DNA from: Promethearchaeota archaeon
Lineage (GTDB): Archaea; Asgardarchaeota; Lokiarchaeia; Sigyniarchaeales; SOKP01
NCBI GenBank assembly: GCA_019894975.1
Contig: JAGXNO010000012.1
Coordinates: 1 to 64,000 of the forward strand
Reading direction: 5' to 3'
DNA length: 64,000 bases
Both the position numbers and the translations under genes were made by a program. The notes under the pieces are model-generated. The model saw only the letters and a list, made by a program, of their open reading frames with translations. It was not told where the DNA came from and searched no databases. This document shows positions 1 through 64,000 of the stretch, in pieces (position 1 is the stretch's first letter; every line of letters begins with the position of its first letter).

Positions 1-2
1 CC

Positions 3-443
3 GGAAAGCAAGCAATTGATGGTGATACAGCACAAGTACCTGCAGAGTTAGCTGAAAATTTAGGAATACCTCATATATATTACGGTTTTGACTTAAAAAT
101 TGTGAAAAAAAGAATACATGTTAAAAGAGAAACTGAAAAAGGTTATCAAGTTATTGAAGCTCGATTGCCTACATTAGTTACGATTAGTAAAGGCCCTTCT
201 AGTATTCGGAGATTACCATCTATGAGAGATATTGTAGAAGCAAGAAAAAAACCTATAGCAACTATCGATGCTAAATCTTTGAATTTGAATGAAAAAAGAA
301 TTGGGCTAAATGGATCATTTACCCAAGTAATCAAAATATTTAGTCCTCCTATCAAAGAAGTAGGGGTAATTATTGATGGGAATAAGCCAATTAACGCTGC
401 AGAAAAGTTATTTGGGTTTTTAAAAGAAAAAAAGATTATATAA
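3..443 (+). CDS. etfB: Electron transfer flavoprotein beta subunit (5' partial)
   Basis: The frame is open from the window edge: GKQAIDGDTAQVPAELAENLGIPH..., then LPTLVTI..RLPSMRDI and IGLNGSFTQV. It lies directly upstream of ETF alpha. Confidence 0.93.
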   Translation, partial: GKQAIDGDTAQVPAELAENLGIPHIYYGFDLKIVKKRIHVKRETEKGYQVIEARLPTLVTISKGPSSIRRLPSMRDIVEARKKPIATIDAKSLNLNEKRIGLNGSFTQVIKIFSPPIKEVGVIIDGNKPINAAEKLFGFLKEKKII

Positions 444-463
444 AGAACAAGTGGTGAAAGTAA

Positions 464-1678
464 ATACTCCAAATTAATACAGAAAATTGTATTGGATGCA
501 AAATTTGCGAGCAAGCATGCCCCTATGGAGCAATAATTATCGACGCAGAAACTAAAAAGGCTAAAGTGCTTGATAATTGTACATTATGCGGTTCCTGTAT
601 AAATGTATGTAGATATAATGCCCTTAGTATAAAACGTGAAATGATTCCCTCTGAAGACTTGAATAAATTCAAAGGAATTATAATATTTGGAGAATTAGAA
701 GATAACAATGGTCCTTTAGAATTCAAAAAAGTAGTTTATGAATTATTAAGTAAAGCTATAGAGTTAAATAAAGACCTAAATGAACCCATTTCTGTAGTCG
801 TTCTTGGACCACCAGGATTATCAGGGCTAATTGACGATCTTTTTTATTATGGTGCAGATATTGTATATCTCTGTGAACATGAGTTATTGAAGGAATTTTC
901 AAATGATGGATATACGACTGTACTTACTTCAGTCATAATAGATAATAAACCATCTATCGTATTATACGGTGCAACAATAAAGGGACGTGAATTAGCACCA
1001 AGAATTGCAGCCAGACTTAATTTAGGATTGACGGCAGATTGTACTGGGTTATCAATTAACACACAAAAGCAACTTGTGCAAACACGTCCTGCTTTTGGGG
1101 GCAATATAATGGCCTCGATATTATCTCCATATACAAGACCACAGATGGCAACAGTTAGACCAAATACATTCTCAACAACCAAATTATTAGAACCACAAAG
1201 AAGTAAAATTGAAAAAATTAAAGTAAAATTAGAAAGACAAAATATTAGAACAAAAATTATTGGAGAATTTAGTTCTAAAACAGAATTAACCAATATTGAA
1301 GATGCGGATATTCTAATTTCCGTTGGAAGAGGCATTGGAAATAAAGAAAATATTAAATTAATCCAAGAGCTTGCTCAAGAATTAAATGGATCAATATCAA
1401 GTTCACGAGCATTAGTAGAGCTTGGTTGGACAGATCACCCAATTCAAGTTGGTCAATCAGGGAAAACCGTATCTCCTAAAGTGTATTTTGCCCTAGGAAT
1501 AAGTGGAGCAATTCAACACTTAGTGGGAATGCAAACGAGTGATATTATTATAGCTATCAATAGTGATCCTGAAGCCCCAATTTTTAAAGTAGCGGATTTT
1601 GGTATTGTCGGTGATTTATTTGAAATAATTCCTCAATTTCTTAAATTATGCAGAAATAATAAAGAATCCTTGATATAA
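464..1678 (+). CDS. etfA: ETF alpha subunit with N-terminal 2x[4Fe-4S] ferredoxin domain (probable ATA start)
   Basis: Motifs GLTADCT, TRPAFGGN, QVGQSGKTV and GISGAIQH. The frame extends upstream of the ORF call (566) through CIGCKICEQACP to ATA at 464, bounded by TAA at 461, with GGTGA at 453-457. Confidence 0.93.
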   Translation: MLQINTENCIGCKICEQACPYGAIIIDAETKKAKVLDNCTLCGSCINVCRYNALSIKREMIPSEDLNKFKGIIIFGELEDNNGPLEFKKVVYELLSKAIELNKDLNEPISVVVLGPPGLSGLIDDLFYYGADIVYLCEHELLKEFSNDGYTTVLTSVIIDNKPSIVLYGATIKGRELAPRIAARLNLGLTADCTGLSINTQKQLVQTRPAFGGNIMASILSPYTRPQMATVRPNTFSTTKLLEPQRSKIEKIKVKLERQNIRTKIIGEFSSKTELTNIEDADILISVGRGIGNKENIKLIQELAQELNGSISSSRALVELGWTDHPIQVGQSGKTVSPKVYFALGISGAIQHLVGMQTSDIIIAINSDPEAPIFKVADFGIVGDLFEIIPQFLKLCRNNKESLI

Positions 1679-1807
1679 TCTATAGAAAATAAAATTTTTA
1701 TGGAAATCTCTTTACCTAGAGTAACTCATGAATCATCGGTTTTATAGTACATAAATGTTATGTTCTAATGTAAGTAAAAATATGTTCTAATTAGGTGATA
1801 ATTAATT

Positions 1808-3958
1808 ATGACTATAGAATGTTCATCATCATTTTGCCAAGAAGAAGGGGAAGAATTAGAAGAAGAATCTTTTTTTGAGGAACACTTTTGGCACTTCCTT
1901 GTACCAGCAGGTATAATTCTAGCACTTTCAATTATTATAGAACTTGTTTTTGAATTAATAATACTTGATCAAGGTCTTGCTGTGATTTCAATTTTTCTTT
2001 CAAGTTCAGGTGTAGTAAAAGAGGCAATCGAAGATGTTAAAGATAAGAAAATAACGGCAAATCTATTGATGATTATTGCGGCTGTCGCTTCTTTTTTCAT
2101 ATTTCATGGTCAGGAAGGCGCAACCGCATTATTACTATATGCCATAGCAGAAAGATTAGAAGAAATAACTGCAGATAAATCAAGAAATGCAATTAAAGAA
2201 CTTCTTGAATTAGCTCCCGATGACGCTTTATTAAAAACCGGAGATGGTTATAAAAATGTTCCATCAAAAGAAATAAAAGTTGGTGATATAGTCGGAATAA
2301 AACCTGGGATGAAAGTTCCTTTAGATGGCTCTATTATTAAAGGAAGCTCTTATTTTGATGAAAGTGCGATTACCGGGGAATCAGTTCCAGTATTTAAAAA
2401 GCAAGGTGATGAAATCTTTGCTGCAAGTTTGAATTCTGATAGTTTTGTGGATATAGAAGTCATACGAGAAAGTAAAAATACAATTGTAGCTCAAATCGCA
2501 GAGAGTGTTAAATTTGCTCAGCAAAATAAAAGTGTTCATGAAAGGTTTATTGAAAAATTTGCGAGATATTATACTCCAATTATAATCTTATCTTCAATTT
2601 TTGTAATGCTTATACCGGTCATATTTAATTTAGATTTTTACGATTGGTTTTATCGCGGTTTAGTTTTATTAGTAGTTTCTTGCCCTTGTGCCTTAACGTT
2701 ATCTACTCCTTTAGCAAATATTGCTTCCTTAACAAAACAAGCAAGAGAAGGAATTCTCGTTAAAGGAAATAAATTTATTGAACAAATTCAAAATATTGAA
2801 GTGTTTGCTTTTGATAAGACAGGTACGCTTACTGAAGGCAATTTGAAGTTATTTGATATTTATACTTATAATAGTGCTTCAAAAAACGATGTTATTAGCA
2901 TTGCAGCAAGTTTAGAAGCCTTGTCAGAACATCCTATTGGAAAAACAATAGTGAAGCAAGCAAAGGATATGAACCTGCCTTTTCAGAGTGTAGATAATTT
3001 TGAGGTAATTAAAGGAAAAGGCATAAAAGGAGAAATAAACGGTGAACTTTTCTATGTAGGAAGTAAAAACTTTATTGAAGAATTTAAGCATAAACTCCCT
3101 ATAGAAGATATTAATGAAATCGAAGAATCTGGCACAATTCCAATTCTTTTAAGCAATCAACAGAATTTATTAGGAATACTGTCAATTAGAGATGTCTTAC
3201 GAGTTTCAGCACCCATTTTAATAAACGGTCTAAAAAATAGAGGTTACAAAACAGTTTTAATATCTGGTGATAATCAAAAGGTTTGTAATTCAATCGGAGC
3301 TTGTTTAGATATTGATTACACATATGGTGAACAGCTACCAGATCAGAAATTACAAGAAATTCAGAGATTAAAACAACAATATAAGGGTGTTGCGATGGTA
3401 GGAGATGGGATTAATGATGCTCCTGCATTAGCACTCTCAGATCTCGGAATTGCAATTGGTGCGTCGGCGACAGATATTACTCTTGAAACTGCGGACATTA
3501 TAATAATTAATGATGATTTGAAAAAAATCCTTACATACGTAGACATCGCTAAAAAAACCAATAGAAAAATTAAACAAAACATATGGGCTTCAATATTAAT
3601 AAAGGTATCGTTTGCAATACTTACCGTTTTAGGATTGATGAATCTATGGTTTGCAGTAGGTGTGGGGGATATGGGATTGAGTCTGGCTATTATGTTAAAT
3701 AGTATGACTATTTTCAGATATAAGTTTCATTATAGAGAAGTCTCTAAAGAAGAAATTGAAAATGAATCGAAGTTAATTATATGTGAACATTGTGAGACTA
3801 AGGATATTATTCCACAACATCATGGTCGAGATATGGTACAGAAGGGAGATAAGTTAGTTTGCTGGAAAAATATCTTAAGCAGTGAAGAATTAGAAACCTG
3901 CGATGAAGAACTTCCTCTCCATTGTCCCTATTGTGAAGAGAAAATGGAATTAAAATAA
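1808..3958 (+). CDS. Heavy-metal P1B-type ATPase (ZntA/CadA-like, P1B-2) with C-terminal Cys/His domain
   Basis: TGES, CPC, DKTGT, SEHP and GDGINDAP motifs; Lys and D-x-G in the last TM helices. Confidence 0.92.
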   Translation: MTIECSSSFCQEEGEELEEESFFEEHFWHFLVPAGIILALSIIIELVFELIILDQGLAVISIFLSSSGVVKEAIEDVKDKKITANLLMIIAAVASFFIFHGQEGATALLLYAIAERLEEITADKSRNAIKELLELAPDDALLKTGDGYKNVPSKEIKVGDIVGIKPGMKVPLDGSIIKGSSYFDESAITGESVPVFKKQGDEIFAASLNSDSFVDIEVIRESKNTIVAQIAESVKFAQQNKSVHERFIEKFARYYTPIIILSSIFVMLIPVIFNLDFYDWFYRGLVLLVVSCPCALTLSTPLANIASLTKQAREGILVKGNKFIEQIQNIEVFAFDKTGTLTEGNLKLFDIYTYNSASKNDVISIAASLEALSEHPIGKTIVKQAKDMNLPFQSVDNFEVIKGKGIKGEINGELFYVGSKNFIEEFKHKLPIEDINEIEESGTIPILLSNQQNLLGILSIRDVLRVSAPILINGLKNRGYKTVLISGDNQKVCNSIGACLDIDYTYGEQLPDQKLQEIQRLKQQYKGVAMVGDGINDAPALALSDLGIAIGASATDITLETADIIIINDDLKKILTYVDIAKKTNRKIKQNIWASILIKVSFAILTVLGLMNLWFAVGVGDMGLSLAIMLNSMTIFRYKFHYREVSKEEIENESKLIICEHCETKDIIPQHHGRDMVQKGDKLVCWKNILSSEELETCDEELPLHCPYCEEKMELK

Positions 3959-4202
3959 TGCTTAAATTATAAGAATCAAACTAATTTCAAAATTAGGGTG
4001 CTTTATTAATGCTTAGTTAGATTTTTTTATAGGACAAACCCAGGATGAAAATATATCAAATTAATACCAAAATTCCCCTAAAATCTGCGAAGACCTTCTA
4101 AATCTAAAAACAAAATATTAAGTTTAGGTTATATCAAGAAGTAAATCATTTCTCAAGTTATTTGTATTTTCATCAAATAATTAATAGAGGATTTATAGAT
4201 AG

Positions 4203-4688
4203 ATGTGTGCAAAAGCTTATTTTAAGAAACCCGGAAAGAGTGATTTGGTCCTGAGAGAATTGAGTAAACTCCCATATCAATTTGTACTCCTTAGAAATGT
4301 GTTCATAAGTCTACAGTGGCCTGTGACCTACCAAAAAACCACTGAATCAGTGAAATCGTGTCAAATAGATTATGTTGTTATTGGTCCTTCAGGTATATTT
4401 ATAATTGAAGCAAAAAATTGGGACGAAATTACATTTAAAGAAAAGACTCCACATGAAGAAGTTGATAAGGCGGGTCTAATAATGTATATAAAACTCAATC
4501 GCTATTTTACTAAAAAGATTCCTATCTACAACATCGTAGCTACAATAAAGCATGGGTCTCTTATTCGATACGGATTTGTACATCAATTATCTGTGTGGCA
4601 ACTAACCAACTTTATATATAGTCAGGACAGCAATATATCAAAAGCAGAAATCCGTAAAATAAGGAGATTACATATGAGTAACAAATGA
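4203..4688 (+). CDS. NERD (nuclease-related) domain protein
   Basis: QIDYVVIGPSGIFIIEAKNW PD-(D/E)xK NERD motif. Confidence 0.8.
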   Translation: MCAKAYFKKPGKSDLVLRELSKLPYQFVLLRNVFISLQWPVTYQKTTESVKSCQIDYVVIGPSGIFIIEAKNWDEITFKEKTPHEEVDKAGLIMYIKLNRYFTKKIPIYNIVATIKHGSLIRYGFVHQLSVWQLTNFIYSQDSNISKAEIRKIRRLHMSNK

Positions 4689-4982
4689 CCCTTTTTCTAA
4701 AATGTATATATCTGATTTGAAAATTAATTCAATTTTTGGAAATTTCTCCTATTGGGGAAGATTATACCTTATTTTTTTTTATACTGACTGTATTTTTTTT
4801 ATTACTCATTATTATCAACTCTCGTTTTCATTCTTGGGTAATAATTTACCCAAGAACAGAAGATTATTCAGAGAAGTTATTCTTGGGGATTAGAATATAA
4901 ATTTTGATCTTAAGGGTAATTATAAATAAAATATAAACTAAAATACATCTATATTACTATTTATAGAAGTTGAATTTAAGAA

Positions 4983-6518
4983 ATGGAAACTATAAAAGAA
5001 CCATCAAGAGACATCCCTATCCGTGATAAAGTAGACGTGATAGTTGTCGGAGGAGGTCCTGCTGGGATAGGAGCAGCGTTATCTTCTGCACGAAATGGAG
5101 CTAAAACAGTTCTTATAGAACGATTTGGAAGTTTGGGAGGACAGCAAACTCAAGGTCTTAATTCAGTTTTCTCACGGGTTGATCCCCAATTACATAATGG
5201 GATAGTACATGAAGTAATTCATCGTCTTATGGAAGGTGGTGCTATGAGAAAACCAGATGAAAGGCAAATAAGAAGTAATCCCATGGTATCTCGCTTTATT
5301 AAAAGATATGGGGAAGAAAATATTCCAAAGCGACTGCTTAACACGAATGTAGGTTGGTGGGGTGGAGAGACGATCTTTGACCTTGAATATTATAAATTTC
5401 TTCTTGATTCAATGATGCAAGAAGCGGGTGTTAATTTATACCTTCATTCCTTTGCGGCTGCAGCAATAAGAGATGGAAATACACTAAAAGGCATAATTAC
5501 AGAAGGTAAGGAAGGAAGACGCGCACTTTTGGGAAAAGCTGTAATTGATACTACAGGTGATGGAGATATAGCATGGAAATGTGGTGCACCGGTAATGGAT
5601 GATAAGATACCTTTAGGCCGACGTAAAGGTCGTAATATGGGATCATTGACCGCTTTCTACCTTGGAGGGGTAGATGTCAGGAAATGGTTAGATTTCAGGA
5701 AAGCTCATATGGATGAATGGGGTCAAATGTATGGGGGTCATAGAATTATTAAAGAAGCCCGAAAGAAAGGGGCACATATCAGAGGTGACAGTATTATATT
5801 ATCACCAATGCATAGTGTTCATGGTGGTGGACGAGTATGGGTTATGAACCCCATGTATGGTCCAAGAGAAGATCACCATTTATGGATGCCTGAAGAACAA
5901 ACAAATCTTGAAATAAGCTTAAGAAAGCAAGCTTTTGCGGTCCAAAATTTATTAAAGCAGCAAATTCCTGGTTTTGAAAAGTGTTTCGTTGAAAAAACCG
6001 CCAACTATCCAGTAACAACAATGCACAGAATCATTGGTGACCATGTAGTTAATGTTGCTGAAATGCGTGAGGGTAAAGCGTTTGAGGATTCAATTGCTAT
6101 AAACAATCAACCCCCAGACATATGGGAGGTTACTGGTAGGTGGGGTTATGAAATTCTCCCTCATGATATTCCTTATCGCTCTATAGTTTCTAAAGAAGTT
6201 GATAATCTACTAGCTGCGGGTACAACTATTTCATGTGGAATTTTTACAAATGGAGGTTTGAGGTACTGTACACCAAGTATGTGTACAGGTCAAGCAGCAG
6301 GCACAGCTGCAGCCCTAGCTGCAATGAATAATATAAGTCCCAAAGATCTAGATGTAAATCTATTACGAGATACTCTTCGTATGCAAAAAGCTGTTGTTAG
6401 TGTCAGAGAGGTGACAGAGGAAATTATTGAACCATATCGTTTCATGAAGAGCATCTCAGTAGTAAATAAAAAGAATTCAGATGTTAGTATAGATGAAGAA
6501 GCAATAGGTCGATACTAA
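4983..6518 (+). CDS. FAD-dependent oxidoreductase (FAD_oxidored/PF12831-like)
   Basis: DVIVVGGGPAG, IDTTGDGD, IPYRSIV..VDNLLAAG and GQAAGTAAALA. Confidence 0.88.
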   Translation: METIKEPSRDIPIRDKVDVIVVGGGPAGIGAALSSARNGAKTVLIERFGSLGGQQTQGLNSVFSRVDPQLHNGIVHEVIHRLMEGGAMRKPDERQIRSNPMVSRFIKRYGEENIPKRLLNTNVGWWGGETIFDLEYYKFLLDSMMQEAGVNLYLHSFAAAAIRDGNTLKGIITEGKEGRRALLGKAVIDTTGDGDIAWKCGAPVMDDKIPLGRRKGRNMGSLTAFYLGGVDVRKWLDFRKAHMDEWGQMYGGHRIIKEARKKGAHIRGDSIILSPMHSVHGGGRVWVMNPMYGPREDHHLWMPEEQTNLEISLRKQAFAVQNLLKQQIPGFEKCFVEKTANYPVTTMHRIIGDHVVNVAEMREGKAFEDSIAINNQPPDIWEVTGRWGYEILPHDIPYRSIVSKEVDNLLAAGTTISCGIFTNGGLRYCTPSMCTGQAAGTAAALAAMNNISPKDLDVNLLRDTLRMQKAVVSVREVTEEIIEPYRFMKSISVVNKKNSDVSIDEEAIGRY

Positions 6519-6541
6519 TCTAATAATACTTTGCTTTATTA

Positions 6542-8128
6542 TTATCTAAATAATATATACTTAGCTGAAGTGATATTAGGTAGTTTTGCGAGTTGGAGCA
6601 GTACATCCTCAGGTACAAAATTATCTACATTTATAAGAGAAATAGCAATACCATCTAGCTCCCTACGACCCAACTGAAATCCTGCAATGTTGATTTCTTT
6701 TTCACCAAGAAATGTTCCCACTCGGCCTACAACGCCGGGAACATCTTGATTCTCTAACATTAACATCCCACCTGATAATTCCGCCTCAATAGGAAATAGA
6801 TTGATCTTTACGATCTTAGAAACATTCCCGAAGATTGTTCCCGCTACTGATGTTTTACCTTTCTCAGTGATAGTAATTACACGAATCAAACTCGTATAAT
6901 TTTCTGCTTTCTTTGACTTTGTCTCTGTTATTTTTATTCCACGTTCTTCAGCTATCATACGTGCATTAACTAAATTGACCTCTTCAGTCTGATGTTGAAG
7001 AATTCCTTTTAAGACTGAAATGGTAAGTGGTTCTATTGAAAGGTCTGAAGCATCTCCTAAATACTCCACACGGAGTTCATTGAGTGGATTTTCAAGAAGT
7101 TGTCCATGAAATGACCCTAATTTCTCACAGAGGGTGAGGTAAGGTTGTAGTAGAGGGAGTAACTCTGCTGCCACAGAAGGAAAGTTAATTGAATTGCGAA
7201 TTATCCCTTTGTTAAGTAAATCACTAATTTGTTCTGCGATCAATACAGCAACCTTTTTTTGAGCTTCATTAGTTGAAGCACCTAAATGAGGAGTTAGAAT
7301 TGCATTGGGATGTTTATATAGTAATTTATCTGAGGGGGGTGGTTCTACGGGGAAAACATCAAGTGCGATACCCTTAATATACTCAGATTCAAGAGCGTTT
7401 AAAAGATCATCTTCATTAATTAAAGCACCCCGAGCACAATTAATTATAAAAACTCCTTTTTTCATCTTTGTAATTGTCTGAGCATTAATCATCCCCTTTG
7501 TTTCAGGTGTAAGTGGCGTATGATAGCTAATGAAATCAGATCGAGCATAAATTTCATCAAGGTTAACAGGTTCTATCCCTAACTTCAGCATATCTTCTTT
7601 AGAAACATAAGGATCATAGCCTAAAACTACCATTTTAAGCCCCAAAGCTCGTTCAGCTACTATTTTCCCAATGTTACCAATACCCACAATCCCCAGAGTT
7701 TTATCAGTGAGTTCGGTTCCTATAAACTTCTTCTTCTCCCATTTTCCCGCCTTCATTGAAGCAGAAGCTTGGGGTACTTGACGAGCTAGAGCAAACATTA
7801 AAGCAATTGCGTGTTCTCCAGTAGTTATAGTATTTCCTCCTGGTGTATTCATAACCACGACACCACTTTTTGTAGCAGATTTTGTATCAATATTGTTTGT
7901 GCCAGAACCAGCACGACCTATTACTTTCAAACGAGAAATTTTATTAAATGTTTCAGCTTCTACTTTTGTAGCGCCGCGGAGAGCTATTCCATCATAGTGA
8001 TCAATGATACTAGCTAATTCTTCTGGAGTTAATTTTCCTTTAACGTCCACTTGAATTCCCTCTCGATTGAATACTTCAATAGCGGCCTCATGAAGATTAT
8101 CGAGTACAAGCACTTTCAAATTTCCCAT
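6542..8128 (-). CDS. serA: D-3-phosphoglycerate dehydrogenase with ASB and ACT domains
   Basis: RAGSG, GIGNIG, INCARG and TPHLGAST; C-terminal ACT domain (DVPGVVGRVG...NIA). Confidence 0.95.
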   Translation of the reverse strand: MGNLKVLVLDNLHEAAIEVFNREGIQVDVKGKLTPEELASIIDHYDGIALRGATKVEAETFNKISRLKVIGRAGSGTNNIDTKSATKSGVVVMNTPGGNTITTGEHAIALMFALARQVPQASASMKAGKWEKKKFIGTELTDKTLGIVGIGNIGKIVAERALGLKMVVLGYDPYVSKEDMLKLGIEPVNLDEIYARSDFISYHTPLTPETKGMINAQTITKMKKGVFIINCARGALINEDDLLNALESEYIKGIALDVFPVEPPPSDKLLYKHPNAILTPHLGASTNEAQKKVAVLIAEQISDLLNKGIIRNSINFPSVAAELLPLLQPYLTLCEKLGSFHGQLLENPLNELRVEYLGDASDLSIEPLTISVLKGILQHQTEEVNLVNARMIAEERGIKITETKSKKAENYTSLIRVITITEKGKTSVAGTIFGNVSKIVKINLFPIEAELSGGMLMLENQDVPGVVGRVGTFLGEKEINIAGFQLGRRELDGIAISLINVDNFVPEDVLLQLAKLPNITSAKYILFR

Positions 8129-8328
8129 TTACTCTCATCCTTTCTGTTTATTCACGTAAAATTTTTAATTTGCTATAAATCTAAATCCTACTGATTGATA
8201 GAATAAAATTTGTTCATTTAAATTTATTACTACAAGAAAGATTAGAAGCATGATTATAAAGAATTATATAGGTAATTTAATTTACACCTATGCGAAACAG
8301 AGCTGAGAAAAAATAAACGTTTTAGATA

Positions 8329-10152
8329 TCATTTACGCACTAATTCTTTAAATTCCTTTAAGACATTAAGATTATTAAACTTTTTATCCTGCAAGATACG
8401 TTCAATATAATTTTCATCGCTCTTTATTACTTTTTTCAGCAATTCCAAAGCTTTTTCTGTATTATGTCTTAATGATTCAAGACAAGCGAGATTATATAAA
8501 ATTTCACTATTCGTTGAATCCTTCTTCAATGCCTTGTTAAGATAACTTTCGGCTTTTTCAAAATTTCCCATACTTAAAAACAAATAGCCAAGATTGTTTT
8601 GAACATCAGCAACGTTATAATTATAAGTTTTAGGGTCGTTTTTTGCATAAACTTTCAAGATTTTTAATGCACCAAGATATAATCGCTCCGCATCTTCAAA
8701 TTTTTGTAATCTGGTGGATACAGTCCCGAGAGAATTCTGAATAAGAGCAACATTATATGCATACACTTCTGGATTTTTTTCTGCTAATTGTTTAGAAATC
8801 TTTAATGCTTCACTGAACCTTGGTTCTGCTTCCTCAAATCTATTTAAAGTAGCATATAAATCTCCAAGATCCAATAGAGTAAGGACTAATTCAGGGTAAA
8901 CTTCCTCAGGGTAATGTTCTGCTATTGTCTTTTCAATTTTTAAGGCTTCTAGGTGCATCCTTTCAGCATCTTCAAATCTCTTTAATTCAGTATAGACCAG
9001 CCCAAGATTACTCTGTGTCTTAGCAATATCGATTAGATACATATCATAAGACATTTTTGCTAATGTTTTGTAGGTTTCTATGGAATCAATAGAACCATCC
9101 TGAAGATCTTCTATTAAGTCTAAATCAATACCTACATTTCCAAAACTGCTTTTCTTTGATGGTTCTTCTGGAAGATATATACCGTAAAATCGTTTTAATA
9201 ATTCATTATATGCCTTCATATCATCAAGATACGAATTATCTAGACCACTAAAGTCTTTCGAATGAAAATCAGGAGAATGGGCATCGTAATATTGTTTTTC
9301 TAATTCCTTGTATGACCCTAAGGCATTGCTATATATTTTTTCTGCCTCTTCAAATCTCTTCAAATCTATATATAACGTTCCGAGGTTTTTTTGAGTTGCA
9401 GCGATATAGGGTAGATATATTCTGTAATATTTTTTCGCCAGATTTTGGTATAATTCTAAAGCATTAAGATATACTTTCTCTGCAGTCTCAGAATTTCCTA
9501 ATACAGATAATAGAGTTCCAACTACTATTAGAATTGGTGCTTTATATTTATCTTCAAGGATAAAAAGTTCTTCTGCAATATCAATCAATCTTTTGTGTGT
9601 ATAATCAAACTGTTCTATACTATTGGCAATTGCTAGAAACTCGGTTACCAATTCTTCAGTCGGAATTAATTTTGCTTTATGATAAAGAACCTCAATTTTA
9701 TCAAGAAGATCATCTTTAAATCTCTTAATTTTACGCTCATAATAGTTTAAAGCTTTTTCCTGATGTATTTCATTTGTAAAGAGCACTAAAACTTCCTGAA
9801 TTTGGGGGAATGAAAATTCATATATCCCCACTTTGTCTTTTTTTGCTTTCATCAGGCCTGTATCTAATAATTCACGGAAGATATTCTCAAAATTTGGTAA
9901 TTTAAAGGAAATTTTAATGCTTTCACTATCAATGTTGGTTTCTATCTCTGTATTTAAAACAGATAGATTCTTAATCAACTCTAATGCCTCTTCATTTGAT
10001 GAAAGGATCTCTTCAATTACTTGATTATAAAAATCCACTACTTTTGTTTCATCCAAAACCTTAATTTTATCTAAATCTATTCTTTGATAATTTTTTTTTA
10101 TAATCTTTCCTAGAGCACTATGGTCCTCAGGGAGTTTTTTGACTAATTCCAT
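8329..10152 (-). CDS. Tetratricopeptide repeat protein
   Basis: Repeated units such as IAATQKNLGTLY..LKRFEEAE, plus a terminal YNLACL repeat. Confidence 0.88.
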   Translation of the reverse strand: MELVKKLPEDHSALGKIIKKNYQRIDLDKIKVLDETKVVDFYNQVIEEILSSNEEALELIKNLSVLNTEIETNIDSESIKISFKLPNFENIFRELLDTGLMKAKKDKVGIYEFSFPQIQEVLVLFTNEIHQEKALNYYERKIKRFKDDLLDKIEVLYHKAKLIPTEELVTEFLAIANSIEQFDYTHKRLIDIAEELFILEDKYKAPILIVVGTLLSVLGNSETAEKVYLNALELYQNLAKKYYRIYLPYIAATQKNLGTLYIDLKRFEEAEKIYSNALGSYKELEKQYYDAHSPDFHSKDFSGLDNSYLDDMKAYNELLKRFYGIYLPEEPSKKSSFGNVGIDLDLIEDLQDGSIDSIETYKTLAKMSYDMYLIDIAKTQSNLGLVYTELKRFEDAERMHLEALKIEKTIAEHYPEEVYPELVLTLLDLGDLYATLNRFEEAEPRFSEALKISKQLAEKNPEVYAYNVALIQNSLGTVSTRLQKFEDAERLYLGALKILKVYAKNDPKTYNYNVADVQNNLGYLFLSMGNFEKAESYLNKALKKDSTNSEILYNLACLESLRHNTEKALELLKKVIKSDENYIERILQDKKFNNLNVLKEFKELVRK

Positions 10153-10406
10153 TACTTTATTTGGGTATCTTACCTTAAATCACTTCTTCTTCTTCCTATT
10201 GTTGAATTTCATAATCTAATATTTAAATTTACTTCTCATAAATTAATTCTTACACAATCTTATTAGTGAAAAAATAGTACTATTATCTTAAATTTTTTAT
10301 ATTATTGTTGCTAGATATTAACTCGATCTAAAAAGAAATCTAGAAGAAATTCGATTTACAAACAACTAAGAGTGGATAATTTTCCAGAAATTTATGAATA
10401 AATTAG

Positions 10407-10997
10407 GTGAATTTTAAATTTTTGAACGTTAAGATACAGTATTTAATTCTAAAATTAAATAAATTGAAAAAAAGTCATATAATTCTAATCTTTCTTATTG
10501 TTATTGGTATTACGGCATTAATATTGCCCTATACTTTTTTTCCTCTTATTAACACAGAATTGATTTGGATCTCACCCACTTGCATGATACCCGAGGGATG
10601 TCGTAACTCTGATTATTTCACACTTCCTAATAACGACCTAATTCAAAACAAATATGATCTCGTAATCACTGGTCCGTCATTTTTTCCTTTTTTTCTTACG
10701 TTCAAACATATTGACTCAAGTAGAGAGTACACAATTAATAGCACAATTAATGATGAAGAAAATGTTGTAACCATAACTTTTCGCATGATCCCTGGAAAAT
10801 ATTTAGTTTATGGTGATCTTGATCATTTTTATCTGCAATTGTGGGAACATGGGATTATATCATCTGATTTTGAGGACTCATTTTATATATATAATACCAT
10901 TTCTGTAGTGTTTTTTTTTGGAAGTATTGGATTCGTCTTTTTAAGAAAGAAATACCAAATACGAAGAATGAATATGCGAATCAAGATGAGAGAATAA
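10407..10997 (+). CDS. Hypothetical membrane protein (N- and C-terminal TM helices; start uncertain)
   Basis: Two hydrophobic segments flank a soluble domain; basic C-terminal tail. Confidence 0.6.
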   Translation: MNFKFLNVKIQYLILKLNKLKKSHIILIFLIVIGITALILPYTFFPLINTELIWISPTCMIPEGCRNSDYFTLPNNDLIQNKYDLVITGPSFFPFFLTFKHIDSSREYTINSTINDEENVVTITFRMIPGKYLVYGDLDHFYLQLWEHGIISSDFEDSFYIYNTISVVFFFGSIGFVFLRKKYQIRRMNMRIKMRE

Positions 10998-11003
10998 GCA
11001 ATT

Positions 11004-11720
11004 TTAAATTCGTTTCTTTTCTTTCTGAAGCATTTTTAAATCTCTTGAAATAAAAGATTCTCCATAATGAGTGTATAAAACGGCTGCAGGATTGTGAGGA
11101 TTTGACCTATCTTTAGCAATAAATGTAGTTACAGGTGCTTTAGAAAGATGAGTGAACGTAACATCATGCCCAACACATAATCCAATTATGATATTTAAAT
11201 CAGTTTTTGCTTTATTGAGTAATAGTGCTTGTGCTACAGGGTTACATGTCATAATTCCTATCGGATATCCTGTTTTTGAGATCATTGTAAATTCTTTAGG
11301 GACATCAACATCTGTCTTTTTAATTGATTCAGTTTTACAGCACGCGGAACATACTTCAAAACCATATTTAGTTAGAATTTCAGCAGTTTTGCTAGCCTCT
11401 TTTCTCAAACCAACACAGAAAGCTAATCCTAACCTTTTAAAACCCATCCCTTTAGCATATTCTATTGTATCTTTTAAACGGGGCCAATGAATATACCCCT
11501 GAGCTTCAACTATTGATGCGACGCTAGTTGACTTTTTCACAAATTCATCTGTTTTGTAGAGTTTCATTACTTCCTGTTCAATTTCAGAATTTACAATCAT
11601 TGGACAATTTTCTTTTCCTGTATTAGGATTTCCCATTGTACAAAATTGAATGCTGTTACAACTATGGCACGTAGGACCTAATAACACTTCATTATTAGGT
11701 TTTTCTAAATCTTCTGGCAT
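11004..11720 (-). CDS. DUF1847 family Cys-rich metal-binding protein
   Basis: GLAFCVGL, CCK, CNPVAQA, GLCVGHD and PVTT.IAKDR...HNP. Confidence 0.88.
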   Translation of the reverse strand: MPEDLEKPNNEVLLGPTCHSCNSIQFCTMGNPNTGKENCPMIVNSEIEQEVMKLYKTDEFVKKSTSVASIVEAQGYIHWPRLKDTIEYAKGMGFKRLGLAFCVGLRKEASKTAEILTKYGFEVCSACCKTESIKKTDVDVPKEFTMISKTGYPIGIMTCNPVAQALLLNKAKTDLNIIIGLCVGHDVTFTHLSKAPVTTFIAKDRSNPHNPAAVLYTHYGESFISRDLKMLQKEKKRI

Positions 11721-11783
11721 TTTAAATCACTATCCAATTAAATCATTATTTTCTATATTAAGTTTATTTTATCTAATAATTAC

Positions 11784-12584
11784 CTAAGATTTTTTATTAA
11801 GGGAAATAGCTTTATTTGGACATTTTGAAATACAGATTCCGCATCCAAAACACATCTTAGAATTCAATTGCAGTTTGCCATTATGCATAACTCTTGCTCC
11901 AAAATTACACCATTTTTCACAATTACCACAATTTATGCATAATTCTAAATCTGTCGTAGTAACAAAGTCACTTTTAACCATTTGTGGAGAACCACTCTTA
12001 AGAAATTTGTTTAGAACGACGCAACAGCAAGAACAACAATTACATACTAAATAATAAAACTGCGGATTTGGGAAATAGATTAGTTGATGTATTAATCCTC
12101 TTTCATCGCATTCTTCTAATAGTTCTTTAATTTCTTTTTTTGTGACTTTTTTTAAATTGGAGGATTTAAACGGAATTTCATATAAAGTTTCACCAAAACC
12201 AATATGAATGCATGTATGAAGAGGATGGTCGCAGTTAGGTTTATTGTATTTTCGTTGGATTGCTCTACAATAACACCAACTAATCCCTACGACTTTCGAT
12301 TTACTTAATAAGCCAAAAATCTCTTGAGAGGTAACAAATTTTGTGTCAACGTTAATATTCCTATCTAAGGGAACAACTTTTCCACCCCATCTACCCTTTA
12401 GAATATATTTATCAACAATACCTAAAGTATAGATTCTAAATTTCTCATCTATTTTTCGGAAAAATTCAAGTATAAATAATTCAAAAATTCCAAATAAACT
12501 CGATAACACCCTACCCAAGGGAGGGATTTTCTTTAAGACTTTATCTAATTTAGATTCGAATACTCTATTAGGCAAAAACTTCAA
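11784..12584 (-). CDS. 4Fe-4S dicluster domain protein
   Basis: CYCR, CNCCSCCC, and two CxxCxxCxxxC motifs at the C-terminus. Confidence 0.85.
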   Translation of the reverse strand: MKFLPNRVFESKLDKVLKKIPPLGRVLSSLFGIFELFILEFFRKIDEKFRIYTLGIVDKYILKGRWGGKVVPLDRNINVDTKFVTSQEIFGLLSKSKVVGISWCYCRAIQRKYNKPNCDHPLHTCIHIGFGETLYEIPFKSSNLKKVTKKEIKELLEECDERGLIHQLIYFPNPQFYYLVCNCCSCCCVVLNKFLKSGSPQMVKSDFVTTTDLELCINCGNCEKWCNFGARVMHNGKLQLNSKMCFGCGICISKCPNKAISLNKKS

Positions 12585-12662
12585 ACTAATTGAACAAATA
12601 ATTAAATTGTTTTAATTTTTATTATAAGAAATGATTTAAATTTTTATTTTAATTTTAGTTCA

Positions 12663-12670
12663 TTTTTATG
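12663..12670 (+). promoter_or_regulatory. Putative TATA box of the tRNA gene
   Basis: TTTTTATG about 25 nt upstream of the tRNA 5' end. Confidence 0.45.
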
Positions 12671-12691
12671 ATCCTAGTACGATATTAAATT

Positions 12692-12803
12692 GCGGGAATT
12701 GCCAAGTCTGGTAAAGGCGCTGGACTTAGATATTACTTCAATATCTGCTGGACTCAGAATTCAGTCTCGTAGGAGTTCGGGAGTTCAAATCTCCCTTCCC
12801 GCA
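12692..12803 (+). tRNA. tRNA-Leu(CAG) with 28-nt BHB intron at position 32/33 (intron 12726-12753)
   Basis: Acceptor stem GCGGGAA/TTCCCGC, discriminator A, long variable arm, and T arm GGGAG-TTCAAAT-CTCCC. The BHB has central helix CTGG/CTGG, bulges AC|T and intron stem TAGATATT/AATATCTG. A T-run follows. Confidence 0.88.
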
Positions 12804-12976
12804 TTTTTTAAAAAATAATTCTTGGGGTAATATCCATTCATGCATTCACTGATAGGATTTATAAATTGATTACTGATTTTATTCACTTAATAGAAATAAT
12901 AAGGTATATTATTTTTTAAATCAAAAATGATAATATATTATTAAAATATTAAGAAAATCTATTCACACATATTATT

Positions 12977-13645
12977 ATGTCAAAAGAGCCCCCCCCAGAA
13001 GAAGAAGAAGAAAAATTAATTGTTTTCCAATATGTTGATGAACTGAATGAATATCAAGAGTTAGAGCTTGAAGCCGACGTTCAAATACCAGAATTACTTG
13101 ATTCGGATTTTATCCTACTCTTCGTAGATCCTAAAAGATATCAAGTATGGATTTGGCATGGAGCTAATACTACAACTCGAATGAAGTTTATTGCTGCTAA
13201 ACTTGCACCAGGTATAAGGGATAGATATGGGATTGGATATAAAATCTCAGCAGTGGATGAGGCTAATGAAACTTTAGGTTTCAAAATAATGGCGGGCATC
13301 GAAAAAGAAATCGATTATACTGAAGTTCAAAAAGGACCAGCTTATACAGAGACTGAGGAAGGTTTAGAACTCATTGAATCGTTATCGAGAGAAAAAATCT
13401 TATTGATACTAGAAAAAGCGGGAATACCTGACGGATATGAGAGAAAAATGGTAATAGTAAAAAATAATATATTTGGTTACAAAGAATATGACAGAGAATA
13501 TTTAGGATCAACAATAAGAGAGAAAAAACTCTTTCCTTTAAAAGAGGAAGTTGAAGATGGAACATATTTAGCTGAGGATTATACCCCTAGAATGCTCTTC
13601 TCGTATAATAATGTTGTTTTAACAGAACTTCTACTGAAAAAATAA
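12977..13645 (+). CDS. Gelsolin-domain protein (one gelsolin domain plus an extra C-terminal domain; Asgard 1DGelX-like)
   Basis: LLDSDFILLFVD....VWIWHG...MKFIAA...VDEANET..F is the gelsolin repeat pattern. Confidence 0.75.
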   Translation: MSKEPPPEEEEEKLIVFQYVDELNEYQELELEADVQIPELLDSDFILLFVDPKRYQVWIWHGANTTTRMKFIAAKLAPGIRDRYGIGYKISAVDEANETLGFKIMAGIEKEIDYTEVQKGPAYTETEEGLELIESLSREKILLILEKAGIPDGYERKMVIVKNNIFGYKEYDREYLGSTIREKKLFPLKEEVEDGTYLAEDYTPRMLFSYNNVVLTELLLKK

Positions 13646-13657
13646 AGGAGAAGAAGA

Positions 13658-13804
13658 ATGAGCCGCCCAAAATATAGAATTTCTCAAAAATCACGAATGA
13701 AAATTAGTAAAAAGAAAAAGCAGAGTATGGCTATATTCATTGCAATTCTGATTTTTATTAGTATTGTAATAAGTATAATATTAGTTGCGTTTCCTCTTCT
13801 TTAA
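13658..13804 (+). CDS. Small tail-anchored membrane protein (48 aa; not in the ORF track)
   Basis: GGAG RBS; MSRPKYRISQKSRMKISKKKKQSMAIFIAILIFISIVISIILVAFPLL has a basic N-half and a C-terminal TM helix. Confidence 0.65.
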   Translation: MSRPKYRISQKSRMKISKKKKQSMAIFIAILIFISIVISIILVAFPLL

Positions 13805-13878
13805 AGAAGGGTAAATAAATAACTATAAAATGAAAAATCCTTTATCTACCTTAATTAAATTAAATACCATTTATTACT

Positions 13879-14595
13879 TTGAAATTAAAGAAAATAGACT
13901 ATATTTTCTTAGTTCTTATCATATTAATCACAATCCTCTCAATAGATTTAATAGTAAATGCAACGCACAGAGAGATAATTGAGGATATATCCAAATATGC
14001 ACCTTTTCAAAATTTAGGTATGGGCCTTCTTGTGACTTTTTGGGTATGTTTGGTTGGTAACCTCCTTCCCGTTCCTACTCCTTATACTTTTGTCGTATGT
14101 TTTTCTTCTCAACCTTTTTTAGAGATTAATTACTTTATACCTTTACTCGTTGGATTTATAGCTTCATTAGGGTGCTTGGTTGGAGAATTGGGAGGATATT
14201 TTATTGGTAGAGGTGCTTCGGAATTGATATCAGAAGAAAGAACTGAGATTCTAAAGAGCTATCAGCAATTTCTTATTGATCACCCAAAAGTTGCCCCTTT
14301 TTTGATATATCTATTCGGTTTAACACCGTTAAATGATGATATGATAACCATACCTTTAGGATTAATCAAATATGATGTTAAAAAAACTATCTTTTGGATT
14401 TGGCTAGGTAAATTATGTTTAATGCTAGTTTTTGCTTACAACTTACTAAATATCTGTTCGTTAATTGGAGGAGAGAGCTGGATTATATCCATTATCTCTC
14501 TTTATATAATTGTAATTTTAGTATATCTTATGCTTAGAGTAAGTATCTTAGACTTGATAAGAAAGTTAACGATTAGAAAGACTAAAAAATTATAA
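13879..14595 (+). CDS. DedA/VTT (SNARE-associated) family membrane protein
   Basis: LPVPTPY, LG..VGE..GYFIGRG and TPLNDD...IPLG. Confidence 0.8.
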   Translation: MKLKKIDYIFLVLIILITILSIDLIVNATHREIIEDISKYAPFQNLGMGLLVTFWVCLVGNLLPVPTPYTFVVCFSSQPFLEINYFIPLLVGFIASLGCLVGELGGYFIGRGASELISEERTEILKSYQQFLIDHPKVAPFLIYLFGLTPLNDDMITIPLGLIKYDVKKTIFWIWLGKLCLMLVFAYNLLNICSLIGGESWIISIISLYIIVILVYLMLRVSILDLIRKLTIRKTKKL

Positions 14596-14615
14596 AGTGA
14601 TAAAGAAAAATGATT

Positions 14616-16012
14616 TTACGTAGATTTAAGTCTATCTCTCTTTTCTTTATGTAATTCTGTTATTTGTTTTTTAATGTCCTCTACTCGAGATTTTGTATAG
14701 GGATAATATAATAAGCAAATAAGTGTTGCTATAAGTGCAATAGCTGGGAACAGGAAAACAAGTAATTTAAGTCCTATTATTGTGTTTACCCCAGGGATTG
14801 GGGTATAGTCTGACCAATCAGCCCCTGTAAACACTAATCCGACAGTTACGATTGATAATATCATCGACAACCTCATGAAGAAGTTAGTAATCCCAAAGAA
14901 TGTTCCTTCACGCCTTACCCCTGTTTTAAGTTCATCTTCATCAATAACATCTGCGATAATAAGATATATGAAATATAGCATACCCCCAAAACCGAATCCC
15001 ATAAATGTGACTGTTATTAAGCACGTAATGAAACTATTGACAAAGAGTAATGGAATTGAAGCTAAAATATAAGCAATAATTGAAATCGTATACGCTTTCA
15101 AGCTTCCGAGTTTGATATCTAATTTTCGCCAAATAATCACTGTAATTATACCCACGATAAACATTACTCCCAATAAAAGTGCTGTTAAAAAGGTATCAGT
15201 CACCCCAAGTACTTCTCTTGCATATAACGGAACTGTAGTGGCAAGTACGAGAAGAGTGTATTCATATAAGAAAAACATGGCAGTATAGAGCACAAATCCT
15301 TTGTTTTTGAATGTATATTTTAGCCCTTTGAAAAAACCGAAACCAGGCTGGTAATCCATTACGAATTCAGGGCGTTCTTTAGCGCCCCACTTTATAAAAA
15401 TGAACATAGTAAGGCCTACAATTATTGAAGTAACGATACCATTAGTAAGATAACCCGATTTTACTGTTAGATCTTCTATGAATATTCCTAGAACAAGAAA
15501 AGCCAGGATTAATCCGATAGTAGATAAAACCTGCCTAATCATATTAACTTCAGCTCTTTCTTTTATAGTAGTATACAATTCAGGAAAAAGTGCGTCTGTG
15601 GGTAATGCTAACATCGTATAAAACGTATCATAGCAAATCAGCATTATTAGTAGATATATAAAACCTAAAACTTCATTTCCAGCAGGAGGTACCCATAATA
15701 ATATTTCAATAATAAGAACAGGGATTAATCCAATCATTAAATATGGTCTGCGGCGTCCCCACCTAGTTTTTGTGCGATCGGATAAAAAACCAATCATAGG
15801 ATCATTAAAAGTGTTCCAAATCGTCCATAATACAAATGCAAGAGTTATTGTTAAAGCTTCTAATCCTACAGCGGTAAAGTAGAACGAAAATACCCAAGTA
15901 TTAAATGCACTGTTAATAAAGAATTGAGCAAATGAAGCCGTCCCAAAACTCCATTTCTGTCTTTTACCATACCCTCAAATTGCACTTCTGGTTGTAGTTT
16001 TGAATCACTCAT
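14616..16012 (-). pseudogene. GPH/MelB-type MFS sugar transporter, frameshifted near 15972-15974
   Basis: NDPMIGFLSDRTKTRWGRRRPY and ADVIDEDELKTGVRREG. The frame runs back to YGKRQKWSFG, but the ATG at 16012 (MSDSKLQPEVQFEG) is one base out of frame at a GGG run. Confidence 0.8.
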
Positions 16013-16164
16013 AGTATTTTTCACAAAAATTATATGTTTCTTAATATATTTGTTAGATTTCTTAAAATAGATTTCTAAAAAGAGCAATTTAGACTAAAAT
16101 GTAAATCTGAATCTTAGATTTCTTGATTAGATTTTTATCTGGCCTTTTTCCATTTGAAATTTTT

Positions 16165-16380
16165 TTAGAATTTTGAATATTTTTCAATGATATAATTCTG
16201 TAATGACCACACATATTTTTCAAGATTTAAAATTAAGATTTTTTGTTGTACTTTTCGTAAATATGGTACATTAAGTTGTTTGAATAATGACTTCAAATTA
16301 TCTATTGTATCAAAAATTTCTACGATTACCTTCCAATCATTCGACCACTCAAAATCTTGACAATTTTGTACAAATTCCAT
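16165..16380 (-). CDS. Small hypothetical helical protein
   Basis: 71-aa ORF with plausible composition, co-oriented with its neighbours. Confidence 0.55.
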   Translation of the reverse strand: MEFVQNCQDFEWSNDWKVIVEIFDTIDNLKSLFKQLNVPYLRKVQQKILILNLEKYVWSLQNYIIEKYSKF

Positions 16381-16503
16381 TTCATAATCATCTCGACATT
16401 ATATTCTCTGATGGTATTCATACTAATTAAGCTTTATAAATATTTAGGAACTAATAAATTTCTGATAAACTAAAAAAAAAGAAGTTTTAATGCTTGAAGA
16501 ATC

Positions 16504-17082
16504 TTACTTTACCATAATTACTACTGTCTCTGAAATATTTTGCATTACTCTAATTCTGTTTTTAGGATCTCCTGAATTTTTTGATATTCCAATGAGAAAA
16601 TCAATAATTATTAAAGCGGATCCTTTGAAAATATTATTAATTGCATAGTTCGAAGAAGATGCTAATTGAAGAGTATGCTCATCTACGGTTCTAATACTTA
16701 ATGCCATTTTCCCCAGAGTTTGGCCATTATTATGTGCCTCTAAGCCCCAATGGTATAAAAAACCTATCAAAAAATCAAACGGCATTGTAAACCACCATGC
16801 TCTAACAGGATCAAAGAAATTAAGTCCATACCATGGATTAATTAGAAGCCAGGAAAAAGCAGAACCGATCAAGCCAATAATTATAGAATCAAAAATGAAT
16901 GCAATTATTCGTTTTAACGAAGGAGCATAAATCACACCTTCTGGTTCAATCTTGTGTGTCGGGGTAGATGTTTCAGCTGGTTCTGTTCTCTCTTTCAAGT
17001 TTGCTCCACAAGCCTCACAAAACGCCGCATCTGGTTCTAATTCATTCCCACATTTGGGGCAAAATTTTAGTGCCATTTTCAA
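16504..17082 (-). CDS. RDD family membrane protein with N-terminal zinc ribbon
   Basis: FCPKCG...FCEACG; KRIIAFIFD; GQTLGK. Confidence 0.88.
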   Translation of the reverse strand: MKMALKFCPKCGNELEPDAAFCEACGANLKERTEPAETSTPTHKIEPEGVIYAPSLKRIIAFIFDSIIIGLIGSAFSWLLINPWYGLNFFDPVRAWWFTMPFDFLIGFLYHWGLEAHNNGQTLGKMALSIRTVDEHTLQLASSSNYAINNIFKGSALIIIDFLIGISKNSGDPKNRIRVMQNISETVVIMVK

Positions 17083-17233
17083 TACACCATACTTTTACAC
17101 TTAAATTTTATTAATGTAAATTTTAATCTTATTCATTTTAAATATTTACTTAATTAAAGAGTTTTATAGTCCAATTTTAGATATTATAAGCTTTGAATAA
17201 TTTGGTTAAGAATATTTAGGTTTATTTAGAATT

Positions 17234-18376
17234 CTATAAATATAAATGAAATCCCTGTTCTATAAGCTCTTTCGCTCCGGAAAATTCAGAAACGTTAATT
17301 AATTTGTTTAGATCTTGAATTTCAAGTAATTCCTCGTGAAACTTTTCTTTAAATTTAAGAGTGAATTTTCTCATTAAATTTTGCAAAATTGCGTTTTTTC
17401 TATTTGTTATTAAAACCACCGCAAAACCTAAATCGTCATAGTTTACGATAATTTCAGTATTTTTTGTTTGAAGAACATCAATTTGATTGCGTTTATCTAC
17501 AAACTCAGATAATATGTGGTTAATCCCAATAAGGATATTTCCCCAGATAGCTGAATCTAATTCATCTGGAGATTTAGTAAATTTGTAAGAATAAAGTAAA
17601 ATTCCAGATTTATGATATATATTAACGTAATATATTTTATTTGTTAATTCTAAGAACATTTCAGGCTTTCTGAGCAAAATTACGCAGAATCCAAAAATAA
17701 TAATCCACAAAGAAATTATGTGTAACTCTCTAAATATCGGAGCTTTAAGGAAAATGTATAAAATGTACATTACTATAGGAATGGGGAAAAATAGTGTATT
17801 TTTAATCAAACTCTTGGTTAGATTTTTATTTCGGGCTTTTTTATGAATGAGAATAGAAAGAGTAAAGTAATAAAATGCATTTGAAAATTGGAAAATGGAA
17901 ATTAATATCCCTGCAGTGAAACCATAGGTGTAATTTATTTGAGAAGGATCTTGTATAAAAAATGGGGGAGATTGAGAAATATTGATATTTATACTAATTG
18001 AGTTCGAGAAGAATAAAATTCCAATCAACATTCCTAAAAGAGTAATAAAGTACAGAAATGGAAAATCAGGCACCTCTTTATAATGCCTTAGAAACGTGAA
18101 TATTAAAGTATTTAGGAGTAAACTAACTAAACCAGAAAATATGGAAAGCTTCCATAAAAAAATATTTAGTGTTTCAGAAAAAAAAAAGGTGATCGAGCTG
18201 ATATAAAGAGATGAATAGATAATTATAATGTTAAAAATTGTTAAAAAATTCAAAACTGCCATGAACTTAATTCCATAGTTTTCACGAAATCGTATAATAT
18301 GAATTAGGGTAAAGATTGCTATACAAAAAATGAAAAAATACCCAATTCCTAATATAATAAAGAACGCGACATACAT
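17234..18376 (-). CDS. 7TM membrane protein with C-terminal longin-like domain
   Basis: Seven hydrophobic helices, then IYYVNIYHKSGILLYSY...ILIGINHILSEF...F...F. Confidence 0.7.
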   Translation of the reverse strand: MYVAFFIILGIGYFFIFCIAIFTLIHIIRFRENYGIKFMAVLNFLTIFNIIIIYSSLYISSITFFFSETLNIFLWKLSIFSGLVSLLLNTLIFTFLRHYKEVPDFPFLYFITLLGMLIGILFFSNSISININISQSPPFFIQDPSQINYTYGFTAGILISIFQFSNAFYYFTLSILIHKKARNKNLTKSLIKNTLFFPIPIVMYILYIFLKAPIFRELHIISLWIIIFGFCVILLRKPEMFLELTNKIYYVNIYHKSGILLYSYKFTKSPDELDSAIWGNILIGINHILSEFVDKRNQIDVLQTKNTEIIVNYDDLGFAVVLITNRKNAILQNLMRKFTLKFKEKFHEELLEIQDLNKLINVSEFSGAKELIEQGFHLYL

Positions 18377-18440
18377 GATTTTATTCGTTATCTATATTTT
18401 CTATTCTGTAAACCATTCAAGAATTTTTTTAAATAATTTA

Positions 18441-19550
18441 TTATTTTTTAGTTTTTTGTATATATGGAGTAAAGGTTTCCGTGAGTAATCCTTTTGCATT
18501 TCCAAATTCAGAAACATCTATCAACCCTTTCATACTTTTCAATTTTTCTCCATTTAAATCTGAAAACTGACGCATAAAATTACTAACTGCGTTTTCGATA
18601 AACGCATGTTTATGGTTTGTAGTCAGAATTATTGCATAATCATAGGTGTTATCGTATTCAAAAATTAAATCTCGATCCTTCATTTTTATGAGATTTAATT
18701 GATCTTTCCTATCAATAAAATTGGTTAGGATGTGATTTATCCCAATTAGGATTGATCCCTTTAATAAGGAATCATCTGTCTCCTTTCCTGTTTCAAAATT
18801 AAATGAATATAAGAGAATTCCACTCTTATGAAAGATGATAAAATCATAAATCTTATTTGTAAGCTCAAGAAATAGAGATGGTCTTCTATACATTGCATAA
18901 GATACAAAAATTGCTCCTATAAAATAAATAAGGTAGTAAATAATTTTATAAACTATGTTTTGAGTAAAGAGATGCATTGTATAGGATATTATCACTGCGG
19001 AAAATTGGATGGTAAGTAACCCTAAATTTCTTCCTGATCCTTTATCTCTGACATCATTTAGATTATTAAATAGATAAAATATTAGAAGAGATAATACGAT
19101 TATATTGAAAAATATTATAATTAATAACAGGATAGAATTAGTAAATCTGTAATAATAATTATTACTACTTCCTTGGAATATTTCAATAGAATTTGGGAGA
19201 ATTAATAAACTTGTAATCATTCCCCCTACAAGAGCATAAAGTATTGAAGGGAAACTAGATATTTTCTTGATTTTTAATGTCATTTTTTGCTGAATACTTA
19301 ACACGCTGGTTGAGATTAACCAAAAGATTAAAGAAGTTTTCCATAACAATAGAGCAACAGATTCCTCTATTAAGGATTCTGTCGAAAGAGTATATAATGG
19401 GAAAAAAAATATACCAAAAAAAACATAAAGTAGAATGTTTAAAATTGTATTTCGATAAGTTCCATAAATTTCTCTTTTGAGAAGAGTATAATAAGTACCA
19501 CCAATGGAAATACAAATCGATATAAATATAAGAATTATACTAAAAATCAC
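18441..19550 (-). CDS. 7TM membrane protein with C-terminal longin-like domain (paralog of the adjacent gene)
   Basis: Seven TMs; shares FLELTNKIY...HKSGILLYS and ILIGINHIL with 17234-18376. Confidence 0.7.
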   Translation of the reverse strand: MIFSIILIFISICISIGGTYYTLLKREIYGTYRNTILNILLYVFFGIFFFPLYTLSTESLIEESVALLLWKTSLIFWLISTSVLSIQQKMTLKIKKISSFPSILYALVGGMITSLLILPNSIEIFQGSSNNYYYRFTNSILLLIIIFFNIIVLSLLIFYLFNNLNDVRDKGSGRNLGLLTIQFSAVIISYTMHLFTQNIVYKIIYYLIYFIGAIFVSYAMYRRPSLFLELTNKIYDFIIFHKSGILLYSFNFETGKETDDSLLKGSILIGINHILTNFIDRKDQLNLIKMKDRDLIFEYDNTYDYAIILTTNHKHAFIENAVSNFMRQFSDLNGEKLKSMKGLIDVSEFGNAKGLLTETFTPYIQKTKK

Positions 19551-19743
19551 AAGTGAAAATCATCTATTATAGTGAATTTCTTCAATTAAATTAAAGATAA
19601 TAGTATAATATTATATAAATATGTTTTATATTGTAATTATTTCAATTTTTCATTTATTCATATCTAATCTTCACCTATACCGATTAAATTTATTAAATCG
19701 CAAATAAAAAAAGAACAAATAAACTCAAACCCTAGTTTAAGAA

Positions 19744-21666
19744 ATGATGAATTCTGCTTATTTGACAATGGATAAATTCATTACATACTTGAAAAAGGAA
19801 GGTATAATTCAAGATCTTTTAGAATTTTATGATATAAACCAAAGCAAACACATTCTAGACACATATTTTGATAAACTCATTGAAATCCTCGATAAAAAAG
19901 GAAATATTTATGCTTCTAAAAACAGTGTAAACCAATTTAAATTAAAATTTAATTCATTGGGTAAGTTTTATGAAAATAATTTACATGAAACGGAAAGAAA
20001 GTCATTAGGGGAATTTTATACTCCTAAATCTATAGTGGATTATATTTTAGACGCTGTCGATTATAAAGATGGTGAAGATATTCAGAATAAAAAACTTGTC
20101 GACATAAGTTGTGGATCTGGAAGTTTTATCATTTTAGCTATTAGAGTTTTAATCAATAATTGTGTTAAGAGCTTTAATAAGAAAGATATTTCTGAAATTT
20201 CACCTAAAGAGGCTAGATACATCATTTTGAAGGTAAATGAAAACATATCTGGCATAGATATAAATCCGATTGCGTGTATTTTATGTCAGATTAATATTCA
20301 TCTTGAACTATTTGATTTATTAAAAGTCATTAAAGATAAGGATAAGAATTATCATTTACCACAGTTTAGTATAAAAAATTCTAACACTTTTACAATTCTT
20401 AAATCGGAGATTTATGATTTCATAGTAGGTAATCCACCATATTTATTTATTAGAGACATTCCAGATGAGCAGAAGTTGGTTATTGAAAAGGGTGATTTTG
20501 ATACAAATAATGGTCAATATGATTATTATCAAATCTTTATTGAGCTTGGTATTAGACTCTTAAAAAATAAAGGAAAACTTGGGTATATAGTTCCAGATTC
20601 ACTATTAGTCCTATCCAACCGCTCCATATTAAGGAAATATATATACAATACCACAAAAATTAGAGAAATATATGAAACTGGTCCAAAATTTGAGGATCCT
20701 ATTGTATCAAATATTATTCTCGTTTTAGAAAAAGAATCTGATATGCAAGAAAGAGAGAAAAACTCTATTAAAGTTAAAATTTCAGACCAAATAAAGAGAG
20801 ATATTTTACAAAAGGATTTACAGAAATGGGATTACAAATTTTTAATTCACCTAAGTAAGGAGGATTTATTTATTCTTAACCATCTAAAAAAATTCTTTCC
20901 TACATTAAAAGATTTAATGATGAAAAAAGATTTTAATATTCTATTAAGTAGAGGGATAGAGTTAACGAAAAAAGGAGAGATTATTTTTTGTGAGAATTGT
21001 AGGAAATATTTCCCTGTCCCAAAAAGAACACTTGATTGCCCAGAATGTAAAAAACATCTAAAAGAAAGAAATATTGAACTGATTATTTCTGATTTTGTAC
21101 CGGAAGAAGAAGAAGGTAAATTTGAATTATTTATAAATTCAATAAATCGCTATAAAGTCAAAAATTATAAATATGTTAAGGTTGATAAACCAGGGATTAA
21201 TTATAAAGATTTTAATATTTATAGTGACCGGATTATAATTAGACAGCTAAGCCAAAATAGTTTAATCTGTGCAACTTATGAGAAAAAATTCTCTTTAACA
21301 TCCCAATCTTTTTATAATTTAAGAGTTTACAGTTCAGCTATAAAAGAATTTAACAATTTATATCTCTTGGGCATTATCAATTCCAAACTCTTATCTTATT
21401 ATTTTATAAAACTATTTGGTTCTTATAAGAGACTCTTTCCCCGAATATTAATTGAAAAAATTAAAGATTTTCCTATTAGTATTCCCGGTAACCTAAATGA
21501 AAAAAAATTAGCATCTCAAATAATTAAAAAAGTTGAGATTTTATTAAATTTAAATGAAGGGGAAGAGGAGAAATCTAAGAAGATCCAAAGAGAAATTGAT
21601 GAGATTATATTTAAACTTTATAGAATACCTGATTTATATAAGGAAAAGATATTAGAATTTGTATAA
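19744..21666 (+). CDS. N6-adenine DNA methyltransferase (TaqI/Eco57I-like, gamma class) with Zn-finger insert
   Basis: GEFYTP, DISCGSGSF and VGNPPY; YLLGIINS (TaqI_C-like); CENC...CPEC. Confidence 0.88.
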   Translation: MMNSAYLTMDKFITYLKKEGIIQDLLEFYDINQSKHILDTYFDKLIEILDKKGNIYASKNSVNQFKLKFNSLGKFYENNLHETERKSLGEFYTPKSIVDYILDAVDYKDGEDIQNKKLVDISCGSGSFIILAIRVLINNCVKSFNKKDISEISPKEARYIILKVNENISGIDINPIACILCQINIHLELFDLLKVIKDKDKNYHLPQFSIKNSNTFTILKSEIYDFIVGNPPYLFIRDIPDEQKLVIEKGDFDTNNGQYDYYQIFIELGIRLLKNKGKLGYIVPDSLLVLSNRSILRKYIYNTTKIREIYETGPKFEDPIVSNIILVLEKESDMQEREKNSIKVKISDQIKRDILQKDLQKWDYKFLIHLSKEDLFILNHLKKFFPTLKDLMMKKDFNILLSRGIELTKKGEIIFCENCRKYFPVPKRTLDCPECKKHLKERNIELIISDFVPEEEEGKFELFINSINRYKVKNYKYVKVDKPGINYKDFNIYSDRIIIRQLSQNSLICATYEKKFSLTSQSFYNLRVYSSAIKEFNNLYLLGIINSKLLSYYFIKLFGSYKRLFPRILIEKIKDFPISIPGNLNEKKLASQIIKKVEILLNLNEGEEEKSKKIQREIDEIIFKLYRIPDLYKEKILEFV

Positions 21667-21671
21667 AATTA

Positions 21672-23048
21672 TTAATTAAATTGCGGTAACCATTTTGCTT
21701 CTTTTTCAAACAATTCATCAACCATATCTCGAATTTCCTGGGGAGAACAAACACTTGCGGTGTTAGGGTCTAACATGACAGCGTGAAAAATCTTTTCCCT
21801 ATCCAAATCAAGCGCGCCTTCAACGGTTGCCTTTTGAACCATTACATTTGAAATACAAAGTGCTTGACAAATTGTAGGTAATTCTATACCTCCTTGAGGA
21901 TGTAATCCCTGTGTATCTGCAAATACGGGAACTTCTACACAACACCCGTCCGGTAGATTTGTTATTAAACTTTGTTCTTTGTTAATTACATTACCATTAA
22001 ATCCAAATGGTTTATCAGTTTCAATTGCATTTAGGATATGCGAAGCGAATTCAGTTGAAGGCTTTTTTTTCAGATTAAGAATAGGTTCCTTTATTCTTTT
22101 TTCAAAATTTCTTTCCGCCCATCCTTCTGTATTAACACACATATCATAATAAGCACCATGTTCCAAATGTGCATATAATCCTTTAGTTGCTTTGTATTTT
22201 TCTAAAAGATCTTTTCGTTTTCGATAATAGGGTATATATTCACTAAGATGTCCTGAGGATTCAGTCATATAATAGCCACATACATTAAACATATCTCTAC
22301 GTACTTTATCAGTTTCTGAGTATTTAGGGTTATCCTTCATTTCTCTTTTAAGCTCAGGATTAGCATCCTGCCAAGGAGAATTTTTATCTTTTCTATACCA
22401 TACTTTAAGAAACCATGCCATATGATTAATACCAGCGCAAAAATAATCGAAGTTCTCTTCTCGTACCTTAAGAACTTTCCTTAAAATTCCGGCTGTGCTT
22501 TGAACCCCATGACATAACCCTACAGTTGAATCTGGTAATAACTTATTGCAGTACCAAGTATTCATTGCCATAGGATTGGAGTAATTTAACAGAAGAGGTT
22601 TATCACTATTATTTTTAGTATTGTACCCAAATTCTTGAATATCTTCTATGATTGATTTAATTGCCGGAACAGTTCTAAGAAATCTGAAAATTCCACCCGG
22701 ACCTAACGTATCCCCCACACATTGAGAAACACCATATTTTAATGGGATTTCAAAATCATATTTCATAACATCCAACCAACCAACCTGAATGGCATTAATT
22801 ATATACTTAGCATTTGCAATTGCTTCCTTTTGCTTGGTCGTTTTCTCAACTTCGACATTATTCAAGATATGAGAATTATCTTCGATATTTTTTTTTATAT
22901 ATCTATAGGTCGTATCTAGACGTCCCGGATCGATATCTTCTAAGCATATAAGAGTGTCATTTTGAAAGGAAGGGAAAGTTAAAATGTCTGTAAGCAGATT
23001 GTCTGCAAAAATCATAGATCCTGCTCCAATAAAAGTAATCTTCTTCAT
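21672..23048 (-). CDS. GH4 NAD+-dependent alpha-galactosidase/glucosidase (MelA-like)
   Basis: FIGAGS, GDTLGPGG, NYSNPM, GLCHGV, AGINHM and TESSGH. Confidence 0.92.
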   Translation of the reverse strand: MKKITFIGAGSMIFADNLLTDILTFPSFQNDTLICLEDIDPGRLDTTYRYIKKNIEDNSHILNNVEVEKTTKQKEAIANAKYIINAIQVGWLDVMKYDFEIPLKYGVSQCVGDTLGPGGIFRFLRTVPAIKSIIEDIQEFGYNTKNNSDKPLLLNYSNPMAMNTWYCNKLLPDSTVGLCHGVQSTAGILRKVLKVREENFDYFCAGINHMAWFLKVWYRKDKNSPWQDANPELKREMKDNPKYSETDKVRRDMFNVCGYYMTESSGHLSEYIPYYRKRKDLLEKYKATKGLYAHLEHGAYYDMCVNTEGWAERNFEKRIKEPILNLKKKPSTEFASHILNAIETDKPFGFNGNVINKEQSLITNLPDGCCVEVPVFADTQGLHPQGGIELPTICQALCISNVMVQKATVEGALDLDREKIFHAVMLDPNTASVCSPQEIRDMVDELFEKEAKWLPQFN

Positions 23049-23143
23049 TTTACATCCGATTCCGAAATTTTTTAATTTAATATATATGAAAATTCCTAAA
23101 AATTATAATATTTGGTTTAATATTATTTATAGGTGAAATATGT

Positions 23144-23716
23144 ATGAATAGAATTGCTCATGTTTCAAGAAAAACGAGTGAAACTGAAATTACAGTTGAA
23201 TTGAATTTAGACGGGGAGGGCAAAGGCAAAATCAATACCGGTTTTAAATTTATGGATCATATGTTAAGGTTACTTTCAAAACACTCAACTACAGACATAA
23301 TGATAGATGCTACTGGAGATCTTACTCATCATATAATTGAAGATATTGGCATCTCATTAGGAGAATGCTTCCACAAGGCTTTAGGTGATAAAAAGGGAAT
23401 AAATAGATATGGTTCTGCTTTAATTCCAATGGATGAAGCTCTTGCAAGGTGTGTTTTAGATTTTAGTGGTCGCACAGCTTTAATTTTAGATTTAGATTTG
23501 AAAGATTGTGATATGGAAGATGTAGCTGTTGAGGATATAAAACATTTCTTTAATTCATTTGCGGAAAATGCAAAAATGAATCTTCACATCCATATCCTTT
23601 ACGGTGATGACCAACATCATAAAGTAGAAGCTGTGTTTAAAGCTCTAGCACTAGCTATTAAGAAAGCAAAGAAAATAACCTCAAATGAAATTCGCTCAAC
23701 TAAAGGAATATTGTGA
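23144..23716 (+). CDS. hisB: Imidazoleglycerol-phosphate dehydratase
   Basis: FMDHML, HHIIED, PMDEAL, HHKVEA and STKG.L. Confidence 0.96.
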   Translation: MNRIAHVSRKTSETEITVELNLDGEGKGKINTGFKFMDHMLRLLSKHSTTDIMIDATGDLTHHIIEDIGISLGECFHKALGDKKGINRYGSALIPMDEALARCVLDFSGRTALILDLDLKDCDMEDVAVEDIKHFFNSFAENAKMNLHIHILYGDDQHHKVEAVFKALALAIKKAKKITSNEIRSTKGIL

Positions 23717-24159
23717 TTGAGTACCTTCCTATTATGAATAAACCTCAAATTCTATAAAAAATTACAGATTTGATATTTTAAACGTATCTGTGCATTTCAT
23801 TTACTTTTTAATTATCTTCTCTTTTTAGAACGATATGTCTTTAAAATTATGTCCCATTTTTCAGCCAGCTCAGGAAGATCTGTTCGTTTAAAAAGTTTTA
23901 CTGCGCGATCTAAGATTTTGGTTATACTTTCTTCACATATAGCAATATCATCTTGTATGGAGGAATCACTTATCATAATTAAAGAAGTATTAGAATTCAA
24001 TTAAAAAATAATATGGTATGCTGATGTCCACTGAAGTATGCTTATAATAATATCCTAATACCTTCATTAATACCTATATTTATATTACCTAAGAATATAT
24101 TCTTAGTATATTTCCGAAGGAAAGTAAATTCTTTAAAGTTATAGTTCAAGGGGATATCA

Positions 24160-25143
24160 ATGGAAAATCTTCCCAATACATATCGTCTTAAGCAGGTACT
24201 GAAAAATTATTTTGAAGAGGTTGATGGTATTTTAGGTGTAGCGATATGTGATAGAGACGGCTTTATTATTGCTTCGGAATTCAAGGAAGGTGATGATGAA
24301 GAATCTGACTCCGTTATTGGAGCAATGTCAGCAATTCTTGATACTTATATTGATAGAATTAAAAGTGAATTTGGAACGAAGGGAAGTTTCTTCAATATAA
24401 CTATGATGGGGGATAAAAAATTTGCTTATTGTTCACAAGGCCCATTATCTATTTTAACAACAGTTGCAGATCAATCTACAAGTGATATAGAGTTAAAAGT
24501 ATATTCTGAGCATATAGCAGGAAAAGTTGAATTGATTTTAGATGGTAACAAGGATGTTTCCCCTAAGATCCCCGAAATTATTAGAGCGTTGGCAAAAACA
24601 AGGGCAGGATCCCTTCAAAACATGGCAGGAGAGTATTCTCATAAACTTATTTTAACAGGTGATTTTCAAGTAGGGAAGTCTTCCCTTATTAGAAGGTTTG
24701 TAAAGAATACGTTTGAAAAAGATTATATTTCGACTATTGGAGTGCAATTATCGAAGAAAATAGTTGATTTAACAGACAAAATAAAGATGAACTTTATCTT
24801 ATGGGATATAGGTGGTCAAATTAGACAAATGGCACCTTATCGCACTAAATTCTATAATGGTGCTAATGCTGCTTTTATCGTTATCGACAGAACTAGAGAG
24901 GACACTATGAGTAGTGTAAAAAAGTGGTATGAGGATATTAAGAATTCAATCCCAAAGAATATTCCTATTGTTTTGGTTGGAAATAAATCAGATTTAGTAG
25001 CTGAGATTAAAATTAGTGAGGAGGATATTAAGAAAGTAGCTCAAGATTTTGGTTTTCATTATATCCTTACTAGTGCTAAATCAGGAGAAAATGTTAATGA
25101 TGCATTTTTATATATTGCTTATCGAGTTATAGAAACACTATAA
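24160..25143 (+). CDS. Roadblock/LC7-like domain fused to a Rab-like small GTPase
   Basis: N-terminal GILGVAICDRDGFIIAS; G1 GDFQVGKS, G2 TIG, G3 WDIGGQ, G4 NKSD, G5 TSAK. Confidence 0.9.
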   Translation: MENLPNTYRLKQVLKNYFEEVDGILGVAICDRDGFIIASEFKEGDDEESDSVIGAMSAILDTYIDRIKSEFGTKGSFFNITMMGDKKFAYCSQGPLSILTTVADQSTSDIELKVYSEHIAGKVELILDGNKDVSPKIPEIIRALAKTRAGSLQNMAGEYSHKLILTGDFQVGKSSLIRRFVKNTFEKDYISTIGVQLSKKIVDLTDKIKMNFILWDIGGQIRQMAPYRTKFYNGANAAFIVIDRTREDTMSSVKKWYEDIKNSIPKNIPIVLVGNKSDLVAEIKISEEDIKKVAQDFGFHYILTSAKSGENVNDAFLYIAYRVIETL

Positions 25144-25228
25144 CTCTAATGATCCAAACTTTTTTATGAATTCTCTTTCTTTTAAATAATTGAAGTATAA
25201 ATTGAAATAAAATATGAAATTAACAAAA

Positions 25229-25234
25229 GGAGGT
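25229..25234 (+). promoter_or_regulatory. Shine-Dalgarno GGAGGT
   Basis: Lies 8 nt before ATA 25243, and about 70 nt upstream of the called ATG 25303. Confidence 0.7.
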
Positions 25235-25242
25235 TAAAAAAA

Positions 25243-26163
25243 ATAGTTCTAAAGGTAGATTGGCACGATGTGCTCACCACTTGAAACGCTGCTGGATATG
25301 TTATGGGATTTTCAATAAAAGAACTTACCTATAAAGGAAGATATCTTGTGTATCTCAGTGAAAAAGAATTAACAGGCCCTTGGTTCAGCTTTACTTTAGA
25401 AGGGAAAAAAATAGGTTCTATTCCAGTCATTCTAAGAAATATCGAACCTACTCCAATATATAAAATGATTAATACACGAAAAGGAACTGCTATAAGTAGA
25501 ATTACCTTGGATTTCAGTATCACAGAATATCTTAAGAAATTAACTGAAGAAAATAAATTGAAATCGATTCCGATTAAAAAGGAAGAATACGTTCGTTTAT
25601 ATAAAGATATCTTTAATCCTCCCAAAGTACCCTATATTAGTACGTTCTTTACTTTGAAAAACATTTCAGATTATGCTATGAAAAATTTCTCAATGTACTT
25701 CGTCTTAGATTTTGATATAAATGGACTTGACGGATTTGATAATGATTTATCAGGTTATGATGCGGAAAATGATGTGATTTATCAATATGATGACACAGGA
25801 TTGTATGGTGGATTTTCCCCTATTTCTAAATCAACAAATTACGAATCATGTCTAACACATGATTTTAAAATTGATAATCAAAATTTAAACCTTTCAAATA
25901 GTTTATTTGAAGGTTCAGGAGAAATCTTATCTGCTTTACAAATTGAATTCAAGACGCTTGAACCTAACCAATCTTTTCAGACTGCAATGGTTATTTCTGG
26001 GGGATTTAGCAAAGAAGAATTAATTGAAAATATTAAAGAAGGAAAAAACAACGCTATGAAACACTTACATCAAGTAAACAGATCAATCAAGTCAGAACAA
26101 CGTAATCTTCAGGAGGAAGCTTTTATAAAAATCAATCTTCAGCAAGCGGTTGATTGTAAATAA
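25243..26163 (+). CDS. Putative selenoprotein of unknown family (306 aa; in-frame TGA = Sec14)
   Basis: ATA GTT CTA AAG GTA GAT TGG CAC GAT GTG CTC ACC ACT TGA AAC GCT GCT GGA TAT GTT ATG is in frame with ORF 25303-26163. An RBS precedes it and a SECIS-like element follows in the 3' UTR. Confidence 0.72.
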
Positions 26164-26167
26164 TAAA

Positions 26168-26242
26168 AATCCACAATAATGAATCACTTAAAAAAATCCT
26201 ATTGGATAGTTATTTGATGAAAACCCTGCTCGGGTGTGGATT
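26168..26242 (+). promoter_or_regulatory. Putative eukaryote-like SECIS element (3' UTR)
   Basis: Helix I AATCCACA/TGTGGATT; core ATGA (26179-82) with GA (26219-20); helix II ATCA/TGAT plus TAA/TTA; unpaired A-run; apical mini-stem ATCC-TATT-GGAT. Confidence 0.72.
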
Positions 26243-26271
26243 GAAAAAATAAAGAAAAAAAAATTTGATTT

Positions 26272-26988
26272 TTAAATCTTTTTGTGCGACTTTAGATCAA
26301 AATAGGCATCCTCTAGAACATCCAGATACTCAATCAACGCTTTATTCGCAATAGATCTTTGTTCATAAGCTAATTTAATAACGTTCAAGAGATATTTAGG
26401 AAATATAAGATCCATGTAAAAGTCAGAAATAAGAGCATAGTATTCAATATTGTTCTCATCTCTAAAAACTTTAACCAAACGATTATCCCACAATAATTTC
26501 AACGCTCCATATGCGTCCTTAACTCCTTAGGCTCTTAGTTTATCAAGATCTTGTCGTGTTACAATTGCAGTTCTTAATAATCGCAATGTCTCATAAACTT
26601 CAGGATTTATTAAAATATCAACAACACTTAGGTTATCTTCCGTTGTGGGTTGATAATTTTGAAAAAATTTCTGAACTTCGGCAATATATTCCTTTGCAAA
26701 TTGAGTTGGTAAACCAGAGTTTATAGGATCTGCGAATAATTTTGCAGGAGGAACTCTAAGCATATATATATCTTTTGTCAAGACAATCAATTCTGATGGT
26801 AGTCCTTTTACCGAGACCTGTTTTATCATATCTCTTTTCAATAGTTCCATGAGAGTAGCTTCTATATCTACAAATCCCTCAATATATCTATCTCTTAGCC
26901 ATATTGTCAATTCTGATTTAGTCATAACACCTCTATCCCTTAAGTTATCTATTATCATTTGTTTAATCTCATCTTGATAAATGAGAGC
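26272..26988 (-). pseudogene. Hypothetical protein gene with internal TAA and probable 5' truncation
   Basis: ORFs 26527-26958 and 26272-26502 share one frame (LDKLRA*GVKDAYGALKLLWD). The protein-like frame runs up to ALIYQDEIKQ at 26988. Confidence 0.7.
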
Positions 26989-27262
26989 TTTTATTGTGAT
27001 AGATAGAACTCGACAGGATAATTTAAAAAGTGTAGATCTATGGCATAATGAAATAAAAAAATATGTAGGGAAGGAAATAAGTATTATTTTAGTAGGGAAT
27101 AAATCTGATGTGATTGAAAATATTGAAATTAGTGAAGTAAGTATAAAAATGATTGCTGAAGAGAAAGGATTTCATTATATCCTTACTAGTGCGAAGACGG
27201 GAGAAAATGTTCATGATTTATTTCTCTATATCGCATATAAGTTTTTGGAAGGAGTTTCGTAG
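26981..27262 (+). pseudogene. C-terminal half of a Rab-like small GTPase (G1-G3 missing)
   Basis: AFIVIDRTR, GNKSD and TSAKTGENV align with the C-half of the paralog at 24160. No P-loop is present upstream. Confidence 0.82.
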
Positions 27263-27274
27263 CAAAAAAGAATT

Positions 27275-28348
27275 TTATTCCTCAGCATAGTCAAATTTGA
27301 ATTTTTTATAAGTAACCATAAATTTAGTTTGATTTTCTCTATGATTATTTATTGAATATAATAGGATATCTATTTCCTGTTTTGTAATAACAGGAAATTT
27401 ATAGTGAACAGAATTATACTTTATATCTTTAATTTTCTTACTGTAGTTCTTAATAAATTTAACATGTTGATTTAATCTTTTATTATTGGTATCGGTATTC
27501 AATTGCTTGAGTTCTTTTATTCTTTTTTTAAATAAATTAATAAATTCTGAATTGAATTCATACCCAATTGAATTTCTTGTAGAAATCATAGCAGCCAATG
27601 AGGTTGTTCCTGTTCCCCAGAATGGATCTAAAACAATATCTCCATAAATTGAAAACATATTGATCAAACGATAAGCTAATTCTAAAGGGAATGCAGCAGA
27701 CCGTTCCCTTATTTTATTAGGTGTAGTAGATTTGTTATGTAGCTTCTGAGATATACCTCCCATGTCTTCCCATACATCTGAAAACCATTTATTCCTCTCT
27801 TCCCAAAAAAAAGCACTGTTATATCTTTTTTCAGATTTGGGTACTATAACTCGTTTAATATCTCCTTTCCTGAAGATCAAAATATATTCATGTTCAAGAG
27901 TAGCATAGGCATTTGGGGGTAACATCCCAGAACCTAAGAATTTATTTGGACTATTTGTTGGTTTTCTCCATAATATAGAAGGTAATTCAATAAATCCGTG
28001 ATTAAGGAACGAATTAGTTATTTTAACGTGATTAGGAAATAATTGAAAGTTTTTCCCAATAGTTCTTGTCGCGTCCCCTATATTTACACAAGCTATACCA
28101 CCAGGTTTTAGTACCCGTGTCACTTCTATCCATACTTTATCTAATTCGTCATGCATCAAATTGAATGCTCTTTTACCATCCAATTCTTCTAAGGATTCTT
28201 TAATTTCACTATTTAAAGAAGAAAATAACGAATCCCACATCTCAATCATGGGATAGGGAGGTGATGTAATCAGCAAATCAACCGATTCAGGCTTTAACTC
28301 ACACATATCAGATGAATTTTTGAAATATACATTGTGAATTGTTTCCAT
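27275..28348 (-). CDS. Beta-class N4-cytosine/N6-adenine DNA methyltransferase
   Basis: ITSPPY precedes VLDPFWGTGTT; AAFPLEL. Confidence 0.92.
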   Translation of the reverse strand: METIHNVYFKNSSDMCELKPESVDLLITSPPYPMIEMWDSLFSSLNSEIKESLEELDGKRAFNLMHDELDKVWIEVTRVLKPGGIACVNIGDATRTIGKNFQLFPNHVKITNSFLNHGFIELPSILWRKPTNSPNKFLGSGMLPPNAYATLEHEYILIFRKGDIKRVIVPKSEKRYNSAFFWEERNKWFSDVWEDMGGISQKLHNKSTTPNKIRERSAAFPLELAYRLINMFSIYGDIVLDPFWGTGTTSLAAMISTRNSIGYEFNSEFINLFKKRIKELKQLNTDTNNKRLNQHVKFIKNYSKKIKDIKYNSVHYKFPVITKQEIDILLYSINNHRENQTKFMVTYKKFKFDYAEE

Positions 28349-28464
28349 AATCAGTTTCCTAGTTTCAATGTTGGGTATATGAATTTTTTAAATCAAAATT
28401 CAAATACTTTACATCAATATGTTATTAAAAATTTATATAAATATTGATCAAAGACTAGATAATA

Positions 28465-29982
28465 ATGAGTCGAAGTGCTAGGGTTAACCAAGTTATATTG
28501 ATCATTCTAGATGATGTACGAGCAGAACATTTATTCAAATGGATGAAGGAAGGAAAGCTTCCAAACATTGCTCAACTCGCAGATAATGGTGTTTCATGTA
28601 AAAATACAGTTACATCATTTCCTAGTGTTACTTTACCTTGTTATGCAGACATCATAACTGGTTCTAATTCGGGATATTTTCCCAAAGAAGGAAGTGGGGT
28701 ACCTAATTATCATTGGATTGATCGTACAATTCCCTCCTCGGTAAAAAAGAAACCACCTTTAATTCGTAATTACAGCGAACGACGAGATGTATTAAAAATT
28801 AACAAAGATATTGGCAAGAATGTTAAAACAATATTTGAACAGGCAGGGGACGGGAACTTTTTAAGTGCAACCAGTTTTTTATACAGAGGTTCTACTTTCA
28901 CTACCTCAAAAGAATTCAAACCAGAATTGATCTTAAAAAGAATAGAAGATATTTACAATAATCCTAAAGAGCTTTTTTCTAACAAAGAGGTCCCAAAAGT
29001 TTCTGTAGGATATGTCCCTCATACTGACGACTTGATGCATAAGAAAGGATTTGATCATCCTGACTATATTAATTTGGTAATTAGATGTGACGAGTTTATA
29101 GGATCTTTAATTAAAACACTTAAGGAAACAGGCTACTATGAGGATACAGCAATAGCTATTACTACTGATCACGGAAATTATAAAGCTCCGAACATTTTTG
29201 ACCTTGAACCTTTCTTTAAAGAGAAGGGTTTAAAACCTTATAATCCCATAAAAGGTTCAGGAGATTTTGACGCAAATCTTGGAGGTGTGGGATTTTTCAA
29301 CTTTAGAGGAGATTCATGGTTCCATCATCCCACAGTTAATCAGATGAAGGAGTACAATACAAGCGAAATCGGTGCTACTAAGATGAATTTGTTTGAAATT
29401 CTTTGGGATATACCAGGTATTGAATTGATGTATTATAAAGATGATAATAATAATGCTGAAAAAGGTATTATCCATTTAGAGAGAAGAGATCTAAAAATAA
29501 ATAAAATCTCAAGAGGAAGAATTGAATATTCTGGATATGGAAAACATCAGAAAACTAAATATGTGTTTGATGATGATGATTTATTTGGATACGTTAATAG
29601 CGAAAAATCTTGCACACTTCTTGATAATAAATCTCATACAATAAATGAGTGGATTGAAGCAACTTATCAGACAAATTTTATAAACTTAATAGATCAACTT
29701 CCACGTCATTTTAAAAACCCTCGTTCGTGTGATATAATGGTGTCTAACACAGGTTTATATAATTATAACTATGAACATGGACATACTAAAGGTACTTCAC
29801 CATTCTCTCATGATATTGCTAGTCAGAAATCTATGTTTGTACCGTTAATAATTGGAGGATCATTAGAAATCCCAAAAATGGAGCTTGAGGTCTGTAAAAC
29901 AACAGATATAGTTCCCACCTTATTAGACTTATTAGGAAAGGAACCTCATTCAAGTGTATTAGGAGAATCAGTATTGAACTAA
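28465..29982 (+). CDS. Alkaline phosphatase superfamily (nucleotide pyrophosphatase/phosphodiesterase-like)
   Basis: IILDD, SFPSVTLP, TDDLMH, TTDHG and DIVPTLL. Confidence 0.87.
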   Translation: MSRSARVNQVILIILDDVRAEHLFKWMKEGKLPNIAQLADNGVSCKNTVTSFPSVTLPCYADIITGSNSGYFPKEGSGVPNYHWIDRTIPSSVKKKPPLIRNYSERRDVLKINKDIGKNVKTIFEQAGDGNFLSATSFLYRGSTFTTSKEFKPELILKRIEDIYNNPKELFSNKEVPKVSVGYVPHTDDLMHKKGFDHPDYINLVIRCDEFIGSLIKTLKETGYYEDTAIAITTDHGNYKAPNIFDLEPFFKEKGLKPYNPIKGSGDFDANLGGVGFFNFRGDSWFHHPTVNQMKEYNTSEIGATKMNLFEILWDIPGIELMYYKDDNNNAEKGIIHLERRDLKINKISRGRIEYSGYGKHQKTKYVFDDDDLFGYVNSEKSCTLLDNKSHTINEWIEATYQTNFINLIDQLPRHFKNPRSCDIMVSNTGLYNYNYEHGHTKGTSPFSHDIASQKSMFVPLIIGGSLEIPKMELEVCKTTDIVPTLLDLLGKEPHSSVLGESVLN

Positions 29983-30101
29983 TAGCAATAAGACTAATTA
30001 CTTTAATCTCTTTATTTTTTTACTTTGGTACATCCAATTAATTTTTATTAAAGAAATCTTTTACAAACTCAATTAGGATTTTCTATTAAATATTTTTTAT
30101 T

Positions 30102-32891
30102 ATGAAAGCAAATCACATTACTCTTGTTTCCGAAACTCATTGGGATAGGGAATGGTACTTACCTTTTCAAGAATTTCGAGCTAGACTTGTATTACTGATG
30201 GATAGATTACTAAATATTCTAAAAACAGACCCAGATTTTAAAAATTTCACATTAGATGGGCAAACTATTCCATTGGAGGATTATTTAGAGGTAAGACCTG
30301 AAAGAAAAGCAGAAATTAAAAAATATGTTAATGAAGGAAGGCTTTCTATTGGACCTATGTATGTACTACCTGATGAATTTCTTGTTAGTGGTGAATCCTT
30401 AATAAGAAATCTTATGATCGGACATCAGATTAGTAGGAAATTTGGGAAGTTTATGAAAGCAGGATATATACCTGATCCTTTTGGACATATTGCACAACTA
30501 CCTCAGATAATAAGCGGATGTGAAATACCCTCAATATTATTAATGCGCGGCTTTGGTAATGAATTTGAAGAAAACAATTTAAATATGGAATTTGTCTGGA
30601 ATTCTCCAGGGAACGCAACCTCTGTGTTAGGGATACATCTCATTTTAACCTACCATAATTTAGCATATTTGAATACAAAAACTATAAAAGGTGAGTTCAA
30701 GCCAGCATTAAGAAGGATCAAAAATGTTGTATTAGATTTCGAGAAACACATCGCAACACCTAATATTTTGTTAAATAATGGAATTGATCATGAGGAAGCG
30801 ACCCCAGAAATTCCAAAAATAATAGAACAATGGAATAAATTGTATCCTGAAACTCCTATAGAGCAGGCAGATTTTGAGTATTATGTTAATAAGGTAATGG
30901 AATCAGGTGCAGAACTGAAAGAGTACCAGGGGGAATTAAGAGGTGGAAAATACTCACCACTCTTGTCGGGGGTATTTTCAGCGCGAATGTGGATAAAGCA
31001 AAGAAATACCGCGATTGAGTATTTATATGAGAAATATACTGAACCACTATCAACTCTAAGTTGGGTACTCGATAAATATGAAAATTTCATATATCCAAAG
31101 GATTATATTTTAACTGGTCTAAAATGGTTGCAGAAAAATGCACCCCATGATAGTATTTGTGGTTGTAGTATAGATGAGGTTCATAATGAGATGAAGACTC
31201 GTTATGATTGGGCTGAGCAGATAGGTGAAGAAGTTTATAAGAACTCTTTTTTATACTTAGCTGAACTCATAAACCCTCATTCTAATTATGAAGGTCGAAG
31301 TGTTTTAATTATATTCAACCCTCTTCCGTGGAAGAGAAAAGATATTGTTGAATTTAATTCAATCTCAAAAAAAACGACGGGTGAAAGATTACCTTTTAAT
31401 ATTAAATTAATTGACTCTGAGGAGAATGAAATTGAATTTCAATATTGTCGTGTTGAAGAACAACCAAGATTTACACGAAAGCAAGGAGTTAGCCACAAAA
31501 TCTCATTTTTAGCAGAGGTTCCCGCTTTTGGTTATAGAGTTTATTACCTCTTTCCTGTAGAGTCTGAGAACTCTTTTGATCTTAATACAAAAGATTTTAA
31601 AATTACTAAAGATTTCTTAGAAAACGAATTTTATCTTGTTGAAATTAAGTCAAACGGCTTAATTAACGTTAAAGATAAGGATACGGGTATAATATATGAG
31701 AATGTATGTGAATTCGAAGATATGGGAGATTGGGGAGATGAATACGACTTTTCTGGTCCGAAAGAGAATCAAACAGATTTAAGATTCTCAACTGAAGATG
31801 CTGCTCTTTTTGAGAAGTCTGTGTACATTAATGGCCCGACTCAAAAAACCTTCAAGTTAAGATTGAATTTAAAGTTACCTTATTCTCTTACGGAGGATCG
31901 ATATAATAGAGAAGAATGGTTGGTTGATAATAAGATAACGGTTTTTATAACCTTATATAAAGCAATTAAGCGAATAGATTTTAAAATTGAGTTTGAGAAT
32001 AATAGTCGAGATCATAGAATTCGTGTATTGTTTCCTACTATGATAAAATCTGATGTAGTTCATGCTGATGGTCATTTTTATGTAGTCCCAAGGAGCATTA
32101 AACTACCTAAAGCGGTAAAATGGGTTCAAGACCCTTTACCTACTAATCATCAAAAAGATTTTGTATCGATTAGTGATAATTCAAAAACTTTTGCTGTATT
32201 AAATAAAGGTTTACCGGAATATGAAGCAATTATTAATGATGATAAAACAATAACATTTGCGATTACTCTTCTGCGATGTGTTGAATGGTTGTCTCGTGAT
32301 GATTTCAGCTCAAGAAGATCTCATGCAGGTCCAGGTTATAAAACTCCTGGAGCACAATGCTTGGGTGAACATGCTTTTCAAATATCGGTTACTACTGAAT
32401 CAAAATCAAGCTGGTTAGATTCAAATATTCATCAACGGGGAAAACAATTTAACAATCCATTAAAACTAATATTTCCGGCGATGGCTCAAAGTGCTCTTAG
32501 AACTTCTAATAAAGTTATGTTAAATCCATCTGGGGAGCTTTCCTATGCGGGTGGATCTAAAACAAAACCAATTAAATCTTACCTTCCTCCCTCCTTATCA
32601 TTTCTTAACATTGATAATAGGTATATAGCTTTAAGCGCCTTAAAAAAGGCAGAGGAGGGGAATGATATTATTCTTAGAATCTTTAATATCTCATCTAAAT
32701 CTCAAAATACAAGATTAACCTTCTACGAGAAAATCTTAATTAGGAATGCCGAAATTGTTAACCTCCTTGAAGAGAAACCGAAGAATGAAATTAAAGCAAC
32801 AATTAATAATTATAATCAGAACAATCTTGATATAGAATTAAAACCTCATGTAATAGTTACTTTAAAAATTGACTATGAATTAATTCATTAA
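30102..32891 (+). CDS. GH38 alpha-mannosidase (MngB-like)
   Basis: THWDREWY, LDGQ, PDEFLVSGE, PDPFGH and PHDSICGCS. Confidence 0.93.
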   Translation: MKANHITLVSETHWDREWYLPFQEFRARLVLLMDRLLNILKTDPDFKNFTLDGQTIPLEDYLEVRPERKAEIKKYVNEGRLSIGPMYVLPDEFLVSGESLIRNLMIGHQISRKFGKFMKAGYIPDPFGHIAQLPQIISGCEIPSILLMRGFGNEFEENNLNMEFVWNSPGNATSVLGIHLILTYHNLAYLNTKTIKGEFKPALRRIKNVVLDFEKHIATPNILLNNGIDHEEATPEIPKIIEQWNKLYPETPIEQADFEYYVNKVMESGAELKEYQGELRGGKYSPLLSGVFSARMWIKQRNTAIEYLYEKYTEPLSTLSWVLDKYENFIYPKDYILTGLKWLQKNAPHDSICGCSIDEVHNEMKTRYDWAEQIGEEVYKNSFLYLAELINPHSNYEGRSVLIIFNPLPWKRKDIVEFNSISKKTTGERLPFNIKLIDSEENEIEFQYCRVEEQPRFTRKQGVSHKISFLAEVPAFGYRVYYLFPVESENSFDLNTKDFKITKDFLENEFYLVEIKSNGLINVKDKDTGIIYENVCEFEDMGDWGDEYDFSGPKENQTDLRFSTEDAALFEKSVYINGPTQKTFKLRLNLKLPYSLTEDRYNREEWLVDNKITVFITLYKAIKRIDFKIEFENNSRDHRIRVLFPTMIKSDVVHADGHFYVVPRSIKLPKAVKWVQDPLPTNHQKDFVSISDNSKTFAVLNKGLPEYEAIINDDKTITFAITLLRCVEWLSRDDFSSRRSHAGPGYKTPGAQCLGEHAFQISVTTESKSSWLDSNIHQRGKQFNNPLKLIFPAMAQSALRTSNKVMLNPSGELSYAGGSKTKPIKSYLPPSLSFLNIDNRYIALSALKKAEEGNDIILRIFNISSKSQNTRLTFYEKILIRNAEIVNLLEEKPKNEIKATINNYNQNNLDIELKPHVIVTLKIDYELIH

Positions 32892-32919
32892 AAAAATCTG
32901 CTAAAAAGCATAGTCTCTT

Positions 32920-34605
32920 TTATAGAAATCCGTATGATGGGAAAAATACAACCATCATCCAAGCATAGAAGATCGATATAAAGATCGTGGAGCTTAGAAT
33001 ATTTCTTGAATGGATATAAACCCAGGTAACAGTGCAATTTTGGATAATTGAAAAAATAACCCACGCTAACATGTAGAGTGCATAAGGAGGTAAATATGCT
33101 AAATTCATTTTTCCCACAAGAATAATCGTAACTATGAGGAAATTATCTATAAAGATACCTATACCAGCCATGATAAAATATTCCTCATATTTATATGATG
33201 TGTTTAGTTTCCCTTGGATGCTCCTAAAATAAAACTCTCTAATAAAGAAAAAGGGGAGTGATATTATTGTAATTAGGATAATTGACCCAACTCCTCTTAA
33301 TGTTGGTAAAGTATTTTGAACAGACCAGTGCCAAATTGCGGCTATTGATAAAATTGAAATTAGTGCTATAGTAGCGCCAAATATTATTGAATGACGAGGT
33401 TTTAATGAAATCAATTCCTTCACTCTTCGAAAAAAGTCCTTTATACTATATTTTTCTCCCGTGTTCAACAGAATGAGATTATATATTAGAAAAGATCCAA
33501 TTGCGGCTCCAATAATAAGGATTAAAGTAATATTAGTTGTAGAGAGGGTAAAAAGATCTTCAGAAAGGGTTGATAAGAATAAAAAGAAAGTAATTTGAAT
33601 TAATTCAACAGGGAAAGTATAATATATTATAAGTTTGTGAATTGATATTTTTTTATCTACATCGGATATCCTTGTTTCAAGTACAGCCTTTTTATGCTTA
33701 AAGATAAAATGCCCTAAATAAACCACTAGAATTGAATTAAGTGCTATAATACCCGCAAGAGAGAAATAAGAAAAGAATTGAAGGGCGGGAGCAGTGATAA
33801 AAATATTATCACCCTTTTCCCCATTAAAAGCTTGTTCAAGCCATTGAACAGTTTGATAAATAGTAGTATAGTCAACTATTTCAGTCCAATGGTCAGCAAA
33901 TGGACTTATAAAGGCTTTTGTGTTGTTTCCATTAGTAAAATCTCCATCGTATATGACTCCGACTTCCACATCTTCCCTTCCAGTATATATCCTTAAAACA
34001 TTAAGCATTGTTTCTTCTGTCAATCCTGGATCAAATCTTCCGGAGACCATTAAAAGGTTTGATATGTTTGTAACTACCGTAGAAATACCCCCAATTGCAA
34101 TTGTAGTATTTATTCTATTGGGATAAGTATTAGAAAGAGCTAATGCTGTATATGCACCCAATGAATGCCCAACAAGACCAATTTCTGTAATGTATGGTAA
34201 ATTATAGTCTAAATAATCCGCCGCAGCCTTCATATCTAATTTTAATTTACTTCTATCAAAAAAGCCCCCAGAAGCACCATGACCTCTGAAGTCTAAATTT
34301 ATTACTGTAAATCCTCTTTTAGCTATTTCTATGCTTATCGGTTGCATATTAAGTTTATTTCCAAAAAAACCGTGGGCAACAACTACTCCACCATGACTTT
34401 TTTCTCCTTTTGGAGTATATTGAAAAGCGCTTATATAAACCCCGTCTTCAGTTTCAAGAGCTAATGGTTTAATAGTATATGATTGTTTTAATTCAGGAAA
34501 AAAGGTGAGAAAAAATAATGGAACTACCCCAATTAAAATTATAACAATACTTACAAAGAGCGCAAATTTTGTTCTATTAGATGTTAACCTTTTTAGATTC
34601 ACCAA
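32920..34605 (-). CDS. Membrane-bound alpha/beta hydrolase
   Basis: AHGF, DFRGHG and GHSLG nucleophile motif; multi-TM C-terminal half. Confidence 0.85.
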   Translation of the reverse strand: MVNLKRLTSNRTKFALFVSIVIILIGVVPLFFLTFFPELKQSYTIKPLALETEDGVYISAFQYTPKGEKSHGGVVVAHGFFGNKLNMQPISIEIAKRGFTVINLDFRGHGASGGFFDRSKLKLDMKAAADYLDYNLPYITEIGLVGHSLGAYTALALSNTYPNRINTTIAIGGISTVVTNISNLLMVSGRFDPGLTEETMLNVLRIYTGREDVEVGVIYDGDFTNGNNTKAFISPFADHWTEIVDYTTIYQTVQWLEQAFNGEKGDNIFITAPALQFFSYFSLAGIIALNSILVVYLGHFIFKHKKAVLETRISDVDKKISIHKLIIYYTFPVELIQITFFLFLSTLSEDLFTLSTTNITLILIIGAAIGSFLIYNLILLNTGEKYSIKDFFRRVKELISLKPRHSIIFGATIALISILSIAAIWHWSVQNTLPTLRGVGSIILITIISLPFFFIREFYFRSIQGKLNTSYKYEEYFIMAGIGIFIDNFLIVTIILVGKMNLAYLPPYALYMLAWVIFSIIQNCTVTWVYIHSRNILSSTIFISIFYAWMMVVFFPSYGFL

Positions 34606-34791
34606 GAAGTTTTTCTACTCTCGTTTTTAATTAATTCTTTTTAGTGAATTATTAATTAAAATTTCATATTCTCGAAACGCTATATAAAATAATTAAGAAT
34701 CTTGATCATTTGAAATTACTTTTATTCTAGTAAAAACTTTTCTTTTATAGTCTAAAGGATTATCATTATTAATTAAAAAGAATAGTGCACT

Positions 34792-35862
34792 TTGATGAAA
34801 TTTTCAGAATATATAAAGGAATACAAGTGGAAAATTAATGATGTAATTAAGTCTATTTATGATAAAAAACTTCAAAGTATTAAAAATCCGTTCCTTAAAG
34901 AATATTATCTTGAATTGAAAGATTACTTTCTCGCGGGAGGTAAGAGAATTCGACCTTTATTATGCATAGCTACTTATAATGCTTTTAAGGATAAAAAGGA
35001 TGAAAATATTATATATCCAAGTGTAGGAACTGAATTCTTGCATAATGCATCTCTTATTCATGATGATATTATTGATAAAGATGATTTTAGAAGAGGGAAA
35101 CCAGCTTTTCACTTTCGGTTTCAGAATTACCACCAAAATTATAACTTAAAAAAAATGGAAGCTCAGGAATTCGGAAATTCTATAGGAATAATAGGAGGGG
35201 ATTCAGCTTTCATTATGGGTTTGGAAGCTTATTTTTTTAATAACTTTGATAAAGAATTCAACTTGCAAGCAATAAAATATTATGAACAAGCATTTTTAGA
35301 TATAATTAGCGGAGTTTTAATCGAAACTGATATGGTAAATCAAACAGACCTCACACTTTCAGATTATATTGAGATGGTATCTTTAAAAACTGGAGCTTTA
35401 ATTGAAAAATCGATTTTAATAGGTGCAAACTATGCTAATGTTAGCGAAGAATTCATCAAATACCTTTCAATCTATGGAACAAATGTTGGTATTATTTTTC
35501 AGATAATTGATGATATCTTAGGGACTTTTGGAGATGAAAATATTACAGGTAAACCAACTGATGGAGATATTCGAGAAAATAAATTAACCGCTTTAAAAAT
35601 CAATGCTTTAAACGGATTAAATGACTCGAAAAAAAGTCAACTTTTAAAATTGCTTGAGAATCCTAATATGAATAAAGATGATGTTGAAAAAGTTAAAGAA
35701 CTATTTATTGAAGCAGACGCTATTAATTCATGTAAAGAGTTGGCAAATAAATACTATCAAAAAGCAAGTTCATCTCTAGATGATTTAAAATCGACAATCA
35801 ATCAGTCTGAAGCAGAATTTTTCGAAAATTTATTGAATTTTGTTATAGAGAGAAAATTCTAA
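34792..35862 (+). CDS. Polyprenyl diphosphate synthase (GGPP synthase-like)
   Basis: GGKRIRP, HDDIID...RRG, KTG and FQIIDD. Confidence 0.92.
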   Translation: MMKFSEYIKEYKWKINDVIKSIYDKKLQSIKNPFLKEYYLELKDYFLAGGKRIRPLLCIATYNAFKDKKDENIIYPSVGTEFLHNASLIHDDIIDKDDFRRGKPAFHFRFQNYHQNYNLKKMEAQEFGNSIGIIGGDSAFIMGLEAYFFNNFDKEFNLQAIKYYEQAFLDIISGVLIETDMVNQTDLTLSDYIEMVSLKTGALIEKSILIGANYANVSEEFIKYLSIYGTNVGIIFQIIDDILGTFGDENITGKPTDGDIRENKLTALKINALNGLNDSKKSQLLKLLENPNMNKDDVEKVKELFIEADAINSCKELANKYYQKASSSLDDLKSTINQSEAEFFENLLNFVIERKF

Positions 35863-35983
35863 GAAGAAAATATCTTTTTTTCTTAATTTAATATAGAAAA
35901 AGATAAGAACTAAAAATCATAGAAGAAATATTAAGCTCAATGAAAAGTGTATACCTTTATTAAAACATTTGGGATGGATTTGA

Positions 35984-36532
35984 ATGTTAATCGCTATTAC
36001 TGGAGCCACTGGTGTAGATTTAGCAGTTAAGATCTTAGAAACTCTGAAAGAAAAGAACATTAAGGTTTCTTTAATAATTTCTAAAATTGCAGAAAAAATA
36101 ATCAATATTGAAACCGATTACGATATATCTGAAATTCGTGAATTAGCAGATAATAATTACGATGTAGATGATTTATTAGCTCCTCCTGCAAGTGGTTCCT
36201 TTAAGATAGATACTATGATAGTAATTCCTTGCTCAATGAAAACCTTATCAGCAATCGCAAATGGCTATGCAAATAATCTAATTTCGAGAGCTGCTGATGT
36301 AATGATAAAAGAAAAGAGAAAATTAGTATTAGTAGTAAGAGAGACGCCTTTTAATGCTATACACCTTGAGAACATGCTTAAATTAGCGAGATTGGGAGTG
36401 ATTATTAATCCACCTATCCCTTCATATTATATAAAACCTAAAAGCGTTGACCAACTCATTGAATACACCATTGGGAGGATTTTAGATCAAATTGGTATTG
36501 ACAGTGACATCCCACGATGGGGATCAATCTGA
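35984..36532 (+). CDS. ubiX: Flavin prenyltransferase
   Basis: ITGATG, ASGS, PCSMKTL, RAADV and VRETP. Confidence 0.95.
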   Translation: MLIAITGATGVDLAVKILETLKEKNIKVSLIISKIAEKIINIETDYDISEIRELADNNYDVDDLLAPPASGSFKIDTMIVIPCSMKTLSAIANGYANNLISRAADVMIKEKRKLVLVVRETPFNAIHLENMLKLARLGVIINPPIPSYYIKPKSVDQLIEYTIGRILDQIGIDSDIPRWGSI

Positions 36533-36594
36533 GAAGTATAAAATTAACTTTTAAATTTTTTAAATCAATAGTTCTACTACATAGGGGAAATTAA

Positions 36595-36978
36595 GTGAAA
36601 ATACTCCAAGATATTTGGATAATACATAAATCGGGAATAGTGATCTTTCACAGAGCTTTTACAGAGTCTATGTCGCCTCAGGCATTTGGAGCTATGATGA
36701 GTGCACTTAACTCTTTTGCAGAGCAATTGACTGAAGGAGGATTATCTAATTTTGAACTATATAACAAAAAATTTACAATAGTTAAGAAACTTTATCTTAC
36801 GTTTATAGCTAATTCATCAAAAGAATATAATCAGAAAAAAATTAATCGCGAATTAGAAAAAATATCAAAGAAATTCTTAAAGTCCTACTCTAAGGACTTA
36901 GAAAATTATCAAGGTCAGATAGGAGCATTCACTCAGTTTGAACAATTAATTAAAGATTCCTTAGAGGAAAGTACCTAA
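36595..36978 (+). CDS. Stand-alone longin-like domain protein
   Basis: IWIIHKSGIVIFHR...MMSALNSFA...LEKISKKF, the same pattern as the C-domains of the 7TM fusions. Confidence 0.68.
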   Translation: MKILQDIWIIHKSGIVIFHRAFTESMSPQAFGAMMSALNSFAEQLTEGGLSNFELYNKKFTIVKKLYLTFIANSSKEYNQKKINRELEKISKKFLKSYSKDLENYQGQIGAFTQFEQLIKDSLEEST

Positions 36979-36993
36979 AAAAGTTTGATATAA

Positions 36994-38112
36994 TCATTGG
37001 TTCAACCATCTATAAAATTCACCAAGAATTACAAATTTATCATTATTATTTTTTAGTTTAGTTATATTATCTAGATTCAATAACCATAGACATGAACGTA
37101 GCTCATTTTTTAACGTTTTTATTTCTTTAACTGTATTAGAGATAGTATTAGCTTTTCGATCTTTCCATGCAGATTGAAGAAAGTTATAAGCAAACCCTCC
37201 AACATCAGCCCCTAATGCTAAAGATTTAGCAATGTCTATACCTGTTCTTAATCCCCCTGTAGCAATTATTATTTTTTGAGAAACTTTTCTAACATATATG
37301 ATACTAATTGGTGTTGGGATTCCCCATTCTCTAAAGGTTTCCGCAGGATCTCGAGTAAATTTTTGATTATTGAAGTTTTTTCTTTTTGATTCAATTGCCG
37401 CAAAACTCGTTCCACCTGCTCCTCCGATATCAAAACCATCAAATCCCAGTTTATCAAGGTTTAATGCTAAATCTTGGTTAAAGCCGGTTCCAACCTCTTT
37501 TGCAATTATTGGAATATCATAGGTTTCTCGGATGTTCTTAAAATTTCTACGAAAGAGTTTATACGATATATCCCCTTTGTCTTGAACCAATTCATGTAGA
37601 ATGTTTAGATGAATCGCCATTACATCAGCATTTACCATTTCTATACATCTCTTGAAATTTTCAACTTTAAAATCTTCACTACTGACTTGGCCAATTCCAA
37701 TGTTTCCAATTATGGGTATAGTAGGTGCGACTTTACGGGTAATCTCAAATGAATCTAATAAAGTAGAATCTTCAATTCCAGCACGTTGACTTCCGACACT
37801 CATAATAATATTTTCTTCCTCTGCCGCTTTTGCTAGTATTTCATTAATCTCTTTTGAGACGGGATGACCACCAGTAATTGCAGAGATACAGATTGGAGCA
37901 GAAATTATCTTATCATAGAATTTCATAGTAAGATCAATTTCGTCAAAATCTATGTCTGGAACAGGGTGATGTATTAGTTTCATATCCCTAAAATAATTTT
38001 TAGAATGTTGTACGTCATATTCTAAGGCTATTCTGAGATGTTCTATTTTTCTGTCCATTATCTCTTTCGGGTTATTCTCCTTTGACATTTCTTTCCTCTC
38101 TATTTCAGTCAT
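36994..38112 (-). CDS. fni: Type 2 isopentenyl-diphosphate isomerase
   Basis: RKIEH, ITGG, VGSQR, KEVG, AGGTSF and TGGLRTG. Confidence 0.95.
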   Translation of the reverse strand: MTEIERKEMSKENNPKEIMDRKIEHLRIALEYDVQHSKNYFRDMKLIHHPVPDIDFDEIDLTMKFYDKIISAPICISAITGGHPVSKEINEILAKAAEEENIIMSVGSQRAGIEDSTLLDSFEITRKVAPTIPIIGNIGIGQVSSEDFKVENFKRCIEMVNADVMAIHLNILHELVQDKGDISYKLFRRNFKNIRETYDIPIIAKEVGTGFNQDLALNLDKLGFDGFDIGGAGGTSFAAIESKRKNFNNQKFTRDPAETFREWGIPTPISIIYVRKVSQKIIIATGGLRTGIDIAKSLALGADVGGFAYNFLQSAWKDRKANTISNTVKEIKTLKNELRSCLWLLNLDNITKLKNNNDKFVILGEFYRWLNQ

Positions 38113-38128
38113 TTTAATAAAAACAATC

Positions 38129-38968
38129 CTAATTGTTAATTTTTACTACTGTACAAATTACACTTTGATTTTTTAATGATTTGAATATATAATTTTTCTT
38201 CAACCCATTCAGAATTTGTACAAGAATATTGAAATTACAGATATCCTTAATTGAGTTAATTTTTCCTTTAATCCCTCCTGTAACATCGATTTTTTGTCCT
38301 AAATCTGCTAAATTCAAAGAGTTTAAATCACTTGAAAGGATTTCAGGTACAAGTTTAATATTTTTATTCTTATTATCTTGAGTATTAATGAATATTCCAT
38401 CAGTTTCTATAGCGAAAATAACTTTTGAGATACGATATTTCTTTAATTCTTCACATAACTTGAAAATAATTTGATCTCCTGAAATTATAGAAAATGAACC
38501 TTGTTTATCAAAAATAATATCTCCATATAAAATTGGAAGTATATTAAGGTCTAACATAGTTTCAATTATATCAAGTGAGTTATTTATCGTATTACCTGAG
38601 TCATTTATAAAAATACTTGAGGGTTGAATCGATAAAGCAGGATAATTCCTTTCTAAAAACAAGTTAACTAGATAAGAATTAAATTTAACCATAGCCTGAT
38701 GAGTCTCAGTTAATCCAAAAATTTGATTTGGGACAGATGTATTTAACCCATTCAAAATTTCATATTTTTTTGCGAGTGGATGCCCAAAAGAACCACCGCC
38801 ATGGATTAAAATAATTTTTGCATTAGCATTAATTATTTGATCGACTGCGCTCTTAACTATTTCTTCTCTGACAGATAAGGGTTTTTCTTTATCAGTGAGT
38901 AACCCCCCACCTAATTTTAAAAGTATCACATCGTTTTCTTCTTTCAAATTCAACTCTCTCTTATCCAA
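38129..38968 (-). CDS. ipk: Isopentenyl phosphate kinase
   Basis: LKLGG, HGGGSFGH, ISGD and DVTGG..GK; located in the mevalonate cluster. Confidence 0.93.
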   Translation of the reverse strand: MDKRELNLKEENDVILLKLGGGLLTDKEKPLSVREEIVKSAVDQIINANAKIILIHGGGSFGHPLAKKYEILNGLNTSVPNQIFGLTETHQAMVKFNSYLVNLFLERNYPALSIQPSSIFINDSGNTINNSLDIIETMLDLNILPILYGDIIFDKQGSFSIISGDQIIFKLCEELKKYRISKVIFAIETDGIFINTQDNKNKNIKLVPEILSSDLNSLNLADLGQKIDVTGGIKGKINSIKDICNFNILVQILNGLKKNYIFKSLKNQSVICTVVKINN

Positions 38969-39896
38969 TCATAGTTTTCCAGGCATCATATCCTTTAGTC
39001 TCGATTGCTTTAGAAATTTTTAATTGAGATTCTTCATTTTCTGCCACAGCAATAACTAAACCACCTCGGCCTGTTCCCGTCATTTTAGCCCCGAGTGCTC
39101 CGGTTTGTAATGCTATATCAACTAACTTTTCATTCGCTTCTCCTGAAACCGTAATTTCCCTAAGAAGATTTTGGTTTTCATTCATTAATGTTCCTGTTTT
39201 ATTAATATCCCCATTAATTAATGCAACTTTTGCTTCTTCAGCTATGATCTTATATTTTTTAAAAATTTTTTCAAACTTTTCTGGATTTTCTTCCTTCAAA
39301 CGTCGAACATCAGCAACGACTTCTGTCGTAGATGCTGTGATTCCTGAATTTGCTATGACGAGATGCATTTTTTTAGAAGCTTTCATACGATCCATAGTAT
39401 TTTTACTCCCACTCAAACTTTTTATGAACCATATTAATCCCCCATAAGTGGAAGCAGTATTATCAATTCCAGAAGGAGTTCCATGGTAAGCTTTTTCTCC
39501 TTCATATGCAGTTTTGTTTATTTTTTCATCATCCAACTTAAGATCAAAAGTATCATTAAACGCACGAGCCAAGGATGTACATTGAGCTGCAGAAGCACCC
39601 ACACCACTTGCAGCCATTAAATTGCCTTTGAATGTTATCTCGAGTTTCTGATTTGTTATATCTATATTTAAATGCTCGATTACATTTTGTATAGAACGCA
39701 TAGCTTCATCTTTTTTTTTCTTTTTATATCCGGGAGTAGCAGGTCTTTGATCGTCTACAGTCCACCCATTACCTTCTACAACTTTAACATTTGCAATTGT
39801 ATAGGTATCTAATGCTGATGCAATTGCTGGAAGTCCATAAACGACAAAATGTTCCCCGAATAAGATAGTCTTCCCATATCCTTTCCCTATACCCAT
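38961..39896 (-). CDS. mvk: Mevalonate kinase
   Basis: GKTILFGEHFVVYG, HGTPSGID and GAKMTGTGRGG. Confidence 0.95.
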   Translation of the reverse strand: MGIGKGYGKTILFGEHFVVYGLPAIASALDTYTIANVKVVEGNGWTVDDQRPATPGYKKKKKDEAMRSIQNVIEHLNIDITNQKLEITFKGNLMAASGVGASAAQCTSLARAFNDTFDLKLDDEKINKTAYEGEKAYHGTPSGIDNTASTYGGLIWFIKSLSGSKNTMDRMKASKKMHLVIANSGITASTTEVVADVRRLKEENPEKFEKIFKKYKIIAEEAKVALINGDINKTGTLMNENQNLLREITVSGEANEKLVDIALQTGALGAKMTGTGRGGLVIAVAENEESQLKISKAIETKGYDAWKTMIG

Positions 39897-40286
39897 TTAT
39901 TTTACCTCCACAAATCCTTCTGCCCCATTAACAACTAATTTTTGCCCAGTTTTTATATTACTGATGTCAATTTTATCTACACAAGGAATTTCACTAATAA
40001 TACAACCAACAGCTATGATAGTATCAATCTGCTCGTTTACGATTGCAACCGGAGCTGTGTTATTTTTCTTCATTCTATACATAGTATATGAACCCACTGT
40101 TGATCCTTTTCCTGATGGAAAGACTAATACTTTTCCTGTTATAGATTGACCTTCAAGTTCGTGACCTACCTCAACCACTTTACCAGTATCTGGATCAACA
40201 CCACCATAAAAGGAAATTCCATCTTTTGTTACAATTGCTTCTGCTTCGACTGTTCCTTTATAAATTTTTCTTCCTGATAATTTCAT
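39897..40286 (-). CDS. Phosphomevalonate dehydratase small subunit (AcnX swivel domain, DUF126)
   Basis: ISFYGGVDP..G and KGSTVGSY; overlaps the large subunit. Confidence 0.92.
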   Translation of the reverse strand: MKLSGRKIYKGTVEAEAIVTKDGISFYGGVDPDTGKVVEVGHELEGQSITGKVLVFPSGKGSTVGSYTMYRMKKNNTAPVAIVNEQIDTIIAVGCIISEIPCVDKIDISNIKTGQKLVVNGAEGFVEVK

Positions 40287-41476
40287 TTGGTGGCCTCCTC
40301 AATACATTGTTCAATTGATCCAATTTTTACTTTAAACTTGTTTTTTGCACGACCATAATAGCATGCTTTTGCTGAATCCACCATAATCCCCTTGAAACGG
40401 CCTTTTATAGGAGCGACAACGCAACACGTATCTGCTGCAAATTTGGCTCCTGCATTTTCTATAATTTTAGAGTATCCCGCTTCATCCGCAATTCTTTTTG
40501 TGGGTCGTGCTGTTGTAATCCAGAATTCTTTCATTACTCTCTTTCCTTTCAATAGATGAGCTATGTTTGCAATTTCATGAATTGATGCATGAGGACAACC
40601 AATACTAACAAAATCGATTTCAAGATCCTCATCAATCAGTTCAGAGCGAGTTTTATTCAGATCATCCTGGGTGATTCTAAATGAAATCTTATCTGGTCTA
40701 GGATATTTATCATACTCAGGAGTTATCGTTTCCATGTGAAACAAAGCAGTTCCTCCATATGTTGCAACGGAAGCACAAAACGATTTTAGTTCCTCAACGG
40801 TTGCACTTGAAATACCGGTTATGAAGGGGATTTTCTTACCCAATTCAACTAATTTATCCCCAATTATTTTTCCTAAAACACCAAATTGATCTGTTCCTAT
40901 AATTTGAGCGTTTACTTCAATTAATACTTCACTGTGACGGTTTTCTTCTAAATGATATCCATATCTTGGCGTTTTTCCAGTTATTGCTGCTGCTAAAGCA
41001 CTAGGACCTCCTTCACGATTTGTTCGAGCACCAATAACTGAATTAGCATAACAAACAGCACTACTTTCTGCCCAAGCAAGATGTTGACCAAAATGTGGGG
41101 TATTTCCAATTAAATAGGGGGTACAAGAACATGTAGTTATTATCCCCATCTTAGCAAAAGCATCTATTGCCCGATTTTGGTTTTTTGCGAATTCTTTATC
41201 AATTCCTAATACTTCCCAATTCTCTCGATCCATTCCAGCAGGATTAAGGGTAGTTAAAACCCTGACCTTTCCATCTTCTGCCATTTCGCTTAAGAACTCT
41301 AATCCCGCTTCCCCAAGATTAGCATATGAAACTCCCGCTATTTGAACACTGATAACATCAACCATATTTTCAGCTTCAAATATCTCACCTAATGCAGTTA
41401 AAATCTCCATTGATTTTTTAGCTGCTTTCCCAAATTTACCTTCGAGCATACCTCGTTCTTCAGGGGTTAAATCCAT
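40283..41476 (-). CDS. Phosphomevalonate dehydratase large subunit (aconitase X, DUF521)
   Basis: CTPY, AWAESSA, GARTNREGGP, IGCPH and DTC. Confidence 0.93.
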   Translation of the reverse strand: MDLTPEERGMLEGKFGKAAKKSMEILTALGEIFEAENMVDVISVQIAGVSYANLGEAGLEFLSEMAEDGKVRVLTTLNPAGMDRENWEVLGIDKEFAKNQNRAIDAFAKMGIITTCSCTPYLIGNTPHFGQHLAWAESSAVCYANSVIGARTNREGGPSALAAAITGKTPRYGYHLEENRHSEVLIEVNAQIIGTDQFGVLGKIIGDKLVELGKKIPFITGISSATVEELKSFCASVATYGGTALFHMETITPEYDKYPRPDKISFRITQDDLNKTRSELIDEDLEIDFVSIGCPHASIHEIANIAHLLKGKRVMKEFWITTARPTKRIADEAGYSKIIENAGAKFAADTCCVVAPIKGRFKGIMVDSAKACYYGRAKNKFKVKIGSIEQCIEEATK

Positions 41477-41494
41477 TATTTTTCACTCCGAGTT

Positions 41495-42796
41495 TTAAAA
41501 ATATTTGTTTACATCAACTTTAGGAAAGTCTGCTAAATCAAAACTCTTCCCTTTAACTACAAGTGGTTTAGTAAAGTCAAAACCCATTTTAGTGGTCATT
41601 TTCGTTCCGGGTTCCGCACTTGGATCTAGACTGCTTCCTGGTTCTTTTTCTTTTATAATCATACGGGAATCGCCTTGAAATCGAGTTGCCATAGCCCATT
41701 CTACAGACAAAGGATCATAAATATCAATATCTTTATCCACAATAAACACATGTTTACAGCTAGTGTGTCCTGTAAATGCCCCTTCAATTGCTTTTTTTCC
41801 ATCTTCTTCTGATTGCTTATCAATCTGAACTATAGCATGCAACCAAGAACACCCACCAGGATTAACGTTTACATCCAAGCACTTCACACCAGTTTCATTT
41901 ACTTCTTTAAAGATAGTGGGTTCCCGAGGCATACCCATTAATAATTTGTGTTCAAGAGCTCCTGGTAATAATGCTTGCCAGATTGCATCCTTCCGATGAG
42001 TTATTTTTTTTACTTCAAAAATAGGTTCTTCCCTAATGGCATCATAAGTCTCTGTTAAATCGACAAAGGGTCCTTCAAAGTGCCGTTGTTCTAAATAAAC
42101 TCGACCTTCCAAAATAAATTCTGCCTCTGCAGGTATTAAAAGATCAACTGATTTTGCTTTTACTACCTTAATAGGTTCCAAAGCATTGGCAATATGCAAT
42201 TCATCAACTCCAATATCTACTGAAGTTGCTCCAGCAATTAAGATATTAGGAGTATTTCCTATACAAAAGGCTACATCTAATTCTCCATTTTTTTCTAAAA
42301 ATTTAGAAAAATGACGACCCTTCACTATTCGAGTAGCAAAACTATCTTTTGAAAACTGCATTGCTCGATGGAAATCTAAGTTTTGCCCATAATCAGGATC
42401 TCTCGTCACACAAACCGCGGAACTAATGTAATTTCCACCATCATTTTCGCAATGAAATAATATAGGAATTTTGTCTAAATCAACATTAGATTCAACAATT
42501 TCCTGACAAGGGGCTTTAGTTACAATTTCTGGAGCCGTACGCTTCTCAATTGCTTCTGAAAGCATTGGTATGAGATCAGCGGTTGTTACACCGAAATATG
42601 AAGCAACAACATTCTTTGTACAGAACACATTACCAGCCACCCGAAATTCTGATTCTTTTATATTGTTAAATATTACAGGAGTTGGCTCAACCTCCTTTAA
42701 AATCCCAGAAATTTCTAGCTTTCGGGATACTTCTACATCTACTTTTCGAAGTATTCCTTTATTATCAATTTTTTCTAAATATTCTCTAAATCCCAT
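41495..42796 (-). CDS. UbiD-family decarboxylase (probable anhydromevalonate phosphate decarboxylase)
   Basis: EGPF, VDKDID...WAMATR and SLDPS; neighbours acnX and ubiX. Confidence 0.9.
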   Translation of the reverse strand: MGFREYLEKIDNKGILRKVDVEVSRKLEISGILKEVEPTPVIFNNIKESEFRVAGNVFCTKNVVASYFGVTTADLIPMLSEAIEKRTAPEIVTKAPCQEIVESNVDLDKIPILFHCENDGGNYISSAVCVTRDPDYGQNLDFHRAMQFSKDSFATRIVKGRHFSKFLEKNGELDVAFCIGNTPNILIAGATSVDIGVDELHIANALEPIKVVKAKSVDLLIPAEAEFILEGRVYLEQRHFEGPFVDLTETYDAIREEPIFEVKKITHRKDAIWQALLPGALEHKLLMGMPREPTIFKEVNETGVKCLDVNVNPGGCSWLHAIVQIDKQSEEDGKKAIEGAFTGHTSCKHVFIVDKDIDIYDPLSVEWAMATRFQGDSRMIIKEKEPGSSLDPSAEPGTKMTTKMGFDFTKPLVVKGKSFDLADFPKVDVNKYF

Positions 42797-42885
42797 AATG
42801 ATATCCTTCCATACTTGTTTATTTTGATAATTTAAATAATATAGTGGTCTTTTTTAGAGGAGTTAAAGAACCACTTTTTATAAAA

Positions 42886-44166
42886 CTAAAGGTTTTCACC
42901 TTCACTTAATTTTTTCAGGATTTCTTTTGCAATATCAACCCTTATTTTATTCTCCTCAATCATTTTCTTTGCTACTTTTTCTACCAAATTTTCAGGCACA
43001 CCAGCGATTTTCGCTATATTCCGAGAATGAAGTGCCATATGACCTTTTTGGATACCTTCTGAGGCCAATGCTCTTAATGCTGCAACATTTTGGGCTAACC
43101 CAAGCGCCGCACATACTTGTGAAAGCTCATTTGCGCTTTCTACATTCAAAATTTTTAACGCTATACGCGCCATAGGATGAATTTTTGTCATTCCCCCTAT
43201 AATTCCGAGAGCAAGAGGAACCTCAATTTCTCCAACTAAATTTCCCTTTGAATCCAATGCAAATTTTGTCAATGGGGAATACTGTCCACTTAAAGAAGCA
43301 TAAGCGTGAGCACCTGATTCGATAGCTCTTGTATCATTACCAGTTGCCATTGTTAATGCAACGATTCCATTCATTATACCTTTATTATGTGTGGTAGCAC
43401 GATAAGGATCAGCTGCAGCAAATTCATACGCATTCAATATTCCTTCCACTACTTCGGAACCGCCTAGTAGTTCCTTATCAAATGTTGCTTTACTCTTAGC
43501 AATGCGATGTGTTGCTAGATTCGATAAAATCCGCAAATAAATTTTTCCTTTAGTGAGTTCTTCAATAAAAGGACTAATGGCTTCTGCCATAGTATTAACT
43601 ACATTAGCCCCCATAGCATCCAGAACATTTACTAACAAATGAATAATTAACATCTTACCCTTTCCTGTTTTTAAATCTCGGAGCTCCAAATCAAGGGCAC
43701 CACCACCCAATTTATTTAATAGTGGATCTTGTTCATTTGCGATTTTTAAAATTTGATCTTTATTATCGGAGATTAATTTTTTTGCGGATTCAATATCATG
43801 TATTTGGGTTATTTGAATCTGTGAAATCATAACTGATGGAACATTCTCCGAGTGAAATCCTCCATGCTTTCGAGCCATTCTGGCAGCATTAGATGCCGCT
43901 GCAACAACAGATGGTTCCTCAATAACCATGGGGATGATGTAGTCTTTATTATTGATTTTAAAATTAAAAGCTAAACCCATCGGTAATTGAAAACTTCCAA
44001 CAACATTTTCAATTAGAGTGTCAATCTGACTTGGTTTAAAATAGCCTAATGTGTTTAAAATTTCTATTTCATCTTGATTTAAATTAACAAGCTCAGATAA
44101 CAATTTTCGACGTTCATCCATTGATAATTTGTAAAAACCGGATATATCTGAACGAAATTCTTTCAT
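42886..44166 (-). CDS. mvaA: HMG-CoA reductase, class II
   Basis: ISGFYKL, ENVVG, EEPSVVAA, DAMGAN, THNKGIMNG and GIQKGHM.LH. Confidence 0.93.
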   Translation of the reverse strand: MKEFRSDISGFYKLSMDERRKLLSELVNLNQDEIEILNTLGYFKPSQIDTLIENVVGSFQLPMGLAFNFKINNKDYIIPMVIEEPSVVAAASNAARMARKHGGFHSENVPSVMISQIQITQIHDIESAKKLISDNKDQILKIANEQDPLLNKLGGGALDLELRDLKTGKGKMLIIHLLVNVLDAMGANVVNTMAEAISPFIEELTKGKIYLRILSNLATHRIAKSKATFDKELLGGSEVVEGILNAYEFAAADPYRATTHNKGIMNGIVALTMATGNDTRAIESGAHAYASLSGQYSPLTKFALDSKGNLVGEIEVPLALGIIGGMTKIHPMARIALKILNVESANELSQVCAALGLAQNVAALRALASEGIQKGHMALHSRNIAKIAGVPENLVEKVAKKMIEENKIRVDIAKEILKKLSEGENL

Positions 44167-44314
44167 TATCTTTTCACAATTTTAAATATTAATAAGTTTT
44201 TCTAAATCACTGTCAAATTTGGTGATTTCTTTAAAATTGAAGGTTTGTAGTGCGAAGGATTAAAGATATTCTATATTTCATTGGAAGTATTCAAAAATAA
44301 TATTAGGGATAAAA

Positions 44315-45949
44315 TTAATAAACATGGTGTTCGGGAACTCCAATATAAATAGGAGCCCAATTAAGTAATCCTTTAGCATTCACATTTTGTTCATTCTCTG
44401 TTTCTACTCTCCTTATCTCATATTCTAGAGAATTACCTTTACTTACATTACCTGCTACTCTTACCAAGCCTTTGCTTAGATACTTTAAATCGTCAGATGG
44501 TTTTGGAGCAATTGGCTCGGTAGTTAACTTTGCAAATAGGGGAAAAAATCGTTTATGAAATCCAGAATGTCCCTTAGGACAGTTGTCTAATCCACTTATA
44601 TTTGGAATTATACACCCTTCATCACAAAAATGAAGCGTAAAACCTCTTTTGTTATTTAATTCATGTTCAGCAATTTTCCCTACTAATATTATTGGATTCA
44701 AATCACCATTTTTACTTAGCTCATATTCTAGAACGCTTTTCTTATTCTTTAAGTGAATGAAATCATTAATCCATGGTTTTAATTTGATAGCCTCTTCAAA
44801 CCCTTCCTGAATTTTTAGCAATCCTGAAATACAAGTAGCTCCCGAACCATAAGACCCAAAGTAAATTGTGTCGTTAGCATGAGCATGATTTTCAATTAGG
44901 TATATGATCTGTGCCCACAATGCAGCATTGTACATGTTTCCAAAATGCATAGGCACTCGCAATTGAGGGAGTACTCTCGCTTTTATATTGGTATTCACCC
45001 AATTTGAGATTCTTTCTAAAGATGATGATGAAAAACCTCTTTCATTAAGTTTTAGATAAAGATATTCTGGTAAAACTGTAACATCGTGTAGGAAGGCATC
45101 AATTTTCTTCAGGATTGATGATCTAACATTATGTCGTTCAAATTTGGGTAAATCGGTAATATGTTTGATCCAGCGTTTTAAAATGATCTGTTGCATAATT
45201 TTTAATGGTAATTTGGAGAATGGAGCATGAAATGTATAAAAATCTGCATGAAAATCTCCAATACTGCTAACTAAATCGTCATACGCTTTCATTTGAAAGT
45301 CAATATAAGTGCTTTGAGAATAACTTCCAAAAGCTCTCGCATTTTTTTCATTCGCAGGCCTAAAAAAGTCATTTACGTTCCCGGAAATTTTACCGAATTT
45401 ATGACTAAAGGCAGCTATTCTAGGGTTTTTTGAGATAACAAGCCCAATCGCGCCTGAACCTTGTGTAGGTTCACCAGGGGAGCCTAGATGATACCGAGAT
45501 ATGTCGCTACTGATTACAAGGGCTTTGTTTACCATCCCTTTTTCAATCATTGCGATTGCATTAAGAATTGCTAGCGTACCACCTGCACAGGCGTTGTACG
45601 TATCCATAGTTAAGCTATTGGGCGATATCCCCAGCATTTCGCCAAATATATTTGATATACTCTTAGCAGCATATACTTCAGTTTCTGTTCCTACGAATAA
45701 AGCATCGATGCTCTTAGGGGCGATGCCCCCTCTTTGTAAAGCATTATATCCTGCCTTGAGTCCCAAAGATATTATATCTTCGTCAGAATCAACGACACGC
45801 ATTTCTTTAGATAAAAGGCCTTTTGAATACTTTGCCGGATCTACGCCCCTTGTTATTGCAAGATCCTCGAGCTTTACGAAATTCCGTGGAGCGTGGAATC
45901 CTAGACTGTCAATTCCAATTTTTGAAAACAGATGATCATCAGAAATCAT
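44315..45949 (-). CDS. HMG-CoA synthase with internal insertion and DUF35-like C-terminal extension
   Basis: VGTET, NACAGG (catalytic Cys), EPTQGSGA, FHAPF, GNMY and SYGSG; about 125 extra C-terminal residues with C..C / CP.GH. Confidence 0.88.
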   Translation of the reverse strand: MISDDHLFSKIGIDSLGFHAPRNFVKLEDLAITRGVDPAKYSKGLLSKEMRVVDSDEDIISLGLKAGYNALQRGGIAPKSIDALFVGTETEVYAAKSISNIFGEMLGISPNSLTMDTYNACAGGTLAILNAIAMIEKGMVNKALVISSDISRYHLGSPGEPTQGSGAIGLVISKNPRIAAFSHKFGKISGNVNDFFRPANEKNARAFGSYSQSTYIDFQMKAYDDLVSSIGDFHADFYTFHAPFSKLPLKIMQQIILKRWIKHITDLPKFERHNVRSSILKKIDAFLHDVTVLPEYLYLKLNERGFSSSSLERISNWVNTNIKARVLPQLRVPMHFGNMYNAALWAQIIYLIENHAHANDTIYFGSYGSGATCISGLLKIQEGFEEAIKLKPWINDFIHLKNKKSVLEYELSKNGDLNPIILVGKIAEHELNNKRGFTLHFCDEGCIIPNISGLDNCPKGHSGFHKRFFPLFAKLTTEPIAPKPSDDLKYLSKGLVRVAGNVSKGNSLEYEIRRVETENEQNVNAKGLLNWAPIYIGVPEHHVY

Positions 45950-46321
45950 AGTTTATATCTTGTCTAAATTTTGACTGAAAAATAAAAAGTTAAGCTGTTA
46001 TAGCTGTTATTTAATCTTTGATCAGTTAAATCCTTATTTATTTATTTAATTAAATGTTTTAGTTAAAATGGCTATTTAAACATTGACCATTGAAACATAT
46101 TTTCAACAATTCAAACTCTTAATAGTGTTAAAACTAGATAAATGAGATAATATTTCAGATAATTTAAGTCATTTTTGTTAAATAAGATTAAATATCTGTT
46201 ATTTAATTGTTTTAAGTTGTGGAGATAAGATATTAGGGTCTATTTAGGGGGTGAACATTTAAATAGGTCACTATCTCTTGTGATTACAATAAGATAAAAA
46301 TTTAGGAGTTTAGTAAACCTT

Positions 46322-47809
46322 ATGAAGATATATTTAAAGAGGTTAATTTTGGCTTCTTTCCTCATTTCAGTGATATTAACTATCTCACCGAGTATCACAG
46401 CCTATTCCTGTAAGAGTACAACCGTCTGTGATGAGATTGGTTTTCAATATGAGCATACTCAATGCGGTGACGGTGAAGGGGGTATATTTATTGTATGGTC
46501 AGATGGTAGAAACGGGATAGATCTTGACATATACGCCCAGAGGATCGATGTGAATGGAGATATAATGTGGGAAGCTAATAACACTGCTATTTGTACAGAG
46601 TCAGGAAATCAAGGAACCCCAAAAATTTGTAGTGCTGGAGTAGGTGGTGCGATAATTGTATGGTCAGATGGTCGAAGTGGAGGTGCTGGTGCGGGTATTT
46701 ATGCCCAGAGAATCAAAGCAAATGGGAGCACTTTATGGAATGCGAACGGTTCCTTCGTATCTACAGGGGGTTTACGTCAGCTCTTCAGTGACAACAACGG
46801 TGGTGCAGTATTTACTTTGGGTAAATCGATAGATACAGATTATTATGCTCAACGTGTCTCTTCTAATGGAACGGCTCTATGGGGTAGCGCGGGAGCGGTT
46901 ATATGTAATGCGACTGATTCACAAGAAGACTTACAATTTTTTTGCGACGAGGAGGGAAATAGTTACTTTACATGGCATGATTATAGAGAAGGAGAGATTG
47001 CACCAATGATTAAGGAATCAGATATTTATGCACAGAAAATTGATATTAACGGAAATGTACTATGGCAATTTAACGGTACAGCGGTCTGCACTCTTAACGG
47101 TTCTCAGTGGTATCCCCAAATTTGTACTGATGGAATGGGTGGAGCCATTATTAATTGGATTGATTTGTCGAGGGGACAATGCTTTTTTCAGCGATTGAAT
47201 TCAACTAGAGAAAGTCAATGGGAACCTAATGGAACAGCATTACTTAGTTCAGTGAATTTTCTTATGGTTAATCGCATGATTAGTGATGGAGGAGGAGGAG
47301 CAATAATTATCATAGGCGGAACTGGATCCGGTCTTTATGCTCTAAGGATTAATTCAAGTGCAGGTTTAATTTATTTTAATGAGTTTTACACCAACGAAAA
47401 TGGAGGAATATTACGTCATGCCCAAATATGTAGTGATGGAGAAGGGGGATATTTTATTGCATGGGAGGAACCAGGACTCCCCCAAAAAAAAAATGTCGTG
47501 GCTCAGAGAATAAACGGAAACGGAATAAATATATGGTCTCTCAACGGTAAAGTTGTATGTGACTCTTTAGGTGATCAGGTTAGAATATCTATTACCAACA
47601 ATGGTGTAGGTAAAGCAATTATTTCATGGGAAACTTGGCTTCCTGACAGCGTTATCCCGACCGACAAAAACATCTACTATACAATACTGAAGTCAGGTAA
47701 TGAAACATCCATTCCATTCGGAAATACATACTTATTGTTTGCAGTTCTTTCTATACTGACCTTAGTTTTTATTGTAAAACGTTATCCCCATCAAAATCCT
47801 AAAACTTGA
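46322..47809 (+). CDS. Secreted repeat (probable beta-propeller) surface protein with Loki-CTERM-like tail
   Basis: Signal peptide; repeated ICxDGxGGAIIxW..R...IYAQRI...G...W units; C-terminal IPFGNTYLLF, TM helix, then KR. Confidence 0.8.
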   Translation: MKIYLKRLILASFLISVILTISPSITAYSCKSTTVCDEIGFQYEHTQCGDGEGGIFIVWSDGRNGIDLDIYAQRIDVNGDIMWEANNTAICTESGNQGTPKICSAGVGGAIIVWSDGRSGGAGAGIYAQRIKANGSTLWNANGSFVSTGGLRQLFSDNNGGAVFTLGKSIDTDYYAQRVSSNGTALWGSAGAVICNATDSQEDLQFFCDEEGNSYFTWHDYREGEIAPMIKESDIYAQKIDINGNVLWQFNGTAVCTLNGSQWYPQICTDGMGGAIINWIDLSRGQCFFQRLNSTRESQWEPNGTALLSSVNFLMVNRMISDGGGGAIIIIGGTGSGLYALRINSSAGLIYFNEFYTNENGGILRHAQICSDGEGGYFIAWEEPGLPQKKNVVAQRINGNGINIWSLNGKVVCDSLGDQVRISITNNGVGKAIISWETWLPDSVIPTDKNIYYTILKSGNETSIPFGNTYLLFAVLSILTLVFIVKRYPHQNPKT

Positions 47810-47933
47810 ACTATTTTTTTCTTCATTTATTATTAAAAATAAATAATTAGAAACGTTATCGCTAATATCGAAAAATTTAATATTTTTGTATTAGATATAA
47901 ACTTGAAATTAAACCACAATTAAATCTAGATAG

Positions 47934-48677
47934 ATGACATTTACTTTAGAAGAATTGAAAAAAGCAAATCAGGATAAGTTACCACGACATATTGGGCTTA
48001 TTGTTGATGGTAATAGAAGATGGGCAAAAAAAAGAAATCTTGATATTAATTTCGGTCATTTAGTCGGGTACGAAAACCTTAAAAAAAGACTTTTTGATTT
48101 TTTTGACGCAGGAATTCATTATTTAAGTTTGTATTTATTATCTCTTGAAAATGTAAAAAGACGAAGCTCTGAAGAACTTAATTATATTTATCAGATAATG
48201 ATCAAGGCTGTGGATACGGTGGTAAATGAATCGATAGTTAAGGAAGAGAAAGTAAGGTTCAATATTGTGGGTAAATTATCAATGTTACCCTCAGATGTAA
48301 GAGAAAAACTCGAAGAATTAATTGAATTTACTAAATCCCATGATCAAAATTTTATCAATCTGTGTATTATGTATGATGGACATGAAGAAATAGTGGATGC
48401 GATAAAAAGCATTATTAAAGATCAAATTAATCCGGAGGAGATCAATAAGAAACTTATCAAGGGTTATTTATATGAAGGACGAGAAAATTTTCCGGATTTA
48501 GATTTTATAATAAGGACAGGAATGGAAGATGGAGCAAGAATTTCAGGATTTTTATTATGGGATTCCTCCTATGCGGAATTTAAATTTAGGAACGAATTAT
48601 GGCCTGATTATAATAAAGAAATGGTACTTGAAGACATAATTGACTATACAAAAAGAAGTAGACGTATGGGAAGCTGA
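47934..48677 (+). CDS. uppS: cis-prenyltransferase (polyprenyl diphosphate synthase)
   Basis: PRHIGLIVDGNRRWA, SLENVKR, IRTG...RISGFLLW and RRMG. Confidence 0.95.
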   Translation: MTFTLEELKKANQDKLPRHIGLIVDGNRRWAKKRNLDINFGHLVGYENLKKRLFDFFDAGIHYLSLYLLSLENVKRRSSEELNYIYQIMIKAVDTVVNESIVKEEKVRFNIVGKLSMLPSDVREKLEELIEFTKSHDQNFINLCIMYDGHEEIVDAIKSIIKDQINPEEINKKLIKGYLYEGRENFPDLDFIIRTGMEDGARISGFLLWDSSYAEFKFRNELWPDYNKEMVLEDIIDYTKRSRRMGS

Positions 48678-48789
48678 CTTTTTAAAAACTAATTTTTCTC
48701 TCTAATCACTTGATTTGACATTAAACCTAAAAATAAATATCAGAACAACCATTCATTATTAAAAGAGAGATTAAATTGTAATTTTTATT

Positions 48790-50562
48790 ATGTCAAATTC
48801 CTCTAACATTATTTCCTTAAACATAACAAAATTTCCACAGAATATTCTGATTCCTGATATGGATAATGATGTTTCCATTCAAGCAACAAATAATTCAAAT
48901 AAGAACGAGAATTTTAGATTTGTTTTTGAAGGGGAAAATCTAGATGTTTACTATAAATCAGAACCGTTAAACGATCAGGTTGAATTTGCAGCAAATGAAA
49001 CCAAAAGTATCGATTTAAAGCTAAACCCAACCGTTAGCGGTTCTGGAAAATTGATAATTAATGGCTTTTGGTTAAAAATCGTAGAATATACAGTTAAAGT
49101 ACAAAAAGTTAGAGAAACTGTTCCAAAAAATAAGTTAAACAAAAAGTTAGAAAATTATAAATTCAAAGGTACAGAGAAAATAGACTCAATAGATCCAAAA
49201 GAGTATCTCCTTGGAATGACATTAAAGGAGATACAAACCGCAGAAGAACAATTAGAGACAATGAAAAAAAATTATAACTTAACATTATCATCAAACTCAA
49301 CAAACTCAGAAGCATTTACGAGGGTTACAATTGAAGTTATTGAAAAAACTATAAAACAATTAGCTAAAGGATATCTCTCAAATAATAATATTCAGAATGC
49401 GTTAGGAATAGCATTAGAATTATCAGATCCAAACGACCGGATTAATTTCTATGTAAATTTAATAAGAGCATATGCGTTTGAAAATATGAATGACGCAGTT
49501 CAAATAATTAGAAGTTTGAATGATGTAAATCTGCAGCAAAGCCTATTGAAATCCTTGATTTTTGATCAAGCATCTCATAATCCAATTCCAGCCCTTACAT
49601 TGATCACCGGTATTATTGATTCATCCACAAAAATTATTTTGTTATTTAATATAGCCAAACAATTAAATAATGATAATAATTCATCTGAATTGTCAAAAAT
49701 TTTAAGAAAAACAATTGAAACTGTTCTCAAATCTATAGGACTCAATAATGAAGATAAGAAAGACCAAAAGTTTTTCTATGAATCGCTTAAAGATGCTATA
49801 AATGGAATTGCTGAAATTGAAAATCCTGTTGCAGCGAATAACATAATTGAAGGGATTGATAACCAAACACTCAAAGAGAGCATAACAAAAGATTTATTTG
49901 ATATGGTTTATGAGCTTGTGGATGAAATAAGAACAAAAATAGAATCTGAATTAGTCTTTTCTCAATTCTTTTTACTCAATACCTATATTTCGAACATTAC
50001 CAATGAAATTAAAAGTTTTAGCAATATTGGTGGAAATGTAAGTAGTAATATTCTCTCAGGTGATTTCAATTTTAATCTTATTTTTCTTTCATTATTTAGG
50101 TTTGATTTTAGTATTTTCCCATTTATCGATCGTGTATCTAGTGACCTAAAATTTAACATGAAGAAATCCATTGGATATTATATTTTCCCTTCTGTTGATA
50201 ATTTCCAGAACAATGAATTAAATGTTCTCCAGAAGACATTACAACAGTTTTTTAATAATTTTGCGAACGTACCTAACCAATTACTCATATTTAACCTTGA
50301 TTTTATTCCATATTTAGGAAAACCAACCGTAATTTTATCTTCTGAATCACAGCTAAGTAATACAATAAAATCTAAAATAGAAAAGCTTGGAGACAGTGTT
50401 AATCTAATTATTGATGATTCGATGTTTAAAGGTGGTGAAATTTACGATAATTTAAGAAAAATTATCCCCTCAAATAAAGGAGAGATTTTTAACCTTATTT
50501 TATCCTACGAATTCATAAATGACTATAATGTGTTTAAAGCATTTATTCAATCACTATTCTAA
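48790..50562 (+). CDS. Hypothetical protein (beta-rich N-domain, helical middle, alpha/beta C-domain)
   Basis: Long ORF (590 aa) with no recognisable motif. Confidence 0.75.
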   Translation: MSNSSNIISLNITKFPQNILIPDMDNDVSIQATNNSNKNENFRFVFEGENLDVYYKSEPLNDQVEFAANETKSIDLKLNPTVSGSGKLIINGFWLKIVEYTVKVQKVRETVPKNKLNKKLENYKFKGTEKIDSIDPKEYLLGMTLKEIQTAEEQLETMKKNYNLTLSSNSTNSEAFTRVTIEVIEKTIKQLAKGYLSNNNIQNALGIALELSDPNDRINFYVNLIRAYAFENMNDAVQIIRSLNDVNLQQSLLKSLIFDQASHNPIPALTLITGIIDSSTKIILLFNIAKQLNNDNNSSELSKILRKTIETVLKSIGLNNEDKKDQKFFYESLKDAINGIAEIENPVAANNIIEGIDNQTLKESITKDLFDMVYELVDEIRTKIESELVFSQFFLLNTYISNITNEIKSFSNIGGNVSSNILSGDFNFNLIFLSLFRFDFSIFPFIDRVSSDLKFNMKKSIGYYIFPSVDNFQNNELNVLQKTLQQFFNNFANVPNQLLIFNLDFIPYLGKPTVILSSESQLSNTIKSKIEKLGDSVNLIIDDSMFKGGEIYDNLRKIIPSNKGEIFNLILSYEFINDYNVFKAFIQSLF

Positions 50563-50643
50563 AAAAAGGTAAGTTACAAAGATTATTTAATGAAATATTT
50601 TATGTAATGAGTATAAAAGTAGAAAAACACAGGTTAAGCCCCT

Positions 50644-52317
50644 ATGGCGAAAGATAAGAAGAAAAAAGAAAAAAAGTCGAAGAAACAAAAACAAGAAAAT
50701 AGTACTTTTTCTGAATTAATAACTCAAACAGGCAAAAGTAAAGCAAAAGCAGCAGCTCCTGCAAGTGTTGCATTAGGCCAAAATATTGACAGATCTGCAG
50801 ATAAGCTATTCCTCGGAACTGATTACCGAGAAGTCCTTATTCCTGAAAGACCGTGGGCTGAAATGTTGAATGATGTGGAACATTGGACTCCGTTACCTTA
50901 TACTCATGGAATTGAAATGGAATTGATTATAGCAGATGACAACGGTGATTATCCCCCTGGTGATGAAATGGTTTTTCGGATGAAAGAAATTGTTAAAGAT
51001 GCTATTAAAATTATGGATGAGATACTTTATGCGGGAAGAAGTGATTTTCTACCTGTACCCGATTATATTCACCAAAAAGTGTTAGCTAGACCGTGGGGGC
51101 GTGATGACCTTGAAAAGGGGTATGCAATGGATATTCGCTATGCATTAGGAGACAGCTCTGTTGATATTGATACTTTTGCTCGAGATGGAAATGTAACGGC
51201 AATTACTTATATATTAGAACTTGTAACACCGCCATGTGTCTATGTAGAAGAATTAGCATATTGGGCGAGTACTTTATTCTTACTAGCAAAAGCTACTTTG
51301 CCAAAAGATTTACATATAATTGCTTCTGCGATAAACCCAGCAACAAAAGAATATATGCGCGGTGTTTCTCAAGCAGATCACAGTCATATTGGTTCTTTTG
51401 AATCTGATTTAGAGAGAGTTCAAGCTTATTGCATGATACGGAATTTTATCCCACATATCATTGCTCTCACCTGCAATTCACCAATTTTGAATAATAAACC
51501 AACTGACGTTGTGAAGGTCATTAATAACAGAATCACCGCACCTAACTGTGTCCGCTCATTAAGGTTAAAAAGTAACATTACCATGTTGAGTAATAATGAT
51601 CCAAATCATTATATTCCTTATTTAACTGATCTTAGTGAGAATTCTATCAATTTCCTACTCAATACAGTTCAAAAAGCAAGCTTAGAAGATGCAAGGTTCC
51701 AGGATATCTTCCCAGTAACGGATTGGGGAACGATAGAGGTCAGAATAAGCGATGCGCAGATTTCTATATGCAGAAGAATCGGTATCGCTCTTTTAATCGA
51801 AACATTATGCTACAAGGCTAAGAAATTACTCCAGAAAGGTGTTTGGGTACCAGATGTAGGCTCAGAGACAATCACATTGAACAGACAAGGAGCCATCGAA
51901 CGGGGTTTGATTTCCTTATTCCGCGTCTCACCTAACCTTAAGCGAGAAAACTTAGCACAGTATGACCCTGACTTTGCAGAGCAGTACCTTGGATCACAGG
52001 ATAAACCTATACGCTATATGATGCAGGCAGTGCAGAGCATGTTTTTCTATTTGAAGGATGAGTTGAAAGAGCTAGGTTTTCTCTACAGCCCCTTTCTAAA
52101 GCCAATACTCCAATCCGTATTCGGCAATGTAAGCTATGCTGAACCCCCCATAACCGAGGCAGAATACCAGCTAAGCCTTTACAAATACAAACTGGATAAC
52201 GGAGAAGATCCTAGCATTTTATACGATTTGATTTATTTTACTATCCAATATTGTCAGGATCCACTGAATAATCCCCTTACAGGGGTTTTAACTCTTCCTA
52301 AAGAGATGAGAGATTAG
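50644..52317 (+). CDS. GCS2/YbdK-like carboxylate-amine ligase (glutamate-cysteine ligase fold)
   Basis: HGIEMEL, LELVTPPC, HSHIG, ALTCNSP, SLR and TIEVR; Lys-rich N-terminus. Confidence 0.8.
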   Translation: MAKDKKKKEKKSKKQKQENSTFSELITQTGKSKAKAAAPASVALGQNIDRSADKLFLGTDYREVLIPERPWAEMLNDVEHWTPLPYTHGIEMELIIADDNGDYPPGDEMVFRMKEIVKDAIKIMDEILYAGRSDFLPVPDYIHQKVLARPWGRDDLEKGYAMDIRYALGDSSVDIDTFARDGNVTAITYILELVTPPCVYVEELAYWASTLFLLAKATLPKDLHIIASAINPATKEYMRGVSQADHSHIGSFESDLERVQAYCMIRNFIPHIIALTCNSPILNNKPTDVVKVINNRITAPNCVRSLRLKSNITMLSNNDPNHYIPYLTDLSENSINFLLNTVQKASLEDARFQDIFPVTDWGTIEVRISDAQISICRRIGIALLIETLCYKAKKLLQKGVWVPDVGSETITLNRQGAIERGLISLFRVSPNLKRENLAQYDPDFAEQYLGSQDKPIRYMMQAVQSMFFYLKDELKELGFLYSPFLKPILQSVFGNVSYAEPPITEAEYQLSLYKYKLDNGEDPSILYDLIYFTIQYCQDPLNNPLTGVLTLPKEMRD

Positions 52318-52347
52318 ACACTATAAAAGAAAGTATGGTGAATTTTT

Positions 52348-53895
52348 ATGTTAACATGTACAATAGAACAAAATGGCAGAAAATGGGAGGAGCACATCCT
52401 AGTTATTGATGCACATTCTCATCTTGGCCAAGATGTAGATGGTGCAACCATGATGAACCCTTTAGCTCCAGGAGCAGGCACTTTTGACTTTTGGGGAAAT
52501 GTCCAAGGGAGGATCAAGGCAGATTGGGAAAAAACGGGAGAACAATCTTTTACCAGTATTATGAACGGAAAGAATACTAAAATCTCCTGGTCTTTTACAC
52601 CCTATCCTTTTACGGATAGGTTATACATTGCCCTTGAAAAGCTTGGAAAAAAGCATTCTGATTTAAAAGAGAAAGCTAAATTTTATTCTATGATTGATCA
52701 AGGAGTATGCTTTCCTTTTCAAGACGTGTTTCGTGATAAACATCCAGAAGCGCTTTATCGAGCGAGTAATATTAATGTTTCACGTTTTACAACCAGATTT
52801 CCATTCTCTATGAAATTGATTGGATATGGTCGATGTGATCCCATGGAAGGGGAAAAAGCGGTTAATGAAGTAAGATATGCAAGAGAAGTATTAGGTCTCC
52901 GCGGATTAAAGCTTCATCCCAGGTCGGAAGGATGGATTGATAAAATAAGTTCGGAGAAAGCACTTCAAGTTCTTATAGAAGCAGCATCATTTTCAATGCC
53001 TGTTCTTTTTGACACTCGAGGGAGAGGGTCAATTCTAGAAATATCTCGGTTGATTGAACAAACAAGGAATGTCTTAAAATCAAAATATCCTGATCTATTA
53101 CCCCATCTTAAAGTAATTATTGCTCATTTTGCTCAGGGGAATATTGATGATTATGAAGTGTACAATGCAGTAGTTCAACCAAATACCTATGGAGATCTTT
53201 CAATGTTGCATGGTGCGGGAGCAGGTAACTTTTTCGAGAGTTTTCGAAAATGGTTTAAATCAAATAATAAAGAAAGAGTAGATAACCGGATATGGTCTGA
53301 ATATCTTCTGTATGCTAGTGATTATCCATATTTTGGAGACGTTCATGCCCAAAAATTGATGAAATATATCATTAATAAACAATTTTTTGATTCAGGGGGA
53401 ACCATACAAGATACAAGAAATATTCTTGGATTAAACCAATTAAGAGTATTACCAGAATATAACCTTCCTCAAAATCAAAAAGAGTTAAAAAATCCACCCA
53501 GTTTAACCATTTCTAATCCTCTGTTTAAAACAAATAAAGAGAGTTCATTTGCAACCGCAATAACCACACTTGCAAAAACAATCGTAGATAATAAAATTGA
53601 TATTAAGAAGTTTTGTTTGCAGTTTAAGGAATCTTGGGCAGAATTTACTGATGATGTCCTCTTAACTATTATATCAAATTCAAAAAAGCAAGAGAAAAAT
53701 ATCTTGTTGATGAATTTGATAAAAGATCAGATTTCTATATTTGCTCCACTGCAATCGAATATGGAATGGAAAAAATTTGGTTACAAATATTTTGATCCAC
53801 TAGATAGAGCATTCTTCGCAACTCTATTCAAAACAAATTATTTATCTATGGATGTAAATAAAACGGTAGAGACATTTACTCATATCTATACTTAG
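52348..53895 (+). CDS. Amidohydrolase (Amidohydro_2 family) with C-terminal extension
   Basis: IDAHSH, GLKLHP, IIAH and ASDYPY. Confidence 0.85.
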   Translation: MLTCTIEQNGRKWEEHILVIDAHSHLGQDVDGATMMNPLAPGAGTFDFWGNVQGRIKADWEKTGEQSFTSIMNGKNTKISWSFTPYPFTDRLYIALEKLGKKHSDLKEKAKFYSMIDQGVCFPFQDVFRDKHPEALYRASNINVSRFTTRFPFSMKLIGYGRCDPMEGEKAVNEVRYAREVLGLRGLKLHPRSEGWIDKISSEKALQVLIEAASFSMPVLFDTRGRGSILEISRLIEQTRNVLKSKYPDLLPHLKVIIAHFAQGNIDDYEVYNAVVQPNTYGDLSMLHGAGAGNFFESFRKWFKSNNKERVDNRIWSEYLLYASDYPYFGDVHAQKLMKYIINKQFFDSGGTIQDTRNILGLNQLRVLPEYNLPQNQKELKNPPSLTISNPLFKTNKESSFATAITTLAKTIVDNKIDIKKFCLQFKESWAEFTDDVLLTIISNSKKQEKNILLMNLIKDQISIFAPLQSNMEWKKFGYKYFDPLDRAFFATLFKTNYLSMDVNKTVETFTHIYT

Positions 53896-54002
53896 GAAGC
53901 TTGTTTCTTAGCAGAACTATTATATTTATTAAAAAATAATCTATATATAAAAAGTTACGAAAAGAATTTTCGTTATTTATTCACTCCTTATGGGGATAAA
54001 CA

Positions 54003-55061
54003 TTGAGAGGAATAGTAATTCTAAATTTAAGTGAAGGGTCTGAACCAACTATTGATATTCAATATCCTGATGATATTTGTGAAATCCTTCAAATCTCAAC
54101 ATCGGGGTTAATGAGTCTCTTTGAGCAACACAAGACGGTCAAAACGGGCCCTAATTATCTTGAAATGCAAATTAAAAGAAATGTTAGTGTCGCAAGTTTT
54201 TTTACAGGGCATAGCAATAGAAGCTTTCTTGGAAAACCAGATCATTGCATAACAATCTTCCTCTCTGATGACGATACTATTCCTAAAACATTTGAAGGTC
54301 AAGTTAGACGGATAGCTTTTGAATTATTACCCAAAAGAGAAGAACCTGATTTCCATGACCAATTTGTAAAATATTTTGAACTATTGAAAATGGGAGAATT
54401 GGATCCTTATTATCAACAAATGCTAAAATTGACACAAGACCTAAGTACTAAAAGGGAAAGAATCGATGACCTAGCCCAAAAAGTTTCTTTATTAGTATCA
54501 GATAGATCTGACCATTTAAGAAACGTAGATGCTCTTAAGGATGAGATTAACGAATTATATGCAAAAATGGACAATTGGTCACTTCAGATGGCAGAATTAA
54601 ATGAATATAATGCAACCTTAACTATGAAGATTAAAGGTTTAAATCAACTAACAACTCAACAGAAAAACAGATTAATGCAAAAGGAGAACCTAATTATCAG
54701 TCTAAGTAATGAAATAAATGAAAAAAGTGAGATTGAAGATGGTGCTGAGAAATTACTTAATCAGATAAAACTGATTAAGTCACAAAATCAAACACTAAGC
54801 GACGAGATCTCCACGTTAAATGAGACAAATAAAAATTTAAAATTTCAAGTTTTAAAAGCCAATCGGGAAAATGAAGCTCATCTTGATACTATCACGAATC
54901 TGAAATTAGAGATGAGGGAACTAAAACAACCCATACCTTCTGATACTACCGGTAAAGGCAAAAAGAAGGACGATATTATAGATTTGAAAAAAGAATTAAA
55001 GGTTCTAAGAAGAGAAAGAGACCATTATAAGGAAATGGTTAAGAAAAATAATCTTCTTTAA
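54003..55061 (+). CDS. Coiled-coil protein with N-terminal longin/uDENN-like domain
   Basis: N-terminal GIVILNL...PTIDIQYP alpha/beta domain, then about 200 aa of heptad-rich sequence. Confidence 0.6.
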   Translation: MRGIVILNLSEGSEPTIDIQYPDDICEILQISTSGLMSLFEQHKTVKTGPNYLEMQIKRNVSVASFFTGHSNRSFLGKPDHCITIFLSDDDTIPKTFEGQVRRIAFELLPKREEPDFHDQFVKYFELLKMGELDPYYQQMLKLTQDLSTKRERIDDLAQKVSLLVSDRSDHLRNVDALKDEINELYAKMDNWSLQMAELNEYNATLTMKIKGLNQLTTQQKNRLMQKENLIISLSNEINEKSEIEDGAEKLLNQIKLIKSQNQTLSDEISTLNETNKNLKFQVLKANRENEAHLDTITNLKLEMRELKQPIPSDTTGKGKKKDDIIDLKKELKVLRRERDHYKEMVKKNNLL

Positions 55062-55174
55062 TTTGAGATCCCTTTCGATTTAAATTTTTACCAATTTTAC
55101 AAAAGAATCTAATTTTTTATTCTATAATATGGGAAAAAACACTCTATAAGATTTAAAAGGATTTAATACCTTAG

Positions 55175-55213
55175 GTAACATACAATCTATTAAAAAGGGT
55201 TAAACTTAAAATG
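55175..55213 (+). repeat. Duplicated 5' leader, copy 1
   Basis: GTAACATACAATCTATTAAAAaGGGTTAAACtTAAAATG matches 56963-57001 with 2 mismatches. Confidence 0.9.
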
Positions 55214-56863
55214 TACAAGAATAAACAGAAAGTGATATTTTTTTCAGTGATATTTTTATTAGGTTCAATTACCGTGCTTACAATAAGTACAAGTTTTCAT
55301 TCCCAAATTGCAATTGATTATGATTCAACATCACTAAAGACTTCTGCGACATTTACAGATGTAGAAATTAATGCCCTTGCCACTACCAATACTTCAAATA
55401 CTGGTAATTGGACATGGGCAAAATCTATAGGATTATGCACTGGATCTGGAACACTTGGTAGTCCCTATATAATAGCAAACCATGTTTTTGAATATAGTTC
55501 TGGCGTTGGAAATTGTCTAACAATTATAAATTCAAGAGTCTATTTTAGAATTAGAGATTGTACTTTCAGAAATTCAGCGTTCTCTTTTGTAGGTTTACTT
55601 ATTGTCAATTCTACTAATGGTGAAGTTACCGATTGTTCAATATATGGTAATTATGAAGGTATTGTCATGGCAGATGTCAATGATACTGAAATTAGAGATA
55701 GTCACATTTATGGCAATAATGATATTGGGTTAATCTTAGTTAATTCTCGTTTTAACACGATAAATAACAATAATGTTTCAGCTAATACTGAATGGGGAAT
55801 TATCCTCGCAACAAGTATGTATAATACCATTTCTAATAACATTGCTAACGATAATCTAAATGAGGATGGAATAACACTTGATATAGAAAGTAACTACAAT
55901 GATGTGAATTTTAATACAGCAAATAATAATGGAAATGCAGGTATTTTTCTCGATGATAGTCATAGGAACACTATTTCTAACAACAAAGCTAACGATAATT
56001 TTCAATTTGGAATTTCCCTAGACATTAGTACTCGAAATATTATTTCCAAAAACACCGTAAATTCTAATAACATCATGGGGATCTTGGGTGTTGATAGTGA
56101 CACTAATTTGATAAGTCAAAACACAGCAAATCATCACAGCGTGGCTGGAATTTACTTAGAAAATTGTGATGATTCAACTATATCTGATAACACTGTTTAC
56201 AACAATACTATAATGGGAATTTATATGGTAAATTTAAATAATATGACATGTACAGACAATTTAGCATATGAAAATAAAATGTGGGGGATATATTTATATA
56301 ACTCAGATGAATCTGTAATTGAAAATAATAATGCTCATCATAATAACTTCTATGGTATATATATTAATAGCGGCAGTCAAGTGAATGTGATAAAATCTAA
56401 TCTTGCCCGATATAACAACTTGAGTGGAATATATATCCAGAGTAGCAGTAATAATTTATTAATTGATAATATAGCAAGTTATAATGTAGAGCATGGAATT
56501 TTTATCGAATCAAGCAACAACATCGTTCTATCAAGTAATACAGCGAATGATAATGAAGAGAATGGTATCCATTTACTTAATAGTAATTCAAACACTATCA
56601 TTTCTAACACAGCGAATAATAATAAAAACGGAACATTTTTAGACGGTAGCAATAACAATAAAGTAATTGATAATGTATTCGTGGGTAATGACGATTGCTA
56701 TAACGAAACGGGAAGCACAGGTAATATATTTGAAAATAATAGATGTTCTGCTCCTGGTGGTTTGCCAATAGACTTGAGTACCATTCTATTGATTTTAGCT
56801 ATTGTTGAGGGAGCAGTTATTGCGGTAATTGCTTTAACCTATTTCGTGCGAAAACGAAAATAA
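55211..56863 (+). CDS. Parallel beta-helix (NosD/CASH) surface protein with C-terminal TM anchor
   Basis: GSGT.GSPYII; repeated N.ISNN.AN.N...GI.L coils; TM helix followed by RKRK. Confidence 0.88.
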   Translation: MYKNKQKVIFFSVIFLLGSITVLTISTSFHSQIAIDYDSTSLKTSATFTDVEINALATTNTSNTGNWTWAKSIGLCTGSGTLGSPYIIANHVFEYSSGVGNCLTIINSRVYFRIRDCTFRNSAFSFVGLLIVNSTNGEVTDCSIYGNYEGIVMADVNDTEIRDSHIYGNNDIGLILVNSRFNTINNNNVSANTEWGIILATSMYNTISNNIANDNLNEDGITLDIESNYNDVNFNTANNNGNAGIFLDDSHRNTISNNKANDNFQFGISLDISTRNIISKNTVNSNNIMGILGVDSDTNLISQNTANHHSVAGIYLENCDDSTISDNTVYNNTIMGIYMVNLNNMTCTDNLAYENKMWGIYLYNSDESVIENNNAHHNNFYGIYINSGSQVNVIKSNLARYNNLSGIYIQSSSNNLLIDNIASYNVEHGIFIESSNNIVLSSNTANDNEENGIHLLNSNSNTIISNTANNNKNGTFLDGSNNNKVIDNVFVGNDDCYNETGSTGNIFENNRCSAPGGLPIDLSTILLILAIVEGAVIAVIALTYFVRKRK

Positions 56864-56865
56864 AA

Positions 56866-56882
56866 TTTTTCCTTTTTTTTTC
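56866..56882 (+). terminator. Oligo-T terminator
   Basis: T-rich tract directly after the stop. Confidence 0.55.
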
Positions 56883-56962
56883 TTAAACATCATTTCTTTA
56901 TATTATAGAGAGAATTAATGTTAAATTTGTTCTATAAACTTTAAATGAAAAGGTTGTGTTGA

Positions 56963-57001
56963 GTAACATACAATCTATTAAAACGGGTTAAACCTAAAAT
57001 G
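56963..57001 (+). repeat. Duplicated 5' leader, copy 2
   Basis: Near-identical to 55175-55213. Confidence 0.9.
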
Positions 57002-58852
57002 CAAAATAATAGACAGAAATTGATTTTTTTTACACTTATATTTTTATTTGGTTCAGTTACGATACTTACAATAAGCACTAATTTCCACACCCAACCGTTA
57101 AGCGATCATGATTCAACGCAATTAAAGACTTCCGCTACCTTTACTGATGTAGAAATTAATGCCCTTGCTACTACTAATACTTCAAATACCGGTAATTGGA
57201 CATGGGCAAAATCTATAGGCTTATGCACTGGATCTGGTACAGCTGGTAGTCCCTATATAATAGCAAACCATGTATTTGAATATAGTTCTGGATTTGGATA
57301 TTGCCTAACAATATCTAATTCAAGAGTCTATTTTAGAATTAAAGATTGTACTTTCAGAAATTCAGCTCCCTCTTTAGCTGGTTTATTTATTATTAATTCT
57401 ACTAATGGTCAAGTTACTGATTGTACAATATATGATAATTATGATGGAATTGTCATGGTAGGTGTCAATGATACTGAAATTAGAGATAGTCACATTTATA
57501 ATAATACTGCCAATGGGTTGCACTTATCTGGTTCTCATATCAACACCATTTCTAACAACAATATATCTGAGAATTCAGCTATGGGGATGTATCTCCTTCA
57601 GAGTTCTCATAACACTATTTCTAATAATATATTCATGAATAATATGGTATATGGCATTTTATCAGTTACTCATAGTAATGATAATACCATTTCAGGGAAT
57701 ACTATTACGAAGAATCTAATAGGGATTTCCATTGATACTTGTAGAGATACTACAATTTCTAATAATGATGTGAGTAATAATGATATGTTTGGGATGTATA
57801 TAGATGATGGGGATGAAAGTGATATCATATCTAATACAGCAAATGGACACAATACAATGGGAATATATTTGACAAGTGCCAGTGACAATAATACTATTTC
57901 AAAAAATATTGCGAATAATAATTTTTATGGAATTTTTGAGAGTGGATGTATTAATAACGAATATTCCCAAAACACAGCGAACAATAACGCACAATTTGGT
58001 TTTTATATAGCTGGGAGTATGGAATCAGTACTTCATGATAATACTGCTTTTAATAATACACTTTATGGAATTTTTCTTACAGGTGCTATTAATATATCAT
58101 GTACCGACAACTTGGTGTATGAGAATAAGCAATTTGGGGTTTACTTATCGGGAACACTCACATCAACAGTCGAAGATAATAATGCACACCATAACGGAAT
58201 GTTTGGTATATTAGTAGAGGGTTGTTTATCAATCGATATAAAATCTAATCTTGCCCAATATAATAACTGGAGTGGAATATATGTTTCTAACAGTGATGAA
58301 ACCACTTTGTCGGACAATACTGCTAGTAACAATTACCAACATGGAATTGTTGTAGATGATAGCGATATAAACGTTATAAAATCTAACGTTGCAAAATATA
58401 ATAATTGGAGTGGAATATTCTTGGATATAGGAAGCGATTATAATTTAGTATCTAACAATATCGCAAGTAATAATAATGACCATGGAATATTCTTAAAAAA
58501 TTGTGCGGTAAATACTATAAATAGTAATACTGCGAGTAATAATGGAAAGAATGGAATTCATCTACTCTATAGCGATATAAATAGCATCACGTCTAACACT
58601 GCAAATAATAATAAAAATGGGACGTTCTTAGAAAATAGCGACATGAATACAGTTGCGAACAATGTATTCCTAGGCAATGTTCACTGCTATAATGAAACGG
58701 GAAGTATGGGAAATGTCTTTGAAGACAATTCTTGTACGGGAGGAGGTGGCCCAACCATAAATCTGACTTTTACATTACTAATCATCGCAATTATAGAAGG
58801 AGTAGCTCTCGCGGGAATTGCTGCAATCTATTTTAGGAGAAAGCGAAAATAA
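56999..58852 (+). CDS. Parallel beta-helix (NosD/CASH) surface protein, tandem paralog
   Basis: N-terminal domain near-identical to 55211-56863; 67 aa longer. Confidence 0.88.
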   Translation: MQNNRQKLIFFTLIFLFGSVTILTISTNFHTQPLSDHDSTQLKTSATFTDVEINALATTNTSNTGNWTWAKSIGLCTGSGTAGSPYIIANHVFEYSSGFGYCLTISNSRVYFRIKDCTFRNSAPSLAGLFIINSTNGQVTDCTIYDNYDGIVMVGVNDTEIRDSHIYNNTANGLHLSGSHINTISNNNISENSAMGMYLLQSSHNTISNNIFMNNMVYGILSVTHSNDNTISGNTITKNLIGISIDTCRDTTISNNDVSNNDMFGMYIDDGDESDIISNTANGHNTMGIYLTSASDNNTISKNIANNNFYGIFESGCINNEYSQNTANNNAQFGFYIAGSMESVLHDNTAFNNTLYGIFLTGAINISCTDNLVYENKQFGVYLSGTLTSTVEDNNAHHNGMFGILVEGCLSIDIKSNLAQYNNWSGIYVSNSDETTLSDNTASNNYQHGIVVDDSDINVIKSNVAKYNNWSGIFLDIGSDYNLVSNNIASNNNDHGIFLKNCAVNTINSNTASNNGKNGIHLLYSDINSITSNTANNNKNGTFLENSDMNTVANNVFLGNVHCYNETGSMGNVFEDNSCTGGGGPTINLTFTLLIIAIIEGVALAGIAAIYFRRKRK

Positions 58853-58853
58853 A

Positions 58854-58869
58854 TTTTTTTTTTTTTTTT
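58854..58869 (+). terminator. Oligo-T terminator
   Basis: Long T homopolymer right after the stop. Confidence 0.6.
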
Positions 58870-58954
58870 AATTTTGTCTGTTGTTCTAAATTAATCTTAG
58901 AAGAAATAGATTAATCAAATAAGTTGAAATGAATAAAGTAAAAAAAGCTAATTT

Positions 58955-59413
58955 TTAATCAGGTGTAAGTGAATCTAAATCTGACAGATCTAAGCCGCTG
59001 TCTGAAATCTCAAAGCCACTGTCCGCTAAAAATTCGTCAAGAATCTCTCTTAGTTCGTCACCAGATCTCTTTAGAATTAATCTAATTAACCCAATATTGA
59101 TGTCAGGATCTGAAATTAATGTGAGAACTCCCTTAGGGCCGCAAGATGATGCGAAAATCTTACCCCCAGTAAATTCTGAAGTTACAATTTCAAGATTTCC
59201 AAGTTCCAGATTTTTACCTTGTTCTTCTGAAGCACAGAACACTGCTGAAGCGATTGCACCAATTCCATCAACATCAGCTGGGAAATAAGAAAATTTTGAA
59301 ACACTTGCAATAGTAAGTCCTGTTCTATCAACTAAAATAACTTTTTTGATACCACTTTCACTTTTAATAATCTTGCTTAGAATATTATCGAAGCTTTTCG
59401 TGTCAATACTAAT
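58955..59413 (-). CDS. Roadblock/LC7 domain protein with acidic tail (probable ATT start)
   Basis: The frame extends upstream of the ORF call: (I)SIDTKSFDNILSKIIKSESGIKKVILVDRTGLTIAS...GAIASAVF...NIGLIRL. A GGTG RBS precedes it and there is no in-frame ATG/GTG/TTG upstream. Confidence 0.85.
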   Translation of the reverse strand: MSIDTKSFDNILSKIIKSESGIKKVILVDRTGLTIASVSKFSYFPADVDGIGAIASAVFCASEEQGKNLELGNLEIVTSEFTGGKIFASSCGPKGVLTLISDPDINIGLIRLILKRSGDELREILDEFLADSGFEISDSGLDLSDLDSLTPD

Positions 59414-59702
59414 TGCAATACACCTTTTTAATTAATGTTAGTAATGTGATGTTTAATATAATAATATATTCTTCAATCTTTAAAACTATTATAATCATTT
59501 GAATTTATAAAATTATCTTTTTAAAATCTTCCATGGGAAATCTAGGAAAACTAATGTTTTAGATGTGATTAGAATAATCCATATATTAATTTAAAATATT
59601 TTCACAATTCTAATAATTAGTAATACATACTTAATGTGAAAAAACGGTGTGGGATTCTTGAGGTATGATATTGAGAAGAGATTACATAGAGTTAAAATAG
59701 AA

Positions 59703-59816
59703 ATGAATAATAGGAATATTAAATGCGAATATGCTAAAGCCTGCAGTGAAGCTGAAAACTCCTATAGATGCAACGAGTTTTATCGAAAATGCACCAAATA
59801 TAAACGATTTAAATGA
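59703..59816 (+). CDS. Small four-Cys protein (37 aa; not in the ORF track)
   Basis: MNNRNIKCEYAKACSEAENSYRCNEFYRKCTKYKRFK; an alternative GTG start exists at 59649. Confidence 0.5.
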   Translation: MNNRNIKCEYAKACSEAENSYRCNEFYRKCTKYKRFK

Positions 59817-60120
59817 AGTTTAGAACTGTTTAAAATCATTTTATATGGTGAACATTCATCTTACTTTGTGTTATGGATCTCTGTGATACTATAAATAATT
59901 TAATTTTTAAAAAGTTACGAAATACAATAAAAACATTTTTATATCGTATATCGCCACTAGTATTCTAATATTTGTCTGGTAACATATGATTTTAATAATA
60001 TTATTATTGATTTTAAGAAGAGCAACAGTTATTAATTTTAAAAATGGTTTCTATTTTATTAAATAGAAAAAATTGAAAATTATGATTATACAAATTAAGA
60101 ATTAAGATAAGTGAATAAAA

Positions 60121-63100
60121 TTGTTTTCAAAAAAAATTAAAGTTCAAATTATAATTGTTATTTTACTTATTTCTTCATTCGCTTTAATATTTAGATATAA
60201 AAACCATAATAATTCTTATTTTAATGTAAATGAGCAAGATAATATTCATACTTCTGCTCAGATTTCAGAAACAAAACAATGGATAAAGAACCCTACGTTT
60301 GAATCTCCAATAGAACCTTCTTGGTATTGGAAAAATGGTACAGAAGGCGATAATTCAGATGTGAATGCCACTTCAAGCCCTGGTCAAGCAAATTTTGAAG
60401 TATTAGGGGAAACAAGAACCTTTACTGTAGTATCTGGAATTGTTAACTCCTCTACATCACCTGGTTGGAAACAATTTGATAAACCAAGTTTTCTTCAACC
60501 GGATACAGCAGAAATTCGATCTTATGGGTGTTTTGTTTATCATTATTGGTATGATGATCCTAATCAGTTTCCAAGTGTTCAATGGAGAACAAATATAAGT
60601 ATGCCAATAGATATGTCTGATTATATTATAACTTCCGCATCTTTAGAGGTTATTGTAAATGCAACTGTTAGTAGTGATGTTGATACTCCAAATGATGGCG
60701 CTTACTGGGAAAATTTTGCAATAGGAGATTCTGTAACATATTATGCTCAAATTACAGATCTAGAGTATAATGCACCAATTTATACCGTTGCTTCAAATAA
60801 AACGAGATATTTAGGGCAAAATTCTCCTCCAATATTAACTTTAACCAATAAATCATTAGATCCAGTTAGTGAGGTTGATATAATTGCTGCTTTAAATTCT
60901 GCTTTTGAAAAAGATTCCTCACATTCAAATTTCACGCTTACTTTAGGAATTGATATATATTGTGAAGATAACCTTCAATCTAGTGATCCTGATACTTTTA
61001 ATGAATTAATAATTAAAACCTGTAATCTAACTTTTACAGTTATGAAAAAAATTGATCAATCTACAACATTGTCATGGAATCAAATCGGTGATGAAATCAC
61101 GGGGACTAGTGTACAAATCATAGATGCGAATTTTAACTTTAAATATAAAGTTGATAAAATTTGGCCAACGTCTGCACCTCTTTCTGAACTAAGATTTTAT
61201 ATAAATAATAAGAGTTATGATGCTGGAATAATTAAGTTATCTTCTGCAACTACATCTTTTCAAGAAGCAAAATCTGGGGGATTTGATGTAACTGATTTAA
61301 TTACTGCTAACGTTAATATTTCCGTTTCAATAGAAGTATTTCTTAAAGACACATTTGAACTAGATGAAGTATATATTATTTCAATTGATGAAGTTTATCT
61401 AAACATCTCGTATATAAAAACCTTTCCAGATTACGGAAGTGAGTTACAATTGTTTTTAAATAAAGAAAATAAAACTACTGATCCCATGATACAGATATCT
61501 TATTTTGACACATTAAATATTACTGTTACTTATAAAGAAAATGAAACAGGAAATCATATTTCAAATTCTACTGTAAAAATTGAGGGAAAAGTATCTGATA
61601 AGCTAGAGGAAGATGAAATATTTGAACATTATTATATTCTTATTAATACTTCAGAATTAGGACTTGGAGCAAGTGTTTTAACTATAAGTGCTCAAAAAGA
61701 TAATTATGAGGTTAAGAGTGTTCAGATTTATATTGAAGTAATTGAGCAACCAACAGAACTTCAATTAGTAATAGATGATATTCAGAGAAGTAGCAAAGAG
61801 ACTATCGATGTTAAATTCAATGAATTGTTAAATGTTACTGTATTTTTTAAAGATAACCTTACAAATACCCATATCAATGGAGCTACAGTTAATTTATTAG
61901 GTATTGGAAATTTCAGTGAAACAATTAATCATTATAACTTAACTTTAAACACTAATGATTTAAATCAAGGAATTAATATCCTAACTATTTTTGCACAATT
62001 AGATAATTATCAATCTCAAACAATTCAATTCTTCATAAATGTAATAGAAATAGCAACAGAATTATTGATGTTTTTAGATGGAAACCAAACATATGTTCGT
62101 GATACGATTTACAATCAAATTGATGAGTTTATCAACATATCTGTTTATTATCGAAACAATAACACAAAAGAACATATAATTGGGGCAAGTGTTGATTTAT
62201 TGGGGTTTGGAAGTTTAGACGAATTAAATAATCAATATAATTTTTCCTTGAACACTAATGATTTAGTTCGGGGTATTAATGTATTAACTATTTATGCTCA
62301 ACTAAATAATTATCAATCCCAGACTTTTCAGTTTTTCATTAGTATTGAAGAAAGAGGTACAAATTTACTTCTCTTCATTGATGAAGTTCAAGAATATCCC
62401 AGTGACACTTTCAACACTCAATTTGATGAAATTATAAATATAACTGTTTTATATCGTGATGATAACACAAATATGGACATAAGTGGAGCGAGTGTAGAAT
62501 TATTAGGAATAGGATTTCTAAATGAGACTTCAAATCAATATAATATCTCAATAAGTACTAACATTTTAGAAAAAGGGATAAATATTTTAACAATTTTTGC
62601 TCAATTAAGTGGTTATCAGCATAAAACAATTCAATTTTTTATAAATGTTGATGACAGGGCAACAGAATTATTATTATATATAGATGGTGTTCAATTGAAT
62701 GATAGTGATACAATTCAAGTAGAAATTGATGAAAATATTAATATAACTACTTTATTTCGTGATAAAATTACGAATTTACATTTAGGTGGGGCGAGTATAG
62801 AATTATTAGGAATAGGATTTCTAAATGAAACTTCAAATCAATATAATATTACGATTAATTCTAATGATTTAGAGCTAGGAATTAATATATTAACGATATT
62901 TACTCAGCTAAACAATTATCAACCGAATTCAATTCAAATTTTTGTTGATGTGGTTAATAAAGTAACTAATCTAATTGTATGTTTAAATGGAATAGATAAA
63001 ACCAATGATCCTGTATTAACTCTTCCAATTAATAGTCTATTAAATTTAACTATAAAGTATTTACATAATCAAACGGGCCTTGAAATAAGTGGAGCATTGT

Positions 63101-63888
63101 TACAATTGATCGGTGAGGGCCTCATTGAAAATATAAATGAGAATGTTAATTTTTCACAATATTCATTTATTCTCAATACAACAAATTTAGGGATTGGAGT
63201 AAGGTTATTTACAATTGTGGCTCAAGCTACAGATTTTCAGATAAGTACAGTTGATATTAGAATAACTGTTAATAGAATTAGCACATCAATAAACACACTT
63301 TCTGGAGAAACATATTTTGATATTAGTTCAGAAGATGATTTTCTCATACAAATTGTCCTTAATAACACTGATTTTGGTGAAATTATTAAAAATGCAACAG
63401 TTACTTATCGTTGGGAACGAGGTCAAGGAGAATTGGTTGATTTAGATAATGATGGCATTTATGAAGTAGTACTACGGAATCTGCCTGCTGGCTCATATGT
63501 TATAATCATAAATGCTTATGCCGGAGAAGATTATGAATTTGAAACTTTTGAAATAATTTTAAATGCTAGAGCAAAACCCGGATTTGATTATACATTTATT
63601 ATAATTCTACTATCAATTGGGATCCTTGGACTTGGAACCTACTTCGTTTTATATCAAAAATATTTTAAATACCCTCCAAAAGTGAGGAAAATAAGAAAGT
63701 TGAGAAAGAAAATTAGTAAAAATAAAAGGTTAAATCCTATTTCACTTCAAACACGGGATGATATTATTAGAAGTAAAATACAAATGAATAAACAAATGTT
63801 AGAACAAGAAAAAATATCGCCGGAGACAAAAATTCAAGTTGAGGATTCAGATGTAAAAAAAAAAGAAGGAGGAGGAGTTATTGAGTAA
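60121..63888 (+). CDS. Large type I membrane surface glycoprotein with tandem ~100-aa Ig-like repeats
   Basis: Signal anchor; repeats of T.L.L..DG...NITV.Y.D..T..HI.GA.V.L.G...NTNDL..GIN.LTIFAQ; many N-x-S/T sequons; TM helix and basic cytoplasmic tail. Confidence 0.87.
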   Translation: MFSKKIKVQIIIVILLISSFALIFRYKNHNNSYFNVNEQDNIHTSAQISETKQWIKNPTFESPIEPSWYWKNGTEGDNSDVNATSSPGQANFEVLGETRTFTVVSGIVNSSTSPGWKQFDKPSFLQPDTAEIRSYGCFVYHYWYDDPNQFPSVQWRTNISMPIDMSDYIITSASLEVIVNATVSSDVDTPNDGAYWENFAIGDSVTYYAQITDLEYNAPIYTVASNKTRYLGQNSPPILTLTNKSLDPVSEVDIIAALNSAFEKDSSHSNFTLTLGIDIYCEDNLQSSDPDTFNELIIKTCNLTFTVMKKIDQSTTLSWNQIGDEITGTSVQIIDANFNFKYKVDKIWPTSAPLSELRFYINNKSYDAGIIKLSSATTSFQEAKSGGFDVTDLITANVNISVSIEVFLKDTFELDEVYIISIDEVYLNISYIKTFPDYGSELQLFLNKENKTTDPMIQISYFDTLNITVTYKENETGNHISNSTVKIEGKVSDKLEEDEIFEHYYILINTSELGLGASVLTISAQKDNYEVKSVQIYIEVIEQPTELQLVIDDIQRSSKETIDVKFNELLNVTVFFKDNLTNTHINGATVNLLGIGNFSETINHYNLTLNTNDLNQGINILTIFAQLDNYQSQTIQFFINVIEIATELLMFLDGNQTYVRDTIYNQIDEFINISVYYRNNNTKEHIIGASVDLLGFGSLDELNNQYNFSLNTNDLVRGINVLTIYAQLNNYQSQTFQFFISIEERGTNLLLFIDEVQEYPSDTFNTQFDEIINITVLYRDDNTNMDISGASVELLGIGFLNETSNQYNISISTNILEKGINILTIFAQLSGYQHKTIQFFINVDDRATELLLYIDGVQLNDSDTIQVEIDENINITTLFRDKITNLHLGGASIELLGIGFLNETSNQYNITINSNDLELGINILTIFTQLNNYQPNSIQIFVDVVNKVTNLIVCLNGIDKTNDPVLTLPINSLLNLTIKYLHNQTGLEISGALLQLIGEGLIENINENVNFSQYSFILNTTNLGIGVRLFTIVAQATDFQISTVDIRITVNRISTSINTLSGETYFDISSEDDFLIQIVLNNTDFGEIIKNATVTYRWERGQGELVDLDNDGIYEVVLRNLPAGSYVIIINAYAGEDYEFETFEIILNARAKPGFDYTFIIILLSIGILGLGTYFVLYQKYFKYPPKVRKIRKLRKKISKNKRLNPISLQTRDDIIRSKIQMNKQMLEQEKISPETKIQVEDSDVKKKEGGGVIE

Positions 63889-63912
63889 ATTGAAGCGGGG
63901 GTGTCAAAATTG

Positions 63913-64000
63913 ATGCGAAAAAATTATAGAACTATTATTTTAATTATTCTCCTTACCTTTTCCTCACTGATATTTCCTTTCTTTAGCTTATTTAGTAATA
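63913..64000 (+). CDS. N-terminus of a secreted or membrane protein (3' partial)
   Basis: GGGGTG RBS; MRKNYRTIILIILLTFSSLIFPFFSLFSN is signal-peptide-like and open to the window end. Confidence 0.6.
   Translation, partial: MRKNYRTIILIILLTFSSLIFPFFSLFSN

Follow-up and report, generated by a model that had tools for sequence, protein, structure and literature searches.

Two adjacent genes in the window, the whole stretch of 64,000 nt of Asgard archaeal DNA analysed here, encode paralogous proteins (A and B) in which a seven-helix membrane part, GPCR-like in its modelled fold, is followed by a C-terminal domain with the modelled fold of a longin. The architecture is real and receptor-like, and it recurs in 530 representatives at 50% identity; the mechanism considered below is drawn by analogy from the folds. 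A full-text literature search returned no description of a 7TM–longin fusion. The asCOG tables (Liu et al. 2021) and 2026 preprint supplements may list the family, and Asgard GPCR-like clusters are mentioned in a 2026 preprint (bioRxiv 10.64898/2026.10.28.762692).

Both genes lie on the minus strand, with B upstream (18441–19550; 369 aa, GTG start) and A downstream (17234–18376; 380 aa, ATG start), separated by a spacer of 64 bp (18377–18440). BLASTP aligned the two proteins with 116 identities over 358 positions (32%, E 4e-44), in agreement with the original prediction of adjacent, co-oriented paralogs, and the three shared motifs quoted there (FLELTNKIY, HKSGILLYS and ILIGINHIL) are all present in both translations. 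The seven-helix bundle of A comprises residues 1–237 (17666–18376, minus strand), and its linker helix, carrying the conserved motif P-x-x-F-L-E-L-T-N, together with the cytoplasmic longin domain comprises residues 238–380 (17237–17665, minus strand). The corresponding parts of B are a membrane domain delimited by alignment to the modelled helices of A (residues 1–223; 18882–19550, minus strand) and a cytoplasmic longin-type domain recognized by its identity to the C-domain of A and by invariant motif residues (residues 224–369; 18444–18881, minus strand). The membrane parts share 51 of 220 residues (23.2%) and the C-domains 62 of 140 (44.3%); the membrane parts are therefore the more diverged, as had been claimed. 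At E≤1e-3, 508 homologs were retrieved with A and 450 with B.

The AlphaFold2 model of full-length A (mean pLDDT 84.9, pTM 0.82) contains seven membrane helices at residues 2–29, 37–63, 68–97, 104–121, 153–180, 184–210 and 213–236. B can be aligned to all seven, without gaps from TM2 to TM7, and hydropathy analysis of B at a threshold of 1.6 flagged six segments, TM6 being weakly hydrophobic. The seven helices expected for each protein are thus accounted for, in A by the model and in B by the alignment. Across 96 sequences the inner loops carry on average 11.4 lysine and arginine residues, compared with 2.0 in the outer loops. By the positive-inside rule, the predicted topology is N-terminus outside and C-terminus inside, which places the C-domain in the cytoplasm, as the original prediction needed.

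In number of helices, orientation and helix arrangement, the modelled bundle of A conforms to the GPCR fold, and a β-hairpin is present in its second outer loop. The best 50 matches in a wide VIA search with the membrane model consisted exclusively of GPCRs or designed GPCR-like folds, at Z 14.4–16.7 where common arrangement alone can lift helical bundles to about Z 13, with rmsd values of 3.1–4.7 Å over 195–225 aligned residues and 7–14% identity. This likeness is in keeping with the ‘GPCR-like logic’ originally suggested. Foldseek with the whole model of A gave zero matches at E≤0.001, the best TM-scores (0.40–0.43) coming from class C receptors, and for this reason the domains were judged by VIA and by a separate domain model.

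Membership of the GPCR homologous family received no such indication. Pfam 7tm families matched neither A, B nor their relatives, and the DRY motif at the end of TM3 and the NPxxY motif of TM7 are not conserved in the alignment of members, in which the inner end of TM3 and the interior of TM7 contain zero residues conserved at ≥80% and P238 falls after TM7. Against solved structures, profile A1 returned two haemagglutinin matches (E 0.47–0.93) and profile A2 nothing significant, its best being the alpha-2A adrenergic receptor (E 0.02) and Trs23 (E 0.051). Identity as HisKA_7TM (PF16927) was rejected after Pfam searches that gave no match for A or B (E≤1), for 96 members (E≤0.1) or for protein P0190 (E≤0.01). 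One public source labels a related cluster ‘Histidine kinase N-terminal 7TM region’.

The isolated C-domain of A was modelled with a pLDDT of 84.3 and the element order β-β-α-β-β-β-α-α. In domain numbering, its strands occupy residues 13–20, 25–30, 66–68, 73–79 and 83–89 and its helices residues 40–56, 94–117 and 127–140, with low confidence for the central longin helix (pLDDT 50–72) and for a short linker helix at residues 4–10, before strand 1. The five-stranded sheet, with a single helix on one face and the two C-terminal helices on the other, is that of the longin structural superfamily, and in the model the domain is clearly a longin fold. VIA placed synbindin/TRAPPC4 first (Z 13.9, rmsd 2.8 Å, 125 residues), with further matches to Sec22 (Z 12.7), AP-3 sigma (Z 12.3), the SRX domain of SR-alpha (Z 10.1–11.1), Bet5/Trs23 (Z 10.1) and Mon1–Ccz1 (Z 9.1–9.9); the top 22 matches are longins (Z 9.9–13.9), most of them spanning approximately residues 12–145, and the best 50 are longin or roadblock proteins without exception. 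Foldseek added 29 matches at E≤1e-3, nearly all longins by title and one a Ragulator chain. Together, the element order, the synbindin match and the Foldseek matches bear out the C-terminal longin domain that had been proposed from the motifs. For B, the 44% identity to A, read together with the A model, indicates a domain that is probably of the same longin type.

A roadblock/LC7 identity, which calls for a helix ahead of strand 1 and for the absence of a C-terminal helix pair, was considered and rejected, given the two C-terminal helices of the model and the lower rank of the roadblock proteins (MglC Z 9.9, MglB 8.6 and 8.1, MK-D1 Roadblock3 8.0), whose alignments cover residues 8–117 only. 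In Pfam, A has no match and B no longin match at E≤1, and none of the longin families (Fuz_longin_1, Intu_longin_1, Sybindin, Longin) reaches its gathering cut-off. The recurrent sub-threshold matches among relatives are nevertheless to longin families only, the best being Fuz_longin_1 (E 2.2e-4; 21.9 bits against a cut-off of 26.1), Intu_longin_1 (E 0.0029) and Sybindin (E 0.0043; 17.6 bits against a cut-off of 25). The idea that A resembles Mon1 or Fuzzy and B resembles Ccz1 or Inturned was likewise discarded: among 34 A-type sequences, one matched Intu_longin_1 and none Fuz_longin_1 or Sybindin (E≤0.03), all weak matches being sub-threshold. Conservation within the family is highest in the linker and the central helix of the longin domain, and position 296 is conserved as basic, lysine in most members and arginine in A. 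Longin GAPs of the FLCN/NPRL2/SMCR8 type are characterized by a conserved catalytic arginine. Positions at which the two lineages, A and B, have fixed different residues are concentrated at 277–280, the start of the central helix, and at 299–304, in β3. Solved dimers of longin and roadblock proteins pair through the central helix and the β3 edge.

Synteny supports the conserved, co-oriented pair that the original prediction had assumed: the B-then-A order is kept in 15 of the 16 loci examined, representing 11 genera of one family, in which 125 of 134 genomes have matches, mostly two or more apiece. One genus of this family has a single copy, and the B–A spacer of relatives mostly measures about 150–230 bp. 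Outside it the arrangement is more varied. A distant genome, G128, yielded 88 matches; with six of intermediate query range dropped, it contains 39 full-length family genes in 31 units, mostly of one matched gene each; six genes stand in a row at one locus and three at another. Since members elsewhere mostly stand alone or in runs of at most six genes, obligate heterodimerization is not a trait of the family as a whole. The same longin type also terminates other membrane proteins, including the MFS-like protein P0362 and proteins of 742–761 aa in the source genome (the member checked is multi-helix), and is fused to TPR proteins, a distribution that, judged from sequence, suggests a movable module.

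Downstream of A lies a gene for an RDD-family membrane protein with an N-terminal zinc ribbon (16504–17082, minus strand; RDD E 1.7e-12, Zn_Ribbon_1 E 1.1e-8), and divergent from B one for an Eco57I/TaqI_C-type N6-adenine DNA methyltransferase (19744–21666, plus strand), identified by Pfam and PADLOC. The roadblock–Rab fusion reported about 5 kb away is indeed present, as a Roadblock-Ras fusion GTPase of 327 aa (24160–25143, plus strand) starting 4.6 kb from the start of B, with a Ras match at E 1.2e-38 and a Robl_LC7 match at E 3.6e-4, below the Pfam cut-off. Nine of the 16 related loci have its ortholog inside the retrieved stretch; since all nine come from one family, shared ancestry and inherited gene order may explain the proximity. 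The methyltransferase, which nothing obvious ties to the pair, is the more constant neighbour, adjoining B divergently in 15 of the 16 loci, and the RDD-family gene lies downstream in 10. On neighbourhood grounds the GTPase encoded at 24160 is a candidate partner, with modest support for the link, in a source genome that gave 72 Ras-family matches, some of them perhaps fragments.

Proximity to GTPase genes was rejected as a general property of the family. Among 12 distant loci, two have a Ras gene in the set scanned (133 of their 163 non-overlapping ORFs, leaving aside 30 at locus ends), close to the chance rate of 0.2 estimated from the Ras-family matches above. In G128, a GTPase gene occurs within 1 kb of 4 of the 31 full-length units (1.8 expected, P 0.10) and within 5 kb of 7 (5.7 expected, P 0.33). 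Proteins of that genome with this longin type only have a GTPase gene within 1 kb in 5 of 41 cases (1.8 expected, P 0.03, uncorrected for multiple tests).

We tentatively favour, at somewhat under even chances, a reading in which A and B represent either two subunits or two different specificities within one Asgard membrane receptor family, with a longin pair that docks a small GTPase. The GPCR-shaped bundle would face outward, with conserved polar and aromatic residues in its outer half and second outer loop, and a signal sensed by the bundle would pass through the short linker helix that follows TM7, a strongly conserved element that would connect the bundle to the cytoplasmic longin domain. 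That domain may then pair through its central helix and β3 edge, like solved longin and roadblock proteins, and the resulting pair would serve as a platform, held at the membrane, on which a small GTPase docks and has its nucleotide state or membrane recruitment altered, the pair acting as GEF, GAP or scaffold. That the pairing joins A to B through their longin domains comes close to an even chance, and GEF activity of the pair, as originally suggested, would be pure analogy. The boldest form of the proposal, in which the family hard-wires a GPCR-fold sensor to a longin GTPase platform and A and B form a class C-like heterodimer through which an outside signal switches a small GTPase at the inner membrane face, is unlikely as a whole; if true, it would describe an archaeal receptor-to-GTPase pathway, either ancestral or parallel to GPCR–G protein and LYCHOS–GATOR–Rag signalling.

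It is possible, if doubtful, that A and B are instead independent receptors, monomeric or homodimeric, that arose as tandem duplicates, stayed next to each other like the genes of receptor arrays, and recognize distinct ligands, with a longin domain that may still act on a GTPase. The predominance of single genes and arrays of two to six elsewhere in the family, as in the 31 units of G128, would fit such receptors, as would copy numbers within the same family of genomes, where G149 (genus g2) has one strong copy and G150 has three. The faster divergence of the membrane parts fits changing ligand specificity, and the spacer of most relatives leaves room for separate promoters. Two observations weigh in the other direction, namely the retention of both copies and their order across 11 genera, and the clustering of lineage-specific residues at the central helix and β3 edge, the usual dimer interface.

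The GTPase itself can also be questioned. In a reading that we consider improbable, the longin domain would have no GTPase role and would serve as an adaptor or regulatory module, perhaps tethering a coat-, SNARE- or ESCRT-like protein or a TPR/LRR scaffold to the membrane, or gating a transport or enzyme activity of the seven-helix part. Several of the top structural matches are longins other than GEFs (Sec22, VAMP7, Ykt6, and the small subunits of AP and COPI), full-length members show no significant excess of GTPase genes nearby, TPR and LRR proteins are encoded repeatedly around distant members, with TPR proteins also among the fusions of this longin type, and one relative joins the longin to an MFS-like transporter domain. 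However, binding of a small GTPase is known for most of the matched longin and roadblock platforms that have been characterized (TRAPP, Mon1–Ccz1, SRX with SR-beta, MglB, and AP/COPI with Arf); the longin-only proteins of G128 show the modest excess of adjacent GTPase genes given above, and by VIA the membrane part resembles receptors and not transporters. It is very improbable that the pair works together with the divergently encoded methyltransferase, for instance as the membrane part of a defence or DNA-modification system. In favour are the position of the enzyme gene beside B in all but one of the 16 loci and its matches to Type II, Type IIG and PglX-like PADLOC models, but A and B themselves match no PADLOC or NCBIfam model, and within the window no restriction or other effector gene is adjoining. 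No methyltransferase adjoins a family member among the ORFs scanned in the 12 distant loci, where the adjacency thus already looks confined to the one family.

Small GTPases number in the dozens in Asgard genomes, which are also rich in longin and roadblock proteins. Passages of Tran et al. 2024 (PMC10933270) describe cultured Asgard strains as lacking internal compartments, and Asgard GTPase, roadblock and TRAPPC3 proteins expressed in human cells as not reaching membranes. The 7TM–longin family offers defined, expressible candidates for the missing link from GTPases to membranes or outside signals. If the proposed GTPase link is true, it has a bearing on how receptor-controlled GTPase signalling arose in eukaryotes; if there is no such link, the family would still constitute a new and large class of membrane proteins in archaea, with an adaptor fold like that of eukaryotes.

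Among known systems, the TRAPP core (TRAPPC4–TRAPPC1, Trs23–Bet5), Mon1–Ccz1 and the first longins of Fuzzy–Inturned have the fold and element order modelled for the C-domain of A, and A and B encode two paralogous longins side by side, like a heterodimeric pair. Those proteins are soluble subunits of larger complexes, whereas here the longin is the tail of a seven-helix protein, and the division into A-type and B-type sequences does not correspond to one into Mon1-like and Ccz1-like groups. Asgard proteins of the same superfamily are represented by a Lokiarchaeota longin dimer (8yqg_B) and the Rag-like LokiRagM (9m28_A), each at Z 9.4 against the C-domain of A. Unlike A and B, the Asgard longin, roadblock and fused GTPase proteins of Tran et al. 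2024 (PMC10933270) and of PDB entries 8yqg, 9m28 and 9jue are soluble or GTPase-fused, and the word ‘transmembrane’ is absent from passages of that article.

With eukaryotic GPCRs, the model of A shares the seven helices, the N-out/C-in orientation and the β-hairpin in the second outer loop, and class C receptors such as GABA-B work as dimers of paralogs, just as A and B are paralogs side by side. However, A and B have no sequence relationship to GPCRs, as seen in the low identities and the non-conserved motifs given above, and no large extracellular domain; the GPCR output is a heterotrimeric G protein, whereas A and B end in a covalently fused longin domain. Prokaryotic 7TM receptors of the HisKA_7TM and 7TMR-DISM types also combine a seven-helix sensor with a fused cytoplasmic output domain, a design principle common to A and B, but their outputs are kinase, cyclase or HD-GYP domains in place of a longin. 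LYCHOS/GPR155 signals to GATOR1 and the Rag GTPases, and Ragulator is a membrane-anchored roadblock scaffold. By analogy, A and B may resemble this system, in which a GPCR-like membrane domain communicates with a longin/roadblock complex controlling a GTPase; the LYCHOS system is built from separate lysosomal proteins, whereas A and B each combine the receptor-like part and the longin in a single polypeptide, and no organelles are known from their host cell.

Genes B (18441-19550, minus strand, 369 aa, GTG start) and A (17234-18376, minus strand, 380 aa) are 7TM-longin open reading frames in the same orientation, separated by a 64-bp spacer. BLASTP aligned their products with an E-value of 4e-44 and 32% identity (116/358), in agreement with the original prediction of two adjacent, co-oriented paralogs, and the motifs it described as shared occur in both translations. 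In an alignment of 96 sequences, A and B were identical at 51/220 positions of the membrane part (23.2%) versus 62/140 of the C-terminal part (44.3%). No further close copies were found in the genome, and near-identical public homologs, from Promethearchaeota and other Asgard MAGs, are labelled 'hypothetical protein'.

An AlphaFold2 model of A, computed with 96 homologs as input (mean pLDDT 84.9, pTM 0.82), comprises seven long helices (residues 2-29, 37-63, 68-97, 104-121, 153-180, 184-210 and 213-236), and its second outer loop contains a beta-hairpin. B covers all seven in the alignment, gap-free from TM2 to TM7, which upholds seven TM helices for both proteins; hydropathy alone flagged six segments in B, not seven. 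Across the 96 sequences, mean K+R counts were 1.99, 2.27, 4.45 and 2.69 in the predicted inside loops and 0.18, 0.82 and 1.02 in the outside loops, a concentration that places the N-terminus outside and the C-domain in the cytoplasm, the reverse of the extracellular location that would speak against the original prediction. In a structure search independent of Foldseek, each of the best 50 matches to the model was either a GPCR, with classes A, B, C, T and adhesion represented, or a designed GPCR-like fold (Z 14.4-16.7, rmsd 3.1-4.7 Å, 195-225 residues aligned, identity 7-14%), and 48 were confined to the membrane part (residues 1 to ~240). Since Z values of ~13 can be attained by unrelated helical bundles, we restrict the claim to fold likeness: as modelled, the membrane part of A is GPCR-like in fold only.

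The C-domain was modelled separately from a more diverse alignment (pLDDT 84.3), and its elements follow the longin order, beta-beta-alpha-beta-beta-beta-alpha-alpha. Its best 50 structural matches were longin or roadblock proteins throughout, led by synbindin (Z 13.9, rmsd 2.8 Å, 125 residues), Sec22 (Z 12.7) and AP-3 sigma (Z 12.3), whereas roadblock proteins ranked lower and lack a counterpart of the last helix. Foldseek returned 29 matches at E<=0.001, with titles nearly all longin and one Ragulator chain; together with the element order and the structural matches, these sustain the proposed longin fold. No Pfam model reached its cut-off on the A/B family, and the only recurrent matches below it were Fuz_longin_1, Intu_longin_1 and Sybindin. 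Language-model atlas neighbours of the C-domain were stand-alone archaeal proteins of 140 aa, 22-34% of them with Fuz_longin_1, at scores (0.78-0.82) that provide a lead only.

The pair is conserved. A sequence profile of the A/B family (E<=1e-5) matched 177/400 genomes of the phylum, including 125/134 of the taxonomic family to which this genome belongs; ten of these 125 had a single match and the others at least two, mostly adjacent, although matches per genome are not copy numbers. Synteny was sampled at 16 loci from 11 genera, all of the same taxonomic family, and B-then-A order was preserved in 15, bearing out the expectation of a conserved pair; one genus had a single copy, and one locus had three copies. 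Eight MAGs carry A-type and B-type proteins with adjacent NCBI locus tags. Downstream of the pair, an RDD membrane protein was present at 10/16 loci. Residues fixed differently in the A and B lineages concentrate at 277-280 (central helix) and 299-304 (beta3), along the edge through which longin and roadblock domains dimerise.

Divergent from B lies an orphan N6-adenine DNA methyltransferase of Eco57I/TaqI_C type (19744-21666, plus strand, 640 aa), beside which no restriction partner was seen in the window. It adjoins B divergently in 15/16 related loci (11 genera; ~46-55% protein identity) and is thus a more constant neighbour than the Roadblock-Ras GTPase (24160-25143, plus strand), whose ortholog falls inside the fetched stretch at 9/16. 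The GTPase gene is followed by an open reading frame for a 286-aa protein (25303-26163, plus strand), without matches in Pfam, NCBIfam or PADLOC, which also trails it in eight of the nine related loci; the ninth stops at a contig edge. This protein may be the real partner of the GTPase. The Ras match of a 93-aa open reading frame (26981-27262, plus strand) is confined to the C-terminal half of the model (positions 75-159, E 8.3e-16). Lacking the P-loop half, it is either a GTPase gene cut short by truncation or a frameshift, or a reading frame with a miscalled start.

Whether proximity to GTPase genes reflects function has to be weighed against their abundance. Ras-family matches number 72 over the 3.93 Mb of this genome, or about one every 55 kb, and occur every 60-69 kb in three other Asgard genomes; a GTPase gene is therefore expected by chance in about one fifth of 14.5-kb stretches. 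Among distant loci, 2/12 had a Ras gene in the scanned ORFs. In G128, an Asgard genome of the same class, a GTPase gene lay within 1 kb of 4/31 full-length units versus 1.8 expected (P 0.10), within 5 kb of 7/31 versus 5.7 expected (P 0.33), and within 1 kb of 5/41 longin-only proteins versus 1.8 expected (P 0.03, uncorrected). Suggestive cases are L070, where two Ras genes come after the six-gene array, and G123:C192, where a Ras gene abuts a family member. The 9/16 linkage, all within one taxonomic family, may be inherited gene order, and gene neighbourhood backs the GTPase link, like the predicted heterodimer and the putative GEF activity, at most weakly.

An exhaustive profile search returned 530 representatives at E<=0.001 and 145 at E<=1e-10 (50% identity clusters). 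Distant members of 350-380 aa align end to end, and the whole 7TM-longin architecture is therefore old. Tandem arrays recur in distant genomes, with six genes in L070 (5351-12645) and three in L062 (6390-9736). G128 has 88 family-profile matches, the six-gene array among them: 39 are full-length 7TM-longin proteins, grouped into 31 genomic units, and 43 are longin-only segments within larger proteins. For a family that is uncharacterised, this amounts to a very large expansion of paralogs. TPR and LRR proteins repeatedly adjoin distant members. At L065, a 1020-aa protein (11315-14374, plus strand) with Cas12f1-like TNB and OrfB_IS605 matches, and thus TnpB/Cas12-like and unusually long, lies ~3 kb from a distant member. 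At L072, in an Asgard genome, giant proteins of 1693 and 2098 aa (71-5149 and 7179-13472, both minus strand) flank a 7TM-longin gene and carry Peptidase_C25, CARDB and dockerin domains, with cohesin in one.

A broader profile recovered a third full-length member in the genome of the window, where the same longin type also opens two smaller proteins. Three proteins of 742-761 aa without Pfam domains are encoded there too (L083, 3688-5913, minus; L084, 3334-5616, minus; L085, 673-2928, plus). That of L083 is multi-helix, with the longin at its C-end after a region matching the 7TM profile several times (hmmsearch), possibly a doubled 7TM module; the longin matches of L084 and L085 fall in open frames of the same size. 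The same longin type occurs in a 681-aa MalT-like TPR protein of this genome (L086, 3485-5527, minus) and at the C-end of a 1128-aa TPR protein of G128 (L068, 13279-16665, minus). The metagenomic protein P0362 (587 aa) has an MFS-like domain (MFS_1, E 3.4e-7, below cut-off) followed by this longin type at 438-571, and resembles a sensor built like a transporter, with the longin as its tail. This variety of host proteins (7TM, 742-761-aa, TPR and MFS-like) indicates a mobile cytoplasmic module, often attached to membrane proteins.

No description of a 7TM-longin fusion was found in full-text literature. The accessible portion of Tran et al. 2024 (PMC10933270) treats roadblock and longin proteins that are soluble or fused to GTPases and does not contain 'transmembrane'. 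Liu et al. 2020 (bioRxiv 10.1101/2020.10.19.343400), in the accessible text outside its supplements, reports 130 Roadblock-superfamily asCOGs and NPRL2-like longins fused to two-component domains, with neither '7TM' nor 'transmembrane'. The accessible part of a 2026 preprint (10.64898/2026.10.28.762692) lists '7TM proteins' among previously reported ESP families and, as one Asgard-eukaryote structural cluster, 'a class C GPCR', for which it mentions no longin tail; this could be the A/B family or a different one. 7TM, GPCR and longin are all absent from the main text of Eme et al. 2023 (PMC10307638).

Conserved polar or aromatic residues (S61, W75, S78, S126, Y149, T194 and Y204, with the position of A's G152, an N in most members, counted among them) map to the outward-facing half of the bundle or to the outer loop, by the helix boundaries of the model, which fits an outward-open pocket. 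Conservation peaks in the post-TM7 linker (P238, F241, E243, L244, T245, N246) and in the longin hairpin and central helix, as would be predicted if the bundle were coupled to an output domain. The central helix is best conserved yet modelled with the lowest confidence (pLDDT 50-72), as might be expected of a surface that a partner usually covers. As mechanism we favour, at somewhat less than even odds, a receptor with longin output, for which we infer dimerisation, partner and direction of control alike. We class them as seven-helix receptors with a fused output domain, the output here being a longin. TRAPP, Mon1-Ccz1, MglB and SRX are platforms acting on small GTPases and, by analogy with them, the partner of the A/B longin would most likely be a small GTPase.

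Follow-up and report, generated by a model that had tools for sequence, protein, structure and literature searches.

The interval 25243–26163 of the 64,000-nucleotide stretch of Promethearchaeota archaeon DNA analysed here (hereafter, the window) most likely encodes a selenocysteine (Sec) protein of 306 residues, from a family missing from current selenoprotein catalogues, and we hold this sequence-based reading with high confidence. The 286-residue product predicted by gene callers would most likely be a shortened form, caused by an AUA start codon combined with a UGA at codon 14. All public records found here carry this shorter form as a hypothetical protein, with homologues of 285–287 residues. 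The selenoprotein reading was adopted on account of coding conservation through the UGA, cysteine in homologues, a SECIS element like those of known selenoprotein genes and the Sec machinery of the genome. A first-pass annotation had proposed a hidden selenoprotein at this position; its coordinates for GGAGGT, ATA, TGA, ATG and hairpin were each found to be correct, and the frame it described, I/M-V-L-K-V-D-W-H-D-V-L-T-T, TGA, N-A-A-G-Y-V and then the ATG at 25303, is in frame with the 286-residue open reading frame (ORF). The features are listed in Table 1.

Table 1. Coordinates of the candidate selenoprotein gene, its SECIS element and its upstream neighbour in the window.
Feature	Position	Strand	Remarks
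Roadblock/LC7–Ras-family GTPase fusion, 327 aa	24160–25143	+	Pfam Ras 1.2e-38; weak Robl_LC7, residues 18–90
Possible archaeal TATA box TTTAAATA	25181–25188	+	Weak candidate, proposed from the letters of the sequence
Shine-Dalgarno GGAGGT	25229–25234	+	8 nt before ATA; present in 34/34 loci
Full coding sequence (predicted)	25243–26163	+	306 codons (25243–26160) and TAA (26161–26163); C-terminus ...A-V-D-C-K
ATA, putative non-canonical initiation codon	25243–25245	+	ATA in 31 loci, ATT in 3
TGA, codon 14, predicted to be read as Sec	25282–25284	+	Invariant in 34/34 loci
ATG chosen by gene callers	25303–25305	+	Met21 of full protein; database homologues called 285–287 aa
Cys305 codon, conserved penultimate Cys	26155–26157	+	D-C-K/E/N in orthologues; W-C-K in Cys forms; E-C-stop in family f4
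Eukaryote-like (loki-type, form II) SECIS	26168–26242	+	Starts at fifth base after stop
SECIS lower stem	26168–26175 with 26235–26242	+	
SECIS AUGA	26179–26182	+	Directly 5' of main stem
SECIS helix 2	26183–26191 with 26210–26218	+	
SECIS A-run	26192–26196	+	
SECIS mini-stem (apical, type II)	26196–26199 with 26204–26207	+	
SECIS loop end AG	26208–26209	+	
SECIS GA	26219–26220	+	Directly 3' of main stem
SECIS side hairpin	26224–26234	+	

Since the protein-database homologues are shortened calls only, genomic DNA was needed to examine the N-terminus. In all 34 orthologous loci, substitutions in the 60 nt preceding the annotated ATG follow the pattern of coding sequence. Pairwise diversity by codon position averaged 0.32/0.11/0.50 over these upstream 20 codons, and was flat at 0.55 in the non-coding DNA further upstream of the frame. 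Across 32 unique orthologous sequences, the corresponding values were 0.35/0.10/0.56 before the TGA and 0.31/0.14/0.46 after it, and synonymous differences made up 42% in frame versus 11% and 3% in the other two frames. Conservation on both sides of an invariant TGA, or of a cysteine in its place, had been suggested as a check, and it was found as a three-base periodicity of substitutions flanking the codon. Homologues that begin at the Met at 25303 and lack conservation before it, an outcome foreseen in the first-pass annotation, were not encountered, as the upstream 20 codons are conserved as protein. Nor is the TGA a sequencing error, for over 100 independent assemblies share it and metatranscriptome contigs show it as well. 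Contigs from four metatranscriptome runs, belonging to three studies, bridge the Shine-Dalgarno sequence, the ATA and the TGA, with positions 25249–25349 unchanged, and the SECIS is covered by one RNA-library contig. These are assembled contigs from RNA libraries, which may contain DNA, and they derive from relatives at 90–97% identity; they report presence only, so that the gaps before 25200 (none over 25100–25181) and in parts of the ORF carry no evidence.

The distance from GGAGGT to the start codon is 7–11 nt, mostly 8–9 nt, in the 34 orthologous loci from other assemblies, and in the host genome only 19 ATG-led ORFs of at least 100 residues have GGAGGT at a spacing of 7–10 nt. The recurrence of Shine-Dalgarno sequence, ATA and TGA in this arrangement in every locus is far beyond chance. 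Several orthologues have in-frame stops 2–3 codons 5' of the ATA, which leaves no alternative start for the long frame. The position aligned with the ATA is ATG in the Cys-form homologues described below, and GTG one codon downstream serves as the start in one genus (G147, genus g2). Met21 is invariant within the clade of the window; it is not a conserved start, because genus g2 and the Cys forms have Phe at this position. A genome-wide scan for GGAGGT-led ATA/ATT starts, blind by design to ORFs interrupted by TGA, did not find general use of ATA, and in its sole ATA case the next codon is a canonical start; the AUA start thus looks specific to this gene. Initiation at AUA or AUU is unusual, and AUA is here the putative initiation codon of a selenoprotein gene. 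Escherichia coli infC starts at AUU, and its expression depends on initiation-factor fidelity; it shares with the present gene a conserved non-AUG start (here AUA/AUU) behind a strong Shine-Dalgarno sequence, while the present gene differs from it in its archaeal host and in that the selenoprotein start is a predicted one.

Published features of lokiSECIS elements comprise AUGA, a stem of about 9 bp, a loop opening with about five A and ending in AG, and GA after the stem (PMC4989117), and the elements of Asgard archaea are eSECIS-like and of type II (PMC4989117, PMC11227280). The SECIS-like hairpin that had been noticed 5 nt after the stop codon has every one of these features, with a stem of 8–9 bp and five A at the opening of the loop. 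It folds at -19 kcal/mol (z = -3.8), and none of 200 shuffled sequences folded as well. To our knowledge, the function of a loki-type SECIS has no experimental demonstration in any Asgard archaeon. The element is conserved wherever the sequence of a locus takes in the 3' UTR, with consensus UCAAAUAA paired with UUAUUUGA, followed by AAAAA and by AAAG at the loop end. G18, A19, G56 and A57 of the SECIS alignment are invariant, and AGGA replaces AUGA in 2 of 20 sequences. The apical mini-stem pairs CC with GG around a loop of 4–7 nt, with two-sided changes in both pairs. In total, 98.8% of the alignment cells pair and 11 of 18 pairs show two-sided changes, which none of 500 shuffles reached, these counts being taken from an alignment fitted to the covariance model itself.

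This model, R1, was built solely from 3' UTRs of the family of the 306-residue protein. Its only other strong match in the 3.9-Mb genome was the SECIS of a vhuD gene (C109:96159-96238; 49.5 bits, E 7e-7). With filters off, the three vhuD selenoprotein genes took the top ranks with their 3' UTRs, at 49.5, 21.6 and 20.2 bits, and selD scored 16.2 bits; the lower stem and GC side hairpin of the present element recur in the selD and vhuD elements of the same genome. R1 gave no significant match at Cys-form loci and does not reach the diverged SECIS elements of families f4, f28 and f31. By direct reading and alifold, the layout of AUGA, helix, GA and side hairpin is present in f31 and genus g2, and f4 has only a conserved GUGA hairpin without the A-rich loop, a candidate SECIS. 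Rfam yielded no match in the region at gathering thresholds. Altogether, about 45 new loki-type SECIS sequences were obtained, which bear on the evolution of the eukaryotic SECIS.

A genome lacking Sec machinery had been named as an outcome that would speak against a selenoprotein, and the genome proved to hold tRNA-Sec, SepSecS, EFSec, a PSTK-like gene and known selenoprotein genes. The tRNA-Sec scored 62.6 bits and was called tRNA-SeC(tca) by ARAGORN; SepSecS (482 bits) and EFSec (248 bits) lie on the same contig; and the PSTK-like gene gave a full-length match at E 4.6e-36, below the curated cut-off. Two selD and three vhuD genes with an in-frame TGA are also present.

Across 400 surveyed genomes of the phylum, the gene was found to be near-universal and single-copy in one large lokiarchaeal family, f1, to which the window belongs: in 118 of its genomes the match is full-length and contains a single TGA in frame. 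At least five further Asgard families have related forms. Exhaustive phmmer searching retrieved Cys-form homologues of 316–322 residues that align from residue 3–5 at about 28% identity; each is one continuous ORF with Met at the ATA column and Cys at the TGA column, ending in W-C-K. Cysteine stands at the aligned position in proteins P0128, P0129, P0130, P0145 and P0146 and in genomic reads of G134, G135, G137, G138 and G143, and genomic reads of sister family f3 give ...I-C-V-N-C-K-E-K-G-Y... in a single open frame. Tryptophan or another non-Cys residue at the TGA column, also foreseen as contrary evidence, is therefore not what the distant full-length homologues have. In the Cys forms, the TGA column holds the second Cys of a CxxC motif; in other Asgard branches it holds the U of CxxU, a form seen in genus g2 within f1 and in families f2, f4, f28 and f31. 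The clade of the window has lost the first Cys of the motif and kept the C-terminal Cys305, so that a CxxU redox mechanism of the classical kind would need modification here. SepSecS is present in all five Cys-form genomes tested, and loss of the Sec pathway thus does not explain the Cys forms; it is likewise present in all five tested Sec-form genomes from other branches. Sec, Cys and partner-Cys-less forms together provide a natural comparison for why Sec is kept.

An AlphaFold2 model of the 306-residue form (pLDDT 88.9, pTM 0.87) predicts a stand-alone galactose-mutarotase-like beta-supersandwich followed by C-terminal helices, with about 50 helical residues before the protein ends. The N-terminal extension forms the first beta-strand of the model (residues 3–14), paired with strand 18–30, and Sec14 lies at the tip of this first beta-hairpin. 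Model confidence is lowest around Sec14 (mean pLDDT 62 over residues 11–20), and the C-terminal residues 303–306, including Cys305, have pLDDT below 50. The earlier guess of a beta-supersandwich is borne out by fold matches at Z 18–21, the best of them at Z 19–21 across some 225 residues, and by a Foldseek probability of 1.00. The same fold is found in the N-terminal domains of GH15 glucoamylase/glucodextranase, GH94 cellobiose phosphorylase, GH116 and cyclic beta-1,2-glucan synthase GP (1ulv, 1lf6, 2cqs, 7w2t, 8rf9), which superpose on residues 1–280 of the model with rmsd 2.6–3.6 Å over 216–236 residues (Foldseek E about 1e-8) at a sequence identity of only 11–16%, and the protein does not match the Pfam GH94 supersandwich family. 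Unlike the GH15 and GH94 enzymes, the candidate selenoprotein has no (alpha/alpha)6 catalytic domain following the sandwich and is on this account not a glycoside hydrolase or phosphorylase. We know of no counterpart to the Sec/Cys hairpin and the C-terminal Cys in these GH15, GH94, GH116 and GP enzymes.

The absence of thioredoxin, Fe-S and SelD motifs, which had likewise been remarked on, agrees with a predicted fold that is neither thioredoxin-like nor an Fe-S fold, and with the lack of any Pfam/NCBIfam family at E <= 0.1 for the 306-residue protein and its Cys and CxxU relatives. By the same Pfam/NCBIfam searches, the protein is not a member of the known archaeal selenoprotein families SelD, HdrA, VhuD/FrhD, VhuU/FrhA, FdhA, FwdB, HesB-like, Prx-like, AhpF-N and DsbA-like.

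The neighbour first described as a roadblock-Rab gene was confirmed as a roadblock-Ras GTPase gene. In each of the 31 loci that gave a match, it immediately precedes the candidate gene in the same orientation, and it likewise precedes the Cys-form homologues in L039 and L065. As the gene pair is kept even at about 28% protein identity, gene order suggests that the selenoprotein probably acts together with this GTPase. The [NiFe]-hydrogenase maturation gene hypD divergently adjoins two Cys-form subfamilies; this neighbourhood was not seen for the clade of the window, where the partner is the GTPase.

In the mechanism that we propose, the ribosome would be recruited by the perfect Shine-Dalgarno sequence GGAGGT, 8 nt before the near-cognate AUA start, and the UGA thirteen codons after the start would be decoded as Sec by tRNA-Sec and EFSec under the direction of the eukaryote-like SECIS located 5 nt after the stop codon, giving 306 residues instead of the annotated 286. 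Selenium insertion at codon 14 is in this scheme a prediction, against which other uses of the UGA were weighed. It might end a 13-codon leader peptide (uORF), with the protein starting at AUG 25303 by re-initiation or coupling and the 3' hairpin serving termination or transcript stability. A UGA ordinarily ends translation, the AUG follows it by only 18 nt and is invariant in the clade of the window, and the 286-residue form appears in all public annotations; but the six codons between UGA and AUG evolve as coding in the same frame (0.31/0.14/0.46), residues 3–20 share ancestry with the N-terminal end of Cys-form proteins whose frame is unbroken, position 21 is Phe rather than Met in genus g2 and those Cys forms, the N-terminal strand belongs to the predicted sandwich, and the 3' element combines every lokiSECIS feature with cross-matches to known SECIS elements, which together make a leader peptide very improbable. 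Even less credence is given to a selenium-free readthrough or recoding of the UGA, in which a near-cognate tRNA would insert an ordinary residue (Trp or Cys): PMC9723677 reports stop-codon recoding in some Asgard lineages, but UGA serves as an ordinary stop elsewhere in these genomes, for example in the f31 and f4 homologues and in vhuD, it co-occurs with a SECIS that the Cys forms lack, and the genome maintains the whole Sec pathway. Two products from one gene, namely the full-length selenoprotein from AUA and a Sec-less 286-residue isoform from AUG 25303 made, for instance, if selenium runs short or initiation misses the weak start, would suit an AUA that is weak by nature, a conceivable scanning-independent initiation at the downstream AUG and the invariance of Met21 in a clade without the first Cys. 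This is nonetheless rather doubtful, as no Shine-Dalgarno sequence precedes AUG 25303, the short form would lack both the first beta-strand and the only family-wide reactive N-terminal residue, and Met21 is absent in other Sec-form clades.

Assuming that Sec is inserted, our best guess at its function is a selenol/thiol redox site, possibly resolved by Cys305. The site might instead bind metal, with CxxC/CxxU and the C-terminal Cys holding a Zn, Ni, Fe or Fe-S centre in what would be a metal sensor or chaperone. [NiFeSe] hydrogenases use Sec as a metal ligand, some relatives (P0138, P0139, P0148) carry CxxCxxC, and hypD is the divergent neighbour of two Cys-form subfamilies. The clade of the window, however, retains Sec14 and Cys305 alone, fewer ligands than a classical site needs, and is without the hypD neighbourhood, and we regard metal binding as unlikely, if worth bearing in mind.

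In five congeners, an insert of 28–32 nt that resembles a BHB intron lies at the Sec codon, and none is present in the window's own gene. Its predicted fold has a 4-bp CUUG/CAAG central helix and a 5' bulge AAU, the 3' side being a relaxed A-rich loop (2x4 internal loop), whereas a regular BHB has 3-nt bulges on opposite strands around its 4-bp helix; its putative splice site overlaps the Sec codon, and removal of the insert restores an ORF of 306–308 residues in all five. BHB introns in archaeal protein-coding mRNA are known from cbf5 of Crenarchaeota; the congener insert would be like these in its predicted 4-bp central helix, bulges on opposite strands and frame-restoring exact excision, and unlike them in its relaxed 3' bulge and in having the putative splice site on the Sec codon. 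If spliced, it would be a rare BHB intron in archaeal mRNA. Ribosomal bypassing (hopping) and a bacterial-type SECIS within the ORF were considered for the inserts and rejected, as a matching landing codon is missing and the insert lengths are not divisible by three.

Archaeal selenoproteomes have been thought small, with 11 families, all shared with bacteria or methanogens (PMC13188914), and a survey of more than 400 Asgard genomes covered known selenoprotein families only (PMC11227280). The suggestion that this is a new selenoprotein family holds in so far as it is not among the families of either source. Like the lokiSECIS genes (VhuD/HdrA, VhuU, Prx-like and SelD; Mariotti et al. 2016, PMC4989117; Huang et al. 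2024, PMC11227280), the present gene has an in-frame UGA aligned with Cys and a 3' UTR element with AUGA, 9-bp stem, AAAAA loop start, AG end and GA, and its presumably ancestral CxxU motif is shared with VhuD and HdrA. Unlike them, it shows no relationship to the 11 archaeal or 119 prokaryotic selenoprotein families catalogued in PMC13188914, has no thioredoxin-like or Fe-S fold, places Sec 14 residues from an AUA/AUU start and has lost the partner Cys of CxxU in the clade of the window. Both the fold and the roadblock-Ras partner are without precedent among the selenoprotein families in the 2026 review (PMC13188914). The case shows that a gene with both a non-AUG start and an early UGA escapes annotation pipelines. 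A bolder and, as a whole, improbable proposal is that this would be the first Asgard-specific selenoprotein family, a non-thioredoxin beta-supersandwich whose selenol may switch the adjacent roadblock-Ras GTPase in a redox- or selenium-dependent way and so couple redox state to eukaryote-like small-GTPase signalling, with synthesis gated by the AUA start, Sec recoding and, in some species, a BHB splice on the Sec codon.

Further upstream, RNA-library contigs start at 25200 and 25215, 3' of the possible TATA box, which we take as a hint only.

The gene at 25243–26163 (+) very probably encodes a selenoprotein of an uncatalogued family, as the first-pass annotation had proposed: the UGA is conserved, homologues with Cys exist, a SECIS element and the Sec machinery are present, and the protein belongs to none of the catalogued families. 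The survey of Asgard selenoproteomes, which reported seven families, sought known families only (PMC11227280), and the new family is absent from the 11 archaeal and 119 prokaryotic selenoprotein families or subfamilies listed in a 2026 review (PMC13188914). Sec would be inserted by the known Asgard mechanism; what is new here is the family, its predicted fold, its GTPase partner and the apparent AUA start, along with a putative intron on the Sec codon in relatives.

The coordinates previously proposed for the Shine–Dalgarno sequence, ATA, TGA, ATG and hairpin were all correct on re-reading, and the segment from ATA to TGA was in frame with the usually called 286-aa open reading frame. With the TGA taken as a residue, translation yielded 306 codons (25243–26160) ending in D-C-K. 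In several orthologues, the sense frame preceding the ATA contained a stop two or three codons upstream and no canonical start between, so that, judged from sequence, translation would have to begin at ATA or ATT. A genome-wide scan revealed no general use of ATA starts in the window's genome, where GGAGGT at 7–10 nt precedes only 19 ATG-led open reading frames of at least 100 aa. Strong Shine–Dalgarno leaders are thus rare in this genome, and the selenoprotein gene pairs an unusually strong one with a weak start codon. The same genome also holds candidates with long open reading frames led by ATT (C120:38978 and C175:15134, both −) and ATC (C89:39681, −).

Features of the candidate selenoprotein gene (window positions) and Sec genes elsewhere in the same genome (G000)
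Feature	Location	Strand	Remark
Shine–Dalgarno GGAGGT	25229–25234	+	direct reading
Apparent start codon ATA	25243	+	direct reading
In-frame TGA, codon 14	25282–25284	+	twelve sense codons between ATA and TGA
ATG of 286-aa ORF	25303	+	six sense codons after TGA; ORF finder
SECIS lower stem	26168–26175 with 26235–26242
SECIS AUGA	26179–26182
SECIS main stem, 9 positions	26183–26191 with 26210–26218
SECIS loop			opens with five A, contains mini-stem, ends AG
SECIS GA	26219–26220		then A-rich linker
SECIS small GC hairpin	26224–26234
SepSecS	contig C44:64016–65314	−	beside tRNA-Sec gene
tRNA-SeC(tca)	contig C44:65495–65583	−
EFSec	contig C44:70454–71569	+	5 kb away, same contig
selD, two tandem genes	contig C108:10686–11525 and 11979–12773	−	one in-frame TGA each

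More than 400 relatives came up in the protein search, every one called at 285–287 aa, which left it uninformative on the N-terminus. Genomic DNA was thus compared around orthologues, 19 in species-representative genomes and 22 in metagenomes, of which the 34 loci with intact upstream sequence were counted. All 34 displayed the same layout (GGAGGT, 7–11 nt, ATA/ATT, twelve codons, TGA, six codons, ATG), with ATA as the start in 31 and ATT in three, and TGA at codon 14 throughout. Substitutions before and after the TGA followed a three-base period, a coding-type pattern that extends conservation upstream of the Met at 25303. Mean pairwise diversity at codon positions 1/2/3 was 0.35/0.10/0.56 before the TGA and 0.31/0.14/0.46 between it and the ATG, compared with 0.15/0.11/0.43 in the accepted frame and a flat 0.55 in DNA further upstream. 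Synonymous changes made up 42% of differences in frame versus 11% and 3% in the two shifted frames, and the N-terminal peptide conformed to I-V-L-K-[VI]-x-[WF]-[HN]-[DE]-[VI]-x-x-T-U-N-x-x-G-Y-[VIL]-M-G-F-S. Metatranscriptome contigs (four runs, three studies) also matched the stretch at 90–97% identity and attest presence in RNA libraries only. Four such contigs, starting at 25200, 25215, 25237 and 25238, span the Shine–Dalgarno sequence, ATA and TGA without change between 25249 and 25349, and one covers 26080–26300, including the SECIS.

The 3′ hairpin, which starts at the fifth base past the TAA stop, folded at −19 kcal/mol (z = −3.8; no shuffle as stable) and was kept in every locus whose sequence includes the 3′ UTR. 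It shares all the features given for lokiSECIS by Mariotti et al. (AUGA, 9-bp stem, five adenines, a terminal-loop G that follows an A, and GA; PMC4989117), and the mini-stem at its apex places it in type II as classified by Huang et al. (PMC11227280). The 3′ UTRs of selD and vhuD of the same genome share this layout, side hairpin included. A covariance model built only from 3′ UTRs of the new family gave two strong matches across the whole 3.9-Mb genome, namely the window's own element and C109:96159–96238 (49.5 bits, E 7e-7), which immediately follows a vhuD gene containing two in-frame TGA codons. With filters off, the three vhuD 3′ UTRs were the top three matches among known selenoprotein loci, followed by a selD 3′ UTR, and Cys-form loci gave no significant match. 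Across 42 distinct sequences, 98.8% of cells were paired and two-sided changes occurred in 11 of 18 pairs, in an alignment fitted to the model and hence biased in favour; none of 500 shuffles reached the element's pairing and covariation, and slid controls were 25–57% paired. A SECIS with the same layout lies 3′ of the gene in genus g2 and family f31, the gene's UGA stop falling inside the AUGA in f31 members (L078, L079, L085, L086, L087). One vhuD gene of the window's genome (C109:96159–96300, −) also has its UGA stop inside the SECIS AUGA.

The genome encodes tRNA-Sec (62.6 bits; labelled tRNA-SeC(tca) by ARAGORN), SepSecS, EFSec, a PSTK-like protein and SelD, and each of its three vhuD genes contains two TGA. 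SepSecS, tRNA-Sec and EFSec are grouped within 8 kb, and both selD genes have their own type II SECIS.

Exhaustive phmmer with the 306-aa query retrieved 39 cluster representatives, including full-length proteins of 316–322 aa aligned from residue 3–5. These have Met at the ATA column, a C-x-x-C motif whose second Cys occupies the TGA column, and a C-terminal W-C-K versus D-C-K in the window. When 400 genomes of the phylum were searched with a profile, the gene was detected in 123 of the 134 that belong to the window's family (f1); in 118 of these 123 the match was full-length and contained a single in-frame TGA. Full-length matches in sister family f3 had no stop, and the TGA was again present in families f2, f4 and f31. 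DNA reading gave the site as I-C-V-N-C-K-E-K-G-Y in f3 (one open frame, ATG start), C-I-T-U in g2 of f1 (GTG start; Phe where the window has Met21), C-K-W-U in f2, C-T-V-U or C-S-I-U in f4 (ATG start), C-[SVA]-S-U in f31 and C-S-K-U in f28. These motifs indicate an ancestral CxxU/CxxC, the first Cys of which would have been replaced in the window's clade. Every Sec-form and Cys-form genome tested for SepSecS carried it. In one f28 genome, the CxxU member (L080, G307:C6:677735–678472) lies ~600 nt from a convergent SepSecS gene (G307:C6:679064–680344).

Five congeners, the window's gene excluded, have an insert immediately 3′ of the TGA, with lengths of 32, 29, 28, 31 and 31 nt (L014 = L072 in genome G194, L068 in G216, L069 in G187, L070 in G191 and L071 in G225). 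The insert (...CUUG-AAU-CUUC...GAAG-CAAG-AAA...) folds with a 4-bp CUUG/CAAG central helix; the 5′ strand has a 3-nt bulge, AAU, and the 3′ strand an A-rich loop. Its inner helix varies in sequence with pairing kept by compensating changes, and an outer exon–exon helix flanks it. If each bulge is cut two bases in, the insert is lost, T-U-N-x-x-G-Y-V-M-G-F-S is restored and the frame stays open to residue 306–308; the N-terminal peptide is still conserved in these genomes. The insert is best read as a candidate mRNA mini-intron of bulge–helix–bulge type, with a junction overlapping the Sec codon.

An AlphaFold2 model computed from a 27-row alignment (pLDDT 88.9, pTM 0.87) predicted a galactose-mutarotase-like β-supersandwich, in agreement with the earlier guess. 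Residues 3–14 form the first strand, paired with 18–30, which places Sec14 at the tip of the hairpin; residues 257–299 are helical and the last four unreliable. Closest in fold were N-terminal domains from enzymes of families GH15, GH94 and GH116 (Z 19–21, ~225 aligned residues), at only 11–16% identity, and the new protein lacks their catalytic domain after the supersandwich. Pfam had no match for the 286-aa part, and neither Pfam nor NCBIfam had a family matching any branch. Besides the Sec/Cys site, G45, P46, F50, N140, D-F-D-I-x-G at 156–161, D168, Q181 and G190, among others, were invariant or nearly so.

The upstream gene, anticipated as a roadblock-Rab gene, is a roadblock/LC7–Ras GTPase fusion. 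All 31 loci with a match have it ~100 nt upstream in the same orientation. It also precedes the Cys forms of L039 and L065, the two proteins being highly divergent there (GTPase identity 39–43%). Two Cys-form subfamilies (P0146, P0160; L066, L067) instead adjoin, divergently, the hydrogenase maturation gene hypD. The leading guess for the biochemical role is a selenol/thiol redox site that may work with the GTPase, the main rival being metal binding at the Sec/Cys site. In L008 (2617–3558) and L042, the selenoprotein gene is followed by a second, paralogous roadblock–Ras GTPase that is intact. The window retains only its last 93 codons (26981–27262, +), the C-terminal third, its front being replaced by minus-strand frames at 26272–26502 and 26527–26958, which have no Pfam match and occur in the closest relatives only. 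Elsewhere in the window, a 112-nt Rfam tRNA match (12692–12803, +) is long enough to point to an intron-containing tRNA gene.
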